Positions 1 through 64,000 of a stretch of DNA of 64,000 bases are shown one piece after another (within the stretch, counting starts at the first letter, position 1; each line of letters begins with the position of its first letter). Source of the DNA: an uncultured bacterium (GTDB lineage: Bacteria; Desulfobacterota_D; UBA1144; Nemesobacterales; UBA2774). Position numbers and translations under genes: made by a program. The notes beneath the pieces were generated by a model, which was given only the letters and a program-made list of their open reading frames with translations, was not told the DNA's origin and did no database searches. The stretch covers positions 256,001-320,000 of the forward strand of contig CAWGRW010000009.1 in the NCBI GenBank assembly GCA_963825135.1, read 5' to 3'.

Positions 1-1
1 T

Positions 2-829
2 CTTATGCGATTCCACCCAGATTCTCTGGAGCTCTTCCTGGAGTGATTCCCTCGTCTGTATGTCGAGTGCGGCGAAGGGCTCGTCCATGAGCAGTATCGA
101 GGGCTCCATGACGAGCGCCCTCGCGAGCGCGACGCGCTGCTTCATGCCCCCCGAGAGCTGATGGATATACGATTTGTGGAACTTCTCGTCGAGCCCTACG
201 AGCTTCAGGTAATCGTACGCGAGCTCTCTTCTTATCTTTTGCGTAACCCTTCTCAGCTTGAGTCCGAATTCGACGTTCTCGACCACCGTAAGCCAGGGGA
301 AAAGCGCGCCCTCCTGGAACACGACGACCCTGTCGGCGCCCGGGCCTTCCACGCGCTTGCCGTCTGAGAGTATCCGCCCGCTCGTGGGCTTGTCGAGCCC
401 CGCGATCATGTTGAGGAGAGTCGATTTCCCGCACCCGGATGACCCCACTATCGAGACGAACTCCCCGTCCCGGATCGTGATGTTGATATCGCCGAGGGCG
501 GCAACCTTCCCCTCTTTCGTGCTGAAAACTTTCGAGACGTTTTCCACCCTGAGCCTCGCCTCTTTCTTCTCTATCTTCTGAATGAATATGTTCCACAACC
601 CCTCCTGCTCGATGACCCGGTAGGGATACCCCCTCCTCTCGCAGAACCTGGGCGCGTTCTCGAGCGCCGTAGGCTCGTGGTCGGATATCGCGAGAAGCAC
701 CGCGTCGTCGTCGAGCGCCCTTACGGTGTCCCTTATCACGTTCAGGGGATGAGGGCAAATCGCGTCCCTTAAATCCACTACCCTGTCGGGCTTGAGCACC
801 TCTAATCTTTTAACTGTTTCCAAATGCAT
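2..829 (-). CDS. TusA-like domain fused to nitrate/sulfonate-type ABC ATPase (runs off the window's left edge)
   Basis: Translated by hand from ATG at 829: MHLETVKRLEVLKPDRVVDLRDAICPHPLNVIRD... continues in frame into GSSGCGKST (Walker A), LSGGMKQR (signature) and LLMDEPF (Walker B). This frame is absent from the ORF track. Confidence 0.9.
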   Translation of the reverse strand, partial: MHLETVKRLEVLKPDRVVDLRDAICPHPLNVIRDTVRALDDDAVLLAISDHEPTALENAPRFCERRGYPYRVIEQEGLWNIFIQKIEKKEARLRVENVSKVFSTKEGKVAALGDINITIRDGEFVSIVGSSGCGKSTLLNMIAGLDKPTSGRILSDGKRVEGPGADRVVVFQEGALFPWLTVVENVEFGLKLRRVTQKIRRELAYDYLKLVGLDEKFHKSYIHQLSGGMKQRVALARALVMEPSILLMDEPFAALDIQTRESLQEELQRIWVESHK

Positions 830-851
830 CTTCCTTCCTCGCGTTAGACGT

Positions 852-1910
852 TTATTTTGCTGCTGTCTGACCGCTTTCGGCCTTGATCTCTTTAAGTCCT
901 TTATCCTTGAGAATCCCATTCAATATCGAAAGGTCGTAAATGTTCGAGAGGTCGGGTTCTTTCCTTCCCAGAAATCCGAGCTTGTAAGCGTCCTCCGCGG
1001 AGGAGTAAAGAGAGCTTGCAATCGGGTCGTATGTGAATTCAATTCTCTTGATCGCCGCATCGAGTATATTCGGAGGTATAGCCTTCCCGGTCTCCCTCTT
1101 TATCTCATCGTTGAGGACCTTCTTGGCCTCCTCCCGGTTATTGTTTATCCAGTCCGTGAGCTGAAGGTTCGTTTCGAGCCAAGTTTTAACGAGATCGGGG
1201 TGTTCTTTTAGAAACTTTGTGCTGACTATTATATGTGTGGTCACGTACTGACCGTTCGGCCAGAGCTCCTTCTCGTCGAGGAACAGCTCTCCCCCGCCGT
1301 CGTATATGAGCCTCGACACCCAGGGCTCGACAGTCCACGCGCCGTCTATCTCCTTTTTAATGAACAGAGTGAGCTGGTCGGGATTTTCAAGCGGGATTAC
1401 CTCCACAGTGCCGCCTTTTTCCTTGAGCTTGTACCCGTTCTCGCCGAGCCAGCTCCTCAAAGCCACGTCCTGGGTGTTCCCAATGCTCGGCGTCGCGAGC
1501 TTCTTACCGTTAAAGTCCTTGGCCGATGAAATACCGGCGTCCTTTCTCACAACCAGGCCCGCGCCCCCGCTTGCCGCGCCCGACACTATGCGTAACGCCT
1601 CACCGTCTGATTTTATGTATCCGTTGACGGCGGGATTGGGTCCTATGTACGTTATATCAAGCTCGCCCGCGAAGAGGGCTTCTATGGCGGAAGTCCCGGA
1701 ATTAAATAGCTTCCAGTCTATATCGGCCTTGTCCCCGAGCGCCTTCGCGAACTCACCGTTCGCCTGCCCTATAACCCCCTGGGCATGAGTGACGTTCGGG
1801 AAATGACCCGCGCGTATGGTTACCTTCGAATCCCCGGCGTGCGAGGTTTGCACCAATCCCGCAAGCCCCAGCAGAATCGCAGTAGTTAATAATAATGACC
1901 TTATCTTCAT
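852..1910 (-). CDS. ssuA: Aliphatic sulfonate-type ABC transporter substrate-binding protein (SsuA-like)
   Basis: Signal peptide; FPNVTHAQ, YIGPNPAVNGY and GNTQDVALR motifs; lies upstream of the ABC ATPase. Confidence 0.8.
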   Translation of the reverse strand: MKIRSLLLTTAILLGLAGLVQTSHAGDSKVTIRAGHFPNVTHAQGVIGQANGEFAKALGDKADIDWKLFNSGTSAIEALFAGELDITYIGPNPAVNGYIKSDGEALRIVSGAASGGAGLVVRKDAGISSAKDFNGKKLATPSIGNTQDVALRSWLGENGYKLKEKGGTVEVIPLENPDQLTLFIKKEIDGAWTVEPWVSRLIYDGGGELFLDEKELWPNGQYVTTHIIVSTKFLKEHPDLVKTWLETNLQLTDWINNNREEAKKVLNDEIKRETGKAIPPNILDAAIKRIEFTYDPIASSLYSSAEDAYKLGFLGRKEPDLSNIYDLSILNGILKDKGLKEIKAESGQTAAK

Positions 1911-1949
1911 TTCCTTTTCCTCCTTAATCGATGTTAAGGGTGCTATAAT

Positions 1950-1965
1950 GGCAAGACGCGTGCCA
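1950..1965 (-). promoter_or_regulatory. sigma54 (-24/-12) promoter
   Basis: Minus strand TGGCAC-GCGTC-TTGC matches TGGCAC-N5-TTGC, 40 bp upstream of the ssuA-like ATG. Confidence 0.8.
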
Positions 1966-2019
1966 TAAGCAAAATTCCCTTTAATTTAGAGCAATTCGTA
2001 TTGATTCAAGATTCCCATG

Positions 2020-2079
2020 TGGTTACTTAATAACCATTCAAAGGGTTACATGTTGCCCGCATGTATAATCCTTATACAT
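2020..2079. promoter_or_regulatory. Two palindromes, candidate enhancer-binding-protein sites
   Basis: TGGTTA-CTTAA-TAACCA (2020-2036) and ATGTATAA-TCC-TTATACAT (2061-2079), upstream of the sigma54 promoter. Confidence 0.5.
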
Positions 2080-2198
2080 CTCTTAGCAGACTGATATTAC
2101 GAAGATATATTGAAATCCCCTCATTTTCTTGACCATAAATCAGGCCTCCTTATACTCTGACTTAAGATAGCAACTAAAATCGAAAACGAGGTTCCAAT

Positions 2199-2615
2199 AT
2201 GAAGAGATCACTCGAAGGCGGATGCGCGTGCGGCGACATTCACTACAATGTAAGCGGTACGATAATAGACGCAGGTTATTGCCACTGCAGTATTTGCAGG
2301 CGCGCAAGCGGCGCGCCCGTCGTCGCCTGGTTTACAGTCCCCGTCGATTCCTTAACCTACGTGCAGGGAACGCCGTCTGTCTTCCATTCATCGTCGCACA
2401 GTCAGCGCGAGTTCTGCGGCGGATGCGGCACGCAGCTGTTATTCAGAAAGTCGGAAGGCCCCGTAACAGTGGACATCACGATAGCTAGTCTCGACGATCC
2501 GTCACTCATAGAGCCCGAGTATCACATATGGAGGGAGAGCCGGATACCGTGGTTCGAAACCGGGGACACACTCCCGCGTCACGACGACAGCGGACCGGAC
2601 AGTGACGGAATTTAA
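2199..2615 (+). CDS. GFA/CENP-V family zinc protein
   Basis: GGCACG, CHCSICR and FCGGCGT motifs. Confidence 0.9.
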   Translation: MKRSLEGGCACGDIHYNVSGTIIDAGYCHCSICRRASGAPVVAWFTVPVDSLTYVQGTPSVFHSSSHSQREFCGGCGTQLLFRKSEGPVTVDITIASLDDPSLIEPEYHIWRESRIPWFETGDTLPRHDDSGPDSDGI

Positions 2616-2668
2616 TCAGAGTTAAAAATTCATGACCTCGAGCTTTCTATAAGATAGAAAAACCGGGC

Positions 2669-3763
2669 TTATAATTTCCCGCTAAGGCGCGCGACCGCTT
2701 CGCCGTATTCCGAGACGAGCATATGCACCAGCTCCGCAGCCGCGCATCTCCTCGCCATCGCCGAGCCCTGCCCGGCCCAGAGGGACATGAACTCGGGGTC
2801 GCCCTTCGCCCTCGACGCGTTCCTGATGGGCCTCGTGAGATAGTTCTGAACAGGATACGCCGGGACCTTGTTTTCCAACCCCGACATCTCGTCGTAAAAG
2901 CGGTTCCGTATCCCCCGCGCGTATTTCCCCGTATACACCCGTGTCAGTACAGTGCTTGTGTCGAGCGAGGTCCTGAGAGCTTCGAGCCAGGGCGCGGGGA
3001 CAGCCGCTTCCGTGCAGGCCAGGAACGCAGTGCCCATCTGCACCGCCGACGCTCCGAGCGCGAGCGCGGCCGCTATACCTCTGCCGTCCATTATTCCCCC
3101 CGAGCATACGACCGGTACTCCGACTCTATCCACGATCTGGGGCGTGAGCGACATGCTCCCTATGAGGGGCAATTCCCCGGCGCGGCCGAAAGAGCCCCTG
3201 TGCCCTCCCGCCTCGCTCCCCTGTGTGACAAGGGCGCCGCACCCCGCCTCTTCGAGCATCACTCCCTCGGCGGCACAGGTAGCCGTGCCGATGACCGCGA
3301 CTTTTCTTCTACGCATCTCCTTCATGTGCTTTCGCTTGGGCATTCCGAACGTGAAGCTGAATACCGGGACGTTGTTGTCGAGAATAACCCCGAGCTGCTC
3401 CTCGAACGTGAAGCCCTCGGCCGCCGCATCTCCCGGAAGCTCAGCTCCCAACCCGCCCGCGATCTCGCAGAGTCTCTTCAGCACCCTGGCCGGGGTTTTC
3501 CTGCGCGGGGTTTTCTCCGGTATAAACAGGTTTACTGCAAACGGCTTACCGGTGAGCGCGCGAATTTTCCCTATCGCGGAATCGATATCGTCCGGCGAGA
3601 GGTACCCGCCGGGGTAAGAGCCCAGGCCTCCCGCGTTTGACACAGCGGCGACCAATTCGGGCGTCGTCGGCCCGCCCGCCATCGGAGCCTGAATTATCGG
3701 ATGCTCAATCCCAATCATGTCGCGGAGTTTTCTTGTTTGCTCCGGCCAGGTATTTGAATTCAT
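2669..3763 (-). CDS. Nitronate monooxygenase family FMN oxidoreductase
   Basis: PIIQAPMAGG, QGSEAGGHRG, GGIMDGRG and SLWAGQ motifs. Confidence 0.9.
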   Translation of the reverse strand: MNSNTWPEQTRKLRDMIGIEHPIIQAPMAGGPTTPELVAAVSNAGGLGSYPGGYLSPDDIDSAIGKIRALTGKPFAVNLFIPEKTPRRKTPARVLKRLCEIAGGLGAELPGDAAAEGFTFEEQLGVILDNNVPVFSFTFGMPKRKHMKEMRRRKVAVIGTATCAAEGVMLEEAGCGALVTQGSEAGGHRGSFGRAGELPLIGSMSLTPQIVDRVGVPVVCSGGIMDGRGIAAALALGASAVQMGTAFLACTEAAVPAPWLEALRTSLDTSTVLTRVYTGKYARGIRNRFYDEMSGLENKVPAYPVQNYLTRPIRNASRAKGDPEFMSLWAGQGSAMARRCAAAELVHMLVSEYGEAVARLSGKL

Positions 3764-3808
3764 GGTCTAGCCTCCGTACGACTTTCTGAAACATATATTT
3801 TACACGCT

Positions 3809-3970
3809 TTACATCGTCCGGCAGTAGATATATGTTTTTGCGAGCGGTTCAATACCGGCCTTTCGGTTATTGAGGAGCTCCTCGAACTCGCCCAAGACCG
3901 CGTAAGTCGCAAGAGTGGCATAGTGGCGCACGTTCAGGAACTCCCGCATTGCAGCGTTTAACTTAGACAT
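3809..3970 (-). pseudogene. Truncated pyridoxamine-5'-phosphate-oxidase-like gene
   Basis: GGAGG RBS, then MSKLNAAMREFLNVRHYATLATY (typical PPOX-fold N-terminus), then unrelated sequence; 53 aa. Confidence 0.45.
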
Positions 3971-4070
3971 AGCTGCCCTCCTGATAATGGATTTATATGC
4001 TTTACTGCTTGCCCCCGAAACGCATTACCGGCCCTCACCCGCCAACCGCACGAGCCGTACGCCCGAAGCC

Positions 4071-4301
4071 TCATAAGTGCCGGGTTTCGGCAGGAGGCGA
4101 CGCCCAGTTATCGTCCCTCCCGTCCTCATAGCGGACCGGCGCCTCCGCGAGCTCGCCTGCAGTGGCATCGTCGAGGCACGCGACGTTGACCGCGTAGTAT
4201 TCGCCGGACAACGTCTCGCCGCCGAACGTAACATCCAGAATGGCCCGTCCGACGAATCGAACTGCGCCGCAGCGGCAGCTTCCATGATATGTCTTTCTCA
4301 T
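4071..4301 (-). pseudogene. Internally deleted GFA-family gene
   Basis: Keeps the N-terminal YHGSCRCGAVRF and C-terminal YAVNVACLDD...DGRDDNW, but lacks the central CxCxxC and CxxCG motifs. Confidence 0.65.
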
Positions 4302-4432
4302 CGATACTCCAACGATATAAATTTCATAAACATCCCGTCATTGCCGGTTATTTTTTTCTTCGGGCCGATAGCAAAGAAGGACGAGACCGTTGCCGAACGT
4401 CTTTGTGAATAGTTTTTTCATTTCAGGCCTGC

Positions 4433-4879
4433 TTATGAAATTTTTGAATACTGGTCCTTTAGCCCGCTCAGTAGCCATGCGTCCACGCTGTACGCCATCG
4501 GCCCCGCCAGAAGGATAACGAGCGAGCTCACCATCATGCTGAACGGGTATGAAGCACCCTTAAGAAAGCCGTTCGGGAGCGAGACGAGCGCCGCGACAAG
4601 CATATTGATAGTGATTGCGAAAGCGGCCGGCCTGGTGAGGAGCCCTACCATCAGCAATAATCCGCCGATGAACTCGGTATAGCAGCTCAGGTAAGCGAGG
4701 ATCGGGTGAATGCCCATATTGGTGACGAAGATATTTATAGTGGCTTCCATCCCCATGCCGCCGAACCATCCCAGGACCTTCCCGGCACCTGCCAGGAATA
4801 AGATTATGCCGACTGTCAACCTCAGCAGCAGTAAAGAGACGTTAAGCAGTTTCGTATTTGTAACCGTTAATAGATTCAT
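4433..4879 (-). CDS. DoxX family membrane protein
   Basis: LLRLTVG, EFIGGLLLMVGLLTRPAA and GPMAYSVD; four hydrophobic segments. Confidence 0.9.
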   Translation of the reverse strand: MNLLTVTNTKLLNVSLLLLRLTVGIILFLAGAGKVLGWFGGMGMEATINIFVTNMGIHPILAYLSCYTEFIGGLLLMVGLLTRPAAFAITINMLVAALVSLPNGFLKGASYPFSMMVSSLVILLAGPMAYSVDAWLLSGLKDQYSKIS

Positions 4880-5153
4880 TATCTAATCCTCCCGACTTCA
4901 GTCACTTAAGTCCTGTTAGTATACATATTTGTTTTATTTCTAAATGCGGACGCAACTCCTGCCCCGCCATGAACATACGACGAACAAACGCTCGAATAAT
5001 GGACAGTTTAATCGATTTTTTTTCCTACGCCCGAGGACTTTTTACGATTGATCCTCCGGCATGCGCATAGCCTAGTATAAAAAACATCTTACTTTCTCAT
5101 CCCGTAAGTGTTAAAATGTAAGTACATATATACAGGCCGGGGAGGTGATTTAC

Positions 5154-5312
5154 GTGAGGGAGGACATAGATATAAGGCTTCTCGATTACTTTTATTTCGA
5201 CCACTCCGAAGTGGACAAGGCGCATAGTCTCGTCATCATTCAGGAAGAACCGGCATACGACCCCAATCAATCCAGCGATCAACGCGCATCCGAAGCGGAC
5301 GATAAACATTAG
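5154..5312 (+). CDS. Small hypothetical protein (52 aa)
   Basis: GGGGAGGTGA Shine-Dalgarno, then a GTG-started ORF MREDIDIRLLDYFYFDHSEVDKAHSLVIIQEEP... Confidence 0.4.
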   Translation: MREDIDIRLLDYFYFDHSEVDKAHSLVIIQEEPAYDPNQSSDQRASEADDKH

Positions 5313-5393
5313 AGCAGGTGTTTAGCTAAAATTCCTCTATTGACGCAACGTCTCTGAACGGAAAACGGGCGTTTCAAGACTTGTTTGATCCGG

Positions 5394-5999
5394 TTACTGA
5401 ACAAACGGACTAAAAAACACTTCCACCCCGATGAAATCGACGGGCAAATCACTTCTCGGCACCGAAACTATATCGTACGGGTATCCGGGACCGGGCGGAG
5501 GAATGTCGCTAATCTTATCTTCTATAACGACTACAAGCTCGGCACCGAATTCCAGAACCGCCTCTATGGTGGTTCCGAACTCCGCGAAATCCCGAGTTGA
5601 AACGAGAACCATATTGTTATCGAAATCGACGTCTGGCAGATCGAAGGACGAGAAAAAACAGCTGTTCCTGAACCTGTTCCAGTCTTGAGCCGTTTTAATT
5701 ACCAATTGACTCTGCTCGATCGGACAATCATGCGGACCCGGCTCGATGATAGCAGTCCCATGCGAAATATCATCTATATCGAGTTCCCCCTCAAACCCCG
5801 GCATCCCCTCCTCTTCCGCGATGACCTCTTCCACCGTCCGGTCGGTCACGACTGTCGTGCTCCCTCCGGCATTCGGATCGAAGCACGGGTCTGACGAGGT
5901 CGGCAAGTAGCAGTCATTCTTTGCGTCGTTATTATCGTTACCATCATTACAGCCGAGCATTAAGAAGACAAACGGAATGACGAATAAATATTTTCTCAT
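5394..5999 (-). CDS. Lipoprotein; C-terminus resembles a PrcB C-terminal-like domain
   Basis: Lipobox LMLGC; LPDVDFDNNMVL...YPYDIVSVPR. Confidence 0.6.
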   Translation of the reverse strand: MRKYLFVIPFVFLMLGCNDGNDNNDAKNDCYLPTSSDPCFDPNAGGSTTVVTDRTVEEVIAEEEGMPGFEGELDIDDISHGTAIIEPGPHDCPIEQSQLVIKTAQDWNRFRNSCFFSSFDLPDVDFDNNMVLVSTRDFAEFGTTIEAVLEFGAELVVVIEDKISDIPPPGPGYPYDIVSVPRSDLPVDFIGVEVFFSPFVQ

Positions 6000-6383
6000 G
6001 ACAATCCCCCCTCGTGGAGTCAGGGGCTCTACGCCAGTCCCCGTCTAAAATATTTCTTATATTATATTATACAAGGAATATTTGATAATTTAAATTACCT
6101 CTTAGAATCCCGCTGATTGTCTCGAAAGTGCTATCTATCAAAGTGTAGTTTGGAGGGATAACCGGGGCTGGGCTTAGCCATTGAATATTACAAAATCTCC
6201 TCTTTAATGCGCGCTTCGCGCGATCGAGCGCCCCTCTCTCTCCTTAGCATCAAAAAAAACGCCCATTCCCTTGCCGGCGTGAATCCGAACTTTAAAAACA
6301 AAAAAGAGGTAAGGGAATGGGTTATTTTTACGCCGGGGCGAGGGGCTCCGATGAGTCCCGACCCCGGTGTCGTATCTATATGT

Positions 6384-7949
6384 CTATTTAAAGAACTGGT
6401 CGATGAAGACCATCAGCCTGCCCTGAACGGTATACGGCGTTTCGTTATAGCTGACGCCGTCCGAATCGATCTCGTTAGCGGCAAGGGTGTTAGCCGCCTG
6501 AGCCTCGAGCAGCGTATCCAGGCTGTTGCCGGGGAATACGATGCCGCCGATAAGGTCCAGGTTGACACCGGGGTACATATGCCACGTGAGCGTTCCCTCG
6601 ACTTCCGTACCCATATACGTATTGATGCTGTCTACACCCGGGTACGGATTCTTTGTCTCTTCGTTGAAGGCCACAAGCACCTGGGGCGTGAACGACAGCT
6701 CGTCGATCAGCTTGACCGTCCCCCAGAGCCTTGCATAGTACGCGTTATAAACGCTGCTCTCGACCTGATATATATTCGGTATCATGTTCTTGAAGAGCAG
6801 GTTGTCAAGGTTGTAAGCGGGGTTGAAGTACACTATCCCGCCCTCGAGCGAGCCCGAGCTGAGGTCGTCGCCCTTTGCCCAGCCGAATTCCGCGGCGATT
6901 ATCTTCATTGGCCATCCCGGATATACCTCCGCGCGGGTGGCGAACACTATGTTGGACGCATTTATATCCACGTCGCCCACTCCGTCAACTTTCAGCTTGC
7001 CCCAGACTCCGTCCATCTCGCCGACTAATCTGAAGAGGTCGGACTTGTAATCGATCAGGCCGGAATAAAGAACCAGCTGGTGGAGGTCAACGCCGCTGAC
7101 GGCGGCCCCGGAGTTAGGCGGAACGCCCGGATCGGTCCCGCTCGTCGGGAAGGTGCTGACGCCGTTCTGATGAATGTACGGGAACACGAAGCCGGCGACC
7201 GTCAGGTTGCCTCCCGCGACATTCGGGTTGTTGAAGATCAGGGCAGCGGCGCCGATATCGTAGCCGTTGCCGTTTCCGGTAACTACGCTGTTACCCCCGG
7301 TGAGTATGTCCGAGACAAATACGAAGGTTATGGACGAAGACCCTGCGGCGAAGGACTTCAGATAGAGGAACCTGTCGAATATGGTGCCAAGGTCCGAATA
7401 CGGGTCCCAGCCCCCGTTCAGATACATCCCGAGACCCCAGTCGAAGGGCTGACGCCCTACCCTGATGAACCCGAGGTCATGAGGCAGTACTATATCCGAA
7501 ATGAGGAACCGCACATCGAAGAACCCCGGGTCGTCTATGGCGTTGGGTCCGGTCAGGATCGCGCCCCTGAACCTGTCGCTGAAAGATAAGTTGGAATTGA
7601 CGACACCGTTACGTCCTCCCAATAACTGCGTCGTCGATCCGCCCCAGATGTTGTTGTCGAAGACGTTCAGCTGAGCCCTGATAACCACAGAGTCGCTGAG
7701 AACGAGCTGAGGGGTTAATCTCAGAGTCGTATCGGCGAAAAATATGTTGTCTTTGTTGTTGGAGAAACCGAGATCTATAGCGTTCTGATTGCTCAGGGCC
7801 GATATAAAGGTCGCGTTTCCGATGTAGCGCGCTCTGGTGCGCATGAAACTCGGGAAACCGCCCAGACTCAAATCAACTGCGAACGACGGCGCGGCCATAA
7901 AAAGAACCGCGATAAATACAATGAGCCGTTTGAATGTAACCATCTCCAT
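6384..7949 (-). CDS. Outer-membrane beta-barrel protein (porin/alginate-export-like)
   Basis: Signal peptide; IRVGRQPFDWGLG and GTEVEGTLTW amphipathic strands; aromatic C-terminus. Confidence 0.65.
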   Translation of the reverse strand: MEMVTFKRLIVFIAVLFMAAPSFAVDLSLGGFPSFMRTRARYIGNATFISALSNQNAIDLGFSNNKDNIFFADTTLRLTPQLVLSDSVVIRAQLNVFDNNIWGGSTTQLLGGRNGVVNSNLSFSDRFRGAILTGPNAIDDPGFFDVRFLISDIVLPHDLGFIRVGRQPFDWGLGMYLNGGWDPYSDLGTIFDRFLYLKSFAAGSSSITFVFVSDILTGGNSVVTGNGNGYDIGAAALIFNNPNVAGGNLTVAGFVFPYIHQNGVSTFPTSGTDPGVPPNSGAAVSGVDLHQLVLYSGLIDYKSDLFRLVGEMDGVWGKLKVDGVGDVDINASNIVFATRAEVYPGWPMKIIAAEFGWAKGDDLSSGSLEGGIVYFNPAYNLDNLLFKNMIPNIYQVESSVYNAYYARLWGTVKLIDELSFTPQVLVAFNEETKNPYPGVDSINTYMGTEVEGTLTWHMYPGVNLDLIGGIVFPGNSLDTLLEAQAANTLAANEIDSDGVSYNETPYTVQGRLMVFIDQFFK

Positions 7950-8352
7950 GCCTCCTTCAATTGGTTTTTATTTTCTTTACCGCTTCATCCCTTAAGCCCG
8001 CATCCATTGACTCTTCAAAAAAACATTTCTGTTATCGGGAATCTTCGAAGCGTCGCCACCCTTTGTAGCGCCATGAAAGTAATATGCCAATCGTATCCGC
8101 CTATAATCATTCAAATCATGAAAAAGACTCCTGTCATATGTCAGAAGATAGTACAAAAAACTGATTTCTGAATCCGCGGAATGGCCGAAAGTAAACCTTT
8201 GCCGGGAGCCGCAACTGGCCGCGTGCGAAATAAATCATTACCGGGCTCGCGGAATTGGATTGAAAACGGCTCCGATAAAACTTCACCGGAAATTGCCAAA
8301 TTAATCTTGGGTCTCTATAATCGTAAGAACAAATTAATTCAGGGGAGCCGTC

Positions 8353-9048
8353 ATGTTCGTCAGCCACAGGGAAAGACATAAAACGCAGCGCATAGGCTGG
8401 CTCCGCGCCGCCGTACTCGGGGCCAACGACGGGATCGTGTCCACTGCGAGCCTCGTCGTCGGGGTCGCGGCGTCAAACGCGACGCACCAGAGCGTCCTCA
8501 TCGCGGGCGTCGCGGGCCTCGTGGCAGGGGCCCTCTCCATGGCCGCGGGCGAGTATGTGTCCGTGAGCTCTCAGGCGGACACCGAGCAGGCCGACCTCGC
8601 GCGCGAGAGGGCGGAGCTCGCTACGGATATAGAGAGCGAGCGCGACGAGCTCACGTCCATATACATAGACCGGGGACTCGACCCCGGGCTCGCGAGGGAG
8701 GTCGCGCTCAAGCTCATGGAGAAGGACCCGCTCAAGGCGCACGCCCGTGACGAGCTCGGCATAACGGAAGCCGCGAGCGCGCGGCCGATCCAAGCGGCGC
8801 TGACGTCCGCGCTCACGTTCGCGGCGGGCGCGGCCCTGCCCCTTCTCGCAGCGCTCCTCGCTCCGCTGTCCCGTTCAGTCGTTATTGTTTCCGGGACCTC
8901 CCTCCTGTTCCTGGCGTTACTTGGCGCGCTGGCGGCGTACACGGGCGGCGCGTCCATACCGAAAGGCGCGCTCCGCGTCACGTTCTGGGGGGCGCTCGCC
9001 ATGGGCCTCACGGCGGGCGTAGGCGCGCTCTTCGGCGCATCCGTATGA
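8353..9048 (+). CDS. VIT1/CCC1 family iron/manganese transporter
   Basis: WLRAAVLGANDGIVS and SMAAGEYVSVSSQ. Confidence 0.95.
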   Translation: MFVSHRERHKTQRIGWLRAAVLGANDGIVSTASLVVGVAASNATHQSVLIAGVAGLVAGALSMAAGEYVSVSSQADTEQADLARERAELATDIESERDELTSIYIDRGLDPGLAREVALKLMEKDPLKAHARDELGITEAASARPIQAALTSALTFAAGAALPLLAALLAPLSRSVVIVSGTSLLFLALLGALAAYTGGASIPKGALRVTFWGALAMGLTAGVGALFGASV

Positions 9049-9127
9049 AATACGAGTGAAGCTGCCGCCGGACTGATTATAAAATGGTTTCGGAAAAGGA
9101 AATGAATTCAGGAAAGGAGAAAAAATC

Positions 9128-9343
9128 ATGAAATCGTCCAACGTCGACCTTCTCGTTTTCCGCGTCGCCGGGATATTCGTTCTCGCGAGCCTGGCGCTCG
9201 GATACTTTGTCCATCCGGCATGGTTTTTGTTCACGGCCTTCGTCGGCCTGAATATGTTTCAGGCCTCATTCACCGGGTTTTGCCCTTTGGCCAAAGTATT
9301 GAAGAAGATGGGAGCCAAGCCCGGAGTCGCGTTCCCCGATTAA
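9128..9343 (+). CDS. DUF2892 small membrane protein
   Basis: [17 protein letters not shown] motif. Confidence 0.85.
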
Positions 9344-9374
9344 TTTTACGATATTGTTCCGGGACACTCTCGTG

Positions 9375-9422
9375 ATGGGTTTGACGGCGGGCGTAGGCGC
9401 GCTCTTCGGCACGTCCGTCTGA
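9375..9422 (+). repeat. Second copy of the VIT gene 3' end
   Basis: 42 of 48 nt identical to 9001-9048; reads MGLTAGVGALFGTSV*. Confidence 0.85.
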
Positions 9423-9508
9423 ATTACATAACCCGGCAGTATTTTCAGGACATTATAAACCGGCCATAAATAGGCTTATAATTAGAAACCAAATCCAAGG
9501 AGGCCGTC

Positions 9509-9901
9509 ATGAGAAGCAATACACCCCTCGTAACATCGATAGTCGCAGCCATAGTCACAATGGGCTTGATTATTTCCTGGAGCACAGGCGCGTTCACACA
9601 GGACGCCGGGCCCTGCGCCGGGGACATACAGACGCTATGCCCGGGCATACAGCCGGGGGGCGGCAAGCTCTCCGGGTGTCTCAAGGAAAACGCGAGCAAG
9701 CTGTCGCGGGGCTGCAAGATTCACATGATCAAGATCGCGAAGCAGGTGGAGAAGGTCGGCCAGGCGTGCGAGGACGACATAGCGACGCTATGCGCAAGCG
9801 CAGGGGAGAAGAAAGCCCAGGTCATGCAGTGCCTCCAGTCAAACGAAGCCAGGCTCACTCCCGACTGCAAGTCGTCGCTGGCCGGCGCTATGGGGAACTA
9901 A
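9509..9901 (+). CDS. Exported cysteine-rich repeat protein
   Basis: Two C-x-x-D-I-x-x-L-C...CL...L(S/T)xxC repeats after a signal peptide. Confidence 0.8.
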   Translation: MRSNTPLVTSIVAAIVTMGLIISWSTGAFTQDAGPCAGDIQTLCPGIQPGGGKLSGCLKENASKLSRGCKIHMIKIAKQVEKVGQACEDDIATLCASAGEKKAQVMQCLQSNEARLTPDCKSSLAGAMGN

Positions 9902-9916
9902 GACAGGGACGGTATA

Positions 9917-10174
9917 TCACCGTCCGATTTCGGAAAGAATATAAGCGGCCGCTGATTCCGCCCAGTTCTCGGTGAGCGGCGCTTCCGTAAGCCATTTGGT
10001 CAGAACGCTCGGCCGGGCGAAATCCCCGAGCCTTCCGAGAACGTATGGAGCATAGAACATGGCCCACTCCTCGTGGCGCACGCCTTTTAGCACGGTCTGC
10101 TCGTACTCGTGATGCGCGGCGCCTGCCGCGCGCAAAGCTTCCGTAAGCCCTTCCTTTGTTGGCATATTGCTCAT
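9917..10174 (-). CDS. Hypothetical protein
   Basis: Compact ORF containing AAHHEYEQ...W..FYA.YVLGRLG; start may be at MPTKE. Confidence 0.55.
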   Translation of the reverse strand: MSNMPTKEGLTEALRAAGAAHHEYEQTVLKGVRHEEWAMFYAPYVLGRLGDFARPSVLTKWLTEAPLTENWAESAAAYILSEIGR

Positions 10175-10278
10175 GTGTTTAGTCCAGGGGAATGATAACC
10201 AAAATTTAATCGGAGGTAAAATTGCAGCGCGTGGAGGATTCGTATCCCCAGCATTCGGACTATGGGAACGATTTAAAA

Positions 10279-11712
10279 CTATTTCGGGGCCTTGGCCATA
10301 TTGTTTTCATCGTATATCTCCCATCCGCCGCCTAAAGACTTATAGACAGCGACGAGGGAGGTGTGGAGGTCGGTCTCGCTGGCGGCAAGCTGGGCCTGGG
10401 CCTGCAGCAGCGTGCGCTCGGCGTCGAGCACGTCAATGAAGTTTGCCACACCGAAGTCGTATCTCATCTTGGCGAGCTTCATAGCCTTCTCGCTCTCTAC
10501 TGCCGCTTCGACAAGGTACTTGTGCCTCTCTATCTCCTGATTATGGTTGACGAGCGCGCCGTCCACGTCCTCAATAGCGCTCAGCACCGTGAGCTGATAC
10601 TGGGCGAACGCCGCCTGGGTCTGGGCGTCCGCGGCTTTGACCCTCTGATACACACGCCCGAGATCGAAAGCAGGCCAGAAGATGTTGGGGCCGATGGAGT
10701 AAGCTTCTGCCCCGCTTTCGAACACGCCCGCGAACGTATCCGCCTGGAGCGATATGCTTCCCAATATGCTTATCCTCGGAAACAGGTCGGCCGTGGCGAT
10801 GCCTATGTCCGCCGTGAACGCCGCCAGGTTCCGCTCGGCTACCCTTATGTCGGGCCTCCTCTCCAGAAGCTCGACCGGGGTGCCTACCTTGATGACGTCG
10901 GGGACTTTGGGGAACGGCTTGGGTTCCAGGAGCTCGGTCAAATATGCGGTCGGCTGCTTACCCGTGAGGACGCCGAGTCTGTATATGGCTCTCTTCACCC
11001 TGGCTTCGAACGGCGGTATGAGTGCGAGCGTATTGTTGAGCTGCGCCCTTGCCCTTGAGGTGTCGAGCTCGGTCCCTCGTCCGCCTTCGAGCAGCGCGAT
11101 AGTGAGGTCGAGGGTGTTCTGCTGGTTGGCGGCGTTTCGCCTGGCGACATCCAGCTGGTTCTGCGCGCCCCGGAGCTCGAAATAGTTCCTCGCGACCTCG
11201 GCCAGGAGCGACACTATCACGTCCCGCCTGGTGGCTATGCGGGATTCGAGCTCGGCCGAATCGGCCTCTATAGTCCGCCTTATGCGTCCGAAAAAGTCGA
11301 GCTCCCAAACGGCGTCGAACCCCGCGTCGTAGAGATCGGCTTCCCTGTCAACGCCCGGGAAGACGGTCGACTCCCCGACTTTCTGCCTCGTGTAACTCGC
11401 GTTAAACGGCACTATAGGCGCAAGCTCGAACTCAGTCTCCGTCCTTAACGCCCGCGCCTCCATGATCCGCGCGGTAGCTATTTGTATGTCGTAGTTCCCC
11501 GTAAGCGCGTCCCGGACGAGCCTGTCGAGCACGGGGTCGCCAAACGCGCTCCACCACTCGATCTCTATCGAGTCCGTGGAGAAGTCCTTTGCGCCCGCGT
11601 CCTGAAAGGATTCGGGGAGCTCCGTCTGCGGGGTCTTGTAGTCAGGGCCCACCATGCAGCCAGCTGATGTCAGCAGGAAAATTATCAGTATAGACGCCGA
11701 TAGATATTTCAT
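10279..11712 (-). CDS. RND outer-membrane factor lipoprotein (OprN/NodT type)
   Basis: Start MKYLSAS with lipobox SAGC; WELDFFGR, RRPDIR and YKSLGGGW; ATGA overlap with the RND permease stop. Confidence 0.92.
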   Translation of the reverse strand: MKYLSASILIIFLLTSAGCMVGPDYKTPQTELPESFQDAGAKDFSTDSIEIEWWSAFGDPVLDRLVRDALTGNYDIQIATARIMEARALRTETEFELAPIVPFNASYTRQKVGESTVFPGVDREADLYDAGFDAVWELDFFGRIRRTIEADSAELESRIATRRDVIVSLLAEVARNYFELRGAQNQLDVARRNAANQQNTLDLTIALLEGGRGTELDTSRARAQLNNTLALIPPFEARVKRAIYRLGVLTGKQPTAYLTELLEPKPFPKVPDVIKVGTPVELLERRPDIRVAERNLAAFTADIGIATADLFPRISILGSISLQADTFAGVFESGAEAYSIGPNIFWPAFDLGRVYQRVKAADAQTQAAFAQYQLTVLSAIEDVDGALVNHNQEIERHKYLVEAAVESEKAMKLAKMRYDFGVANFIDVLDAERTLLQAQAQLAASETDLHTSLVAVYKSLGGGWEIYDENNMAKAPK

Positions 11713-14700
11713 TTCGTTATAGCGCTCCGGGACCTTCTGGATTCCGTGAACTTCCTGATGACGACGTAGAACACAGGGGTTAAAAAGAGGCCGAAGAACG
11801 TGACCCCGAACATGCCGCTGAATACCGACGTGCCCAGCGCCTGACGCATCTCGGCGCCCGCGCCGGCCGCAATCACCAGCGGCACCACGCCCAGTATGAA
11901 GGCGAACGAGGTCATCAATATCGGGCGGAGCCTGACGCGCGAGGCCTCGACCACGGCCTCCTCGCGGCTCTTGCCCGTCTCCTGATAGTCCTTGGCGAAT
12001 TCCACTATAAGGATCGCGTTCTTGCACGCGAGGCCCACGAGCACGACGAACCCTATCTGCGTGAGTATGTTGTTGTCCATGCCTCTCAGAAATAACCCCG
12101 TTATCGCGGACAGAAGACACATAGGCACGATGAGTATGATTGCGAGGGGCAGCGACCAGCTCTCATAGAGCGAGGACAAGATTAGGAATACGAACAGCAC
12201 GCAGAGCGGGAATATGAATAGCGACGTTTTACCCTGCGTGACCTCCTGATAGGCGAGGTCGGTCCACTCGAATCCCACGCCCGCGGGCAGTATCTGCCCG
12301 GCAAGCTTGTCCATCGCTTGAATCGCCTGTCCCGAGCTGAAGCCCGGCAGAGTGGCGCCGTTCACCTCGATCGCGGGGAAAAGGTTGTAGCGCACGACGC
12401 GGTCCGGCCCCGTTTCGCTCTTTATGTCGACAACCGAGCCCAGGGGGACGGAGTCCCCGTTCGCGCTGCGCGTCCTTAGCTTCGCGATATCATCCGGCTG
12501 CTGACGGAAGCCCCCTTCCGCCTGCGCCGTGACGCGGTACACGCGGCCGAACAGGTTGATGTCGTTCACGTACACCGAGCCCAGATACACCTGAAGCGTG
12601 TCGAAGATGTTGGTGAGCGGGACGTCCAGTTTCTTTGCCTTGGTCCTGTCGACCTCGGCGTATATCTGTGGCGTCTTCGTACTGAACGTGGTGTACACCC
12701 TCGTCAGGCCCGGCTCCTTGTTCGCGGCCCCGATCAGGGCGTAGGCCGCCTTCTCGAGCTCCTTTAAGCCCACGCCGGAGCGGTCCTGGACCATCATCTT
12801 GAACCCGCCCGCCGTGCCTAGTCCCCTGACCGGCGGGGGAGAGATGACTATCAATCTCGCTTCCTGTATAACCGAGAGCCTCTGGCTCAAGTCCGCGATT
12901 ATCTGATCGAGCGTGGGGCCGTTCCTGGCCCTCTCGCTGAACGGGTCGAGCGGGGTGAATATGACGCCCGCGTCCGAGCTGTTCGAGAACGTGGACCCGG
13001 AGAAGCCCGCAAACCCTACCGCATAGGCGATGCCCGGCGTATCGAGGATGATCTTTGTCGCGCGGGCGATGACGGCGTCGGTCCTCTCGAGGGACGCGCC
13101 GTCCGGAAGCGCTACGTCCACGATGAGATACCCCTGGTCCTGAGCGGGAATGAACCCTGAAGGCACCCTCGTGAACCCGATGTACGTGAGTCCGATGAGC
13201 CCGCAATAAACGATTATGGCAATGGTGCTGAAGCGCAAAAGCCTGTTGACGGAGCTTCCGTAAGATTTTGACGCACGGGCGAAGAAGCGGTTGAAACCGC
13301 CGAACACCTTCTTGAGAGCCAGGTTTACGTAAGGCCCCGCGAACCATCCGGCGGCGCATCCGGCGGCGAATAACACGATCCGGACCGCCCAAAGGGCCGC
13401 AGTGCTTTCAGAAGTCGCCGCGGGGTCGTAACCGTTTCCGGGAATATGTATTCCGAGAAGAGAAGCAACATAACCTGTCAGCAGTGAATACGCCGCGAAG
13501 CCCGCAATTGCGGCTATGCCCACGCGCGGCAGCGGCTCCTGCTTTTCGGCCTCGCTATCGGGCTTGATGAGCTGTACCGCCCTGGCCGGCGCGAGGGTAA
13601 GCGCGTTTACGGCGGACAGGATAGTAGATACCGCGATAGTGAGCGCGAACTGCTTATAGAACTGGCCGCTTATGCCGGGGAGGAACGCGGTCGGTATGAA
13701 CACCGAGCTTAGCACGAGGGTGATGGCGAGCACCGGGCCCGTGATCTCGGCCATTGCTTTTAACGTGGCCTCCCTGGGCTCGAGTCCTTTCGACATCCAG
13801 CGCTTGATGTTCTCGACGACGACGATAGAGTCGTCCACCACGATGCCTATCGCGAGCACGAGGCCGAACATCGAGAGGTTGTTGAGCGAAAACCCGAAGG
13901 CCGACATGACGGCGAACGTGCCGACGAGAGACACTACCGCGTCTATCATCGGCAGGAGCGCGGCCTTCCAGTCCTGAAGGAATATTATGACGACTATGAA
14001 AACGAGCATGAACGCAACGAAGAGAGTGTGGTACACCTCGTTTATGGATTGCTGTACGAATATCGTCGGGTTGTAGACGATCCTGTATTCGAGTCCCTTG
14101 GGGAAGTCCTTGCTGATCCGGGCCATAGTTTTCTCGACGGCCTGTGCCGTGGCGAGCGCGTTTGACCCGGGGAGCTGGAATATGCCGATAGCCTGTGCGG
14201 GCTTGCCGTCGAGGTAACTGTTGACGCCGTAGTCCCTCGCTCCGAGCTCTACGCGCGCCACATCCTTTAAGCGGACGATACGCCCTTCTTCGCCCGTCTT
14301 GATGACTACGTCTGAGAACTGATCGGCCTCCACGAGCCTCCCGAGCGTGTTGACCGAGAGCTGGTACGCGTTGCCCTGGGGCACCGGAGGCTGCCCTATG
14401 ACGCCCGCGGCGACCTCGACGTTCTGCTCGCGGAGCGACTGCACTACATCGCTCACGGTCATGCCCATCGAGTATAGCTTCTCGGGGTCGAGCCACACCC
14501 TCATGCTGTATTCGCGCGCCCCGAACACGGTAACATTGCCCACGCCCTTTATGCGCGTGAGCACGTCATAGACGTTTATAAGTGCGTAGTTGCTTATGTA
14601 GAGCTGATCGTAGGTGTTATCGGGCGATACGAGGTGGACGACCAGCAGCATGTCGGGAGAGCTTTTCCTGACTATGACGCCTATGCGCCTCACCTCCTCC

Positions 14701-15059
14701 GGCAGCCTGGGTTCGGCCACGGCGATCCTGTTCTCGACCAGTACCTGGGCCTTGTCGATATCGGTCCCGAGCTCGAACGTTATGGTGAGCTGCATCTGGC
14801 CGTCGCTCGTCGACTGGGAGGACATGTAGAGCATGTCCTCGACGCCGTTTATCTCCTGCTCGAGCGGCGTGGCTACGGTATCCGCAATGACCTCGGGGTT
14901 AGCACCCGGGAAACTCGTGCGCACGACTATCGTCGGCGGAGTAACCTCCGGGTACTGGCTTACGGGCAGCGTGAAGTAGGCGATCAAACCGACAATTACG
15001 ATAAGGACCGAGAGCACGGTGGCGAATATCGGCCTGTCTACGAAAAACCGGGAGACCAT
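11709..15059 (-). CDS. HAE1 RND efflux permease (MexF-like)
   Basis: FFVDRPIFA, GIVVDDSIVVVEN, KNAILIVEFA and RLRPILMTS. Confidence 0.95.
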   Translation of the reverse strand: MVSRFFVDRPIFATVLSVLIVIVGLIAYFTLPVSQYPEVTPPTIVVRTSFPGANPEVIADTVATPLEQEINGVEDMLYMSSQSTSDGQMQLTITFELGTDIDKAQVLVENRIAVAEPRLPEEVRRIGVIVRKSSPDMLLVVHLVSPDNTYDQLYISNYALINVYDVLTRIKGVGNVTVFGAREYSMRVWLDPEKLYSMGMTVSDVVQSLREQNVEVAAGVIGQPPVPQGNAYQLSVNTLGRLVEADQFSDVVIKTGEEGRIVRLKDVARVELGARDYGVNSYLDGKPAQAIGIFQLPGSNALATAQAVEKTMARISKDFPKGLEYRIVYNPTIFVQQSINEVYHTLFVAFMLVFIVVIIFLQDWKAALLPMIDAVVSLVGTFAVMSAFGFSLNNLSMFGLVLAIGIVVDDSIVVVENIKRWMSKGLEPREATLKAMAEITGPVLAITLVLSSVFIPTAFLPGISGQFYKQFALTIAVSTILSAVNALTLAPARAVQLIKPDSEAEKQEPLPRVGIAAIAGFAAYSLLTGYVASLLGIHIPGNGYDPAATSESTAALWAVRIVLFAAGCAAGWFAGPYVNLALKKVFGGFNRFFARASKSYGSSVNRLLRFSTIAIIVYCGLIGLTYIGFTRVPSGFIPAQDQGYLIVDVALPDGASLERTDAVIARATKIILDTPGIAYAVGFAGFSGSTFSNSSDAGVIFTPLDPFSERARNGPTLDQIIADLSQRLSVIQEARLIVISPPPVRGLGTAGGFKMMVQDRSGVGLKELEKAAYALIGAANKEPGLTRVYTTFSTKTPQIYAEVDRTKAKKLDVPLTNIFDTLQVYLGSVYVNDINLFGRVYRVTAQAEGGFRQQPDDIAKLRTRSANGDSVPLGSVVDIKSETGPDRVVRYNLFPAIEVNGATLPGFSSGQAIQAMDKLAGQILPAGVGFEWTDLAYQEVTQGKTSLFIFPLCVLFVFLILSSLYESWSLPLAIILIVPMCLLSAITGLFLRGMDNNILTQIGFVVLVGLACKNAILIVEFAKDYQETGKSREEAVVEASRVRLRPILMTSFAFILGVVPLVIAAGAGAEMRQALGTSVFSGMFGVTFFGLFLTPVFYVVIRKFTESRRSRSAITK

Positions 15060-15062
15060 TAA

Positions 15063-16278
15063 TTACCCTCCAGTATTGCTCTCGGGATCTTTTATTACGA
15101 TTCCGGGTGTGAGGAAATTCTTTTCCTTGACGACTATCTCTTCTTCGACGGGGCTTACCTTCATCCCGGGCATCGCCCTCTGAAGCCCGTTGACTATTAT
15201 CCGGTCATCCGGGCCAACGCCCTGTCTTATCACCCTCAACCCGTTCACCCTGGGCCCGAGAGTGACCTGGCGGTACTCGACCGTATCTTCGGGGTTGACC
15301 ACCATGACAAACTTCTGTGACTGGTCGCTCCCGACCGCCTCGTCGGGCACGAGCAATGCCTTGTACTGCCCGCTGCCCGTGATCTTCATCCGGGCGAAGA
15401 GTCCCGGTGTGAGCGTGTTGTCCGGATTGGGGAATACACCCCTTCCTCTGATAGTCCCGGTATTCGGATCCATCCTGTTGTCTATGAAGTCGACGTATCC
15501 CTTGTGCGGATAGCCCGTCTCGTTAGAGAGCTCCATGAAGGCCGGGCTTTCACCCTTCCTGGAGTCGGGCATCTTCCCCTCCTTCTCGAGGTTGGTGTAT
15601 CTGAGATAAGACTGCTCGTCGGCCTCGAAGTAGCAGTAAACCGGGTCGAGCGAAACTATGGTGGTGAGGAGCGTGCCGCCCGTGCCGCCGTTAATAAGGT
15701 TCCCTTCCGTTACGAATTTCCTGCTGATGAGACCGGTTATCGGGGCCCTCACCTGCGTGAACTCGACGTTTAGCCTGGCGGCGTTAACGTCGGCCTGCTG
15801 CCTGCTCGACGGACGCCTCGGCTACCTGCTCGTCGGAAGCCCTGGTGTCGGCCTCTTCTTCCGAGATCGCCCGCGCGCCCAGGAGGTGCTTCGCGCGACT
15901 GAGGTCGTTCTCCGCGAGAGAAAGGCGGGCTTTCGCGAGCTTTGACTGGGCCAGGGCCCGGTCAAGCTCGGCCTGATAGGGCCTCGGGTCGATTACGAAA
16001 AGCAGGTCGCCCTTTTTCACCGTCTGTCCGTCCTTAAAATGTATGGATTCCAGATAGCCGCTTACGCGCGCCCTCACATCCACCGTATCGACGGCTTCGA
16101 GCCGCCCCGTATATTCGTCCCACTCCACTATCTCCTCGGCTACGGGCTTGCTCACCGTAACCTTGGGCGGCGGGGGCGGGGGGGCTTGACCCTGCTTGCA
16201 AGCGCTAAGCGTTAAACCCAGAACAGCGAAAACGAGTAAAGCCAGACCGGTCCGTAAAATAGTCATATGCATCTGCAT
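15063..16278 (-). pseudogene. RND periplasmic adaptor (MexE-like) split by a 1-nt insertion near 15798
   Basis: 5' part (LSAC lipobox, EWDEYTGR) and 3' part (DVNAARLNVEFTQVRAPITG...) are in different frames; may be a sequencing error. Confidence 0.85.
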
Positions 16279-16351
16279 CGCGTCCTTTTGTTATACTTTA
16301 GGGTTAATCAAGTTATAATTTTTCCGATATAATTCAATAATCACGGCATAT

Positions 16352-16373
16352 TGTAAGTAAGTACTTACTTACA
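16352..16373. promoter_or_regulatory. Perfect 22-bp palindrome, candidate TetR-type operator
   Basis: TGTAAGTAAGT-ACTTACTTACA, about 75 bp upstream of the efflux operon. Confidence 0.7.
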
Positions 16374-16652
16374 TAGAACCTACCAGCCCAGTTACTATGT
16401 GTCAAGGCGGACGCCGTTATGAAGACAAAGCTGCGGATGCCCGAGCGGGAAAGCCCTTCGCCGGCTGTGCGCCCGGTAATCGCGTGTCATAGCAAGTTCG
16501 ATGCGTTCCGGCAAAAAAAGATTCCGCTCGTTTCACTTTGCGTATTCCTTCCTACTCTCTTGAGAAACCATATGAAAAAGCTAACTTAAAACATTGGCCG
16601 GTTTCCGGCGGCTTGAAATATTCAGGTATAAATCCCCGGACCCTATATGGAC

Positions 16653-17876
16653 TCAAACTTTATATCTACTGAACTCGAGCATAAGCTGCTTCAGGTATTC
16701 CGATCCCGAATCCGCTATCCGGTTCTTGATGTTTTTCCATTCATCGATAGGGATTTCTAAAAATATGTCGACCACTCGGGGATCGAACTGGGAGCCTGAA
16801 GCCTCGGTTATCCTCTGAACGGCATCCTCGAATGGAAGAGCCTGCCTGTAACTTCTTCTGGAAGTCATAGCGTCAAGGGCGTCCACTACAGAAAATATCC
16901 TCGCGCCGAGCGGTATATCATCCTTCGACATCCCCGCCGGGTACCCTCGTCCGTCGTACCTCTCATGATGAGTATGAACTATCGCAGCCGACTCATCGAG
17001 AAAATCTATGTTCTTAAGCAGCTTATAGCCAAATTCCGCATGCTTCCTCATCAGTTCCCATTCTTCATCGGTGAGCTTGTCCGATTTGAGCAAGATATGG
17101 TCGGGAATGCCGATCTTCCCGATATCGTGCAGGAGAGCGCCTTTGGCTATCACCGACAACTCTTCATCGTTCAGTTTCGCATGTTTTCCGAGATTGACCG
17201 CGTACTCGGTGACCCTGTATGAGTGATAACCCGTTTCATGCTCCCTCAGGTCGAGCGCGAGTATCATGGCTTCGAGTGTTCCGGAATACGCTCGTACAAG
17301 CTCATTCTGCTGCTCCCTTATCGCCTGAGTCGCCTCCTGAACCTTCTCATTCAAAGTCTCATTGAACCTCTTTGTCTGCTCGAGCAGCTCGATGTTGCTC
17401 CTGTGCGTGTCTTCTATGTTCTGAAGCATTTCGTTGAACGAGCCCGCGAGTATGGAGATCTCGTCTGCTTCTCCGACGCTCTTGATCCTGTAGGAGTAAT
17501 CCCCCTTCTTCACGGTCTTTGTCGCGTTTATCAGCCGCTCTATGGGTCTTGTGATCTTGGCCGGAAATAGTATCGCTATTATTCCGGCGAAAACGAGAGA
17601 TACGCCGACAATGATCAATACATATCTGTAATTGTATTTGAGCTGCTCATCGACTAGTGCTACTGCCCGGTCGACTATCTCTTTACCGAACCCCGGGTCA
17701 GACTCTATCTTATTATCCGGGTTCGAGAACAATTTATAGAGAGTGGAATAGCGCCCTTCAAGGTTCGAAGCCGCGTCGTTCAATCTATAGACGTTGTATA
17801 TGAAGAGGCCCCCTATAATGATCATAAGAATCAGCATGAGGCCGAACCCGAGTCTGATCTGTTTACTGAGCTTCAA
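16653..17876 (-). CDS. Membrane-anchored HAMP + HD-GYP phosphodiesterase
   Basis: Two TM segments, HAMP domain, LLHDIGKIG and HHERYDGRGYP. Confidence 0.9.
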   Translation of the reverse strand: MKLSKQIRLGFGLMLILMIIIGGLFIYNVYRLNDAASNLEGRYSTLYKLFSNPDNKIESDPGFGKEIVDRAVALVDEQLKYNYRYVLIIVGVSLVFAGIIAILFPAKITRPIERLINATKTVKKGDYSYRIKSVGEADEISILAGSFNEMLQNIEDTHRSNIELLEQTKRFNETLNEKVQEATQAIREQQNELVRAYSGTLEAMILALDLREHETGYHSYRVTEYAVNLGKHAKLNDEELSVIAKGALLHDIGKIGIPDHILLKSDKLTDEEWELMRKHAEFGYKLLKNIDFLDESAAIVHTHHERYDGRGYPAGMSKDDIPLGARIFSVVDALDAMTSRRSYRQALPFEDAVQRITEASGSQFDPRVVDIFLEIPIDEWKNIKNRIADSGSEYLKQLMLEFSRYKV

Positions 17877-18021
17877 TTAATTGATCTCCCAACCCCCATC
17901 GAATTAGAAGTAAAATAATTCTACCCGCTTTTCTTACAGAAAATTATATGTGTTCAAAAAGTGAAATTAACAATCTCTTAGAGGAATAGGACAAAGTAAA
18001 TCTAAGAAGTGGTGGATCTTG

Positions 18022-18068
18022 CTGAGATAATTGGCAGCGGGGGGAGGATTTGAACCTCCGGCCTTCGG
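18022..18068 (-). repeat. Degenerate copy of tRNA-Met 3' end plus trailer (att site 1)
   Basis: CTGAGATAATTGGCAGCGGGGGGAGGATTTGAACCTCCGGCCTTCGG versus 34180-34226; 2 mismatches. Confidence 0.9.
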
Positions 18069-18091
18069 CTTCCGTATCCGAGGCCCCTCTT

Positions 18092-19571
18092 TCATTTCCC
18101 AAACCTCTTAAAGTCGATATATCCGTGCTCCACATCGGTTCGGACGAGCTTCACGCGGAGCCTGTGGCCGACGTCGAGCCCCTCAAACCCTTTCACCAGC
18201 TTACCCTCGACGGGCAGCTGGAGCAGACGGACCCACGTACCCTTCTCGGATGCGCCGGTTACGATGGCATCGAACCGCTCTCCGATTCTCGGTTCAAGCA
18301 GTATTGCTGCGGCAGATTTTCCGATCTGACGTTCGACCTTCCTTGCCGCGTCCTCCTGTTCCGTACAATGCTCCGCGAGCGCCAGTAATTCATCGTTCTC
18401 ATAGGGCGAGGGACGTCCTGCCACTGCTGCTTTCAGCAGCCGCTGGGTGATCAGATCGGGATACCTGCGGTTAGGTGCCGTGGAGTGACTGTAATCACTG
18501 ACCGCGAGACCGAAGTGCCCGGGCGCGCTTTCGCCCTGTAATTGGGCGACGTATTCACCGCTGCCCATCATCTTGATGACGCTGAGGGAAAGATCGGGGA
18601 ACCGGAGAGGATCGGCGGCTTTCGCCCATTCCAGGAATTGCTCCAGGGCTTTGGAGTCGGGCTTCGGGGTTAGCGTGAAGCCCCGCTCCGAGGCGATCTC
18701 GATGATCCGGTCCCAGCGTTCGGGCGTGCGGACAACGCGCCTGCAGCGATGGAAACATTTTGGACTCGAGGTACCGTGCGGTAACGCCGTTCGCGGCGAC
18801 CATAAAGTCTTCGATAAGCTCCTTGGCCCTGTTCTTGCTTTCGGCTGCAAAGTCCCTGATAACATTTCCGTCAAACACCGGATGCGCTTTAATTGTTTCG
18901 AGGTCGAGCGCGCCGTTTGAGTGCCTGAGGGCCTTTAGCTTCTGCGCCACACGGTCCTGGAGCCGGAGATTCTCGTCAAGACCGTCCACCGCTTCGACCC
19001 CTTGCGGCATGGGCCCGTTACCCTCAAGCCAGTCCCCGACGCTGTTGTAGGCAAGCTTTGCGCGGTTGCGGACAATCGCTCCATAAATGCTCGAAGACTG
19101 AAGAGTTCCATCCCCGGCGACGACCATTTCTACAACGACGGCAAGGCGGTCTGATTCATAGTTGAGAGAGGTAAGATCGGTCGAGAGTTTCTCGGGAAGC
19201 ATCGTAAATATCTCGGCGGCGGTGTAGACCGAGGTGGTGTTCTGCCAGGCGTGATCGTCAATTGCCGACTTCTTCTTTACCATAGCGTCAACATCGGCGA
19301 CGGCGACAAGGATCTTAACGGCCCCTCCGGTCATGGCTTCGGCGACGGTAAGCTGGTCCAAATCACGCGAATCATCGTTGTCTATCGAGCACCAGATAAG
19401 GTCACTGAGATCGCGCGCGGACTCGTCAGCTTGTGCCGCAGGCCCGTGGATTCTGTCGAGCTCGTCGAGCTCCTCGGGCGAGAAATCCGGATTTAGTCCT
19501 CTTTCAAACATCGCCCGCCGCGCTAGTCTTTGTAATATTAAGCGGTGATTTCCGTCATCGGTGGCCGTCAT
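18092..19571 (-). pseudogene. RNB-domain (RNase II/R family) ribonuclease with a 1-nt insertion near 18744
   Basis: SIDNDDSRDLDQ, IEDFMVAAN, HSTAPNRRYPDL and a C-terminal S1-like region; two frames. Confidence 0.85.
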
Positions 19572-19684
19572 AATTTCACTCCCTTAAAAAATACATCACC
19601 TTTTACGCTATGATAATGTAGCCAATAATAATTATTCTTAAAAGAGTATAGGCTTTGAATGGATAGCTGCGCAGGTTATTGATG

Positions 19685-19724
19685 TAATTGGTAGCGTGGG
19701 GAGGATTTGAACCTCCGACCTTCG
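19685..19724 (-). repeat. Degenerate copy of tRNA-Met 3' end (att site 2)
   Basis: TAATTGGTAGCGTGGGGAGGATTTGAACCTCCGACCTTCG; 1 mismatch to 34186-34225. Confidence 0.9.
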
Positions 19725-19797
19725 CGGGCATATTTCGACTTACTCTATTTTTCAACCGGTTGAAAAGTGGAGTAATTCAAAGAACCACCCTTTAAAG

Positions 19798-19930
19798 TGA
19801 CCTGCCCCCCTATAATAGGTCCATAGTATAAGTTTGCAATTCGATAAAGAAACGTTTTTACAACAACTGATTAGGGAGAGTAATAAAGAGAAATTTCGTA
19901 AGTTATTTGGGTTTAGAGGGGAGCAGTACA
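19798..19930. mobile_element. Miniature element M1 with IS3-like ends
   Basis: Starts TGACCTGCCCCCCTATAATAGGTCCA and ends GGGGAGCAGTACA; near-identical to 27882-28014. Confidence 0.75.
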
Positions 19931-20073
19931 TCTTTACACAGAGACCCACTTATAATTCCGTTGAGCTTAAGAAGGTAATGTAGTAAAATGGAAATAAGAT
20001 ACAATCCGGAGGACCTAATCTAGCTAGAATATTATATAGTTCCAACCTTGTATTTATTGTAATTGGTAATATC

Positions 20074-20517
20074 ATGAAAAAGCGAGCGGAAAGAGTTAAG
20101 AGAGAAATAAGAGCGATTTTCAGTCCCGATGCTGAAAAGCCTACCAATATAGCCAAGGAGCGAACGTCCCTTTACGCAAATGCATGCAAGTTATTCGGCT
20201 CTTGGAGATATGCGCTTGAGGCATGCGGTATAGATTACGAAAACTCTAGGAATAATAAGAAATGGACACAGGACAGGATTGTTAAGGAGATTAAAAAGCT
20301 CCGGGCAGAAGGCAGCGGTCTGAGACCATCTGTACTTAGAAAAAATGGGAAGACTAGCCTCGTATCTGCAGCCGAGTATCATTTCGGTTCTTGGAGGAGT
20401 GCGGTCGAGACATCCGGCATCAATTATTCCTTCGGGAGAAAGAAGAAAACCGATTGTAGTTTGAGGCAAAGTGAAACAAATAAATCCTGCGATGTCGGCC
20501 GGATACGTACAAAGTGA
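20074..20517 (+). CDS. Stand-alone FGSW-repeat protein (homing-endonuclease-associated-repeat-like), copy 1
   Basis: Two repeats, CKLFGSWRYALEACGI and EYHFGSWRSAVETSGI; basic protein. Confidence 0.7.
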   Translation: MKKRAERVKREIRAIFSPDAEKPTNIAKERTSLYANACKLFGSWRYALEACGIDYENSRNNKKWTQDRIVKEIKKLRAEGSGLRPSVLRKNGKTSLVSAAEYHFGSWRSAVETSGINYSFGRKKKTDCSLRQSETNKSCDVGRIRTK

Positions 20518-20653
20518 CACAGAGTAACAATACTATGGGAGAGGCAAACGCACGCACACCACGCGTACAGTCATCTAAACGTGATTAAGTCTAAACTCTC
20601 GATACTATACTTTCACATACATGGTTCACATGGTATGACAACGTACTACGAGT

Positions 20654-20788
20654 TGTACTGCTCCCCTTTTGTCAAGCCTAGTTTAAGTTGGTATTATGAA
20701 ATCTTGTGCATGCTTAGGAACACTCCCGACGGTATATAAATGCAAAATCAAAGTTAAACTATGATCCTATAATAAGGTGGTCGGGTCT
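20654..20788. mobile_element. Miniature element M2
   Basis: TGTACTGCTCCCCTTTTGTCAAG... through a degenerate ACTATGATCCTATAATAAGGTGGTCGGGTC end. Confidence 0.7.
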
Positions 20789-21015
20789 TTCCTTGAAAAG
20801 TCATTATAGACAGTACAAGATCAATTACAAAATATAAGTAAATCCTAAGATGAATATGGTTGAAACCGATTGTTAAACATTGAGCAATAAAATAAAGCCC
20901 CATGCTCAGATCGACCTCAAAAACATGGGGCTTATTTCGATAATTATCCTAGTACCAATACCATGAGATATCTATATATCGGCTTTCGACAGTTAATAGA
21001 CTCCAAATATCTCAT

Positions 21016-21591
21016 TTAATCAGCACAAGTGTCAGCTGGAATGGTTTTACAATCAACTTGTGTTATTGGACTTGTAAATCTATCATCTTCTTCTACTATA
21101 TTTGGATTGTTGGGATCAAACCATCCACATGCGCCTATAACCTCTCCTGTAGCCATAGTACTGTCCGTAAATATTAGGTGTAACCAGCATTGTGCAGCCT
21201 TATCTGAAAATCCAAAATTTCCACTTGCTACCGATCCAGTCAACGAAATCTGAGTTAGGTAACTGTAAAGTGGGGGGATTGCACTTGCAGCAGCTACATC
21301 CTGCATTGATCCAACCATCACTGCATCCGCACTCCCAGGACCAGGATCTGCTCCTGAAACGCATTGTCTATAAATTCCAGTGACTAGGTTTTGTCCCGCA
21401 AGCTTGATGATTATAAAATCTGTTCCCGGAAAATCAGTTAACGCATAACAGCCTCCAGAAGTTTTTGTACACGGTGGTTTTTTAGGCTGTTGTTTTCTAT
21501 TATCCTTTCCATTTGAAAAGGCGCTACTTGTAAAGACCATCATAAGAACAACAATAAATGTAATTGAAGATATAATTTTTAATTTTCTCAT
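21016..21591 (-). CDS. Exported Cys-containing hypothetical protein
   Basis: RBS GGGAG; MRKLKIISSITFIVVLMMVFTSSAFS signal peptide; hairpin terminator at about 20892-20937. Confidence 0.7.
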   Translation of the reverse strand: MRKLKIISSITFIVVLMMVFTSSAFSNGKDNRKQQPKKPPCTKTSGGCYALTDFPGTDFIIIKLAGQNLVTGIYRQCVSGADPGPGSADAVMVGSMQDVAAASAIPPLYSYLTQISLTGSVASGNFGFSDKAAQCWLHLIFTDSTMATGEVIGACGWFDPNNPNIVEEDDRFTSPITQVDCKTIPADTCAD

Positions 21592-22037
21592 TTTATACTC
21601 TCCCTGAATTTCGGATTTTTTGTGTTTAATACTATTTCCCTTATTCTCAAACAACATTAAACAAACCACTAATCGATGTTAATTTAGAATACATTTGTAT
21701 CCTTAAATTCCCCTCATATGGGAATCATATAACATCCGAAGTCTCTGTTTCACCCATAGGCATCCGCTCCAAGAATAATTTTTGACTATTTTGAAACTCA
21801 ATTGTAGATGGTAGCTTGACTGTAAATAACCGTAATGAGTTGAGATATATATTGATAGAAGTTCAGCCGTAGAAAAAACTAATGAGCTTTTAGAACATCA
21901 ATGAAATCCGCATAAATCTATATTATTCTAAGTTTATCATTAATTTACATTAACCCCATCTAATTATCATTACAACAGGTTCGAGCAGCAAATCATAGTA
22001 TTAATTTTGCTTAATACTATTGACTAAAGAAATCATC

Positions 22038-22110
22038 AAAACTAACTTTAGTAGTAATGGCCAAACCAATACTTTAGTAGTAATGTATAACCAGTACTAA
22101 AGTAGTATTC
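22038..22110 (+). repeat. Three imperfect direct repeats with about 25-bp period
   Basis: ACTTTAGTAGTAATG at 22045 and 22071; related ACTAAAGTAGTATTC at 22096. Confidence 0.65.
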
Positions 22111-22189
22111 CGATACTATTCCCAATAGTCAAAGAGAGTTAACATTACAGTTTGACAGCTTATTATTGAAATAATCCTCTTGAACTCTA

Positions 22190-22660
22190 ACCGGTGTGCG
22201 GTATCCAAGTGCCGAATGAAGGTAACTACTGTTGTAATATTGAACCCACTTATCCAGTTCACAACCAAGATCTCTTTCATTCTTCCATTCCCTTAGCCAA
22301 AAGAGCTCTTCCTATATCGTTCTAATCACTCTCTGTATCCGCGTTCCCTTTAGGGTTGTTATAGCTGGTAAATGCCTGATGGACTTCCAGATTGGAACAT
22401 GCATTCATAAAACTGAGTGATGTAGGCTGACTCCCGTTATCACTCATAAACTTTAGTCCATGACCCCTTACTCCTCCAGGGAACTCTCTGTTTAGTCCTT
22501 TCTCCAAGGCTTCCAGCCATTCTCTGCTTGTAGCTCTTCTTCCACTGTAGTGTCCTACTATCTTCTTCGTATACCAGTCCAGTACTATTACTACATAAAC
22601 CCAGCCACTGTCAGTCATAACCTTCGTCATATCTATTCCCCACCACTGTTTAGGTTCATC
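22190..22660 (-). pseudogene. IS3-family orfB fragment
   Basis: WWGIDMTKVMTDSG...MSDNGSQPT...KGNADTE, homologous to 50873-51643; truncated at both ends. Confidence 0.9.
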
Positions 22661-22664
22661 TGGT

Positions 22665-22816
22665 TATACTGCTACCCTTTTGTCAAACTCGGTTTAAGTT
22701 GGAATTATGAAGAATGCAAGGCTTCCTAACCATTCTGATAACCTTCTGTATATTATATAAGGTGCTTTGTCCAATATCTAATTTAAACTATGGACCTATT
22801 ATAGGGGGGCAGGTCA
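22665..22816. mobile_element. Miniature element M3
   Basis: TATACTGCTACCCTTTTGTCAA ... TGGACCTATTATAGGGGGGCAGGTCA. Confidence 0.8.
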
Positions 22817-22940
22817 GTGACAAAAAACAATATCAAGGTAGTTAACAGTACGCCAATTACAATATAGTTTAATTATTTCATGCTCGATCCCCCTTTATGT
22901 TATTTTGTTCAAAACATTGCTGCCTCAATCTCTTCATGCT

Positions 22941-23753
22941 TCAACTATTAGGTTTCCGGGAAATGAAAAGGTAGTTTCCCGCACGTCCTTCATCAATAAG
23001 ACGAAGATAGGTATCAAAAAATTTAACGTGATGATCAGTGGTCTCTTTTCCCTGCTCTTTCACTATAGCATCGTAGTGTTTTTTAAATGCATCACCCCAT
23101 AGCTTGATTTGGATCCTAAAATTCTCTACATCTTCTATCACCTCCATAACCCGAAATCCCGCTTGCTTGAGTTTAGTTTTATAGCTACCTACTGAATCAT
23201 AGTATTCTGGGATAAGACAACCACGAGACATACGTTTAATGACCTCTGGGTCAGCAGGCATATCTATAGCGCCACTTAGAAAAGTAAATATGCCTTTTGA
23301 TTTTAGAACACGAAGAACCTGTCGGAAAAGCCCTTCCTTATCCTTGAACACATTTATTACATTAAAGCTAATTATCACATTAAATGCGTTTTCTGGAAAT
23401 GGCATTTCCATAGCATCACCAAGATGGAAAGTCGCACGGTCACTGAGACCTGAGTCAGCGGCAAATTTTCTTGCTCGTTCTACCCCGACATCTGAAACAT
23501 CAATTCCCATTATTCGACACCCAGTTTTTTGAGCTATATAGATAGCAGGACCTCCTACACCACTTCCAATGTCCAAAACATAAGTGTCGGCATCTATGCC
23601 TGTCTTTCGAATCAATTCATCGAGATAAGGAGGAGTGATAAAAGACTGCTGTCCGATGTCCTGGTTTCCCCAGATGGTTTTTCGCATCAACCGGTTAGCG
23701 GGACTATCCAACTGATGTAATTCCGAGTAATCTGTGCTCTCTTTCTGTTTCAT
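22941..23753 (-). CDS. Class I SAM-dependent methyltransferase
   Basis: VLDIGSGVGG, GIDVS and GDAMEMPF motifs. Confidence 0.9.
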   Translation of the reverse strand: MKQKESTDYSELHQLDSPANRLMRKTIWGNQDIGQQSFITPPYLDELIRKTGIDADTYVLDIGSGVGGPAIYIAQKTGCRIMGIDVSDVGVERARKFAADSGLSDRATFHLGDAMEMPFPENAFNVIISFNVINVFKDKEGLFRQVLRVLKSKGIFTFLSGAIDMPADPEVIKRMSRGCLIPEYYDSVGSYKTKLKQAGFRVMEVIEDVENFRIQIKLWGDAFKKHYDAIVKEQGKETTDHHVKFFDTYLRLIDEGRAGNYLFISRKPNS

Positions 23754-23862
23754 TTATCCACTCCTTATTGAATATTGTTGCTATTCTAACAAAGTAGAAA
23801 GTAAAAGCAAGGGAGTGTATAGGTTCGCTAGACAAATAGGGATTTTGCTCTATCCAGAATAG

Positions 23863-24721
23863 TCAAGCAGCGTTTATACATAAAGTAATATTCTTGTAAT
23901 ACTCTTCTTCCACCTGTAACGGTGTACGGTATCCATGTGCTGAATGAAGGTAGTTCATATTGTAATATTCAACCCATTTATCCAATTCTAGGCTAAGCTC
24001 TCTTTCATTCTCCCACTCCCTTAACCAAAATATCTCTTCCTTCATTGTTCTTATCATTCTCTCTGTATCTGCGTTTCCTTTTGGGTTGTTGTAGCTTGTA
24101 AATACTTGCTCTACTTCCAGGTTGGAGCAGGCTTTCATAAACTGAGTGAAGTAGGCTGACTCCCGTTATCACTCATGAGTTTTAATTTGCAACCCCTTAC
24201 TCCTATAGGGAACTCTCTGTTTAGTACTTTCTCAAGAGCTTCTAGCCAATCTCTGCTTGTAGCTCTTGTGCCGCTGTAATGACCTACTATCTTCTTCGTA
24301 TACCAGTCCAGTACTATTACTACATATACCCAGCCACTGTCAGTCATAACCTTTGTCATATCTATTCCCCACCACTGTTTAGGTCTGTCCGGTCGGGGCT
24401 TTGGTCTCTCTGATGCCCTCTTTGCTATTAGTCTAGAGTTCGGTTTAACAGTAAGATTATGTTCTCTCATTAACCTGTATACACGCTTCTTGTTTACTAT
24501 AAATCCATCCACGTATCGTAGATATGCCCATACTCTTCTATAACCCCAGAAGGGATGCTCTCCTTTTATATCTTTTATCCTTTCAAGTAAATATTCGTTA
24601 CGAAGAGCTACAGAGTCAGACGTATTTCTCATATGAAGTCTTCCTCTGTTTTTTTTTATTCAACGGTGAGTGAGCCAATTTTCTGCTTTAGCTCCTGATT
24701 CTTCTTACGTAGACGGTTTAC
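23863..24721 (-). pseudogene. IS3-family orfB (frameshift near 24138) plus truncated orfA 3' end
   Basis: Collinear with 50873-51730; AGTTTATG versus intact AGTTTTATG; orfA cut by M4. Confidence 0.92.
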
Positions 24722-24868
24722 TGTATTGCTCCCCATTTGCCAAGTTCGGTTTAAGTTGGAATTATGAAGAATGCGAACACTTCCTGGTCATCGTATTCAC
24801 CTCCTCTTAATGGGGTTTTCTACCGAAAATCTAACTTAACTTATGGACCTATTTTAGGGGGCAGGTCA
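24722..24868. mobile_element. Miniature element M4
   Basis: TGTATTGCTCCCCATTTGCCAAG ... TGGACCTATTTTAGGGGGCAGGTCA. Confidence 0.8.
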
Positions 24869-24975
24869 GTTTGACAACTTCTCCTAAAATTGAAGCTTGA
24901 CACTGGCATATGATTATGAGAAACTCGAATTAATTGTATTCTTATAATAAACAATATATGGGGGAGGTAAATGAT

Positions 24976-25302
24976 ATGGGTAAATTCATAATAGTCTTTT
25001 TAACAATCATTTCTTCTATTGTAATAATCTCCTGTACAACTTACAAACAACCAGAGGCTGTGAATTTCGTAGATCAAGAACAAATAGTCAGAACACAACC
25101 TATACCAAATGATAGTTGCGCAGGTATAAATGATGGGGTTACTCAGTGCAGAACACAGAATGGACGGTCAATGTGCCAGGCATGTTGTAGCGGGGGATGG
25201 CTGCAACTATATGTCAGCTCGGGAAATATCGAATGCCCGTATAGACCCACTGATACCACATTTGAATGTAACTCGACTAAGTATTATGTAGGTTGTAAGT
25301 AA
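24976..25302 (+). CDS. Small Cys-rich lipoprotein
   Basis: GGAGG RBS; lipobox-like IISC; 8 further Cys residues. Confidence 0.7.
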   Translation: MGKFIIVFLTIISSIVIISCTTYKQPEAVNFVDQEQIVRTQPIPNDSCAGINDGVTQCRTQNGRSMCQACCSGGWLQLYVSSGNIECPYRPTDTTFECNSTKYYVGCK

Positions 25303-25487
25303 TAGCAGAGCATTAACCCGCATATGCATTTCCTAATATTCTCTTCCTCTTTGACAAGAGGGCTTTATTTCTAGCCCTAACTTTTTTAATTGAATTATCT
25401 TTCTCCTTTGAGTTAACAAATCCTAACCTTGAGCACAGATATTGAAGAGCATCCATACCGTAGTTATGACCTTCCCCCATTCTTTAT

Positions 25488-25738
25488 TCCACGGCAAGTG
25501 AGAGTTCCTCTGATACACTCATACCGCCGTATTTGCACCTCCAGCGGTAGAACGTCTGCTCGCTTATTCCGTACTTCCGGCATAGCTCGGAAACCTTCGA
25601 CCCTGATTCTTGCTCCCCAAGCACCTTGATAATCTGCTCTTTTCTATATCTACCCTTCGCATGTCCTCCTCCTATCTATTTATTCTTACTTAGGAGAAAT
25701 CTCATTTACAGTGGACTAGTTTTTGGGGAGAAGGTTCG
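25488..25738 (-). pseudogene. Remnant of a second IS3-family (IS407-like) orfA with its left end
   Basis: EQIIKVLGEQESGSKVSELCRKYGISEQTFYRWRCKYGGM; end GAACCTTCTCCCCAAAAACTAGTCCA. Confidence 0.8.
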
Positions 25739-25789
25739 GCTCCCTTTTCTATTTAGTCACCGTATGGAAGCGGGGTATTTGTCCTATTT

Positions 25790-25833
25790 ATAATTCCAAC
25801 TTGAATATTTCTTGACAAAAGGGGAGCAGTACA
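25790..25833 (+). repeat. Isolated IS3 right-end copy
   Basis: ATAATTCCAACTTGAATATTTCTTGACAAAAGGGGAGCAGTACA. Confidence 0.8.
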
Positions 25834-25957
25834 CTTTTCATACCCCAGGGCCTTTCATACCTACGGCCCCGAACCTACCATAACCTCTATCCCGTTAATA
25901 TAGAACTTGAGTCATTTTTGATTAATACTATTCAGTTATAATCAAGACGGGTATGGC

Positions 25958-27073
25958 GTGAGTCATATGGAGAAGAATAACCCCGACAATCATAATCCCG
26001 ACACAACCAAGTTGGGAGAGGTGTTTAAAGAACACTTAAATATCCGTTCCGTCTCGATAACAGGACTATTCTTACTTGCGGTGTTTTACACGCTCTACCT
26101 AGCGGGTGCCATATTTATCCCCGTTTTTTTCGCTATCATCTTAAAACTTTTACTGGCCCCTGCCGTCGATGCTCTGAATAGATTACGCATACCCCAGGCG
26201 CTGGGATCTGCGGTAGTTTTAATGGCGCTCCTGGCTGTTATATCGGCCTCATTTTATATTTTTTATCAACCTGCTGCAGACTGGACAGAAAGGGCTCCCC
26301 AAAGCCTCAGGAAAGTTGAACAGAAGCTTCGTTTCATTAAAGAGCCGGTCGAAAAAGTAAGTGAAGCTACCAAGAGCATGGAAAAGATTACAGACGTAGG
26401 GCCCAAATCCGAAGGGAGTACTGTAGAGGTCAAAAAACCGAAATTGCTCAACACCCTCTTTATTGAGACCTCGGAGTTCATCTTCGGCGTTGCGACCATG
26501 CTAATACTACTTTACTTCCTCCTGGCATCGGGAGATTTATTTCTCCGCAAGGTAATAAACGCACTCCCGAAATTAAAGGATAAGAAACAGGCGGTCGAGA
26601 TAGCGAGACATGTGGAGCGGGACGTATCCACCTACCTTTATACAATAGTAATAATCAATTTCTGCCTCGGCGTTTTGATAGGCGGAGCGATGTATGTCCT
26701 TAATATGCCTAACCCGTTTCTATGGGGTGTCATGGCTGGACTCGTCAACTTCATCCCTTATTTGGGACAGGCGGCGGGGATAACCATCATAGCCATAGTA
26801 GCATTAACTACATTCGATAATACCTATCAAACCATAGTGCCCCCGCTCGTGTACTGCGTAATAATCGGAATTGAAGGGAATATAATAACCCCCATAATAC
26901 TCGGTAGGCGGCTTTTGCTGAATCCGGTAGTGATATTCCTTGCGCTCTTATTATGGGGCTGGATATGGGGGATTCCGGGGGCATTGATCGCTGTCCCGAT
27001 CCTGGTGATACTCAAAATAATCTGTGATAATGTCGAGTCCCTGGGATCTATAGGGGAGTTTCTGGGAAGATAA
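25958..27073 (+). CDS. AI-2E family transporter
   Basis: NFIPYLG, EGNIITPIILGRRLLLNP and WGWIWGIPGALIAVP. Confidence 0.92.
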   Translation: MSHMEKNNPDNHNPDTTKLGEVFKEHLNIRSVSITGLFLLAVFYTLYLAGAIFIPVFFAIILKLLLAPAVDALNRLRIPQALGSAVVLMALLAVISASFYIFYQPAADWTERAPQSLRKVEQKLRFIKEPVEKVSEATKSMEKITDVGPKSEGSTVEVKKPKLLNTLFIETSEFIFGVATMLILLYFLLASGDLFLRKVINALPKLKDKKQAVEIARHVERDVSTYLYTIVIINFCLGVLIGGAMYVLNMPNPFLWGVMAGLVNFIPYLGQAAGITIIAIVALTTFDNTYQTIVPPLVYCVIIGIEGNIITPIILGRRLLLNPVVIFLALLLWGWIWGIPGALIAVPILVILKIICDNVESLGSIGEFLGR

Positions 27074-27338
27074 CTGAAAGCAAACACAAATAAGATAGAC
27101 CGACACTAGCCACACCATTCACTTGGCTAGAAACCACCTGTTCCACAAACAATCGTAAGTGAAAACATCTAACTTTAAGGGGACCTATTTACGTGGACTT
27201 AACACATCCAAAATTCGCTTGACAAGTAGTACTGACTTGTGAGAAAATCGTAATAATAGTAATAATAGTAGTAGGGAAGGTTTCTGCACAAAATGGGATT
27301 AAGTAAAATAAGAATGAAAGAGAAAGGATGTAAAAAAG

Positions 27339-27529
27339 ATGTTTGACAACCATCTCTACAACATCATGGCACAAATAGTCGAAGAACACAAAAGCCTATG
27401 GCGGATCAAAAATATGTATAAAAAAGACGCTTCAGGCTGTAGTCAATGTCAAACCAGTTAGAAAAAGACAAAGAGGATCATATAAAAGAGCTTGAGGAAA
27501 TTATCAAAAAACATATTAACGAATGGTAA
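27339..27529 (+). pseudogene. Small ferritin-like helical protein, frameshifted
   Basis: MFDNHLYNIMAQIVEEHKSLWRIKNMYKKDASGCSQC, then a frame change to LEKDKEDHIKELEEIIKKH. Confidence 0.55.
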
Positions 27530-27625
27530 CTTTTAAAAAGATAAACTAAGAAATTACCACCTTTGCTCATCAAGCTCACCGTAACACTATATGATCATGT
27601 AATTCAATAAAACGGAGGTGATATC

Positions 27626-27784
27626 ATGTCTCTGGGAACAATTTTAATTGTCATTTTAGTCCTGATCTTGATTGGGGTGATTCCTATACACGGTTGGTCG
27701 ACAAATTGGGGTTATGGACCTAGCGGATTGGTCGGATTGATACTGGTAATATTGCTTATTTTGTTGTTATTAGGAAAGCTTTAA
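27626..27784 (+). CDS. DUF3309 family small membrane protein
   Basis: GGAGG RBS; MSLGTILIVILVLILIGVIPIHGWSTNWGYGPSGLVGLIL...; below the ORF-track cutoff. Confidence 0.85.
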   Translation: MSLGTILIVILVLILIGVIPIHGWSTNWGYGPSGLVGLILVILLILLLLGKL

Positions 27785-27881
27785 AAATGCCCCATCACTA
27801 ATCCCGTCCATAGACTCTGTTGGGAGCAAGAGGCAAAATGATCAAGGAGTTGATGTACATGTTGGCCCGGATGGTGTAGCA

Positions 27882-28014
27882 TGACCTGCCCCCCTATAAT
27901 AGGTCCATAGTATAAGTTTGCTATTCGATAAAGAACCGTTTTTGCAACTGCCGATTAGGGAGAGTAATAAAGAGAAATTTCGTAAGTTATTTGGGTTTAA
28001 AGGGGAGCAGTACA
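27882..28014. mobile_element. Miniature element M5
   Basis: Near-identical to M1. Confidence 0.78.
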
Positions 28015-28157
28015 TCTTTACACAGAGACCCTCTTATAATTCCGTTGAGCTTAAGAAGGTAATGTAGTAAAATGGAAATAAGATACAATCCGGAGGACCT
28101 AATCTAGCTAGAATATTATATAGTTCCAACCTCGTATTTATTGTAATAGGTAATTTT

Positions 28158-28538
28158 ATGACTAATCGAGCAGAAAGAGTCAAACGAGAAATTAGAGCGA
28201 TTTTCAAACCCGATGCTATAAAGCCTACCAATATAGCCAAGGAGCGGAGGTCCCTATATATATGCGCATGCAAGCAATTCGGTTCTTGGAGGAATGCTCT
28301 TGAAGCATCAGGAATAGATTACGAGAGCTCTAGGTATTACGAGAAATGGACAAAGGACAAGATTGCTGAGGAGATTAAAAGACTCAATGAACAAGGTAGA
28401 TACCTAAAACCATATATCCTCAGAAAGAGCGGTATGACAAAACTGGTATCCGCTGCAGAGTATCATTTCGGTTCGTGGAGAAGAGCAGTCGAAGCATGTG
28501 GCATCAATTATACATACGGGAGAGAGAAAAAAAAATGA
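28158..28538 (+). CDS. Stand-alone FGSW-repeat protein, copy 2
   Basis: Paralog of 20074-20517. Confidence 0.7.
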   Translation: MTNRAERVKREIRAIFKPDAIKPTNIAKERRSLYICACKQFGSWRNALEASGIDYESSRYYEKWTKDKIAEEIKRLNEQGRYLKPYILRKSGMTKLVSAAEYHFGSWRRAVEACGINYTYGREKKK

Positions 28539-29124
28539 CTGAGGTCAGTAGTGTGTATACACATCATTTTTCGATTCCATCCAGCACTTCAATGTAGTTC
28601 AAGAGCATTTTACCCAAATGGGGAGGCTTTAGTATGTTCTGGGTATTTGGTCTTTGATGTTTGGAATACACTACCAAGCCTGATGATAAACAGTGTAACA
28701 ATTCGACTGAGAACTTCAAAAGAGCCTCCGGATTCAAATACTTAAGCAGGCGATTTTATTTATGGACTGCTTGTAAGTCCGTTGATTACTGCCTTAACGA
28801 CGCGCTTATATGCTGGAACGGTGAGTCGGATTTCTACCGGGAAATCGGGTCGGAAATCGTGGGAAAAATAAGTAAAAAAAAGTAAACTTGCGGGTTCAGA
28901 GAATTGATACGTGTCGTTGGACGACGTGCAGTCATCGAGATGTTCTTTCTGAGAAAAAGAAAATAGGCACATAAAAGCGTCAAACCTAGGAAACCAGTCC
29001 AACCTTCAAATTAATATATTGTAATAATTCTGTTCATATTCTGAAAACAGCGCACCTTACTGGTGTGTAGTGATTCTTCGCCATTCCGTTGACCCCCTGT
29101 ACATAGGGTTTATTGTCAAAAAAT

Positions 29125-29165
29125 ATCTAACTTATACTATGGCCCTATTATAGGGGGGCAGGTCA
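29125..29165 (+). repeat. Isolated IS3-like end (TGACC type, inverted)
   Basis: ATCTAACTTATACTATGGCCCTATTATAGGGGGGCAGGTCA. Confidence 0.75.
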
Positions 29166-29325
29166 CCTCCATACCGCCACCTACACCATCCAACTTGTAG
29201 CGTAACAACCGCCTGTCACTGTCTATACTGTCTTTACAGTCCATTCAGACATTGACTGACCACGCAACCCACATCAGGAATGGGCTTAATTCCTCGTAAT
29301 AAAGTGGGTGCTCTTTCAAATATCT

Positions 29326-29841
29326 TTATTTGGGTGCTTCCGGCATATCCGCCTTAGGCATCTCAGGGGTGTCTACCGTAGGCATCTCCGGTGTATCCAC
29401 TTTAGGTATCTGAGGCATTTCAGCCTTGGGCATCTCCATACTCATCTTGCCCTTTATCCAATATATAACCGGAGTTTTACCCTCCTGATTCAGGGTTGTA
29501 GTTCCCGAGATTGATATACCTGTGACTGTACCCTCCCAATTCATCTTATCCCCCTTATCATTGGTGGTCTCTGCTTTAAATGTCGTAGTTTGTCCACTAA
29601 CGGTCGTTGTATAAGGGGCGCTTCCGAAACCGTACTTCTCACATGCTTTAGATTCAAACGTTCCGTCTTTAAAAATAAACTCATCCTTATCGCCCTTCTT
29701 ACCTTTTTCACCCATCTTACCTACGAAGGTTTTTCCGTCTAAAGCACCCCCTTGAGCAGATGCGGGGAACGTCCCAGCCAGGACAAAAAAGGATAGAACC
29801 ACTAGAAGAGAACAAATCCTCAAGATATTACGTTTACTCAT
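29326..29841 (-). CDS. Exported protein with a C-terminal Pro/Met-rich repeat tail
   Basis: Signal peptide; tail contains (V)DTPEMP repeats. Confidence 0.75.
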   Translation of the reverse strand: MSKRNILRICSLLVVLSFFVLAGTFPASAQGGALDGKTFVGKMGEKGKKGDKDEFIFKDGTFESKACEKYGFGSAPYTTTVSGQTTTFKAETTNDKGDKMNWEGTVTGISISGTTTLNQEGKTPVIYWIKGKMSMEMPKAEMPQIPKVDTPEMPTVDTPEMPKADMPEAPK

Positions 29842-30173
29842 TGCTTGATACCTCTCTTTAGTTTGATTTATGCTCTAACGGAGCATATAAAAAGCATAGC
29901 ATAGCGAAATCTGATTACATTCAAAATTTTTAGTGTAAATCTGTTTGGTCCAACTATTTAAAAAGACGAATAAATTAGTAACCTTCCGCTATTGTCTATG
30001 GACGGAAGCCACCTATCCGTCTGTATTAGGGTCACGGAATTCACTTAGGAACAGTTAAGTCTTGTTAATCGGTTGAAAGCGGGCGGTAAGCGAATAGAGC
30101 CTTTTAATGCTTCGGAACTAAACACTATAATTACCCCTTCCCTTTCTAAGAGGATAACTCCAACCCTTTATTA

Positions 30174-30220
30174 TGTACTGCTCCCCTTTTGTTAAGCTCG
30201 GCTTAAGTTGGATTTATGAA
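30174..30220 (-). repeat. Isolated IS3 right-end copy
   Basis: TGTACTGCTCCCCTTTTGTTAAGCTCGGCTTAAGTTGG. Confidence 0.8.
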
Positions 30221-30257
30221 TAGTCCGATATATCCTGCGTCATCTTTCTGACTAAAC

Positions 30258-30284
30258 AAAAAAGGGAGCCGAAGCTCCCTTTTT
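30258..30284. terminator. Intrinsic (bidirectional) terminator
   Basis: AAAAAAGGGAGC-CGAA-GCTCCCTTTTT. Confidence 0.85.
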
Positions 30285-30303
30285 CTAAATTTATCGGTCC
30301 TAT

Positions 30304-30810
30304 TTATGTATTCGCTATTCCGCGACGGATCGCATATAAACTTGTTAAGACCAATATTCCACCCAGCGCAATGAAGCCCCATTGTGTCAGTGTTGGTATT
30401 GGGGCTTGTACCAGTTTCAAACATTGGGGGACATTGGAACATGATTCCTGTTCGAACCAAGCCTCACCCACTCCATTACAAGCTGAGAAATCAACATCGT
30501 CTGCACAGTTTCTCTCATTATATTCACAGCAACCCGGACCAGAAGCCGGTTCACAGGATTGATCTTGATCGGGAGGTACTAAAACACATTTATAACCTTC
30601 ATCCCCATTTACATACCATGAATTTGAACCGCACAACTCTTCAGATAATGAGCAATTACCGACACATCCCACACATTTGTTAGCATCACGATCATAACAA
30701 CAACCAAGAGTAGCTGGTTGGGATACTCCCAATTTGGGAAAAATCATCATAAGTAACACAACAACAAAAATACTAGAAAGTATTTTGAGAGAACTGTTAG
30801 TTCTTTTCAT
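30304..30810 (-). CDS. Cys-rich IPTL-CTERM protein
   Basis: Signal peptide MKRTNSSLKIL...; C-terminal PIPTLTQWG, TM segment, IRR. Confidence 0.85.
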   Translation of the reverse strand: MKRTNSSLKILSSIFVVVLLMMIFPKLGVSQPATLGCCYDRDANKCVGCVGNCSLSEELCGSNSWYVNGDEGYKCVLVPPDQDQSCEPASGPGCCEYNERNCADDVDFSACNGVGEAWFEQESCSNVPQCLKLVQAPIPTLTQWGFIALGGILVLTSLYAIRRGIANT

Positions 30811-30854
30811 GCCGAGGCTCCCCTTAAACATTGATATTGCAAAATCCCATGTCT

Positions 30855-31742
30855 TTATGCAACTGCTCTCTTTCTGCGTATAACCATAAATCCAATTATT
30901 CCCATTAATCCGGCCATAGCTATTAAGCCCCATTCGGAAAGTGTTGGGATTGGATTCGGGCCCGGTATTACACATGATCCCTTCCAAGCAAGGCCGTCGA
31001 TTGGGATGTCCACGCCGTTCGAGCCGACCAACGTTGCTACCCCGGTGGTTACGTCCAAAGTATACAACTGCGTCGTGGAGACCCCTGCGTTAGCATACAA
31101 AATCTGATTGCATTCATCGTAAGCTAGTCCAACATAGTTGCTGAGAGAGATACCGGTAGGGCCTATAAGGTTCGAGGTGCCAGTTGCGATTGAGATTGTA
31201 TAAAGTGAATCAGTACCTGTAGCGTACAATATACCGTGCGTGTCGTCATATTCCATACCACGGCCATCGATACCAGTACCAGATCCTATAGTCTGTACCG
31301 AGCCGTCCGGGAACTGTGCCGTGAGTATATTGGAATTATTTAGATCAATCGAGTACATAACACCCCCGGCCTCGTCCGCCGCCAGACCATGCCAGTTTGC
31401 CGAACCGTTCTGATTCCCCAGAAACGTTATAATCCCGACCGTCGAGATCGACCCGATGTCATTACCACCTGAACCTCCAGGAAAATTATACAAGTCCGTA
31501 CCGTAGAGAGTTCCCTCCAGGAACGCCAGACCAGTTAAGCTCGCGCCGCCATTGAGCGTAACAATCGGTGTAGCTGCACCGCTGGACGCATCGATAGAGT
31601 ACAAGACGGCAGGGTTAGTGCTCGATAGTCCGATCAACCCATCGGGAAAATCCTGCCCGTTCACCGAACCAACCGTAAATAGAAACGTTAGCACTAAAAC
31701 TAAATTTAATTCAACCAGCGAAAATGCGATAATTCTCCTCAT
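30855..31742 (-). CDS. Beta-propeller-like IPTL-CTERM protein
   Basis: Repeated LY(S/T)IxxxxGxxxxxG blades; C-terminal PIPTLSEWG, TM segment, IRRKR. Confidence 0.88.
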   Translation of the reverse strand: MRRIIAFSLVELNLVLVLTFLFTVGSVNGQDFPDGLIGLSSTNPAVLYSIDASSGAATPIVTLNGGASLTGLAFLEGTLYGTDLYNFPGGSGGNDIGSISTVGIITFLGNQNGSANWHGLAADEAGGVMYSIDLNNSNILTAQFPDGSVQTIGSGTGIDGRGMEYDDTHGILYATGTDSLYTISIATGTSNLIGPTGISLSNYVGLAYDECNQILYANAGVSTTQLYTLDVTTGVATLVGSNGVDIPIDGLAWKGSCVIPGPNPIPTLSEWGLIAMAGLMGIIGFMVIRRKRAVA

Positions 31743-31823
31743 TTCCCCCCTCCTTTGAACATCAAATAAATCCCTACATCGTATAAGTCCCTTTATGAGT
31801 TTATTATATTTCTCATCTTACTG

Positions 31824-31990
31824 TCAAGCAGCATTTAAATGAGAATCATGATCCTTATAAAACGCTTCTTTACCTTTACTGGTGTCCGGTATCCAAGTGC
31901 GGAATGAAGATAACTCCTGTTATAATAATCGACCCACCTATTCAGTTCATGACTCAGTTCTCTTTCACTACCCCACTCTCTCAGCCAAAA
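31824..31990 (-). pseudogene. IS3 orfB 3'-end remnant
   Basis: Reads FWLREWG...YNRSYLHSALGYRTP..., ending AATGCTGCTTGA like the intact copy. Confidence 0.8.
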
Positions 31991-32722
31991 GTGGGGCCTC
32001 CGTATTTTCCTAAAGTATTTCTGTTGATCACTGCCTTAACTACACGCTTATATGCCGAGACGGTGAGTCGGGTTTAGACCGAAAATCAGGTCGGAAATGT
32101 GGGAAAAATAAGTAAAAATAAGTAAACTTGCGGGTTTCAAAAACCTCAAAACCCTAATGTTTCGCTTTTATACTACGTGAAATAATCTAAGTCAAGGCCT
32201 ACAAATAACACGATATTTTTATCGAAAATCTAATAAAATACATGGGTTCAGAGATTGCTAAAACAAGCGACAAGATTATCTACAGTTGATTTGATCCCTC
32301 TCGCGGATTCAGATATTGTTCGCCTCTGTGGTGTGCCAGTGCTCCAAGTAGCTTCTTTACAGCAATAAGATCCTGCTTCTCTTGCTCACTAGGTAGATCT
32401 TCAATGTTATGGTATGGCTGACCATTCTTAGGAAACACTATACTAACAATCTTGCGTTTGGTTTTAGATGGTGTTTTTTTAGGAATAGCTCAATTCACCT
32501 TGTATCTGATAATGTAAGTAGCTAAAATGCGGTGTCAATATCTCCACCACGCCGACAAGACGCCTCTGTGGTGTTTAGCTGGAACTCTTACAACTCGGGG
32601 TTTTTATAAAGTTCGGACGCGGAAAAAGCGGATTAAGTCCTATTATTTTGGAAATAGCGTGTATGAACTAGGGAGCCTTTAGTTCTATCACCTCAGTGTT
32701 TTGTCCCTCAATCAGGTGGAGG

Positions 32723-32748
32723 TGTAAGCTCCCCTAAAAAGTAGACAG
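32723..32748 (+). repeat. Orphan IS3-type terminal repeat
   Basis: TGTAAGCTCCCCTAAAAAGTAGACAG. Confidence 0.5.
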
Positions 32749-32874
32749 GCGATAAGCAGAACTTTCTGGAACCACCTGCCATTAATCCAGCTTAAGCAAG
32801 TCTTTAACATTTCTTATAGAATAATTAATCAAAAGTCTTGACTTTACCAAAAATAGACTATATAATATATAATC

Positions 32875-33084
32875 ATGGTTCAAAAAAGGCTTAGGCCAAA
32901 TCTCATTCATATCTATCTGCATCCAGAAGAAGATAAATTTCTGAAATCCTACGCTGAGAGTAATTATTTCACTGTCTCAGAGCTTATAAGGGGTTGGATT
33001 CATGAAGTTATGAAACGAGATGGTTATGATATTAAAGAGTCATTAGTGCCTGAATTAAAGAAAACTCGTAAGGAGGCAAAATAA
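32875..33084 (+). CDS. Small putative DNA-binding (RHH-like) protein upstream of the integrase
   Basis: Strand-helix-helix pattern IHIYL...TVSELIRGWI; TTGACT...TATAAT promoter elements at about 32839-32866. Confidence 0.55.
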   Translation: MVQKRLRPNLIHIYLHPEEDKFLKSYAESNYFTVSELIRGWIHEVMKRDGYDIKESLVPELKKTRKEAK

Positions 33085-33085
33085 T

Positions 33086-34183
33086 ATGGGAAGTGTTTAT
33101 CTAAGAGGTGGTTCATGGGTTGTTAAATATAAAGACGATAATGGGAACTGGAAGCGTAAGACTCTGGGCCAAGCGCCTGCAATGACGAAAACAATGGCCA
33201 GAGATATACTACGGAAAAAAGAAAGGCAGATTAAGCTCGGTGTATACGATATGTTAGAAACCGTGATACCTACCCTAGCGGACTATTCTAAGGACTATCT
33301 ATCTTATATCAAAGACACCGTAAAAAAACGATCTTGGAAAAGAGACGAGCTATGCTTAAGGCATTTGAAGGCTTTTTTCGGTGACAGGAAGCTATCAAAT
33401 ATCAAACCCCAAGACGTAGACGATTATAAAGCCTCGAGGCTTAATGAGGTCGCTCCGGCAACCGTAAACCGTGAACTGGAGGTATTACGTCATTTGTTCC
33501 ACTTAGCCGATAGATGGAATAAATTTTTCGGTAAGAACCCGGTATCGAGGGCTGGGCTTTTACCCTTGAACAATCAGAAAGAGAGAATCCTTAGCCTTGA
33601 CGAAGAAAAAAGACTCCTTTCCGTTTGTGATACCTATTTACGTAGTATCGTCGTCACAGCCCTATATACTGGCATGAGAAAGGGGGAGATTCTCAGCTTG
33701 AAATGGGAGAACATAGACCTAGATATCAACCTTATTACAATTGACCAGACCAACGCTAAGAGCAAGAAAACAAGACGAATACCCGTTAACTCGGTAATTA
33801 GGGAATTATTATTAGAGCAGAGATTAAAGAGTGCGGGTTGTGAGTATGTATTTCTTAGCTCTAAGGGTACACCATATATGAGACAAGATTCATTAAACAG
33901 AGCGTATTTACTTGCACTCACAAAAGCCGAGATAAAAGGACTAAGATTTCACGATTTGAGACATACTGCTGCTACTAGGTTGATTGAGCTAGGGTACTCC
34001 ATTGTACCCGTGAAGGAGATACTCGGTCATGCGAGTATTAACACGACTATGAGATATGTACACCCAAGCGAATCTTTGAGAACTGCATTAGAGGGACTCA
34101 CGACCTATTTTTCTGACTCACTTGGTCACAAATCAGGTCACACGAACAACAACCAGAGATCGGATGATAACGTAACTTACTGA
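33086..34183 (+). CDS. int: Phage-type tyrosine integrase
   Basis: TGMRKGE, FHDLRH, LGH and TMRY catalytic motifs; N-terminal arm-type strands. Confidence 0.95.
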   Translation: MGSVYLRGGSWVVKYKDDNGNWKRKTLGQAPAMTKTMARDILRKKERQIKLGVYDMLETVIPTLADYSKDYLSYIKDTVKKRSWKRDELCLRHLKAFFGDRKLSNIKPQDVDDYKASRLNEVAPATVNRELEVLRHLFHLADRWNKFFGKNPVSRAGLLPLNNQKERILSLDEEKRLLSVCDTYLRSIVVTALYTGMRKGEILSLKWENIDLDINLITIDQTNAKSKKTRRIPVNSVIRELLLEQRLKSAGCEYVFLSSKGTPYMRQDSLNRAYLLALTKAEIKGLRFHDLRHTAATRLIELGYSIVPVKEILGHASINTTMRYVHPSESLRTALEGLTTYFSDSLGHKSGHTNNNQRSDDNVTY

Positions 34184-34189
34184 GATAAT

Positions 34190-34266
34190 TGGTAGCGGGG
34201 GGAGGATTTGAACCTCCGACCTTCGGGTTATGAGCCCGACGAGCTGCCAAGCTGCTCCACCCCGCG
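34190..34266 (-). tRNA. Initiator tRNA-fMet (CAT)
   Basis: CGCGGGGTGGAGCAGCTTGG...GGGCTCATAACCC...GGTTCAAATCC...CCCGCTACCA; C1:A72 mismatch and three G-C pairs in the anticodon stem. Confidence 0.97.
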
Positions 34267-34416
34267 TCTGATTAGGAAGGATAAGGGTATGGGATATTCC
34301 CCCCGCTGTCAAGTTTCGGCCGCGGCACAGGCCGGATTCCTTATTTTCATTGACAATTACCCTTATTAAATATAGATTAAATTATCAGAACGGAGTATTA
34401 CATAACAGGAGAATAG

Positions 34417-34842
34417 ATGATGAAAAGGTTAAGCGCATTCTTCTTTACGGCGGCCCTGATTCTTTCGGTTTCGGTGCTGGCCGGATGCAAGAACGAGGAC
34501 AAAACTCAGGAAGCCCCAAAGACCGATTCCGAGCTTGCGCAGACACAAAAAGAGCTCGCACAGATAAAGCAGGACAGCACCGAGCTCGATAAATACGTCA
34601 CTAACCTCAAAACGGAAATAAACGACCTCAAGATCGAAAACCAGAGACTAATCGCCCAGACGAAGAGACTCGAAGCCGAGATAATCGACCTCAAGCTGGA
34701 CCTCGGGCAGGTACCCGGCTCGGATTCCGCGAATATGCTGGATAAGGACGCGGAGCCCAAGGACGCGTCGAACAACGCGGGAACGGCGGAGAACCAGCCA
34801 GCGGCTCAAACCCCGCCCGACGGGACCAAGAGCGCCGAATAA
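34417..34842 (+). CDS. Coiled-coil lipoprotein
   Basis: Lipobox LAGC; heptad-rich middle. Confidence 0.75.
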   Translation: MMKRLSAFFFTAALILSVSVLAGCKNEDKTQEAPKTDSELAQTQKELAQIKQDSTELDKYVTNLKTEINDLKIENQRLIAQTKRLEAEIIDLKLDLGQVPGSDSANMLDKDAEPKDASNNAGTAENQPAAQTPPDGTKSAE

Positions 34843-34902
34843 ACCCGCCCCCATTCGAAGCATGGGTTGTCAGCCGGGCGAATCAGAACAAAATCAGCTT
34901 TT

Positions 34903-35733
34903 TCAAGATGTTACTGTCTTAAATTCGAGTATCCTGTCAAGCCTGAAGGTACACCTCTCCTTTCTCAGATGACAGAACGCGTGGATGTACGTGCTTTCCT
35001 TTGTAACGCTTATATCATAGGGCTCTATGACGCGGGTGGTGGTCTCCTCGTTATACGCGGATAAGTACTTTATCCTGAGCTTACCCTTTACCCTGAGGGC
35101 CTGCTCGATTTCGGGCGGGAGCACGAGCTCCCTCGAGCTTTCGAGCTCGACCGACTTGCCCTGGAGCTTCATAACGTCCTTGAGCCTTTTGAGCCTTATG
35201 CCCCTCCTGCCGAGATCGGTGAGGAAATACTGGAAGACGTCCCTGGTCGTCATGACGTCGGCAAGCGCCCTGTGCCCGATGTCCGCGGGGAGGCCGATAT
35301 ATTTCGCTATCTGCCCGAGGCTGTTGCTCGGGAACGTGTAGTACCTCCTCGCTATGCCGAGCGTGTCTATCACGTTATTTTCTGGAAGGGCCATTCTGAG
35401 GTTCCCAAGCTCGGCGCTCAGGAACCCGAGGTCGAACTTCGCGTTATGAGCGACGATCACCGAGTCCTTTATCGCCGCGAGCAGGTCCCCGGCTATGTCC
35501 CTGAAAAACGGGGACCTCCTCACCATCATATCCGTTATCCCGTGCACCGACACCGCGCTCAGCGGTATGGACCTGCCGGGATTCACGAGCGTAGTAAACT
35601 CGCTCACGATATTTCCGTTTACGGTCTTTATCACGGCTATCTCGCATACCCTGTCCCCCTGCGAGGGGTCAAGACCTGTTGTTTCTACGTCGAGGAAAGC
35701 GAAAGGCACTTCGGAAGGGCTCTGGTAAAGCAC
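34903..35733 (-). CDS. DEDDh 3'-5' exonuclease fused to a C-terminal WYL domain
   Basis: LDVETTG, AHNAKFD and HRALAD; C-terminal IKY...TTRVIEPY...AFCHLRKERCTFRLDRI; GTG start after AAGGAG. Confidence 0.85.
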   Translation of the reverse strand: MLYQSPSEVPFAFLDVETTGLDPSQGDRVCEIAVIKTVNGNIVSEFTTLVNPGRSIPLSAVSVHGITDMMVRRSPFFRDIAGDLLAAIKDSVIVAHNAKFDLGFLSAELGNLRMALPENNVIDTLGIARRYYTFPSNSLGQIAKYIGLPADIGHRALADVMTTRDVFQYFLTDLGRRGIRLKRLKDVMKLQGKSVELESSRELVLPPEIEQALRVKGKLRIKYLSAYNEETTTRVIEPYDISVTKESTYIHAFCHLRKERCTFRLDRILEFKTVTS

Positions 35734-35818
35734 GGCGTACTCCTTATGGAGTATAAATAGTACCACGAAAGACCGGTTTTAAAAAAGAGCTCAAGAAATA
35801 AGGATACGGTGTCCGGCG

Positions 35819-36754
35819 TTAGACCGGCACTCCCCGGAAAGCCCCGGTAAGGCTGTCCCCGCCTTTATCGAGAATGGCCTCCGCCAGCCTGCGGCCTATG
35901 GCCTCGGCTTCCCCGGCGCCGCCCGAGGCTTGATCCCTTATGACAGTAACCCCGTCAGGCGATGCGAGAATACCAGTGACCCTGACCGAATCCCCATCCG
36001 TCTCCGCGTAACACCCGGCCGGGATATTGCAGTCCCCGCCGAGCCTCCTGAGAAAGGCCCTCTCGGCCTCCCCGGCCGTCCACGTCTCGCCGTGATTGAC
36101 GGCGGAGATAATATCCCTAGTCCCCCTGTCCCCCTCCCTGCATTCCAGGGCGATTATCCCCTGACCCGGAGCGGGAACCATCACATCGGCGGGGATTATC
36201 TCGCTCGCCTCCCCGAAAAGACCCATGCGTCCGAGTCCCGCCGCCGCGAGCAGTATCGCGTCGTATTCCTCCCCGTCCCGGAGCTTCCTCAGCCTCGTAT
36301 CCACGTTCCCCCTGATGGGCACTATGCTGAGCCCCGGCATGCGGTTAAGGAGCTGAGCGCCCCTCCTGAGGCTCCCGGTCCCGACCCTCGCCCCCTCGGG
36401 AAGGTCCGCGAGTCTCAGATTATCCCTGGATACGAGCGCGTCCCTCGGGTCGTGCCTCTTCGCTACCGCCCCGATACAAAGGCCGTCCGGGAGAATCGCC
36501 GGGAGGTCCTTCATGCTGTGGACGGCGATGTCCACCGCTTCTGACAGGAGCGCTTCCTCTATCTCCTTGACGAACACCCCTTTTCCGCCTATCTCGGAGA
36601 GGGGGGAATCGAGGTTCCTGTCACCTGTAGTTTTTATGATATGGATTTCCGGCATGAGCCCCGGAAAGGCTTCGAGGAGGAGGTCCTTTATGTAATTCGC
36701 CTGCCACAGCGCAAGCAGGCTCCCCCTAGTTCCAATCCTGAATGGTCGATTCAT
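35819..36754 (-). CDS. hemC: Hydroxymethylbilane synthase
   Basis: GTRGSLLALWQ, AVHSMKD and GTGSLRR. Confidence 0.97.
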   Translation of the reverse strand: MNRPFRIGTRGSLLALWQANYIKDLLLEAFPGLMPEIHIIKTTGDRNLDSPLSEIGGKGVFVKEIEEALLSEAVDIAVHSMKDLPAILPDGLCIGAVAKRHDPRDALVSRDNLRLADLPEGARVGTGSLRRGAQLLNRMPGLSIVPIRGNVDTRLRKLRDGEEYDAILLAAAGLGRMGLFGEASEIIPADVMVPAPGQGIIALECREGDRGTRDIISAVNHGETWTAGEAERAFLRRLGGDCNIPAGCYAETDGDSVRVTGILASPDGVTVIRDQASGGAGEAEAIGRRLAEAILDKGGDSLTGAFRGVPV

Positions 36755-38051
36755 CTTCCTCTTCCTCGGCGATCAGCATGATTTCGGTCTCGAGCTCGAA
36801 CAGCTTCTTGACCGAATCCACGTACAGCGCCCCGAGAGAGGTCGATGCCTCTTTCTTCAGATTTGTGAGCGGGCCGTGGAGGATCTTGCCTATGATGCGG
36901 GACGCCATAAGCCTGATCACTTCCTTTTCCTTGTCGGAATAATTCTCGAGCTTCGCGAGCGCCCACTCGACTTCACTCTTCTTGATGTGCTCGAACCTCT
37001 TCTTGAGGTCTATTATGGCGGGAACCACTTTCAGGCCGTTGAGCCATGCCTCAAACGCCTTCTCCACTTCTATAACTATTTCCTCGGCCTTCTCGGCGTT
37101 CTCTTTCCTGGACTTGATGTTCTCGTCGAGCACGCTGCCAAGGTCGTCTATGTCGTAGAGGTAAATATCGGAAAGCTCCCCGATCCTGGGGTCTATATCT
37201 CGGGGCACGGCTATGTCGATCATGAACATTGGCTCGTTGTTCCTGAGCTTGAGCGCTTCCTTCACGTGGTGGGGCTTGATGATAAATTCCTGGGAGCCCG
37301 ACGCGGTTATTACGATGTCCACGTCCTTCAGGCAGTAAAACACCTCTTCGAACATTATGGGCTTCCCGTTCAGCTTCTCAGCGAGCTGAGCTGCGTTCTC
37401 GAAGTTCCTGCTCGCGATTATCAGCTCTCCGACGCCCGCCTTGATGAGGTTCTTCGCTGCGAGCTCCCCCATCTCGCCCGTCCCGATGAGCAGCACCTTC
37501 CTCCGCGTGAGCTTGTCGAATATCCTCTTCGCGAGCTCTACGGCCACATAACTCACGGAAACGGCCCTCGAGCCGATCCCTGTTTCGGTCCTTACCCTCT
37601 TGGCGACGAAAAACGACGAATGAGCAAGCCTGTTGAGTATCAGCCCGGCCGTGCCCTTCAGCACGGCGGATTTATAGGCCTGTTTCAGCTGACCCAGTAT
37701 CTGCGGCTCGCCCACGACCATCGAGTCTATGCCGGACGCTACCTTGTAGAGATGCCTGACGGCCATATGGCCTATAGATACGTAAAGATAAGGAGAGAAT
37801 ACGTCTTTCGGAATCGAGTGGAACTCGGATAGAAATTCCTTCGCGCTCTCGACAGAGCCTTCGGCGTTCTCGGAGACCGCGTAAACCTCCACCCTGTTGC
37901 AGGTGGATACGATCATGCATTCTTCGATGTGGTTTTTTGAGAAAAGCCAGGTGAGCCCGTCTTCCAGCCCTTCCCGGGTGAAAGAGAAGCGCTCCCTGAT
38001 CTCTACAGGGGCGGTCTTGTGGCTGAGTCCGACTACTATAATGCGCTGCAT
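36726..38051 (-). CDS. hemA: Glutamyl-tRNA reductase
   Basis: STCNRVE, SMVVGEPQILGQ and DIAVPRDI. Confidence 0.97.
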   Translation of the reverse strand: MQRIIVVGLSHKTAPVEIRERFSFTREGLEDGLTWLFSKNHIEECMIVSTCNRVEVYAVSENAEGSVESAKEFLSEFHSIPKDVFSPYLYVSIGHMAVRHLYKVASGIDSMVVGEPQILGQLKQAYKSAVLKGTAGLILNRLAHSSFFVAKRVRTETGIGSRAVSVSYVAVELAKRIFDKLTRRKVLLIGTGEMGELAAKNLIKAGVGELIIASRNFENAAQLAEKLNGKPIMFEEVFYCLKDVDIVITASGSQEFIIKPHHVKEALKLRNNEPMFMIDIAVPRDIDPRIGELSDIYLYDIDDLGSVLDENIKSRKENAEKAEEIVIEVEKAFEAWLNGLKVVPAIIDLKKRFEHIKKSEVEWALAKLENYSDKEKEVIRLMASRIIGKILHGPLTNLKKEASTSLGALYVDSVKKLFELETEIMLIAEEEEDESTIQDWN

Positions 38052-38126
38052 CCCGAGTTGGCCCTTTTATCAGTGTCTCAGGCTTAATTATATACAAGCT
38101 ATGGATTATTTCTATCCCGTCCGGGA

Positions 38127-38681
38127 TCAGACGTGTTTGCCTATGAAACTCAGGAATTCGCTCCTGGTCCTTTCGTCCTTCTTAAAGGCCCCGCGCATCG
38201 AGCTCGTCAGCATGCTTGCATCGGCCTTCATTATCCCCCTCATAGCCATGCACAGGTGCCGGGCCTCGGCCACCACGGCAACCCCGAGAGGGTTCAGGAC
38301 CTCCATGAGGAAGTCCGCTATCTCCGCGGTCATCCTCTCCTGCACCTGGAGCCTCCTCGAGAACACCTCAACGATCCTTGGTATCTTGCTCAGCCCCACT
38401 ATCTTTCCGTTCGGTATATACCCCACGCTGCAGCTGCCGAAGAACGGGAGCATGTGGTGCTCGCAGAGGCTGTAGAACTCAATGTCCTTCACCACCACCA
38501 TTTCGTCGTATTTTATATCGAACAGGGCCTCGTTGATAATCGCGTAGGGGGAGGCCCTGTACCCGGCGGTAAGCTCCTTGAACATGTCCGCCATTCTCCC
38601 GGGCGTGTCGCGGAGACCCTGCCTCTCCGGGTCTTCTCCTATATCAATGAGTATCTCCCTAACTGCCTTCTCAACGCTCAT
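38127..38681 (-). CDS. folE: GTP cyclohydrolase I
   Basis: SLCEHHMLPF, RRLQVQER and HLCMAMRG; start MSVEKAV. Confidence 0.95.
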   Translation of the reverse strand: MSVEKAVREILIDIGEDPERQGLRDTPGRMADMFKELTAGYRASPYAIINEALFDIKYDEMVVVKDIEFYSLCEHHMLPFFGSCSVGYIPNGKIVGLSKIPRIVEVFSRRLQVQERMTAEIADFLMEVLNPLGVAVVAEARHLCMAMRGIMKADASMLTSSMRGAFKKDERTRSEFLSFIGKHV

Positions 38682-39093
38682 ACGGATAACCCTCCTCATC
38701 GAAAAATTCGAAATAGCTGCTCGACGTCTCGCTAAGCCTGAGATGGACGAGCCTTTCGCGAAGACTCCGCCCGAGCCTCTCCCAAAGGTATTCCGCGATG
38801 TTCTCACCGGTCGGCTGCCGCTCGGTGAAATACGGCACTTCGATGTCGAGCCTCTTGTAATCGAGCTCCCCGATTGCGTCTCCCACGGTCCTGTCCAGCT
38901 CTTCCGGGCTTATTACCATTCCCGTACCGGCGTCGATTGAGCCCGCGACCCTGACCTCGAGATAATAATCGTGTCCGTGCCCGTTCGGGTTCGAGCATGT
39001 ATCGAATATCCTCAAGTTTTCCTCGTCCGAGAGACCCTTAATGCAGAGCCTGTGAGCGGCGGAAAACCGGTACCTCTTCGTCAAGGACACCAA
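38671..39093 (-). CDS. PTPS/QueD family protein with a Cys-containing motif
   Basis: FSAAHRL, CSNPNGHGH and PTGENIA; start uncertain (TTG 39093 or ATA 39102). Confidence 0.88.
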   Translation of the reverse strand: MVSLTKRYRFSAAHRLCIKGLSDEENLRIFDTCSNPNGHGHDYYLEVRVAGSIDAGTGMVISPEELDRTVGDAIGELDYKRLDIEVPYFTERQPTGENIAEYLWERLGRSLRERLVHLRLSETSSSYFEFFDEEGYPYER

Positions 39094-39098
39094 TTCCT

Positions 39099-39527
39099 TT
39101 ATGATTGCTCCCTCCGGTAATCGACGTAGAGGTCGGGCGTCTCGTACAGCCTTATCCTGTAGAGCCGGCATCCGGGATTCCCGCCGAGCCTGTCCTCGAA
39201 GATCTCCCAGAACACGCGCGCGATATTCTCGGTCGTCGGTATGAGCCCGACGAAACGGGGGTTGTCGTCGTTCAAATGCTTGTGGTCAAACCCGGTCAGC
39301 ACGTCCTTCATGATGGTCTTGAGATCGTAGAGGTTTATTATCATTCCCGTTTCGGGATCGACTTCGCCCTCGACAGTGACTTCGAGGCTGTAGTTATGAC
39401 CGTGACCGTAAGGCCCCGCCGACTTCCCGAACGCCTCCCGGTTCTTCTCCTCGCTCCACTCCGGGTTCCAGTACCGGTGAGAGGCGGAAAATTCCATTTT
39501 CTTCGTGAGCAGCTTCTTGTAACCCAT
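39099..39527 (-). CDS. PTPS/QueD family protein with a Cys-to-Ser motif
   Basis: FSASHRY, SAGPYGHGHNY, PTTENIA and LYET. Confidence 0.88.
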   Translation of the reverse strand: MGYKKLLTKKMEFSASHRYWNPEWSEEKNREAFGKSAGPYGHGHNYSLEVTVEGEVDPETGMIINLYDLKTIMKDVLTGFDHKHLNDDNPRFVGLIPTTENIARVFWEIFEDRLGGNPGCRLYRIRLYETPDLYVDYRREQS

Positions 39528-39625
39528 CGGAAATCGCCCTGTATACGGCGACCGATTAGGATAGCATAGTTAATTGACGGTACCAACTTCCTTTAGAGGG
39601 ATGAGTGAGGTAACCTTTTTTAGAC

Positions 39626-42600
39626 ATGAGGAGCGCCGGTTCCAGGGAAAATCTCGAGAGACTCATAGGCGGGCTCGAAAAAAAGAGGAGGAAATACCTG
39701 CTCTTGAGAGGAGTTTCGTTCACTGCTCTCGTGTTCCTCTCGACGCTTACGGCCGTATCCCTCCTCTCGCTCCCCTCATCGGCCCCCCTCTACTACCCGG
39801 CGCTCAAGGCGGCGCTCGCGCTGAGCCTCGCATACTGCCTGTACTGGTTCATTTACGTACCGCTTATCAAAAACAGGTCCGGCGGGGAAACGATCGCGGA
39901 GCTCGAGAAAACCTCGGCGGGGCTCGGCGAGGACGCGCTGAGCGCGTTTGAGCTGAACGAGGCGGTAAAAACCTGGGACAATACGCGCGGCACATCGGAG
40001 ACCCTGGCCCTCGCCCACATCGGGAATGTCGCGGGAAAGCTTGCGTCCCTCGATCAGGGCCGCCTGTTCCCCGTAAGAGAGCTCAGAAAATACGCGCTCC
40101 CTTTAGCGGGCGCGGCAGTCATTACGGCAGTCGCGCTTCTCGCAGCCCCCCGCGAATTTACGGGCTATATATTCAGCCCGGATATCACACCGTCGTCCGG
40201 AGGGCCCTATCTCAGGCTCGCCGACATAGAGATAACGCTCAGCTATCCCGGTTATACGAAATCGCCCGCCGAAACCCTGAAGAACGGCACCGGAGACATC
40301 GAGGCCCTGAAGGGGACGAGGGTAAGGATCGAGGCGAGGCCCCTGAGCGGGTACGGCGGGGGGAAGCTCGTAACCGACAGCGGTGCCTCCTACCCCGTAA
40401 TAATAAAAGACGGGAAGATCAGCGCCGAGTTCACTATCCTCGGGAACGGGAGCTACGAGATTACGGAAGGGACCGGAGGCTTCAGGACGAGGCCTTTCAA
40501 GATCAGCTCCATTGATGACAAAAAACCGGAAATCAGGATAAGCAGCCCTCAGGGAAACGAGATCGAACTTGACGCCGACAGCAGGATCGATATCGATTAC
40601 AAGGCCGGCGACGACTACGGGCTTGCCGAGTTCAGGCTCACCTGGGAAGGAGACGCCGGGAAATCGGGCAAGCTCATCGGAAAGGCGAAGGAGGCCCCGG
40701 AGACCTACGAAGGGAAGTACACGCTCGACGCCGGGGGCCTCGATTTCGGGAGCGGGGACTCGCTCAAGCTGCGCGTGGAAGCGCTCGATAACGATTCCGT
40801 CTCGGGACCGAAGTCAGGGGTTTCGAACGCGATCACCGTCAGGCTGAAGGACGCATCCAGACTGCACAGGGACGTGGTCGCCAATTCCGAGCAGCTGATG
40901 GAGGAGATGCTGGGCGTACTCGGAGACGAGATAGAAATCTCCTCAGGCGCGAAGAGCCGCGCGGCGGCCGGGAAGATGACGCCCGCGCCCGATGCAGATG
41001 ATTCCGAGAAGATGCTCGATACGCAGCGGAAGCTCACGGAGAGCATTGAAAGCGCGTCCGTTACGCTCAAGAAAACACTCGAGGGGATGAAGGAAGACAA
41101 CCGCTCCGATTACACCTACTTCGCGGGGCTCGCGAACATGGACGCTAGGATAGACGGGCTTCTAGACGAGCGCCGGGGGGTATTCGAGAACTTCGCGAGC
41201 GTCGACATACCGCGGGCGGGCAGGATGATGCAGAGGGAGATCGCCGAATTCGAGGACGACGCGCTGTTTCTCGACTCGATGATAAAGGGCGAGAAGCTAA
41301 GGGACTCGCTGCTTTCGGGCAGGGAGCTCATGAAAGAGTACGCGGAGCTCTCGGAGATGATGAAGAAGCTCGGCGGGAAGGGCGACGAAGCCCTCAAAGC
41401 GGAAATACAGAAGAAGCTCGACCGGCTCGGCGAGCTTATGTCCGAGCTTGCCCGGAAGATGAGCGCTATGAGCGGGGACGTTCAGGAGGGTTTCCTCAAC
41501 CGGGACGCGTTTAAGTCGATAGACATGCAGAAGAAGCTCGCCGAGATTGCGAAGCTCATGAAGGAAGGGGATATCCAGAAGGCGATGCAGATGATGGCGG
41601 GCCTCGAGCAGAGCCTCCAGAGTATGATGGCCTCGCTCGAGAGCGGCTTGCAGTCCTTCGGCATGTCGTCCCTTTCCCAGGACATGTCCAAGCTGAACGA
41701 GATCATAGCGAGGCTCGACGGGCTCGAAAAGGAGGAGGCCGGGCTTAAGGACAGGACGCAGGGCCTCAAAGACTCTCTCCTCAAGAAAAACGGCTCAGGC
41801 AGCGATAACATCCGAAACTTCATAGATAAGGAGAAGGAAAAGGTAGAGGGGATAAAAAAGAACCTGTCGCTTGCAAAATCGAAGGTCGCGAAAGGCGGAC
41901 AGGACGAAAGCTCTCCCGAAGCCGCTTATCTCCTCGACAGCCTCAGGCAAAAGGCCGAGGAGTTAACGAACTGGCTCGATTCGATGCAAATGAAGGAAGC
42001 GCAGAAGAACGCTGAAAACGTAGAGGAGACCTCGAAGGGACTCCTCGATCTGGGAGACGCCGGCGTCGGCAATCTAAAAGACGCGAGAGAGGAGATCGGG
42101 AAGTCGAGGCGGTTAGCCGGTGAGATCGCCCGGGACCTTGAGAGGTTCGAGCACTCCGGGGAGGAAACGCCCGAATCCTCCGGAATGGCGAAGAGACAGG
42201 AAGAGGTCAAGAATGAGACGGCGGGGCTTTCGGACGAGCTCGACAAAATGAAGAACGAGACGCTTCTCAGCCCCGGCATAGGCGAAGATGTGGGAGACGC
42301 TCAGAGCCACATGGGGAGGGCGTCCGACAACCTCGGAGGGAACGAGCTCTCGAAAGCCATTTCGAACCAGGGCGAGGCGGTCAAGTCGCTGAAAGAGGCG
42401 CGTGAGAAAGCACAGAGCCTTCTTCAGAAGATGCAGGCCAGCGCGCAGGGGAGCGGCTCTCCCGTACCGATGGTGCTCGGCCGGCAGCAGACGGGACAGG
42501 GAACCCAGGGAGCCGACACCGAGTACGTAGAGATACCGGAGGCGGCCGAGACCGAGATAGGGAAGGAATTCAAGGAGAAGATACTCGAGGCTATGAAAGG

Positions 42601-42661
42601 AGGCTCGCCCGAGGGTTTCAGCGAGCTCAACAAGAAATATTACGACAGGATTATAAAATGA
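39626..42661 (+). CDS. DUF4175-like membrane-anchored long coiled-coil protein
   Basis: N-terminal TM segments; beta-rich region with DDYGL; Met/Gln-rich coiled coil; C-terminal KKYYDRI. Confidence 0.7.
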   Translation: MRSAGSRENLERLIGGLEKKRRKYLLLRGVSFTALVFLSTLTAVSLLSLPSSAPLYYPALKAALALSLAYCLYWFIYVPLIKNRSGGETIAELEKTSAGLGEDALSAFELNEAVKTWDNTRGTSETLALAHIGNVAGKLASLDQGRLFPVRELRKYALPLAGAAVITAVALLAAPREFTGYIFSPDITPSSGGPYLRLADIEITLSYPGYTKSPAETLKNGTGDIEALKGTRVRIEARPLSGYGGGKLVTDSGASYPVIIKDGKISAEFTILGNGSYEITEGTGGFRTRPFKISSIDDKKPEIRISSPQGNEIELDADSRIDIDYKAGDDYGLAEFRLTWEGDAGKSGKLIGKAKEAPETYEGKYTLDAGGLDFGSGDSLKLRVEALDNDSVSGPKSGVSNAITVRLKDASRLHRDVVANSEQLMEEMLGVLGDEIEISSGAKSRAAAGKMTPAPDADDSEKMLDTQRKLTESIESASVTLKKTLEGMKEDNRSDYTYFAGLANMDARIDGLLDERRGVFENFASVDIPRAGRMMQREIAEFEDDALFLDSMIKGEKLRDSLLSGRELMKEYAELSEMMKKLGGKGDEALKAEIQKKLDRLGELMSELARKMSAMSGDVQEGFLNRDAFKSIDMQKKLAEIAKLMKEGDIQKAMQMMAGLEQSLQSMMASLESGLQSFGMSSLSQDMSKLNEIIARLDGLEKEEAGLKDRTQGLKDSLLKKNGSGSDNIRNFIDKEKEKVEGIKKNLSLAKSKVAKGGQDESSPEAAYLLDSLRQKAEELTNWLDSMQMKEAQKNAENVEETSKGLLDLGDAGVGNLKDAREEIGKSRRLAGEIARDLERFEHSGEETPESSGMAKRQEEVKNETAGLSDELDKMKNETLLSPGIGEDVGDAQSHMGRASDNLGGNELSKAISNQGEAVKSLKEAREKAQSLLQKMQASAQGSGSPVPMVLGRQQTGQGTQGADTEYVEIPEAAETEIGKEFKEKILEAMKGGSPEGFSELNKKYYDRIIK

Positions 42662-44283
42662 AGTCAGCCGGTTTATTAACCAGAACGATATTCCCCATTC
42701 TCATGCTCCTCTCGTCGGCTGCCTACGGGGCCCCCGCGCCTGAGGAAAACCTCACGCAAATACTTCGGGACGGGGAGACCGACATAAGGAAATGGAAAAT
42801 CGACGACGCGTCCGTTGAGGCGGATAAGGCCATAGAGATTGCGGACTCAGACGAGGAAAAGCACGACGCGTATTACCTGAAAGCCGTCGTCGAGTACTAT
42901 CTCGGCAACTACGGAGAGGCCCGGGAGTACGCCGGCAAGGCGCTTGGCGCAGGCCCTACCGGCGAAAAGGATGAAGAAGACGGTTTTATGGAATTCATAA
43001 AACGCTCCGTAGAGAAAAAGCCCGAGTTTAAGGAGCTGAAATCGGATCACTTCACGTTCAGGTATGCGCACCCCGAAGACTACATAATAGCGGAGTACGG
43101 AAAAGACGTGCTCGAGAAGTCCCGGTTCGAGATAGGGCTCGACCTGGAGGAGTATCCGAAAGATACCGTGATAGTGGAGATATACCCCGACCTCGAGAGC
43201 TTTACCGCGGCCACGACACTCCCGCCCGAGAACGTGGAGAAGACGGGAGTCATCGGCATATGCAAGTTCAACAGGATTATGATACTGTCCCCGCGGCTCC
43301 TGCCCAAAGGCTACTCGTGGTCGGACACGCTCGCGCACGAATACACCCACTACCTCGTGTTCCTCAAGAGCGAGAACACGGTCCCGGTGTGGCTCCACGA
43401 GGGCATCGCGAAATACGAGGAATCGAGGTGGAGGAAGGAGAAGCGCAACGTGCTGACCCCCTTCTACGAAACCATACTGGCCCAGGCGCTCGAGAAGGAC
43501 GAGTTCGTCCCCATAAAAAAGATGCACCCGTCGCTGGCGCTCCTCGATAACGCGAGAGAGGCGCAGCTCGCGTTCGCCCAGGCCGGGACCAGCGTGAACT
43601 TCCTCGTCGACAGGTGGGGGAACGAAGCGCTCGTAGGACTCCTCGAAGCGATGAAGGAGAGGGACGATTTTAACCTGGCCCTCGAGGATGTCACGGGACT
43701 CGACTTCGACGCTTTTTACGGATCGTGGAAAAAGTATCTCCGCAGTAAAAATTTGAGCGAGAAGATACCGGGCGTTAAGGTGAAAGGCATCAGGATAAGC
43801 AGAACGGAAGGGAAAAAGGGCGACGGGAGCGAGGACCTCGTCGATATAGACAACGGCAAGGCGCGCGGCCACACGAGGCTGGGCGACCTGCTGAGCACGA
43901 GGGGCAGGCTCCGCTCCGCGTCATACGAATACGAAAAAGCGCTCGGCTTCGACCCGGGTTCTCCGCTCATATCCACGCGCCTCGCGTCCGCGCTCGACGG
44001 CTCCGGGGAGACGGACAGGGCGCTCGGTATTCTCGACCCGCTCCTTGAGTTTTATCCGGAGAACGTGGACATACACATCGTTCTCGGAAGAATATATATC
44101 GAAAAAGGGAATGCCCGGAAGGCCGAGGAATCATACCTCGCCGCGGTCTCGATAAACCCGTTCGACCCCGAGGTGCATACGGCGCTTGCCGCCATATACG
44201 AAAAAGAGGGAAGGAAGGAAGAGGCGGGAAGAGAGAGGAAAATTCTCGACATACTAACGAAAAAGGACGAAGAACATGAATAA
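42658..44283 (+). CDS. TPR protein with an MA-type zincin peptidase domain
   Basis: AHEYTH...PVWLHEGIA; TPRs on both sides; signal peptide. Confidence 0.85.
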   Translation: MKSAGLLTRTIFPILMLLSSAAYGAPAPEENLTQILRDGETDIRKWKIDDASVEADKAIEIADSDEEKHDAYYLKAVVEYYLGNYGEAREYAGKALGAGPTGEKDEEDGFMEFIKRSVEKKPEFKELKSDHFTFRYAHPEDYIIAEYGKDVLEKSRFEIGLDLEEYPKDTVIVEIYPDLESFTAATTLPPENVEKTGVIGICKFNRIMILSPRLLPKGYSWSDTLAHEYTHYLVFLKSENTVPVWLHEGIAKYEESRWRKEKRNVLTPFYETILAQALEKDEFVPIKKMHPSLALLDNAREAQLAFAQAGTSVNFLVDRWGNEALVGLLEAMKERDDFNLALEDVTGLDFDAFYGSWKKYLRSKNLSEKIPGVKVKGIRISRTEGKKGDGSEDLVDIDNGKARGHTRLGDLLSTRGRLRSASYEYEKALGFDPGSPLISTRLASALDGSGETDRALGILDPLLEFYPENVDIHIVLGRIYIEKGNARKAEESYLAAVSINPFDPEVHTALAAIYEKEGRKEEAGRERKILDILTKKDEEHE

Positions 44284-45307
44284 CGAACTCGAATCGAGAG
44301 AAGACAGGGAAAAGGTGGAAGAGCTCGCGGAAGCCAGGGGCGGGATAGTGCGCGAGATCGGCAAGGCCATAGTGGGACAGGATAAGGTGATAGACCACCT
44401 GCTCATCTCCCTTATGTCCTCGGGCCATTCCCTCTTCGTAGGCGTCCCGGGTTTAGCGAAGACCCTTCTCGTGAGCACGCTTACACAGGTGCTCAACCTC
44501 AAATTCAACCGCGTCCAGTTCACGCCAGACCTCATGCCGTCGGACATCACGGGCTCAGAAGTGCTCGAAAAAGACCCGACCTCGGACACGAGGTTCTTCA
44601 GATTCATCCACGGCCCCATATTCTGCAACATCCTGCTCGCGGACGAGATAAACAGGGCCTCGCCCAAGACGCAGGCGGCACTGCTTCAGGCGATGCAGGA
44701 GAAGAAGGTGACGGTCGGCGGGGAGACCTACCCCATCGCTGCCCCGTTCCTCGTGTTCGCCACCCAGAACCCGATAGAGCAGGAGGGCACCTACCCTCTG
44801 CCCGAGGCGGAGCTCGACAGGTTCATGTTCCAGATAGACGTCTCATACCCGTCGTACGAAGAAGAGATTGAGATAGTGAAGACGACGACCGGCACGTACA
44901 AGCCCGAACCTCAGAAGATTCTCGACTCGAAAAAGATACTCGAATACCAGGAGCTCGTTCACAGGGTACCGGTCCCGGACCACGTCGCAGCATACGCAGT
45001 AAAGGTGGCCAGGGCGACCAGGCCTGATGACCCGGGCACGCCGGAGTCGGTCAGGCACGGGGTTTCATGGGGAGTGGGGCCGAGGGCGTCTCAGTACCTT
45101 ATCCTGGGAAGCAAGGCCCGCGCGGTACTGTCGGGAAGGTACGCCCCGACTACGGACGACGTGAAGGCCATAGCGCCCGCGGTGCTCAAGCACAGGGTGG
45201 TCCTCAATTTCAGGGCCGAAGCGGAGGGCGTAAAGCCCGACGATATTATTCGGGAGATCCTGGATAAGATCGATCCGCTCGGGGACGCTCGTCTCCGAGC
45301 TTCCTGA
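44276..45307 (+). CDS. moxR: MoxR family AAA+ ATPase
   Basis: GVPGLAKT, QFTPDLMPSD, ADEINRA and ATQNPIEQEGTYPLPEA. Confidence 0.95.
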   Translation: MNNELESREDREKVEELAEARGGIVREIGKAIVGQDKVIDHLLISLMSSGHSLFVGVPGLAKTLLVSTLTQVLNLKFNRVQFTPDLMPSDITGSEVLEKDPTSDTRFFRFIHGPIFCNILLADEINRASPKTQAALLQAMQEKKVTVGGETYPIAAPFLVFATQNPIEQEGTYPLPEAELDRFMFQIDVSYPSYEEEIEIVKTTTGTYKPEPQKILDSKKILEYQELVHRVPVPDHVAAYAVKVARATRPDDPGTPESVRHGVSWGVGPRASQYLILGSKARAVLSGRYAPTTDDVKAIAPAVLKHRVVLNFRAEAEGVKPDDIIREILDKIDPLGDARLRAS

Positions 45308-46826
45308 CGACAGCGGTACTCGGGAACTTATTCTGAAGGAGCGCCTCCACCGAAGGCTCCATCCTGGACAGGAACGGCTTCGGGAATATACCCATCACGA
45401 ACATCATTATCGCGATAGGGAGGAGCACGAGTATCTCTCTCAGGTTTATATCGTGGAGCGTCTTGTTTTCCTGTTTATCTAACGGGCCGAACATGACCTT
45501 CTGATACGCCATCAGCATGTAAACGGCGCCCAGTATTATGCCCGTCGCACCTAGCGCAGCATAGACGTAATTGAATTCAAATGTGCCGAGCAGTATCAGG
45601 AACTCCCCGACGAACCCGTTCAGTAACGGGAGTCCGATCGACGAAAGCGTTGCCAGCATGAAGAACGCGGCGAATATCGGCATGACCTTCGCTATCCCTC
45701 CGAATTCGGCTATCTTCTTCGTATGCCTCCTCTCGTATATCATCCCTACGATGAGGAAGAGCGCCCCTGTAGAGAGCCCGTGGTTGATCATCTGGTATAT
45801 GCCGCCCTCGACGCCCTGAATGTTGAGCACGAATATGCCGAGCATGACCATCCCCAGGTGGCTCACGCTCGAATACGCGACGAGCTTTTTCAAATCCTTC
45901 TGCGCAAACGCGACGAACGCCCCGTAAATAATGCCTATTATCGCGATCGCGATGAGTATCGGCAGGTACCGCTCCGTAGCCAGCGGAAAAAGCGGCAGGA
46001 GGAAACGGACGAATCCGTACGTACCCATCTTCAGCAGCACGCCCGCCAGTATTACGCTTCCCGCCGTGGGGGCCTCGACGTGAGCGTCGGGGAGCCACGT
46101 ATGGAACGGGAAGAGCGGCACCTTGATCGCGAACGCCAGGAAGAACGCCAGGAACGCTAGGCCCTGCGGGCTGAGGATTCCGTCAAACGGTATCGTCAGC
46201 TTGTAGAAATCGAGCACGTCCATGGACGGCGCGCCGAACTGCTTTACGTGCTGGAAGAACAGATAGAGTATGGCTATCAGCATGAGGGCGCTTCCGAACG
46301 CCGTATAGAGGAAGAACTTCACGGCCGCGTATATCCTTCTTTCCGTCCCCCATATCCCGATAATGAAATACATCGGTATGAGCACCGCCTCCCAGAAGAC
46401 GAAAAAGAGGATCATGTCGAGGGCGGCGAACGTCCCTATTAGCGCGGTCTCCAGGAGCAGCATCAGTATGAGGAATTCCCTTATGCCCTTGTGGATCGCG
46501 TGCCAGGAGCTCAGTATCGTAATTGGCATCATGAACGTCGTCAGAAGCACGAGGAAAAGGCTTATGCCGTCGAGACCGACGTGATAACTAATACCGAGAT
46601 TGGCTATCCAGGGTATCTTCGTCTCGAACTGCATCCCGGGGACTCCCCCGGCAAACGATGTGAAGAGCGGGATAGACAGCACGAACTCGACGAGGCTCAC
46701 AAGGAGGGCGGCTGTCTTCATCTCCGCGGAGCCTTTATATATATAGGAAAGCAGCGCTATGAGCGGTATTCCGGCGAGAGGGAAAAATATGACGAGAGAA
46801 AGATTTCCGCTCAGTAACGATTCCAT
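45246..46826 (-). CDS. nuoM: NADH-quinone oxidoreductase subunit M (stand-alone)
   Basis: FHTWLPDAHVEAPTAGS, LLKMGTYG and AYSSVSH. Confidence 0.93.
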   Translation of the reverse strand: MESLLSGNLSLVIFFPLAGIPLIALLSYIYKGSAEMKTAALLVSLVEFVLSIPLFTSFAGGVPGMQFETKIPWIANLGISYHVGLDGISLFLVLLTTFMMPITILSSWHAIHKGIREFLILMLLLETALIGTFAALDMILFFVFWEAVLIPMYFIIGIWGTERRIYAAVKFFLYTAFGSALMLIAILYLFFQHVKQFGAPSMDVLDFYKLTIPFDGILSPQGLAFLAFFLAFAIKVPLFPFHTWLPDAHVEAPTAGSVILAGVLLKMGTYGFVRFLLPLFPLATERYLPILIAIAIIGIIYGAFVAFAQKDLKKLVAYSSVSHLGMVMLGIFVLNIQGVEGGIYQMINHGLSTGALFLIVGMIYERRHTKKIAEFGGIAKVMPIFAAFFMLATLSSIGLPLLNGFVGEFLILLGTFEFNYVYAALGATGIILGAVYMLMAYQKVMFGPLDKQENKTLHDINLREILVLLPIAIMMFVMGIFPKPFLSRMEPSVEALLQNKFPSTAVVRKLGDERPRADRSYPGSPE

Positions 46827-47107
46827 TTATGGTTGATTCCTCAGTATGGTGGTGCAGCAGCCGTTTACAGGGGTTTAAATATACTTGAGGCGGGGGATGT
46901 TTCAAGAATTCGGACCGATTTAATGAAAGGGGGATCGTTACGGGCTTTCCCGGACGCATAAGATGAGGGAATTGCCTTGTTCCGGTCCGGCCATTCCGGA
47001 AATACGCCGATCATGAAAGTGTTCATGCGGCAGGGAATGCGGGATTTGACTTTCCTCCGCGTTTTCCTTAATAATAACTTCCGTAAGGACGGCGGCGTAT
47101 CGAACAT

Positions 47108-47605
47108 ATGACCACTCCAGCGAAGAAACCTCCGGTCGGCATCATAATGGGCTCCCAGTCGGACTGGGAGACGATGAAGCACGCCGCGGAGACTCTCGAC
47201 GCCTTAAAGATACCCTACGAAAGTAAAATAGTTTCCGCGCACCGCACCCCGGAGCGTTTATATGAATACGCCCGGACCGCGCGCGGGCGCGGGCTGAAAG
47301 TGATTATAGCGGGCGCGGGCGGCGCGGCTCACCTGCCGGGTATGACGGCCGGCATGACCACGATCCCTGTCTTGGGCGTGCCTGTAGAGAGTAAAACGCT
47401 CAAGGGCCTCGACAGTCTGCTATCGATCGCCCAGATGCCCGCCGGTATCCCCGTCGGCACGCTCGCCATCGGCACGCCCGGGGCTAAGAACGCCGCCCTT
47501 CTCGCGGCAGCTATACTTTCGATTTCGGACGAGAAAATCGCGGCCCGGCTCGAAGCGTTCCGCAAAAAACAGACAGCGGGCATAGCCGTAAAACCCAGGC
47601 GTTAA
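47108..47605 (+). CDS. purE: N5-CAIR mutase
   Basis: MGSQSD, SAHRTP and [10 protein letters not shown]. Confidence 0.97.
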
Positions 47606-47615
47606 AAAGAACCGG

Positions 47616-48707
47616 ATGATATTCGAATCGATCACACTCGGCATACTCGGCGGCGGTCAGCTTGGTCGCATGAGCGCGCTCGCCGCGGCCCGGCTCGGCA
47701 TAAAGGTCCACATTTACACACCCGAAAAAGACAGCCCGGCCGGGCAGGTCGCGGCGAAGACGTTCACCGGGGAGTACGGCGACAAGAGGAAGCTGAAGGC
47801 GTTCGCCGAGAGCGTGGACGTCGTGTCGTACGAGTTCGAGAACATCCCGGTCGAAACCGTGCGGTATATCCGTAAGCTCCGTCCCGTTTATCCGAACAGC
47901 AGGCTGCTCGAGATCTCACAAAACCGTATCACCGAAAAGAAATACCTGAACGACATAGGCATTCCCACGGCGAAGTGGGCCCCTGTCCGGAGCGCGCACG
48001 ATATAGAACTTGCCGTGAGCGAAATTGGAGGAAAGAAATTCATACTGAAAACCGCGCGGCTCGGATACGACGGCAAGGGACAGCTCGTCCACAGACTTAC
48101 GGACGACCCCGGGAAGAGCTGGAATAAATTGAATTCGAGAGAGCTGATTCTCGAAGAGATAGTCGATTTCTCGTGCGAGGTTTCGGTGATAATAGCGCGC
48201 GACATGCAGGGGAATAGCGCGCTCTACGGCCCCGTGCTGAACGAGCACAAGGACCACATCCTTTCCCGGAGCATAGTCCCCGCGCCGATACACGCACGCT
48301 CTGCCGTGCGCGCTCGCGAGACTGCGCACCTGCTTGCCGACGCTGCGGGCCTTGTCGGTGTGCTTGCGCTCGAGATGTTCATCACGAAGGACGGCAGGAT
48401 ACTGGCGAACGAGATCGCCCCCCGCACACACAATTCAGGGCACTGGACTATCGACGCCTGCGCCTGCTCCCAGTTCGAGCAGCACGTGCGCACCGTCTGC
48501 GGACTGCCCGTTGGCGACCCCGCCCGGCATTCGGACGCCGAGATGATTAACCTCATAGGCAAAGACGTCACGAAGATTGCGAAGTGGTATAAAACAGAAA
48601 ACGCGTGCATACACCTCTACGGCAAGTCCGAGATCAAGGACGGCCGCAAGATGGGACACGTGACGATTTTAAAGCCCCTGACCGCACCCCGTAAACGAAG
48701 CCGCTGA
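47616..48707 (+). CDS. purK: N5-CAIR synthetase
   Basis: GGGQLGRM, GYDGKGQ and NEIAPRTHNSGH. Confidence 0.97.
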   Translation: MIFESITLGILGGGQLGRMSALAAARLGIKVHIYTPEKDSPAGQVAAKTFTGEYGDKRKLKAFAESVDVVSYEFENIPVETVRYIRKLRPVYPNSRLLEISQNRITEKKYLNDIGIPTAKWAPVRSAHDIELAVSEIGGKKFILKTARLGYDGKGQLVHRLTDDPGKSWNKLNSRELILEEIVDFSCEVSVIIARDMQGNSALYGPVLNEHKDHILSRSIVPAPIHARSAVRARETAHLLADAAGLVGVLALEMFITKDGRILANEIAPRTHNSGHWTIDACACSQFEQHVRTVCGLPVGDPARHSDAEMINLIGKDVTKIAKWYKTENACIHLYGKSEIKDGRKMGHVTILKPLTAPRKRSR

Positions 48708-48764
48708 ATAAGTCTCATCTATCGGACCTCGAAAGAGGCTATTTTAAACAGCCTTGGACTACAA

Positions 48765-49508
48765 TCAGGCGTTGAAGCCGCCGTCTATAGTCAGACTCGC
48801 GCCCGTGACGAAAGAGGCTTCGGGACCCGCGAGGTATGAGACCAGTCCAGCGATTTCGTCGGCTTCGGCGTATCGTCCGAGAGCTATCATGCTCTTCATC
48901 GACTCGGCGAACTCCCCTTCCGACGAGTTCATGTCCGTAGCGGTCGGGCCGGGCTGAACCGTGTTGACCGTGATGCCGCGGGGTCCGAGGTCGCGGGCAA
49001 GCCCGCGCGTGAGACCCGCGACTGCGGCTTTGGTCATGGCGTAAACAGCGCCCCCGATAAATGGTATACGGTCCCCGTTGACGCTCCCGATATTGATGAT
49101 GCGCCCGCCCTGACCCATGTGCAGCGACGCCTCCTGAGCCGCCGCAAACACGCCGCGTATGTTTACGGCGACCATGCGGTCGAAATCTTCGAGGGAGAAC
49201 TTATCTAGCGGAGCGACCACGAGAGCCCCGGCGTTATTGACCAGCACGTCGAGACGGCCGAGTGTTTTGACGGCATGATCGACCGCGTGTTTCACTGCCC
49301 CGGCGTCTCCGCTGTCGGCGCGAACGGCGAGGCCCCGTCCGCCCTCAGCCTCGATTGCGCGCACCACTTCATCGGCCTTCTGCTGTGCGCTTGCGAACGT
49401 GATGGCGACATCGGCCCCGTCCCGAGCGAGACGTTTCGCTATGGCCGCCCCTATGCCGCGCGACCCGCCCGTAACGAGCGCGACCTTCCCTTCGAGTTTT
49501 TTAGACAT
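48765..49508 (-). CDS. Short-chain dehydrogenase/reductase
   Basis: TGGSRGIG, NNAG and YAMTK. Confidence 0.93.
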   Translation of the reverse strand: MSKKLEGKVALVTGGSRGIGAAIAKRLARDGADVAITFASAQQKADEVVRAIEAEGGRGLAVRADSGDAGAVKHAVDHAVKTLGRLDVLVNNAGALVVAPLDKFSLEDFDRMVAVNIRGVFAAAQEASLHMGQGGRIINIGSVNGDRIPFIGGAVYAMTKAAVAGLTRGLARDLGPRGITVNTVQPGPTATDMNSSEGEFAESMKSMIALGRYAEADEIAGLVSYLAGPEASFVTGASLTIDGGFNA

Positions 49509-49981
49509 ATCACTGCTCCTTTTGTGAATATTCTCATTTATCTACATACATATATGTTACGAACCTCGGCCGTCCCGCGCAAGCCGGGGGCCCCCCGGCA
49601 AGGCCTCCGCTAATCAACTGAGCGCCCGGCCCGGTTAATGGAAAGTCCCCGTGGGGGAGATTATTTATTCCGGCCTGCAATTAACCCGTATCCCCGTATA
49701 CACAGATGTGATAATATGATTTTAGAGAGCGTATGTACTGCACCCTTTTGTCAAGTTGGGTTTAAGTTGGGACCGAAGCTTTAATCTAAAAAAAATTGTG
49801 ATTTGTCAATCTGCAAGTGGGATTGATTTCATCTTACAACTGCGCCATTACAAAACACTCCTAACCTGCTATATTGTTTTATAATAAAAATGGGTTTCTG
49901 GCGGATTTGAATTGGTGATATCTGGGGGCACAAACCCCATTTATCTAGTTATACAGGATATAATAAGAGAGGATATTAAAA

Positions 49982-50824
49982 ATGAAAAATATTGAAAGAG
50001 CCGTAGCTCAACATTACGGGGTCCCAGACCTTTTGGAGCGTATTTACAAGGGGCTTGAGGCTGCTGGCACGGAGTTAAACCGCTTACAGCCCGAAGATTT
50101 GGCTCCTGTTGACGAGTATCATATCGGGGGACGCAAAGCCACTGCACATGCCATTGAAAAGATGTCCTTGAACAAGGATCAACATGTTCTTGATATTGGC
50201 TGTGGCATAGGCGGCACTGCACGCTACATGGCCGAGAAGATTGGATGTAAAGTAACGGGCATAGACTTGACGCCTGAATATATTTCAATCGCTAAGACAC
50301 TAACGGATCTGACTGGCCTAGGCAACAATGTGACCTACAAAGTTGCCAGCGCTCTTGACATGCCCTTTGAAAGTAAAACCTTCGATGCGGCGATAACTAT
50401 CCATGTTGCCATGAATATCCCGGAGCGAGCAACGCTTTATCGTGAAATTGCACGGGTTATGAAACCTGGCGCGACGCTTTGTATTTACGATGTGATGAAA
50501 AAAAGTGATGAAAGCTTTTCCTTTCCCGTGCCGTGGGCGGAATCGGCAGTTACCAGTCATCTGACAACGCCAGAAGAAATGTGCACTCTTCTTGATGATG
50601 CCGGGTTTGATGTTCGCGAAGTCGACGATCGCACTGATTTTGCGCTCAACTTCTTCAAACAGAGTTTGGCTGCCGCTGCAGATGGGCCACCCCCTCTCGG
50701 GATACATCTTATAATTGGCTCGAGTGCCCCCGAGAAGTTAAAGAATATGCAGAGCAATATTGAGAACGGCTGTATCTCCGTTGTGCAAATGATTGCAGGC
50801 CGGTGTACTAACCCCCCGTTTTGA
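49982..50824 (+). CDS. Class I SAM-dependent methyltransferase (passenger)
   Basis: DEYHIGG, VLDIGCGIGG, GIDLT, HVAMNI and FPVPWA. Confidence 0.92.
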   Translation: MKNIERAVAQHYGVPDLLERIYKGLEAAGTELNRLQPEDLAPVDEYHIGGRKATAHAIEKMSLNKDQHVLDIGCGIGGTARYMAEKIGCKVTGIDLTPEYISIAKTLTDLTGLGNNVTYKVASALDMPFESKTFDAAITIHVAMNIPERATLYREIARVMKPGATLCIYDVMKKSDESFSFPVPWAESAVTSHLTTPEEMCTLLDDAGFDVREVDDRTDFALNFFKQSLAAAADGPPPLGIHLIIGSSAPEKLKNMQSNIENGCISVVQMIAGRCTNPPF

Positions 50825-50872
50825 AGGGACTGAAGGCGCGTAAGTGTGTCCACTGGTACTGATCACCTTATA

Positions 50873-51643
50873 TCAAGCAGCATTTTCGTGTGAATTATGA
50901 CTTCTGTAATATTCCTGTTCAGCCTGAACTGGTGTACGGTATCCATGTGCAGAATGCAGGTAACTCCTGTTGTAATAATCAACCCATTTGTCCAGTTCTA
51001 GGCTAAGCTCTCTCTCGCTCTCCCACTCCCTTAGCCAAAAGAGCTCCTCCTTCATTGTTCTTATCATTCTCTCTGTATCCGCATTCCCTTTAGGGTTGTT
51101 ATAGCTGGTAAATGCCTGATGAACTTCCAGATTGGAACAAGCTTTCATAAAACTGAGTGATGTAGGCTGACTCCCGTTATCACTCATGAGATTTAATCCA
51201 TGTCCCCTTACTCCTCCGGGAAACTCTCTGTTTAGCCCTTTCTCCAAGGCTTCCAGCCACTCTGCTGTTCTTGCTTGCCTGCCACTGTAGTGACCCACTA
51301 TCTTCTTCGTATACCAGTCCAGTACTATTACCACATAAACGCAGCCACTGTCTGTCATAACCTTTGTCATATCTATTCCCCACCACTGTTTAGGTCTATC
51401 AGGCTTAGGCTTTGGTCTTTCTGATACCCTCTTTGCTATTATTCTTGGGTTTGGTTTAACAGTAAGATTATGCTCTCTCATTAACCTGTATACACGCTTC
51501 TTGTTAACTACTACCCCATCCACGTACCTGAGATATGCCCATACCCTTCTATAACCCCAGAAGGGATGTTCCGCTTTTATATCTTTGATCCTTTCAAGTA
51601 AATATTCGTTACGCAGGGCTACAGAGTCAGACTGATTTCTCAT
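50873..51643 (-). CDS. IS3-family transposase OrfB
   Basis: WGYRRV, NKKRVYRLM; DDE residues in GID, SDNG and TERM. Confidence 0.95.
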   Translation of the reverse strand: MRNQSDSVALRNEYLLERIKDIKAEHPFWGYRRVWAYLRYVDGVVVNKKRVYRLMREHNLTVKPNPRIIAKRVSERPKPKPDRPKQWWGIDMTKVMTDSGCVYVVIVLDWYTKKIVGHYSGRQARTAEWLEALEKGLNREFPGGVRGHGLNLMSDNGSQPTSLSFMKACSNLEVHQAFTSYNNPKGNADTERMIRTMKEELFWLREWESERELSLELDKWVDYYNRSYLHSAHGYRTPVQAEQEYYRSHNSHENAA

Positions 51644-51915
51644 ATGAAGTCTTCCTCTGTTTTTTTTAATTCAACGGTGAGTGAACCGATTATCTGCTTT
51701 AGCTCGGCTTTCTCTCTCCTAAGCCTCTCTACTTCTCCACCGTCTTTTTTAGATTCAAAAGCTCTATGAGCTTCGGATAAGAACTTGTCCCGCCAGGTGT
51801 AGTATTGATTCTGATGTATTCCGTACTCGTTGCATATCTCTGAAACTGGTCTGCCGGATAGACCTTCAAGAACTATCTTGGTCTTTGTTTTAGAATCCCA
51901 TCTCCTTCGTTTCAT
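51640..51915 (-). CDS. IS3-family OrfA (HTH plus zipper)
   Basis: KTKIVLEGL...VSEICNEYGI...YYTW; A8 slippery run at 51660-51667 gives a -1 fusion to OrfB; ATGA overlap. Confidence 0.93.
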   Translation of the reverse strand: MKRRRWDSKTKTKIVLEGLSGRPVSEICNEYGIHQNQYYTWRDKFLSEAHRAFESKKDGGEVERLRREKAELKQIIGSLTVELKKTEEDFI

Positions 51916-52027
51916 TGCTCCCTCCCTCTGGGTTTTGCAGACATTTTACTAGCTTAATTCTACTAGCTTCTTAATGGGGAGCATTATACGTATTTACTCT
52001 TAAACGCGAGAACAGGGGGGAATTAAA

Positions 52028-52834
52028 ATGCCTAAAGTAAAAGCCAACGGTATCAATATCAATTACGAGAAGACGGGACAGGGAGAGCCCCTGATAATGA
52101 TCCCTTATCTGAGCGCCGACAACGCCTGCTACGCCTTCCAAACTCCCGAGTATGGTAAGAGCTTCGAGTGCATTTCGCTTGACCCGAGAGGGGCGGGAGA
52201 GTCGGACAAACCGGAAGGGACTTACTCGATGGAGCTATTCGCCGACGACGTTGCGGCCTTCATGGACGCGCTCGGAATTAAGAACGCGCACGTTATGGGC
52301 GTTTCTCTCGGTGCGGCGACGGCGATGTGGCTTGCGGCGAAATATCCGGCGAAGGTGAAATCGCTCTCCGTCCATAGCGGATGGACGAAGTCCGACCCGT
52401 TCCTACAGACTGTGGTCGAGGGCTGGCGCGTGACGGCGAAAGCATTGGGCAATGTCGCGGAAGCGGTGATACTGGGTATTTTCCCCTGGTGTTTCACGCC
52501 GATGCTATACGCCTCGAAACCCGAATACATTAAGGCCCTCTCCGATTTCGTGAGGAGCAGACCCGCACAGCCCGTGGATGCGTTCATGAGACAGAGCGAC
52601 GCGGTATTAGCGCACGACTGCGAGGCGCAGCTAGGCAAGATAAAAGCGCCCACGCTCATAACCTTCGGCGAGTACGACATGGTATGCTCGACCCGCTTCG
52701 CCGACAGGATGACGAAGAATATTAAAAATTCCGAGCTTCTGATTTTCAAGAACTGCGCCCACGCCGGGCTATACGAGAACGTGGAAGAGTTCAACAAGAA
52801 GACGATGGATTTTCTGGTGAAGCATAAGGGGTAG
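52028..52834 (+). CDS. Alpha/beta hydrolase
   Basis: DPRGAGES, GVSLG nucleophile elbow and CAH. Confidence 0.9.
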   Translation: MPKVKANGININYEKTGQGEPLIMIPYLSADNACYAFQTPEYGKSFECISLDPRGAGESDKPEGTYSMELFADDVAAFMDALGIKNAHVMGVSLGAATAMWLAAKYPAKVKSLSVHSGWTKSDPFLQTVVEGWRVTAKALGNVAEAVILGIFPWCFTPMLYASKPEYIKALSDFVRSRPAQPVDAFMRQSDAVLAHDCEAQLGKIKAPTLITFGEYDMVCSTRFADRMTKNIKNSELLIFKNCAHAGLYENVEEFNKKTMDFLVKHKG

Positions 52835-52864
52835 GTAAAATTTTCCCGGAATTGGTTATGTGTT

Positions 52865-53164
52865 TCAGTCGTCGTTCCGAATAAATGTATCAGGCCAGCG
52901 CATGGCGCTGTGAAAGACTGCTACGATCTGGACCTCTATATCATCCGGAATATAAACCACAATGTATGGGGTGCCGGCAATAACCAGCTCTCGTGACCCC
53001 TGGACGCGCCCCGGCCTTCCCATTTGAGGATGACGTTTTAAATGCTGTGCCGCCTCGTGAATGCGCGCGACCATGCGGCTTGCCGCAGGTGGATTATCCT
53101 CGGCAATATACTCGTGCAGGTGTCGCAAATCTTCAATCGCGAAACGCGTCCATCTGAGTTTCAT
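52865..53164 (-). CDS. RelE/ParE toxin
   Basis: YIAEDNPPAA, PQMGRPGR, RELV and VFHSA. Confidence 0.9.
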   Translation of the reverse strand: MKLRWTRFAIEDLRHLHEYIAEDNPPAASRMVARIHEAAQHLKRHPQMGRPGRVQGSRELVIAGTPYIVVYIPDDIEVQIVAVFHSAMRWPDTFIRNDD

Positions 53165-53409
53165 GAAAGCTTGCCGTACTTATCAAAGAAGGCCTTGACC
53201 TCGGCGTCCGTTGCAAAATCTCCCCGGCGTGCGGCCTCGACCCCTTTCTTGATATGTGCGAGTTGCCACTCGTGAAGGTCGATATACTGATCAAGCGCCT
53301 CGTTAATAACGGCGCTCAGATTCTTTCCGAAAGCTTCGGCTATATGGTCAAGGCGTTCACGTTTATCCGATGGTGTAATAAAAGAAACCCTTGTTGATTC
53401 TCTTGGCAT
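53161..53409 (-). CDS. CopG/RHH antitoxin
   Basis: VINEALDQY...WQLAHIKKG...GDFA; ATGA overlap with the toxin. Confidence 0.88.
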   Translation of the reverse strand: MPRESTRVSFITPSDKRERLDHIAEAFGKNLSAVINEALDQYIDLHEWQLAHIKKGVEAARRGDFATDAEVKAFFDKYGKLS

Positions 53410-53509
53410 ATCAATCTCCCGAATATTACATAATAATATACCATCATATGGAGTATTATTCAAAAAAGGGTTTTCAAACTCGCAATTGAAAAAGACAATT
53501 CAGTGCATC

Positions 53510-53941
53510 TCACCCACACTCACCGCAAACCCCATGCAGGTAGAGCTGCGGGGAATCGATGCGGACGGCGGAGAGGTCGGATTTCTCCGGGTCGAGCTCG
53601 TAGCGGATATCCTTGAGGTATACGTCCGTGACCTTCCCGCATTTCTCGCAGACGAAGTGGTGGTGGTCGTCCAAGTTGGTGTCGTACCTCGTGGACGGCC
53701 CGCCGAGGTCCAAGTGCGTGAGGAGCCCGGCTTCGACCAATTGCTCCATGTTCCTGTAAACGGTCGCGGGCGAGAGCATGGGGTACTCGGCCCTGGCCCT
53801 CTGATATATCTCGTCGGCCGTCATGTGACGGTCGTCTTCAGCCAGGATGTCGAATATCGCCACCCTCTGTGGGGTGAGCTTGAGCCCCCTTCCCCTGCTC
53901 TTCTCTATCAACTTTTCGAGTTTAAACGCTTTGTCTCTCAC
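53510..53941 (-). CDS. Fur/PerR family regulator
   Basis: LTPQR, ATVYRN, HHHFVCEKCG and CGEC. Confidence 0.93.
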   Translation of the reverse strand: MRDKAFKLEKLIEKSRGRGLKLTPQRVAIFDILAEDDRHMTADEIYQRARAEYPMLSPATVYRNMEQLVEAGLLTHLDLGGPSTRYDTNLDDHHHFVCEKCGKVTDVYLKDIRYELDPEKSDLSAVRIDSPQLYLHGVCGECG

Positions 53942-53996
53942 GATTTTAATATTTTACCCGTATAGACACACATTGTAAATGCATAATATTAGCATA

Positions 53997-54011
53997 TAAG
54001 AATAATTATCA
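53997..54011. promoter_or_regulatory. Candidate Per/Fur box
   Basis: TAAGAATAATTATCA, a 7-1-7-like site between the divergent fur/perR and dps genes. Confidence 0.5.
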
Positions 54012-54076
54012 CTTGATAAGCGGTATCGTTCAGTTATTCTATAATCACAGATATCGAACAGGAGGCTAATCTAATC

Positions 54077-54544
54077 ATGAATATAGGCATAGAAGATAAA
54101 AACAGCGCTCAGGTAGTGAAGATACTCAGCAGGGTATTGGCCGACGAATACGTGCTTTACACGAAAACGAGGGGCTATCACTGGAACGTGACCGGGATGC
54201 AGTTCGTCGAGCTGCATAAATTCTTCGAGTCCCAGTACACGGCCCTCGAAGAGGTCATCGACGAGGTCGCCGAGAGGGCGAGGACCGTAGGCGGGCACGC
54301 GCTCGGCTCGCTCCAGGAGATGCTCGACCAGAAGACGCTCGAAGAGGACACGACAAAGGGTTCAGACGCCGCGCACATGGTCCGCTCTCTCCTCGCCGAC
54401 CATGAACACATCATAAAGAGGCTGAGGAAGGACTTGAAGGCGTGCGACGAAAAGTATAACGACATGGGGACGAGCGATTATCTAACGGGGCTCATGGAAG
54501 CACACGAGAAGATGGCCTGGATGCTGAGGTCTCACCTCGAATGA
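54077..54544 (+). CDS. dps: Dps ferritin-like protein
   Basis: YHWNVTG, LHKFFE, DEVAER and HEKMAWML. Confidence 0.95.
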   Translation: MNIGIEDKNSAQVVKILSRVLADEYVLYTKTRGYHWNVTGMQFVELHKFFESQYTALEEVIDEVAERARTVGGHALGSLQEMLDQKTLEEDTTKGSDAAHMVRSLLADHEHIIKRLRKDLKACDEKYNDMGTSDYLTGLMEAHEKMAWMLRSHLE

Positions 54545-54741
54545 CGGAGTGTTAATGTAAATTTGACACCTCGTGAGCCCGGGTGTTAAATTCCTGTCCT
54601 GCCCGGAGGATTGTTTCCGTCCCGGGACGGCGATTACCGGGAACCGGCCTCATTCGGTATAATAAAGTCAGTTCGATAACTTGCCGCATCAGTCACTCTG
54701 CGGCCCTATAGTTAAGCGGTTCGAACGGGGAGAGTCACATA

Positions 54742-55152
54742 ATGGGATTCAAAAAAATCATAGGCATCAAGAAAGACGAGCCGGCTGACGCAGGGGACAA
54801 AGGCGTCACGCTGACCAAATTCGAGAAATCGGACGCGGCGAATAAAGACCTCGTGCTCACGGACGAGGACGTGTACGAGGCTCTTAAGAACGTGTACGAC
54901 CCCGAGATTCCTGTGAGCATAGTCGATCTGGGCCTCATCTACGACGTTAACATTTCGTCCGGCAGAAACGTGAGCGTCAAGATGTCCCTCACGACCCCCG
55001 GCTGCGGGATGGGCGCGATGATCGCCCAGCAGGCGGAGACGGCTATCAGGGAGGCGGGGGCGGATAACGTGCTCATAGAAGTCGTATGGGACCCGCCGTG
55101 GAACCCGGACATGATGTCTGAGCACGCCAAGGAAAAACTCGGCATCTCGTAA
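54742..55152 (+). CDS. DUF59/SufT-like Fe-S maturation protein
   Basis: VYDPEIPVSIVDLGLIY, LTTPGCG and VWDPPW. Confidence 0.9.
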   Translation: MGFKKIIGIKKDEPADAGDKGVTLTKFEKSDAANKDLVLTDEDVYEALKNVYDPEIPVSIVDLGLIYDVNISSGRNVSVKMSLTTPGCGMGAMIAQQAETAIREAGADNVLIEVVWDPPWNPDMMSEHAKEKLGIS

Positions 55153-55188
55153 TCCGCTATCTCACAACCAGGAGAGTAAATCCGTTTA

Positions 55189-56244
55189 ATGGAAATCACA
55201 CAGGAAGGGGTAAGGAGCGTCCTTAAAAAGGTCAAATACCCCGGATTCACGAGAGACATAGTATCGTTCGGAATAGTAAAGGACGTCAGGGTCGATGGGG
55301 GGCGCGTAACGGTTTCCCTCGTCCTCCCGAAGCCCGACAAGAAGATCGAAAGCGAGATAGGCGACTCCGTGAGGAGCGCTCTGCTGGAGACCCCCGGCGT
55401 CTCGGGCGTAGAGATCGAGATAGGGGCACGAGAGCCCAAGTCAGCTCCGGGACACGGGCCCTCGAAGGCCGAAGCCCCGTCGAAGCTCCCGGCTATAAAG
55501 TACTACATAGCCGTCGCGAGCGGCAAGGGTGGCGTCGGCAAATCGACGGTCGCCGTCAACCTCGCCGTGGCGATGGCGATGAAGCGAAAGGGCGTCGGGC
55601 TCATGGACGCCGACATATGGGGGCCGAGCCTGCCTATAATGCTTGGCGTTAAGGACAGGCCGCACGCGACCGAGCAGAACAGGATAATTCCCCTCGAAAA
55701 ATATGGACTGAAACTCATGTCGATAGGGTTCCTCATAAGCGAGGACGAGACAGTCATATGGCGGGGGCCGATGGTGCACGGCGCCATAAAGCAGTTCATA
55801 GAGGACGTCGAGTGGACGGGTATCGACTACCTCGTCATAGACCTCCCTCCGGGCACGGGCGACGCGCAGCTCTCGCTCGTCCAGACGGCGCCGCTGAGCG
55901 GCGGCCTCATCGTCACCACCCCCCAGGACGTGGCGCTGATCGACGTGAGGCGCGGGGTGCAGATGTTCAGGAAGCTGAACGTCCCCATACTCGGCATCGT
56001 GGAGAACATGAGCTATCTGGAGACCCCAGGAGGGGAGAATATAGACATCTTCGGCAGGGGCGGCGGAAGGAGAATGGCCGAGAAGTTTGAGGTCCCGTTC
56101 CTGGGAGAGATACCAATAGACCCCGAGATCAGAAAGGGCGGCGACTCCGGAGTGCCTGTGGTCATATCGAAACCCGAGAGCACTGCTGCCAGGGCCTTCA
56201 TGGAGCTTGCAGATATAGTGCTCCGGTTCGTCGAAAATACTTAA
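55189..56244 (+). CDS. mrp: Mrp/ApbC Fe-S carrier ATPase
   Basis: SGKGGVGKST, WRGPM and DLPPGTGD. Confidence 0.93.
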   Translation: MEITQEGVRSVLKKVKYPGFTRDIVSFGIVKDVRVDGGRVTVSLVLPKPDKKIESEIGDSVRSALLETPGVSGVEIEIGAREPKSAPGHGPSKAEAPSKLPAIKYYIAVASGKGGVGKSTVAVNLAVAMAMKRKGVGLMDADIWGPSLPIMLGVKDRPHATEQNRIIPLEKYGLKLMSIGFLISEDETVIWRGPMVHGAIKQFIEDVEWTGIDYLVIDLPPGTGDAQLSLVQTAPLSGGLIVTTPQDVALIDVRRGVQMFRKLNVPILGIVENMSYLETPGGENIDIFGRGGGRRMAEKFEVPFLGEIPIDPEIRKGGDSGVPVVISKPESTAARAFMELADIVLRFVENT

Positions 56245-56532
56245 CCCTGTCCGGCAGTAAGTACCCCGGATCCTTTATTGAACCCCCCTGTTGAATGATT
56301 ATTTTTAAATCTGCATGCCCGCCCGCGGGGCCCGGTAAGGCCGTCCGCCCTGAGGCAATATTGACTCCGGGGAAAATAAGGCTAATTTTAAGTACGCCCG
56401 CGCGGAGTGTGAATAACGACAATTACGGGGCGATTCAGGAAGCGGATCGCGATTGACGCGAAATACGGCGCAGGCTATTCTGTCTTTCAGCCCCGGGCGG
56501 CAGGGGACGATTAGCCCCCCCACTAAACATAA

Positions 56533-57519
56533 ATGGCATCGACTGCAAAAGACTATTACAAGATACTGGGCGTTTCCAAGACCGCGACCAAGGAAGAGAT
56601 AAAAAAGGCCTACAGGAGCCTCGCGCGGAAGTACCACCCCGACCTCAACCCGGACAAGAAGGACGCCGAGGAGAAGTTCAAAGAGGTGCAGGAAGCGCAT
56701 GAGGTGCTCTCCGACGAGGAGAAGAGGAAGACGTACGACATGTTCGGGTCGGCCGAGTTCAGGCCCGGCGGCAGGACGACGTGGAAGCGCGCGGACGATA
56801 CGGGGCAGGCATATGAATACAGCTACAGCGCCAACGACTTCTCGGGTTTCGAGGACATATTCAAGGACTTATTCGGCTCGGCAGGCGAAGGCAGGCCCGG
56901 AAGGGGCAGGGGCGAGGCGTTCAGGGACATATTCAGCACCGTGACCAAGGAAAGGGCATCAAGGGGAAGGGACCTCGAATACCAGATAGAGATAGATTTC
57001 GACACGGCGATCAGGGGCGGCGTCAGGGACCTGTCCATAAGCAGGCAGAAGCAGGACGGCGTCGAGACCGAGAAGCTCTCCGTGAGGATTCCCGCGGGCG
57101 TTGACAACGGCTCGCGGATACGCGTGCAGGGCAAGGGCGAGGGAGGGGGCGCCAAGGGAGACCTGTATCTCAGGGTAAAGGTGAAGCCGCACCCGGTATA
57201 CAGCAGGAAGGGAGACGATATATACCTCGAAGTGCCCGTCACGGTCTATGAAGCGGCGCTCGGCAGGAAGATAGAGATACCGACGATAGACGGGACTGCG
57301 GAGATGACGATACCGCCGGGGGTCCAGAGCGGAACGAGGCTCAGACTCAAGGGCAAAGGGGTCACCAACCTTAAAACGAAGGCCCGAGGGGACCAGTACA
57401 TAGAGATAAAAATAGCGATGCCCGACAAGATAGGCGAGGACGACAGGAAGAGGTTCGAAGAGCTCGAAAATTCTCACCCCTATAACCCGAGGGCGAAATT
57501 AAGCAGGTATATGAGATAA
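56533..57519 (+). CDS. cbpA: CbpA-like class B J-domain protein
   Basis: KYHPDLN J-domain, no zinc finger, DnaJ C-terminal domain. Confidence 0.8.
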
Positions 57520-57611
57520 TAAAGATCTGCGTAAGCCTGAGAACGGGGCGCGTTGACCGGGAAGGGCGTGTATAATGAACAGAGGGGAGCAGAGCCCCGG
57601 GAGGAACCGAC

Positions 57612-57902
57612 ATGAGCGATGAAAAAAAACGAAAGCCCGGAGCCTTTGGTGAGCTCACGATGGACTTCTCGGCGTTTATCCTATCATTAAACGCGTCTTC
57701 CCTCATCCACATGGGGGAGATACCGGACCCCGAATCGAGGTCGCGGAGCGTAAACATCCCGGCGGCCAAGCACACGATAGAAATACTCGAGATAATAAAG
57801 GACAAAACCTCAGGGAACCTGGACAACGACGAGGACAAGCTCCTCGACGACATCCTCTACACGCTGAGACTCAAGTTCCTCCAGCACTCTAAAGCGGAAT
57901 AG
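57612..57902 (+). CDS. DUF1844 protein
   Basis: LGEIP-like MGEIPDP, AKHTIEIL and KTSGNL. Confidence 0.85.
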   Translation: MSDEKKRKPGAFGELTMDFSAFILSLNASSLIHMGEIPDPESRSRSVNIPAAKHTIEILEIIKDKTSGNLDNDEDKLLDDILYTLRLKFLQHSKAE

Positions 57903-57912
57903 CCGGGCCCGA

Positions 57913-58656
57913 TCAGGATATAACCCCGTTCACGCCCCGGCGCGGGGGATTACCGTTTATGATTTGATAGCTATTCGAGATCAATTCGTCCACCGCTTCC
58001 CTCCCCAGCTTCTTCTCTATAACAGCGAGGCCGTTTGAGACCATCGGCGTCCTGTGCTTTTTGGAATGGGCGTCCGACGAGACGAAATGAAGCGTGCCCA
58101 GCTTGGCGAACTCTATGGCGCAGCTCCTGGCCGCGTCCCCGAACCCTCCCGACAGGCTCGATGCAGTGACCTGTACGAGAGCGCCCATGCCCGCAAGCTC
58201 CCTAATCCTCTTGGGAGAGCTCTGAAACTCGCGGTTACGCTCCGGGTGCGCGAGCACAGGGGTCTTCCCCATCGTCTCGAGCCCGAATATGACCTCCTCG
58301 AGTCCGAGCGGCAGGCTGTAAAACGGTATCTCGATAAGTATGAAATCGCTGTCCGCGAGGGTGAGCACGTCGCCCCGTGACAGTACCCTCGGCAGGTCCG
58401 GGATTATACCGATCTCCATGCCCGGATAGACCACGAAATCGAGTCCCGCCTCCTTAATCTTCACGTTGAACTCCGCGACCACGCCCCTCACGGTTTCGGG
58501 CGTCGGCTGCCAGTTGGTCCCCTGTATCCAGTGGGGAGTCGTGACGGCCCCCGTTATCCCGTCCCCGCGCGCGATCTTTACCATCTCGATGCTCTCTTCC
58601 CAGCTCTTGGGGCCGTCGTCGATATTAGGCAGAAGGTGGCAGTGTATGTCGATCAT
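57913..58656 (-). CDS. CpsB/CapC PHP-family tyrosine phosphatase
   Basis: MIDIHCHLLPNIDDG, TPH, AHPERN and SDAH. Confidence 0.9.
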   Translation of the reverse strand: MIDIHCHLLPNIDDGPKSWEESIEMVKIARGDGITGAVTTPHWIQGTNWQPTPETVRGVVAEFNVKIKEAGLDFVVYPGMEIGIIPDLPRVLSRGDVLTLADSDFILIEIPFYSLPLGLEEVIFGLETMGKTPVLAHPERNREFQSSPKRIRELAGMGALVQVTASSLSGGFGDAARSCAIEFAKLGTLHFVSSDAHSKKHRTPMVSNGLAVIEKKLGREAVDELISNSYQIINGNPPRRGVNGVIS

Positions 58657-58777
58657 CCCGTACAAGTATATACAACGAAAACGAGCCGTAAACCGGTTTA
58701 ATTTACAGCAATTTGGAACTCCATTATAATAGGAGTGATTTCGGGTAAATAAATGTAACAACGGGAAAAAGATAAAT

Positions 58778-60241
58778 ATGCGCATCACCGAGATTATGAA
58801 GAGGTTCGGCAGGCAGAGGATTCTCGTCGTCGGCGACATTATGCTCGACCGGTACGTGAGGGGGACGGTCGAGAGGATTTCCCCCGAGGCGCCCGTACCC
58901 GTGCTCAGGGTGACGGAGGAGGCCTGCGCGCCGGGGGGGGCGGGGAACGTCGCCGTAAACCTGAGGACCCTGGGCGCCGGGGTCGAGCTCGTCGGCAGCC
59001 TGGGTAAAGACCGGGATGGAGACGAGATCGTCCGTTTCCTGAAAGAGTGCGGCATAGGCTCGGGGGGCATCGTCCGCGACATAGACAAGCCCACGACTTC
59101 GAAGACGAGGCTGATCGCCGGGAATCAGCAAATAGCGCGGATGGATAAAGAGATCGACACGCTCGCGCACGAGAGCGTCGAAAAGGCGCTCCTCAGATCC
59201 ATACAACGCGCGGTGAAGGACTTCAAACCGAAGGGCATAATAATCTCCGACTACGCGAAGGGCGTCGTGACGGATAGTCTCGTCTCCCGCGTGATCGAGA
59301 TAGCGAAAGGAGCCGGCATCTTCGTCACCGTGGACCCGAAGGGAGAGAACTACGGAAGGTACAGGGGCGTAAACGCCGTCACTCCTAACACGAGAGAGGC
59401 CGAGACCGCGTCCGGGATCAGGATGAAGGACGAGGATTCGCTCAAGCGTGCGGCAGAGAAAATAATGGAGCAGACCGGGGCCGATTTCGTTCTCATTACG
59501 CGGGGGTCAGACGGCATCAGCTATTTTTCAAAGCACGGGGAGGCGGGAACGGTGCGGTCTCACCCGGTCGAGGTGTTCGACGTAACGGGCGCGGGGGATA
59601 CGGCGGCAAGCGTCTTTACACTCTCCTTCCTCGCCTCATACCTGCTCGAGGAATCGGTGAGGATAGCCAACGCGGCTGCGGGCATAGTGGTAAGCCGGAT
59701 AGGGACGGCGAGCGTCACGCAGACCGATTTGAAAACGTACTTCGCCAGGGAAGAGGAAAAGGAAAGGAGCAAGATACATTCACGCGCCGCTCTCGCTAAG
59801 ACCCTCGCCGGGCTCAGGACGAAGGGGAGAAAGGTCGTATTCACGAACGGGTGCTTCGACCTCTTCCACACGGGACATTTGAGGCTCCTCCGGGAGGCGC
59901 GGAAGCTCGGGGACGTCCTCGTCGTGGCCATAAACAGCGACAAGTCCGTGAGAAAGCTGAAAGGCCCCGGCAGGCCTTATATAACGGAGGCCGACCGCGC
60001 CCTGCTGCTGGCCGCGCTCGACTGCGTCGATTACCTCTGCATATTCGAGGAGGACACGCCGCTCGAACTGATAAAAGAGCTGAAGCCCGACCTGCTGGTA
60101 AAGGGCGGGGACTACGGGCGCGAGGACGTAATCGGCGGGGATTTCGTCGAGAGCTCAGGCGGGCGCGTCGTTATAATCCCTCTCGTAAAAGGGATGTCCA
60201 CATCGACGCTGGCCGATAAGATAAAAAACAGCAGGAAGTAG
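58778..60241 (+). CDS. hldE: Bifunctional heptose-7-P kinase / heptose-1-P adenylyltransferase
   Basis: RISPEAPVPV, DVTGAGDT, FTNGCFDLFHTGH and KGGDY. Confidence 0.95.
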   Translation: MRITEIMKRFGRQRILVVGDIMLDRYVRGTVERISPEAPVPVLRVTEEACAPGGAGNVAVNLRTLGAGVELVGSLGKDRDGDEIVRFLKECGIGSGGIVRDIDKPTTSKTRLIAGNQQIARMDKEIDTLAHESVEKALLRSIQRAVKDFKPKGIIISDYAKGVVTDSLVSRVIEIAKGAGIFVTVDPKGENYGRYRGVNAVTPNTREAETASGIRMKDEDSLKRAAEKIMEQTGADFVLITRGSDGISYFSKHGEAGTVRSHPVEVFDVTGAGDTAASVFTLSFLASYLLEESVRIANAAAGIVVSRIGTASVTQTDLKTYFAREEEKERSKIHSRAALAKTLAGLRTKGRKVVFTNGCFDLFHTGHLRLLREARKLGDVLVVAINSDKSVRKLKGPGRPYITEADRALLLAALDCVDYLCIFEEDTPLELIKELKPDLLVKGGDYGREDVIGGDFVESSGGRVVIIPLVKGMSTSTLADKIKNSRK

Positions 60242-60296
60242 CGCATGGTAAGTCCGGCGAGGCGACGGCGGCGGCGAAGAGCGCACCCCTCCCCTT

Positions 60297-61064
60297 TCAT
60301 TTACAAACGGTGTTGATATAGCGGTTGGAATTCACGCCGAACTCCGAGTTCGGTGAAATATCCGCCACCTTTCTGAACGCTTCGCACGCGTTCACGGTGT
60401 CGTTTAATTTCATATACGCGAGAGCGAGGTTATAGTAGGCCTCGTCGTACGTGGGATAACCCTGCACTGCCTGCTGGAATTCAGTCACGGCCTCGCCGTA
60501 CCTTCCTGTGGACATATAGAGCTTGCCCAATTCGTTGTGCGCGTAGACGAACGCGGGGTTGAGCTTGAGCGCCTGCTCGTAATTCTCCCTCGCCTTGGCC
60601 ATGTCCCCTTTGCTGTAATACGCGATGCCGATGTTGGTATACGCGTTGGCTCTCGCCTTGTAGGTCGGGTCCGCGACGACGAGTCCGCACTCGGATATCA
60701 CCTGGTCGTAACTCTTTTGTGAAAGGTATAATCCGCAGAGATTAAAATGAGCGGGCGTGTAGGTGGAGCTCAGACTGATCGCCTTTTTATAGTTCTCCTC
60801 TGCCGTGGGGTACTCTTTAAGCCCCATGTATATCGCGCCCTTTATGACGTAAACCTCGGGGTCCTTGTCGTTTATTTTCTCGGCAACCTCTATCTCTTTC
60901 AGGGCCTGAGGGAAATTGCCCCTCCACGAGGAAGCGACGGCGAGGGCCTTCTGGTTGTCGAACATCTTCCCCTCGTCCTGAGGGACATCCGGCTTCTTTT
61001 TCCCTCCCGCGCAGGAAAGGAGCAATACCGCAACGATGAGAGTGACGAGTGAAAAGTTTTTCAT
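60297..61064 (-). CDS. TPR lipoprotein (PilF/PilW/Tgl-like)
   Basis: Lipobox LLSC; multiple TPRs; DPTY...AYTNIG. Confidence 0.75.
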   Translation of the reverse strand: MKNFSLVTLIVAVLLLSCAGGKKKPDVPQDEGKMFDNQKALAVASSWRGNFPQALKEIEVAEKINDKDPEVYVIKGAIYMGLKEYPTAEENYKKAISLSSTYTPAHFNLCGLYLSQKSYDQVISECGLVVADPTYKARANAYTNIGIAYYSKGDMAKARENYEQALKLNPAFVYAHNELGKLYMSTGRYGEAVTEFQQAVQGYPTYDEAYYNLALAYMKLNDTVNACEAFRKVADISPNSEFGVNSNRYINTVCK

Positions 61065-61065
61065 A

Positions 61066-61968
61066 TCAGTCGAGCCTCGAGAGCTGAAGGAAAGCGGCGA
61101 ACCTCTTATCGATATCGGCTTTCCTTAGCTGTGCTAATCGCCTCACGCTGAAATTCTCTACGGTGAACGAAGCGATGACGCTTCCGAACACTACGGCCGT
61201 CTTATAACCCGCCTGGTCGGTAATATCGTGCCCCGCAACGAACCCCATGAAACCTCCCGCGAACGAATCCCCCGCGCCCGTCGGGTCGATTACCTCTTCG
61301 AGCGGGTAGCTCGGCGCCCAGAATATGCCATCCCTCGAGAACATCAGCGCGCCGTACTCGCCCCTCTTCACTATGAGCGCCCTGGGGCCGAGCTCGAGCA
61401 CTTTCCTCGCGGCGTGCGTGATCCGGGGCTCCTTCGCGAGTATCCTGGTTTCGGAATCGTTCAGCATAAGAATGTCCACCCGTTTTATCACTTCCTTGAG
61501 CGCCTCGGGCTTGTGCTCTATCCAGTAGTTCATGGTGTCGCAGGCGACGAGCTTCGGGTTTTTCATCTGATCGAGCACGCTCAGCTGAAGCTCCGGGTCT
61601 ATGTTCGCGAGGAAAACGTATTCTATGTCCCTGTACTCATCGGGAAGTACGGGCTTGAAGTTCTCGAACACGTTCAGGTACGTGCCCAGAGTCTCCGGGT
61701 CCCCGAGGTCGTAGCCGTACCTGCCCTCCCACCTGAACGTCCGGCCGTTCTCCCTCTTTACTCCGTTGAGCGCTATCCCCTTCGACCTGAAAAGCTCCAT
61801 GTGCTCTTCAGGAAAATCGCTTCCGACGACCGCCACGGCGGATACGTCCGTAAACATGCTCGCGGCTAGGGAGAAATACGAGGCGGAGCCCCCGAGAATA
61901 TCTTCCTCTCTGCCGAATGGAGTCTCCACGGTATCGAGAGCGATTGATCCGACTACAAGAAGCTTCAT
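61066..61968 (-). CDS. PfkB family kinase
   Basis: GGSASYF and DPTGAGDSFAGG. Confidence 0.92.
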   Translation of the reverse strand: MKLLVVGSIALDTVETPFGREEDILGGSASYFSLAASMFTDVSAVAVVGSDFPEEHMELFRSKGIALNGVKRENGRTFRWEGRYGYDLGDPETLGTYLNVFENFKPVLPDEYRDIEYVFLANIDPELQLSVLDQMKNPKLVACDTMNYWIEHKPEALKEVIKRVDILMLNDSETRILAKEPRITHAARKVLELGPRALIVKRGEYGALMFSRDGIFWAPSYPLEEVIDPTGAGDSFAGGFMGFVAGHDITDQAGYKTAVVFGSVIASFTVENFSVRRLAQLRKADIDKRFAAFLQLSRLD

Positions 61969-62822
61969 TGTACGTACCTCCTTATCAGTATTCCGAGTCT
62001 CTCTTTGACCTCGGGAGTGATGGAGTCACGGGAAGTAATTATAGCGTTCTCGAGCGCGCTCGCGCACAGGCAGTCTTTCGTATCATCTATCGCCGGCAGG
62101 ACCTTCAGGATAACCTTCCTGGCGAGAGCCACGTTGTTCATAAGCGTCTCTATGACGTCATCCACCGTGACGTCGCCGTGTTGCTCGTGCCAGCAGTCAT
62201 AGTCGGTCGACAACGCAAGTGTAGAATAGCAAATCTCGGCTTCGCGCGCAAGCTTCGCCTCGGGCATGTTGGTCATCCCTATCACGTCCACTCCCCATTT
62301 CCTGTATATATTGCTCTCCGCGCGGGAGGAGAACTGGGGCCCCTCCATGCAGATATAGGTCGCGTCCTTATGCACGGTCGCCCCCGCCTCGAGTGCGGCC
62401 TCGTAGAGCGCCTTCGAGAGGACCGGGCACACCGGGTCGGCCATCGACACGTGCGCCGCCAACCCGTCCCCGAAGAACGTGGACGCCCTCGACTTCGTGT
62501 GATCGTAGAACTGCGACGGTATGACAATGTGGCCGGGAGCTATTTCCTCCCTCATGCTTCCGACGGCGCTTACTGATATTATCCACCCGGCGCCGAGCGT
62601 CTTCATCGCGAATATATTAGCGCGGTAGTTTATCTCGGACGGCATGAGCTTGTGCCCCTTCCCGTGACGCGGGAGGAATATGAGCCTCGTATCCCCCAGC
62701 ATGCCTACAGCCGGGTCGTCGGAAGGCTTTCCCCAGGGCGTATCCACGCTCACCGTTTCCACTTCCGTAAGCCCCTCGAGCGCGTATAGCCCGCTCCCGC
62801 CTATTATCCCCACTGTTTTCAT
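61965..62822 (-). CDS. mtnP: S-methyl-5'-thioadenosine phosphorylase
   Basis: GIIGGSG, PRHG, EGPQFSSRAES and TDYDCW. Confidence 0.93.
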   Translation of the reverse strand: MKTVGIIGGSGLYALEGLTEVETVSVDTPWGKPSDDPAVGMLGDTRLIFLPRHGKGHKLMPSEINYRANIFAMKTLGAGWIISVSAVGSMREEIAPGHIVIPSQFYDHTKSRASTFFGDGLAAHVSMADPVCPVLSKALYEAALEAGATVHKDATYICMEGPQFSSRAESNIYRKWGVDVIGMTNMPEAKLAREAEICYSTLALSTDYDCWHEQHGDVTVDDVIETLMNNVALARKVILKVLPAIDDTKDCLCASALENAIITSRDSITPEVKERLGILIRRYVQ

Positions 62823-62886
62823 TTTCGCCTCTTATTACGCTGAATTATCGGTCCCCTATCGTCTTGAACATACGGACGCCGCACGC

Positions 62887-63849
62887 TCAATTGGACGGCA
62901 TATCGAGCTTCGTGCCGATACCCGCCCCTTTGGCGACCTTATACACGTGCGCCGCGACGGCAATGTCCTCGACCGCGATGCCGAGCGATTTGAAGAGCGT
63001 TATGTCTTCGTCTTTCGTCCTTCCCGGGGACTTCCCTGAAACGACGTCCCCGAGCTCCGAAATACGGGCCCACCTGAGCGTGCCCTTCTCGATGAGCGGT
63101 AAGAACTCGCCCGCCTCCATCTTCGACTGCTCGAGTGATTCGACGACTATCACGTCCGCCGTCCTCACCGTCTTCTCGTCTATCTCCCTCTTGAAAAGGA
63201 AATTGCCGCCTATCGCGTTTACGTGAGCCCCCTTCGAAAGCCAGTCCCCCTTGAATACGGGCTCGAACGACGAGGTCGAAGTGATGACGCAGTCGGCGTC
63301 CCTCACGGCTTCCTCGGCCGACGCGACCGGCGTAACGGTAATCCGGAGCTGCTTTTCCATCTCCCTCGAGAACGCTTCCCTGTTAGCCGCGCTGCGGCTG
63401 TAAACGCTTATCTTCTTCACGTGCCTGACGGCCGCCGCCGCAAGGAGCTGCCCCCTCGCCTGCCATCCCGCGCCGAGGATACCGACGCGGCTCATGTCCT
63501 CCCTCGCCATGTATTTCGTAGCCACGCCCGACACGGCCCCGGTCCTCATCATGCCCATGAAGTTCCCGTCCATGATGGACAGCAGCTCCCCGGAGTCGAG
63601 ATCGTGGAGGAACACCCTGAACTTGACGCCCGATTTCGAGGAGGTATAAGCCTTATAGCCCATTACCCCCAGGTGCGGGAGCGCCCCGGCCAGGTAATGC
63701 AGCATGCTTACCTCGGTCCTTATCCTCTGCCTCGGCTGATTTATTATGTTTCCGAGCCCCTGCTGCCTGAACATCTCCTCAAGCACCTTAATGGCGTCGG
63801 ACATGGTGAGGATCTGCCTTACGTCGTCCTCTCCCAGGAATAAAACCAT
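62887..63849 (-). CDS. Ornithine cyclodeaminase/mu-crystallin family protein
   Basis: RTGAVSG, GAGWQA and FKSLGIAVED. Confidence 0.9.
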   Translation of the reverse strand: MVLFLGEDDVRQILTMSDAIKVLEEMFRQQGLGNIINQPRQRIRTEVSMLHYLAGALPHLGVMGYKAYTSSKSGVKFRVFLHDLDSGELLSIMDGNFMGMMRTGAVSGVATKYMAREDMSRVGILGAGWQARGQLLAAAAVRHVKKISVYSRSAANREAFSREMEKQLRITVTPVASAEEAVRDADCVITSTSSFEPVFKGDWLSKGAHVNAIGGNFLFKREIDEKTVRTADVIVVESLEQSKMEAGEFLPLIEKGTLRWARISELGDVVSGKSPGRTKDEDITLFKSLGIAVEDIAVAAHVYKVAKGAGIGTKLDMPSN

Positions 63850-64000
63850 CTTATCCTCCGTAACCGGTCCCGGCCCGCACGGGTCGGACCGCCTCTCTTG
63901 GGTAGGATTTTAACATTTAAGCGTCTGATTTTAAAGTGAGACTGGGGAGTTATATGGAACGTGCGGATAAACGCCGATACTCACGCCTGAGGGCCAGCCG

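Follow-up and report, generated by a model that had tools for sequence, protein, structure and literature searches.

A probable transporter-type lineage of IS3-family insertion sequences in Dadabacteria-type genomes

Transporter insertion sequences (transporter IS, tIS) are regarded as marking the transition between insertion sequences and transposons. Members of the IS3 family have inverted repeats terminating in 5'-TG...CA-3' and a target duplication of 3-5 bp. The tIS class is restricted to IS1595 and IS66 in the parts of the TnCentral preprint drawn on here (10.1101/2021.05.26.445724). Passenger examples in IS1595, IS1380, and IS481 appear in passages of PMC11891212, and one passenger-bearing IS6 member in an excerpt of PMC7986276. 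IS3 is unnamed in the tIS lists of these three sources, as far as those passages go. ISPpy1 is cited in a section of PMC9330008 as one possible IS3 case of ISEcp1/ISPme1-like capture. Neither this clade nor any passenger-bearing IS3 lineage was described in the papers covered by our literature search; the leading IS reviews and ISfinder lay outside its scope, and individual passenger-carrying IS3 elements may already be recorded there. In this study, we analysed a 64-kb window (the whole stretch of 64,000 nucleotides) and related loci. The best explanation as a whole, and a probable one, is that an IS3-family clade in Dadabacteria-type genomes became a transporter-IS lineage.

Transposase and family assignment

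The copy at 49734-51988 was the sole complete one within the window and was flanked by a 4-bp CGTA duplication (Table 1). Its insertion site, cargo included, was empty in four of six same-genus loci (L219, L220, L222, and L223), and the empty site carried the CGTA target as a single copy. orfA, encoding a helix-turn-helix, and orfB lie in overlapping frames, with orfB in -1 and an ATGA overlap at 51640-51643. Matches to HTH_Tnp_1, HTH_21, rve, and rve_3 were found in orfA/orfB. The DD(35)E triad was formed by D91, D155, and E191, and the motifs were present in 41-42 of the 42 intact orfB copies. The IS3-family profile NF033516 scored 178 bits (cut-off 160), and the IS2 OrfB profile NF006918 scored 58.8 bits, far below the cut-off of 597 for the IS2 subgroup. 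Its sequence places the element in the IS3 family, with ends like those of IS2; the element appears to resemble IS2 in its workings, yet to lie outside IS2 by OrfB profile.

Right ends had TG tips in 22/22 and left ends had TA tips in 66/67; the IS2 left end also departs from the CA consensus, according to an excerpt of PMC3299598. Duplications of 4 bp were observed at 22 cargo copies, 2 compact clade copies, and 7 outgroup copies. An A-run frameshift motif was present, as a sequence motif, in 102 of 127 loci, and the A8 run in orfA at 51660-51667 would likely serve as a -1 frameshift site.

orfB was under purifying selection, with a median dN/dS of 0.13 (860 pairs), and an intact orfB was missing from 10 of the 22 duplication-flanked units. 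Among the 42 intact orfB genes, there were no copies more than 97% identical at different sites, and therefore no recent activity or burst is shown. Half of the inner branches of the clade tree (33/66) were unresolved, and midpoint rooting was spoiled by a long-branch artefact from L069, a deleted derivative. Viral contigs had no exact match to the end pattern, and the plasmid collection gave only distant IS3-family matches, at 32-35% identity among the best listed.

Right ends that bound the mobile unit

Close relatives were defined as loci with orfB at least 75% identical. Among these, an exact 4-bp duplication paired the left end with the distal right end in 22 of 32 cases, leaving 10 distal ends without one; for the inner end the count was 2 of 13, and the chance level was a shuffle maximum of 7 in 20,000. 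Distant relatives were compact, with duplications at the near end in 7/13 and at the distal end in 0/3. The first-pass annotation had proposed checking whether other copies end directly after orfB and whether cargo units have no duplication. The 22 units answered both in the negative, since each had one target duplication around its passenger and single transposase, as in a transporter IS. Three further duplication-flanked copies occurred in the window's own genome besides the 49 kb unit, and the four units had four different cargo sets. On contig C8 of that genome, one unit had two outer ends, and the duplication paired with the farther one. The same cargo was found at different sites in L039/L040, in L114/L121, and in window unit 2/L056. 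We consider it very probable, from these duplications, that the cargo unit moves as a whole with its distal right end. In this reading, the mobile unit runs from the left end through orfA and orfB, past a decayed inner end and the passenger(s), to the distal right end.

Ordinary decay of composite transposons was weighed against this reading. In that case, a compact IS accumulates in islands, copies that happen to pair occasionally mobilise the intervening DNA, and everything else is debris, with no special property of the lineage. It would fit the number of right ends, which far exceeded that of transposases (up to 66 in one genome), the orfB tails inside the cargo regions of L105 and L135, and most clustered end pairs being without duplication. 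Among 20 regions rich in ends from G014 and G036, no end pair with an exact duplication was found, and 17 further regions gave only 2 such pairs; most ends are debris. It would also fit the compact, duplication-flanked copies L125 and L132 inside the clade, which indicate that the inner end can still work. However, chance composites should end in copies of the inner end, and the box was present within one mismatch in 20/22 duplication-matched distal ends versus 0/20 inner ends. Cargo units outnumbered compact ones 22 to 2, a terminator-right end junction was common to 18 loci, and the 49 kb unit stood alone in the core chromosome at a site empty in relatives. Composite transposons are flanked by two IS copies, and the distal side here was an end or end module only (four own-genome units, L034, L037, and L056). 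A composite origin of cargo units is possible, but as a general account composite decay is unlikely.

In 21/22 units, the left-end binding box was matched more closely by the distal end than by the inner one. The two distal ends that deviated in the box, L100 and L175, retained the tip, and boxes matched in compact outgroups (8/11 at 8/10 or more). All 22 distal ends started with TG, their consensus was conserved over ~38 bases, and they read as the 3' end of an orfB (N-S-N-L-N-x-A-stop). The distal end is thus an authentic, conserved, and dedicated class rather than a chance look-alike. These properties bear on a capture process like that of ISEcp1 or ISPme1, in which a weak inner end is skipped, downstream host look-alikes are used, and the adjoining gene is picked up. 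The inner end was indeed weak, 23 of 30 sense-strand cargos began within 151 bases behind orfB, and L034, L100, and L156 had multi-gene cargos resembling host genes. With distal ends that are not degenerate, however, such capture is highly improbable. Its description is near the wording of the first-pass annotation.

At the 49 kb copy, the inner end matched 13/18 bases (background mean 6, 95th percentile 9); it matched 7/18 in L056, and at its sister at 23863 the inner end was unrecognisable. The first-pass annotation had described orfB 3' ends without their own right end and an identity that stops after the orfB stop (GCTTGAC). The inner end has decayed rather than been cut off. The likeness at GCTTGAC comes from an overlap between the native right end and the stop codon of orfB; at the 49 kb copy the decayed inner end persists beyond that stop. 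A testable reason for the switch may be that the outer end, which no longer encodes the last codons of the transposase, fits the binding box better.

The T end is the left end of a second IS3-family element and occurs fused with right ends as modules. A reading of such modules as free MITEs was not supported, as 0/16 had their own 3- or 4-base duplication. The T element's own right end in L079 differed, and the distal end was rejected as its native right end.

Truncated units in the island and a proposed mechanism

A scan of the window with a 23-base end pattern (at most 3 mismatches) gave 5 matches versus 0 in 100 shuffles and missed 49734 because of a one-base gap. The right ends claimed at 20654, 22665, 30174, and 49734 were all present, and two more were found at 24722 (+) and 25833 (-). 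Also confirmed were the cargo genes at 21016-21591, 22941-23753, 30304-30810 and 30855-31742 (both IPTL-CTERM), and 49982-50824, and the unit called intact at 49734/49982/50873 was complete with an intact orfB (50873-51643).

Table 1. Features of the complete element and of the island units in the window.
Feature	Position	Strand	Remark
Target duplication CGTA, right-end side	49730..49733		single-copy empty site in relatives
Distal right end, complete element	49734..49772	+	tip TG, box TTAAGTTGG
Passenger, SAM-dependent methyltransferase, 280 aa	49982..50824	+	Methyltransf_11 E 3e-22; antisense to transposase
Decayed inner right end	50855..50872	+	13/18 bases match
orfB, 256 aa	50873..51643	-	intact; D91-D155-E191 (DD35E)
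orfA, 91 aa	51640..51915	-	HTH_Tnp_1
Left end, complete element	51945..51988	-	tip TA
Target duplication CGTA, left-end side	51989..51992
Low-GC island, tRNA-Met repeat to tRNA-Met (34190-34266)	19685..34225		tyrosine integrase at 33086-34183
Unit 1 distal right end	20654..20800	+	decayed T end ~120-140 bases inside
Unit 1 passenger, 191 aa	21016..21591	-	hydrophobic N-terminus
Unit 1 broken orfB 3' part, residues 81-255	~22141..22663	-	cut exactly at next right end's tip
Unit 2 right end fused to intact T end, 152-base module	22665..22816	+	tip TA here, TG in L056
Older decayed right end, probable, weak	22881..22902	+	by-eye comparison with L068; between methyltransferase and module
Unit 2 passenger, SAM-dependent methyltransferase, 270 aa	22941..23753	-	same cargo in TTTG-flanked L056
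Unit 2 frameshifted orfB and last 30 orfA codons	23863..24721	-	whole orfB 23863-24632; cut at next right end's tip
Right end fused to intact T end, 147-base module	24722..24868	+
Small lipoprotein-like gene	24934..25302	+	abuts T tip; same neighbourhood in G036
Opposite-orientation right end	25787..25833	-	decayed terminator inside
Unit 3 distal right end and shared terminator	30174..30283	+
Unit 3 passenger 2, 168 aa, cysteine-rich, IPTL-CTERM-like tail	30304..30810	-	95% copy at G000:C9:2188835-2189362
Unit 3 passenger 1, IPTL-CTERM protein, 295 aa	30855..31742	-	83% identical to AGCC-flanked L097 cargo
Unit 3 broken orfB 3' piece	31824..32032	-	residues 188-247 at 31853-32032; stop at 31824

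Left ends and target duplications were absent from all three island units. Right tips abutted orfB/orfA interiors exactly (22663/22665 and 24721/24722). The unit 1 passenger had no Pfam, NCBIfam, or locus homologue, and its Atlas hits reached only 0.83. Positions 22667-24720 shared 94% identity across 2064 bases with L056, an intact copy at another site with a TTTG duplication, and the L097 cargo corresponds to the first gene of the unit at 30174; the island units are therefore truncated members of the cargo-carrying class. The description of the island as a stack of such units was borne out for the truncated units, which are stacked, but they account for only ~7 kb of the 14.5 kb integrase/tRNA-Met island.

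The island integrase raises the question of whether it drives a cassette system that recombines at the repeats, with transposase pieces as bystanders. The same-orientation repeats with single genes between them and the adjoining integrase would suit such a system, as would tyrosine integrase relatives near the clusters L154, L180, and L181. Against it, the repeats pair in inverted orientation with the left end and have 4-bp duplications beside them, the integrase scored 61 bits on the integron model TIGR02249 (cut-off 265), and complete units were found far from any integrase. We regard a cassette system as barely credible.

For the IS3-type element itself, we propose a mechanism by analogy with IS2 and IS30. 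The transposase would cut the distal right end at its TG tip, and this end would be joined one base outside the TA tip of the left end to form a circle. The circle junction would create a promoter (TTGACA-17-TATACT), and the circle would then be pasted into a target. Adjacent copies would likewise be joined by junctions into head-to-tail arrays. Such a reactive junction could attack inside the next copy and delete its left end and the transposase front, which would leave the window pattern of right end, cargo, and orfB tail. One-base junctions with 17-base promoter spacing were found in L196 and L197 (right-left) and in L099 (right-T), all chromosomal. In four contig sets matched at 80%, no circle junction was found; internal deletions and one compact-type inner end were seen there. 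Among the sequencing samples listed, the best shared 0.26 of the sequence words, and none was an RNA sample. We lean towards junction deletion as the origin of the stack.

Cargo could be gained by two routes. The left end may pair with a farther right end in an array and so gain the intervening DNA, or recombination at shared modules, chiefly the IPTL-CTERM tail and terminator by the right end, may swap the passenger domain. Whether both routes together were the main source of new cargo is evenly balanced in our judgement. The claim that the lineage repeatedly captures neighbouring genes through distal right ends was thus supported as to distal-ended cargo units (22/32), but neighbour capture itself is putative, and part of the turnover reflects swaps at shared modules. 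An IS-free donor site with matching borders was found for none of the cargos. The idea of cargo as low-GC foreign DNA was rejected, as cargo GC was overall not below that of the flanks (9/19).

Passenger modules and comparison with known systems

Most intact copies in the clade carried a passenger gene, often for a surface protein, and the passenger varied from copy to copy. The sister transposases L056 and L097 (support 100/96) had unrelated cargo and modules. In 18 of 41 cargo loci, unrelated domains were joined to a common terminal module, made up of a terminator that in most cases follows an IPTL-CTERM sorting tail. The 17 IPTL-tailed passengers formed 11 unrelated groups, and the own genome encodes the cognate exosortase. 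The shared terminator followed 8/18 element-type tails versus 0/35 host-type tails. End traces were found at five chromosomal IPTL genes, two strong and three weak. A tail swap was seen in the own genome, where 30258-30947 and C9:2188719-2189408 were 95% identical from the PTLSEWG codons on and the preceding gene bodies were unrelated.

These modules may tentatively be viewed as a mobile display platform, although we hold this to be doubtful. The right-end module would supply the IPTL-CTERM sorting signal, stop, and terminator, any domain recombined upstream would become a surface-anchored transposable gene, and part of the large set of IPTL-CTERM surface proteins in the host would have originated through the lineage. 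More plainly, the element may merely draw on a family of host genes in which tails are exchanged in any case. The clade links a mobile element to surface-protein diversification in a little-studied phylum-level lineage. IS annotators will truncate such elements at the orfB stop.

Small non-autonomous end modules also help to mobilise DNA in TIMEs and MITE-built mosaic transposons, as outlined in part of PMC4133298; those are Tn3-derived, unlike the T-right-end modules described above. Insertion beside ends, head-to-tail junctions, and junction-end deletions are known from IS30 and IS911 (passages of PMC9333248) and would yield an island stack. They are described there for bare elements, whereas here the units bring cargo and the left end of a second IS3 member (T) is used in junctions. 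In ISEcp1 transposition units and ISPme1 TMos, a single transposase and the DNA 3' of it likewise move as one, in the account given in a section of PMC9330008, but those elements misrecognise look-alikes, while the outer end here is authentic and better than the inner one. IS2 shares the asymmetric ends and the one-base junction that builds a 17-base-spaced promoter (excerpt of PMC3299598). It differs in that the protein here is distant and the units have a 4-bp duplication, a distal working end, and cargo. Transporter IS also have one transposase, terminal inverted repeats, internal passengers, and a single duplication around the whole. Unlike in those, most members of an entire clade carry passengers here, and cargo turns over among near relatives. 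The IS3 clade as a whole lines up the stages, from compact copies, through an intact inner end with an outer end and a decayed inner end, to the addition of a second outer end.

Distal right ends and movement with cargo

The four units described in the first-pass annotation were present: three in the island, with right ends at 20654, 22665 and 30174 (units 1-3), and the 49 kb copy. The end pattern gave 5 matches in the window at up to 3 mismatches, versus 0 in 100 shuffles. The proteins are IS3-family orfA and orfB products; orfB has the catalytic residues D91-D155-E191, and an A8 run precedes the ATGA overlap of orfA and orfB.

A census of relatives (n=127) was compiled from 44 genome-contig loci, the best 80 of 349 metagenome matches and three own elements. 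Eight census loci missing the orfB 3' end were dropped, as were others, mostly from short contigs, in which no left-end flank or no right end downstream was present. Close relatives were defined by orfB identity of at least 75%; 41 were scorable, with a frameshifted own copy added by hand. A right end beyond the cargo (distal end) was found in 32 of these 41. An exact 4-base duplication of left flank and distal end was found in 22 of the 32, with three more at 3/4. Flank shuffling gave at most 7 in 20,000 trials, compared with the 22 observed. A right end directly behind orfB (inner end) was recognisable in 13 scorable close relatives, with a duplication there in two. In the 14 distant relatives, four of which are one element in one genome, the duplication was at the end right behind orfB in 7/13 (3 more at 3/4) and at a distal match in 0/3. 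Tabulating orfB homologs, as proposed at first pass, thus showed that close copies do not always end at orfB.

The distant compact elements came from Chloroflexota, Planctomycetota, Ignavibacteria, Zixibacteria and others, and named close relatives were titled Dadabacteria, Thermodesulfobacteriota or Deltaproteobacteria. Host range was inferred from named rows because metagenome contigs carry no host label. A branch with 100/100 support parted the two sets in the tree; the close set was internally largely unresolved.

The 49 kb copy carries its duplication on both sides (Table). Six same-genus loci with the neighbouring hydrolase gene were compared at this site. Four (L219, L220, L222 and L223) had the homologous stretch upstream but neither transposase nor methyltransferase in it, and in the remaining two the neighbourhood differed. 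Three other units in the source genome were duplication-flanked; on contig C8, the farther outer end bears the duplication. These results indicate that the unit moves together with its cargo.

The first-pass annotation had noted that in two cases identity to the right end stops just after the orfB stop (GCTTGAC). This likeness is explained by an overlap between the native right end and the stop codon of orfB. Inner ends range from intact down to unrecognisable. The distal end descends from a right end of the family, because its sequence still reads like the orfB C-terminus. In compact outgroups, the subterminal boxes of left and right ends agreed (8/11 at ≥8/10). In the cargo clade, the match to the left box averaged 7.9/10 at the distal end versus 5.3/10 at the inner position, and the distal end was better in 21 of 22 paired cases. 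TTAAGTTGG was exact in 18/22 duplication-matched distal ends and 36/67 left ends, and within one mismatch in 0/20 inner ends. Judged from these sequences, the working end is the distal one. After an outer end had arisen, no coding constraint would have acted on it and it may have been retained or tuned for binding, and the inner end may have drifted.

Purifying selection acts on orfB (median dN/dS 0.13; 860 pairs, 42 intact genes). No pair above 97% identity at different sites was found among the 42 genes, and orfB was broken or altered in 10 of the 22 duplication-flanked units. We conclude that the process is old or slow.

Cargo kinds and turnover

Among the passengers, 39 of which were scanned, are methyltransferases, a glycosyltransferase-glucoamylase pair, a lipase, an alkyl sulfatase, an oxidoreductase, an ion-channel-like protein, beta-propellers, and pentapeptide and thaumatin-domain lipoproteins. 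A strongly hydrophobic N-terminal stretch was present in 29 of 39 main cargo proteins, compared with 32% of 1686 long ORFs of contig C9 by a crude test.

Shared modules were located at cargo borders. A common terminator lay beside the distal end in 18 of 41 cargo loci, mostly after an in-frame IPTL-CTERM sorting tail, and an intact T end in four. A second IS3-family element, probably similar to the IS407 group, has T as its left end. The 16 distinct T-right-end modules abutted 16 different sequences, with a duplication of their own in 0/16. Members of another cargo group have a 5' spacer and lipoprotein signal in common, with different domains downstream.

After tail removal, 17 tailed passengers fell into 11 groups. 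The source genome (3.1 Mb) encodes exosortase H and gave up to 85 tail-profile matches, 68 of them on the three main contigs at E ≤1e-4. One gene body was found with both tail types, and a block of 95% identity that begins with the tail codons follows unrelated bodies; therefore, tail swapping happens, which the element may drive or simply accompany. Gain of extra cargo via a farther end was seen on C8, and unit 2 hints at it. No cargo gene was traced to a known neighbour free of the IS. L202, an IPTL-CTERM locus, may be a fossil, domesticated unit.

The island

Units 1-3 have a tyrosine integrase nearby and lie within a low-GC island flanked by a tRNA-Met repeat and tRNA-Met. The island had been described as a stack of units. 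Three units are there. No left end was found within it, and on the minus strand every right tip is fused into the interior of the next unit's transposase. Over 2064 bases, unit 2 shares 94% identity with L056, a complete unit with a TTTG duplication at another site in genome G009, and the first gene of unit 3 matches, at 83% identity, the cargo of L097, which is flanked by AGCC. The stack may have arisen by junction-driven deletion, or one unit may have inserted into another, the left part being lost afterwards. In clusters of this kind, most ends are debris.

The partial tRNA-Met copies suggest tandem integration events. The repeated non-coding stretch may belong to the machinery of the integrative element itself.

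Table. Coordinates of units and neighbouring features (W, window; C8-C10, contigs of source genome G000; L, examined loci)
Feature	Position	Duplication	Description
Complete unit	W 49734-51988	CGTA	Core chromosome, outside island
Own-genome unit	C9:2619997-2622385	TTCG	IPTL-CTERM gene
Own-genome unit	C9:2127229-2128610	GGAT	Internal deletion, inner end intact, CAP/RTX-repeat protein
Own-genome unit	C8:2698-5895	GAAA	Two cargos, two outer ends
Right tip	W 24722		Fused into orfA
Right tip	W 22665		Fused into orfB codon 81
tRNA-Met sequences	W 18018-18071, 19676-19724, 34176-34229		Two partial copies upstream of island, RNB-domain gene between them
652-base repeat, 85% identical	W 19798-20517, 27882-28538		T end, third end type facing T (tips 19931, 28015), then gene with HNH-associated repeats
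Third copy of HNH-associated-repeat gene	C9:2220018-2220397
Conserved non-coding stretch	W 28778-28896, 31992-32219; L056:5126-5342		In L056, beside integrase fragment
24934 gene	W 24934; longer relative L193:17090-19646 (G036)		Relative flanked by whole degenerate T element and T-right-end module
1116-aa ORF	W 11709-15059		In/near island
HD-GYP/HAMP protein	W 16653-17876		In/near island
AI-2E transporter	W 25958-27073		In/near island
DUF3309 gene	W 27626-27784		In/near island
tRNA-island genes	C9:2329721-2332641		By-eye labels: subtilase-like gene, cyanobactin-cluster-like protein, two short cysteine-rich precursor-like ORFs; T end adjoins
47-base mini elements	L069:5955-6001, 6751-6797		Left-type tip joined to right end
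Stretch with cytochrome c gene	L069:5955 to right end at 7106	TGAA
Distal-type right end	L033:1953 onward		Fused directly to 3' end of apparent other DDE transposase (by eye)
Tandem IPTL-CTERM arrays	C10 146-158 kb; C9 11-15 kb, 662-667 kb		Long
L202	C9:2680753-2682675		477-aa IPTL-CTERM gene, orfA remnant upstream, weak right-end remnant downstream

Junctions and comparison with known elements

Left-end tips read TA in 66/67 cases and right-end tips TG in 22/22. A one-base junction was predicted beforehand from the spacing. Two right-N1-left junctions, both in G094, came out of an exact-pattern search of 101 genomes; in L099, a script detected a right-N1-T junction. In all three, 17 bases separate a -35-like hexamer from the tip that follows, and both right-left junctions have TATACT as -10. 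Two loci (L196 and L197) are cargo units in head-to-tail arrays. In IS2, the right end is donor, the left end is recipient, and the one-base junction forms a promoter (PMC3299598). In IS30, such junctions arise through insertion beside ends, and junction ends give rise to deletions (PMC9333248). By analogy, transposition would proceed by chemistry like the IS2/IS30 junction route.

A search that stopped short of the standard IS reviews and ISfinder found no published account of the clade. The element belongs to the IS3 family and is probably IS2-like in its working, but it is no member of the IS2 group. It does not qualify as an ISEcp1-type unit, a two-copy composite or an integron; it has the structure that defines a transporter IS.

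Follow-up and report, generated by a model that had tools for sequence, protein, structure and literature searches.

The locus examined here raises the question of which stretch of DNA moves when an insertion sequence (IS) of the IS3 family is provided with two right ends, one directly behind its transposase genes and another beyond a gene unrelated to transposition. Among IS families, IS3 ranks with the largest, and its members are usually described with the transposase as their sole content. In the window (the whole stretch of 64,000 nucleotides analysed here), an IS3-family element on the minus strand (the IS proper, with orfA and orfB, 50855-51988, 1134 bp) is found together with cargo, and the distance from the outer right end to the left end is 2255 bp (49734-51988). 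Reading from the left end (51988), orfA and orfB come first, followed by a decayed inner right end (50855), then a methyltransferase gene, and finally an outer module of ~46 bp (49734). The insertion point of the 2255-bp unit is intergenic, and the genes on either side encode a short-chain dehydrogenase and an alpha/beta-hydrolase. The features are, in order of position:

49730..49733, unstranded: left copy (CGTA) of the target-site duplication; congeners with an empty site have this target once
49734..49779, plus strand: outer right-end module, with its tip at 49734 and reading inward, comprising the inverted repeat TGTACTGCACCC.TTTTGTCAAG and a remnant of the 3' end of an orfB (final codons and stop)
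49780..49981, plus strand: A+T-rich leader 5' of the cargo gene, with one promoter-like site (49847-49875) that is not above chance
49982..50824, plus strand: cargo gene for a class I SAM-dependent methyltransferase of 280 amino acids (Pfam Methyltransf_11/25), transcribed towards the IS
50825..50854, unstranded: tail of the captured segment, ending in CACTG against the inner end, the same junction as in loci L063 and L064
50855..50877, plus strand: inner, decayed right end GGTACTGATCACCTTATATCAAG, matching the consensus at 18/23 positions, tip changed from T to G
50873..51643, minus strand: orfB, 256 amino acids, encoding the catalytic portion of the transposase (Pfam HTH_21, rve, and rve_3; NCBIfam NF033516)
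51640..51915, minus strand: orfA, 91 amino acids, helix-turn-helix (Pfam HTH_Tnp_1)
51660..51667, minus strand: A8 slippery run in the orfA/orfB overlap, where a predicted -1 shift would give an open 347-aa OrfAB
51968..51988, minus strand: left end (IRL) TATAATGCTCCCCATTAAGAA, tip at 51988, with 1 mismatch to the family-conserved 21-mer
51989..51992, unstranded: right copy of the target-site duplication, CGTA

The transposase places the element in the IS3 family. OrfB scored 178.1 bits against the NCBIfam model NF033516 (IS3 family transposase; cut-off 160), while the IS481 and IS630 models stayed below their cut-offs on the same protein. Pfam rve and rve_3 domains were found in orfB, with candidate D..D..E-like motifs (WGIDMT, SDNGS, and ADTERM) that were placed by resemblance to family motifs. 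OrfA (51915..51640) overlaps orfB (51643..50873), and reading the A8 run (51660-51667) in the -1 frame yields an open fusion of 347 amino acids, from which we infer that a -1 frameshift on this run makes OrfAB. Both orfA and orfB are intact in the unit of the window, which is therefore potentially autonomous. The ends of IS3 elements are typically imperfect inverted repeats of the form 5'-TG...CA-3'. Here, the right ends start with TG and the left end with TA instead (TATACTG, in 149 family matches), the two being otherwise inverted repeats over 13 nt. A 4-bp duplication was seen for the window unit and 8 other units, which fits the 3-5 bp target duplication of the IS3 family, and in one more distant relative (L027, 68% identity, Ignavibacteria label) a plain IS has its 4-bp duplication directly after orfB. 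A resemblance to IS150 lies in a terminal repeat of the TGTACTGC type, in a duplication of 3-4 bp, and in the predicted A-run frameshift between orfA and orfB, and we take it as a tentative lead to the subgroup; relative to IS150-like members, the left end differs here in that it begins with TA in all copies.

The outer boundaries are marked by a repeat of the target. CGTA stands at 49730-49733 and again at 51989-51992, abutting 49734 and 51988. Every fact given in the preliminary description of this locus is borne out by the sequence, including the flanking CGTA copies and the unit length of 2255 bp. On inspection, no target duplication is present at the inner end (50855) of this unit. For a fixed 4-mer, the chance odds of a match are 1/256. 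The left end reads ...GGGGAGCATTATA and is directly followed by CGTA; it was placed at 51988 because other copies lose homology there, and in contigs from other runs homology is lost at 51988/51990. Base composition also changes with the insertion, as G+C goes from ~0.60 to ~0.45 exactly across 49700-52000.

The preliminary description had proposed a search for the empty site in relatives, and such sites were found in congeners. The left and right flanks were aligned separately to the congener genomes, with scores compared against the shuffled maximum. In two of these genomes (G009 and G005), the left and right alignments have exactly 4 nt in common at the site, and in a third (G004) the alignment is contiguous across it. 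In G003 it is also contiguous, with a single CGTA, though the left-flank score of 42 is barely above the shuffled maximum of 41.5, while the left flank could not be aligned in G007 (score 31, elsewhere; shuffled maximum 48.5), which was left out of the empty-site count. G009, G005, and G004, and more weakly G003, thus have an uninterrupted site with one copy of the target and with neither the IS nor the methyltransferase, and one metagenome contig joins 49692 to 52016. Since these congener sites are empty and hold a single target copy, the 2255-bp unit was inserted as one piece. The methyltransferase DNA had no match in any of the 40 relatives searched, and none of them showed the arrangement that would have spoken for a coincidental CGTA, in which the methyltransferase is there but the IS is missing. 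We conclude that 49734-51988 is very probably one mobile unit, an IS3-family transporter IS (tIS), which transposed whole. The earlier proposal of a 2255-bp unit transposing whole, with its outer right end in place of the inner one, is supported by the empty sites, the single outer duplication, six other full-length copies of like build with duplications of their own (below), and the absence of the cargo from the 40 relatives.

The two right ends of this unit differ in their state of preservation. Compared with the 23-mer consensus TGTACTGCTCCCCTTTTGTCAAG, the inner end GGTACTGATCACCTTATATCAAG agrees at 18 of 23 positions and starts with G rather than T, in line with its earlier description as degenerate with a changed terminal base. 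The second right end, likewise recovered where it had been reported beyond the methyltransferase at 49734, with an intact TG (TGTACTGCACCC-TTTTGTCAAG), departs from the consensus by one substitution and a 1-nt deletion. Both presumed working ends are thus blemished, the left by 1 mismatch and the outer right by the two changes just given. Among 11 full-length copies, inner ends matched the consensus at 22, 22, 19, 18, 18, 17, 16, 14, 11, 11, and 11 of 23 positions, and outer ends that bear a duplication had 0-2 mismatches. In a sample biased to loci around left ends and orfB, 68 of 70 well-kept right ends had no orfB behind them; these 68 have in common ~46 conserved bases (TGTACTGCTCCCCTTTTGTCAAGCTCGGTTTAAGTTGGAATTATGAA), beyond which conservation falls to background. 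This ~46-bp module consists of the inverted repeat and what is left of an orfB terminus, its final codons and stop. Matches to both end sequences exceed those to their controls: with up to 3 mismatches, the right-end 23-mer had 10 matches in the source genome (reversed control 0). Across 33 genomes of the family, it had 224 matches (reversed control 0) and the left-end 21-mer 149 (control 4). Judged by its sequence, the inner end is probably dead, and on these comparisons the outer end is a lineage-wide module of ~46 bp and not an ad hoc local substitute.

To see how far the arrangement recurs, relatives were collected by orfB and by left-end matches and put through one pipeline. A perfect 4-nt duplication was found at the outer right end of seven out of ten testable full-length copies (the window, L019, L022, L024, L041, L060, and L061), and a duplication at the inner end in none of the ten. 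The unit at L019 measures 4.8 kb, and that at L061 has its duplication at the second of two stacked outer ends. As for the remaining three, L025 keeps 3 of 4 duplication bases, and neither L020 (where the contig ends 1.1 kb on) nor L023 has a duplication at any detectable right end. The source genome itself holds two more full-length copies, 87% identical, with a duplication only at the right end beyond the cargo: TTCG for the copy at C9:2619997-2622385 and, at the second of two stacked outer ends, TTTC for the copy at C8:2698-5895. A fourth unit (C9:2127229-2128610) has a GGAT duplication and RTX/CAP cargo, with its IS shrunk to 161 bp. Perfect duplications were also seen around two transposase-less units, L062 (RTX/CAP cargo) and L100. 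These were the only two of 21 left-end relics without a full IS that showed a perfect duplication with a nearby right end, so that many end pairs are debris and not units, and we read the rest as debris or nested insertions. Within the window, a second methyltransferase unit (22667-24720) is 94% identical over 2064 bp to a unit of G009, which has its own duplication, TTTG. The source genome contains no identical second copy of the IS (the best is 87% identical), and hence there is no sign of recent activity. Taken together, we read these copies as members of one IS3-family lineage of transporter IS, which is found in Candidatus Dadabacteria and would use the outermost right-end module.

The cargo varies among units and is sometimes stacked. 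For the methyltransferase of the window, no NCBIfam model reached its cut-off (the best was the DVU_1556 family, 93.5 bits versus 155), and its homologues were found at 87-95% identity on short contigs and, more distantly, at 64-81% identity with proteobacterial labels. Cargo elsewhere includes IPTL-CTERM secreted proteins, a C-type lectin, an RTX+CAP protein, a GT4 glycosyltransferase with a GH15 hydrolase (in the 4.8-kb unit), class 3 lipases, a second methyltransferase that is 35% identical over 104 residues to the one at 49982..50824, and several proteins without a Pfam match. Metagenome contigs add some history to the cassette. At L063, the cassette of the window recurs at 92% identity over 49743-50962 together with the left end, running into an internally deleted IS; this is the closest copy of the cassette, yet its outer tip has degenerated and a duplication is missing. 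At L064, the methyltransferase segment ends at the same CACTG/G junction, behind which come an outer-type module, another small cargo, and then a deleted IS, i.e., a two-cassette array. The altered inner tip at this junction is common to the window, L063, and L064, and as it is carried by two metagenome copies of the cassette, the capture is older than the insertion at this site. Further loci (L065-L072) have ~900 bp around the methyltransferase gene in common with different flanks at every locus, so that none could be named from them as the native or donor locus, and in IS-free copies (L066 and others) homology stops exactly where the inner end begins. Such variation in what lies beyond the repeat points to recombination at the repeats. 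Public sequencing runs, none of them listed as RNA and none with more than 0.29 of the sampled words, were compared as Logan contigs. Contigs from two other runs bridge the junction between cassette and IS, and near-identical methyltransferase DNA is present in four runs, each from a different study and one possibly from the source sample itself.

These observations have to be weighed against other ways in which the same arrangement could have arisen. The outer module is a genuine remnant of the right end of an IS, down to the final codons of orfB and its stop, as would be expected if a composite transposon (IS-methyltransferase-IS) had decayed in situ through later deletion of its second IS to the last ~46 bp, and flanking IS copies have reportedly been lost from composite transposons in the case of ISApl1-mcr-1. 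Such decay at this site is nevertheless very improbable: a module boundary near position 46 is common to 68 ends at unrelated loci, and L063, at another locus, has the same outer module and cassette (homology from 49743), so that the truncation predates the insertion and did not take place here. We also regard as highly unlikely that two separate events built the locus, with the cassette arriving first and the IS landing beside it, or the reverse, and with CGTA being accidental. Transposase-less cargo units do exist (L062 and L100), and abutted right-end/left-end junctions in G042 would fit landing beside resident ends, but both parts are absent from the site in congeners, the single duplication lies at the outer boundaries only with none at 50855, the CACTG/G junction between cassette and IS is also present at L063 and L064, which are other loci, and the contigs from two other runs bridge it.

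Arrival by homologous recombination with DNA that already bore the insertion, in which case the duplication would stem from an older event in another genome, is less probable still. It would be in keeping with a unit that lacks a recent sister copy in the source genome, and with the near-identical methyltransferase DNA in four runs of four studies; however, it moves only the place of transposition and leaves a one-piece insertion at the target unaffected, and the flanks have no obvious identity break relative to congeners. Finally, IS copies are often behind mis-joins in metagenome assemblies, and the pattern might in principle come from a coincidental repeat or from misassembly at a repeated element, which we hold to be exceedingly improbable here, as both flanks keep their synteny with congeners and join precisely at the duplication, the window lies within a 2.79-Mb contig, and seven independent perfect outer-end duplications stand against an expectation of ~1/256 per comparison.

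Some observations weigh against movement of the 2255-bp unit as a whole, the reading that we prefer: the blemishes of both ends, the TA start of the left end, the lack of an identical second copy of the IS, the full-length copies with an incomplete or missing duplication, the rarity of perfect duplications among left-end relics, and the degenerate outer tip of L063. Movement of the whole unit would be explained as follows. OrfAB, produced by the -1 frameshift on the A8 run, would pair the left end with whichever good right end lies furthest out, and would skip the inner end because its terminal T and four other consensus positions are gone. The unit would then move by IS3-type copy-out/paste-in and duplicate 4 bp on integration, with the cargo presumably a passive passenger. 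IS3 elements are known to take this copy-out/paste-in route via a circle whose abutted ends form a junction promoter. A hint of such an arrangement comes from two contigs of G042, where a right end, 1 nt, and a left end follow each other and give TTGACT or TTAACA, 17 nt, and TATACT, which looks like a junction promoter pointing into orfA, and for which a tandem, a circle, or a targeted insertion are alike possible. A circle-junction promoter with a 4-bp spacer was also considered and was rejected, as its spacing would be 20 bp versus the 17 bp given by the 1-nt spacer of G042. A promoter scan of 49650-52050 returned 3 promoter-like sites versus a shuffle mean of 4.4, i.e., no excess. For the ancestral capture of the cargo, two routes are conceivable: reading through as far as a solo module already in place, or the decay of a second copy of the IS. 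More tentatively, the ~46-bp module may be a portable and reusable end, such that the lineage reads past its worn right ends and captures, stacks, and reshuffles cassettes by recombination at modules, a broader reading that we consider conceivable rather than probable.

Several known systems resemble this unit. As defined by ISfinder and TnCentral, the tIS is a single IS-like element with passenger genes inside its terminal repeats, which moves as a unit and makes one target duplication (PMC9330008; 10.1101/2021.05.26.445724), and in 2021 the class was restricted to the IS1595 and IS66 families (10.1101/2021.05.26.445724). Like these, the 2255-bp unit with its passenger moves whole and has a single target duplication, in line with that definition. 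Its passenger, the methyltransferase, is unrelated to transposition and lies inside the left end and the duplication-bearing outer right end, and movement as one unit is what the empty sites of the congeners, the single outer duplication, and the seven of ten full-length copies indicate. Unlike the tIS described so far, it belongs to the IS3 family, has a decayed second right end between transposase and cargo, and has cassettes that can be stacked.

Mobilisation of adjacent DNA by a single IS, with repeats around the whole, is likewise reported for ISEcp1, where one IS copy pairs its left end with a farther right end and direct repeats flank the whole unit (PMC6061673), and, in the transposable module (TMo) concept, for modules driven by IS1247 of the IS1380 family (PMC9330008). 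The unit of the window is similar to both in this respect, but differs from ISEcp1 (IS1380 family) in its IS3 transposase, in a 4-bp instead of a 5-bp duplication, and in an outer end that is a conserved, homologous module of ~46 bp reused at many loci and not a weak chance look-alike. As in composite transposons, the cargo is bracketed by IS ends and the whole transposes; unlike them, there is one IS only, and what stands in for the second copy is a 46-bp stub that is bounded alike at every locus. Beyond the cargo, no IS homology was found apart from the ~46-bp module, and with one IS only the unit is therefore not a composite transposon.

Mobile insertion cassettes (MICs) and MITEs, known from IS231 and Bacillus, have no transposase gene between their ends. 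The sister units L062, L100, and L063 are like MICs in that their cargo lies between IS ends without a working transposase, and they were presumably moved in trans, whereas the unit of the window differs in keeping orfA and orfB. A literature search, which left ISfinder and most subscription journals outside its scope, found no description of an IS3-family tIS, of one-ended IS3 transposition, or of IS in Dadabacteria. The cargo-carrying design is unusual for the IS3 family, yet it is not a new type of mobile element.

Together, these findings would extend the transporter IS class to IS3 and supply naturally occurring inner and outer ends with which to probe how an IS3 transposase recognises and cuts its ends, while the general picture of gene capture by transposons is unchanged. 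For the uncultivated Dadabacteria, they point to a route for exchanging secreted proteins, lipases, lectins, glycosyl enzymes, and methyltransferases. Should the reading of the module as a reusable end be true, these bacteria would have a gene-capture system for secreted and metabolic genes, with a logic like that of ISEcp1 read-through or integron cassettes but built on the copy-out/paste-in chemistry of IS3.

A second cargo unit of the same IS3 lineage lies in the window at 22161-24722, where the following features were found.

22665: right-end module (the conserved ~46-bp outer end of the lineage), opening the second cargo unit
22941-23753, minus strand: 270-aa methyltransferase, differing from that of the main unit; the cargo of the second unit, followed by a partial IS
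22161-22663: older IS fragment, surrounding the second cargo unit
24722: another right-end module, truncating the second cargo unit

Because the second unit sits within an older IS fragment and is cut off by the module at 24722, this arrangement is a nested insertion. Over 2064 bp, the unit shares 94% identity with one in the genome of a relative (locus L041 of G009), which has its own target-site duplication, TTTG.

Further downstream, the stretch at 30174-31991 looks like a third unit, decayed and of the same design as the main cargo unit; beyond the two ORFs listed here, 180 bp of the 3' end of the IS survive as a relic.

30174: right-end module, start of the candidate third unit
30304-30987 and 30855-31742, minus strand: two IPTL-CTERM-type ORFs, after the module at 30174

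Elsewhere in the same genome, a 1382-bp unit without a transposase (locus L062, 1730-3111; G000 C9:2127229-2128610) consists of a left end, an IS that internal deletion has cut down to 161 bp and whose inner right end is intact, a cargo gene for a protein with RTX calcium-binding and CAP domains, and an outer right-end module, and is flanked by a perfect 4-bp duplication. In metagenome loci L065-L072, the methyltransferase gene of the main unit behaves like a ~900-bp island, its copies (73-89% DNA identity) having no sequence in common past ~40 bp on each side; ends of the IS3-lineage type lie near several of these copies.

Abutted ends were found in another relative, G042 (L111 2093-2137 and L112 331-375), where a single base (C or T) separates a right-end module from a left end, creating TTGACT or TTAACA, a 17-nt spacer and TATACT, directed into the IS; in L112, an internally deleted IS lies behind this junction.

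Separately, a different IS-type end, TGTACTGCTCCCCT[C/T]TAAACCC..., occurs twice in the window, at 19930 and 28014, both times with the same outside flank (tgtaaaga); this may reflect a segmental duplication or point to a second family of elements. An RNB-domain gene adjoining the IS-rich stretch may be frameshifted.

20074-20517 and 28158-28538: ORFs with an HNH_repeat match, one near each IS-type end
18555-19571 and 18092-18874, minus strand: RNB-domain (RNase II/R-like) gene, apparently split in two overlapping ORFs

Many outer modules also have in common a similar G+C-rich hairpin, GGGAGCCGAAGCTCCC, with A/T runs on both sides, often 10-40 nt inward of the right-end module.

G000 C9:2620046-2620090: hairpin example
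Window 30230-30280: hairpin example

This hairpin may act as a common terminator, insulating the cargo.
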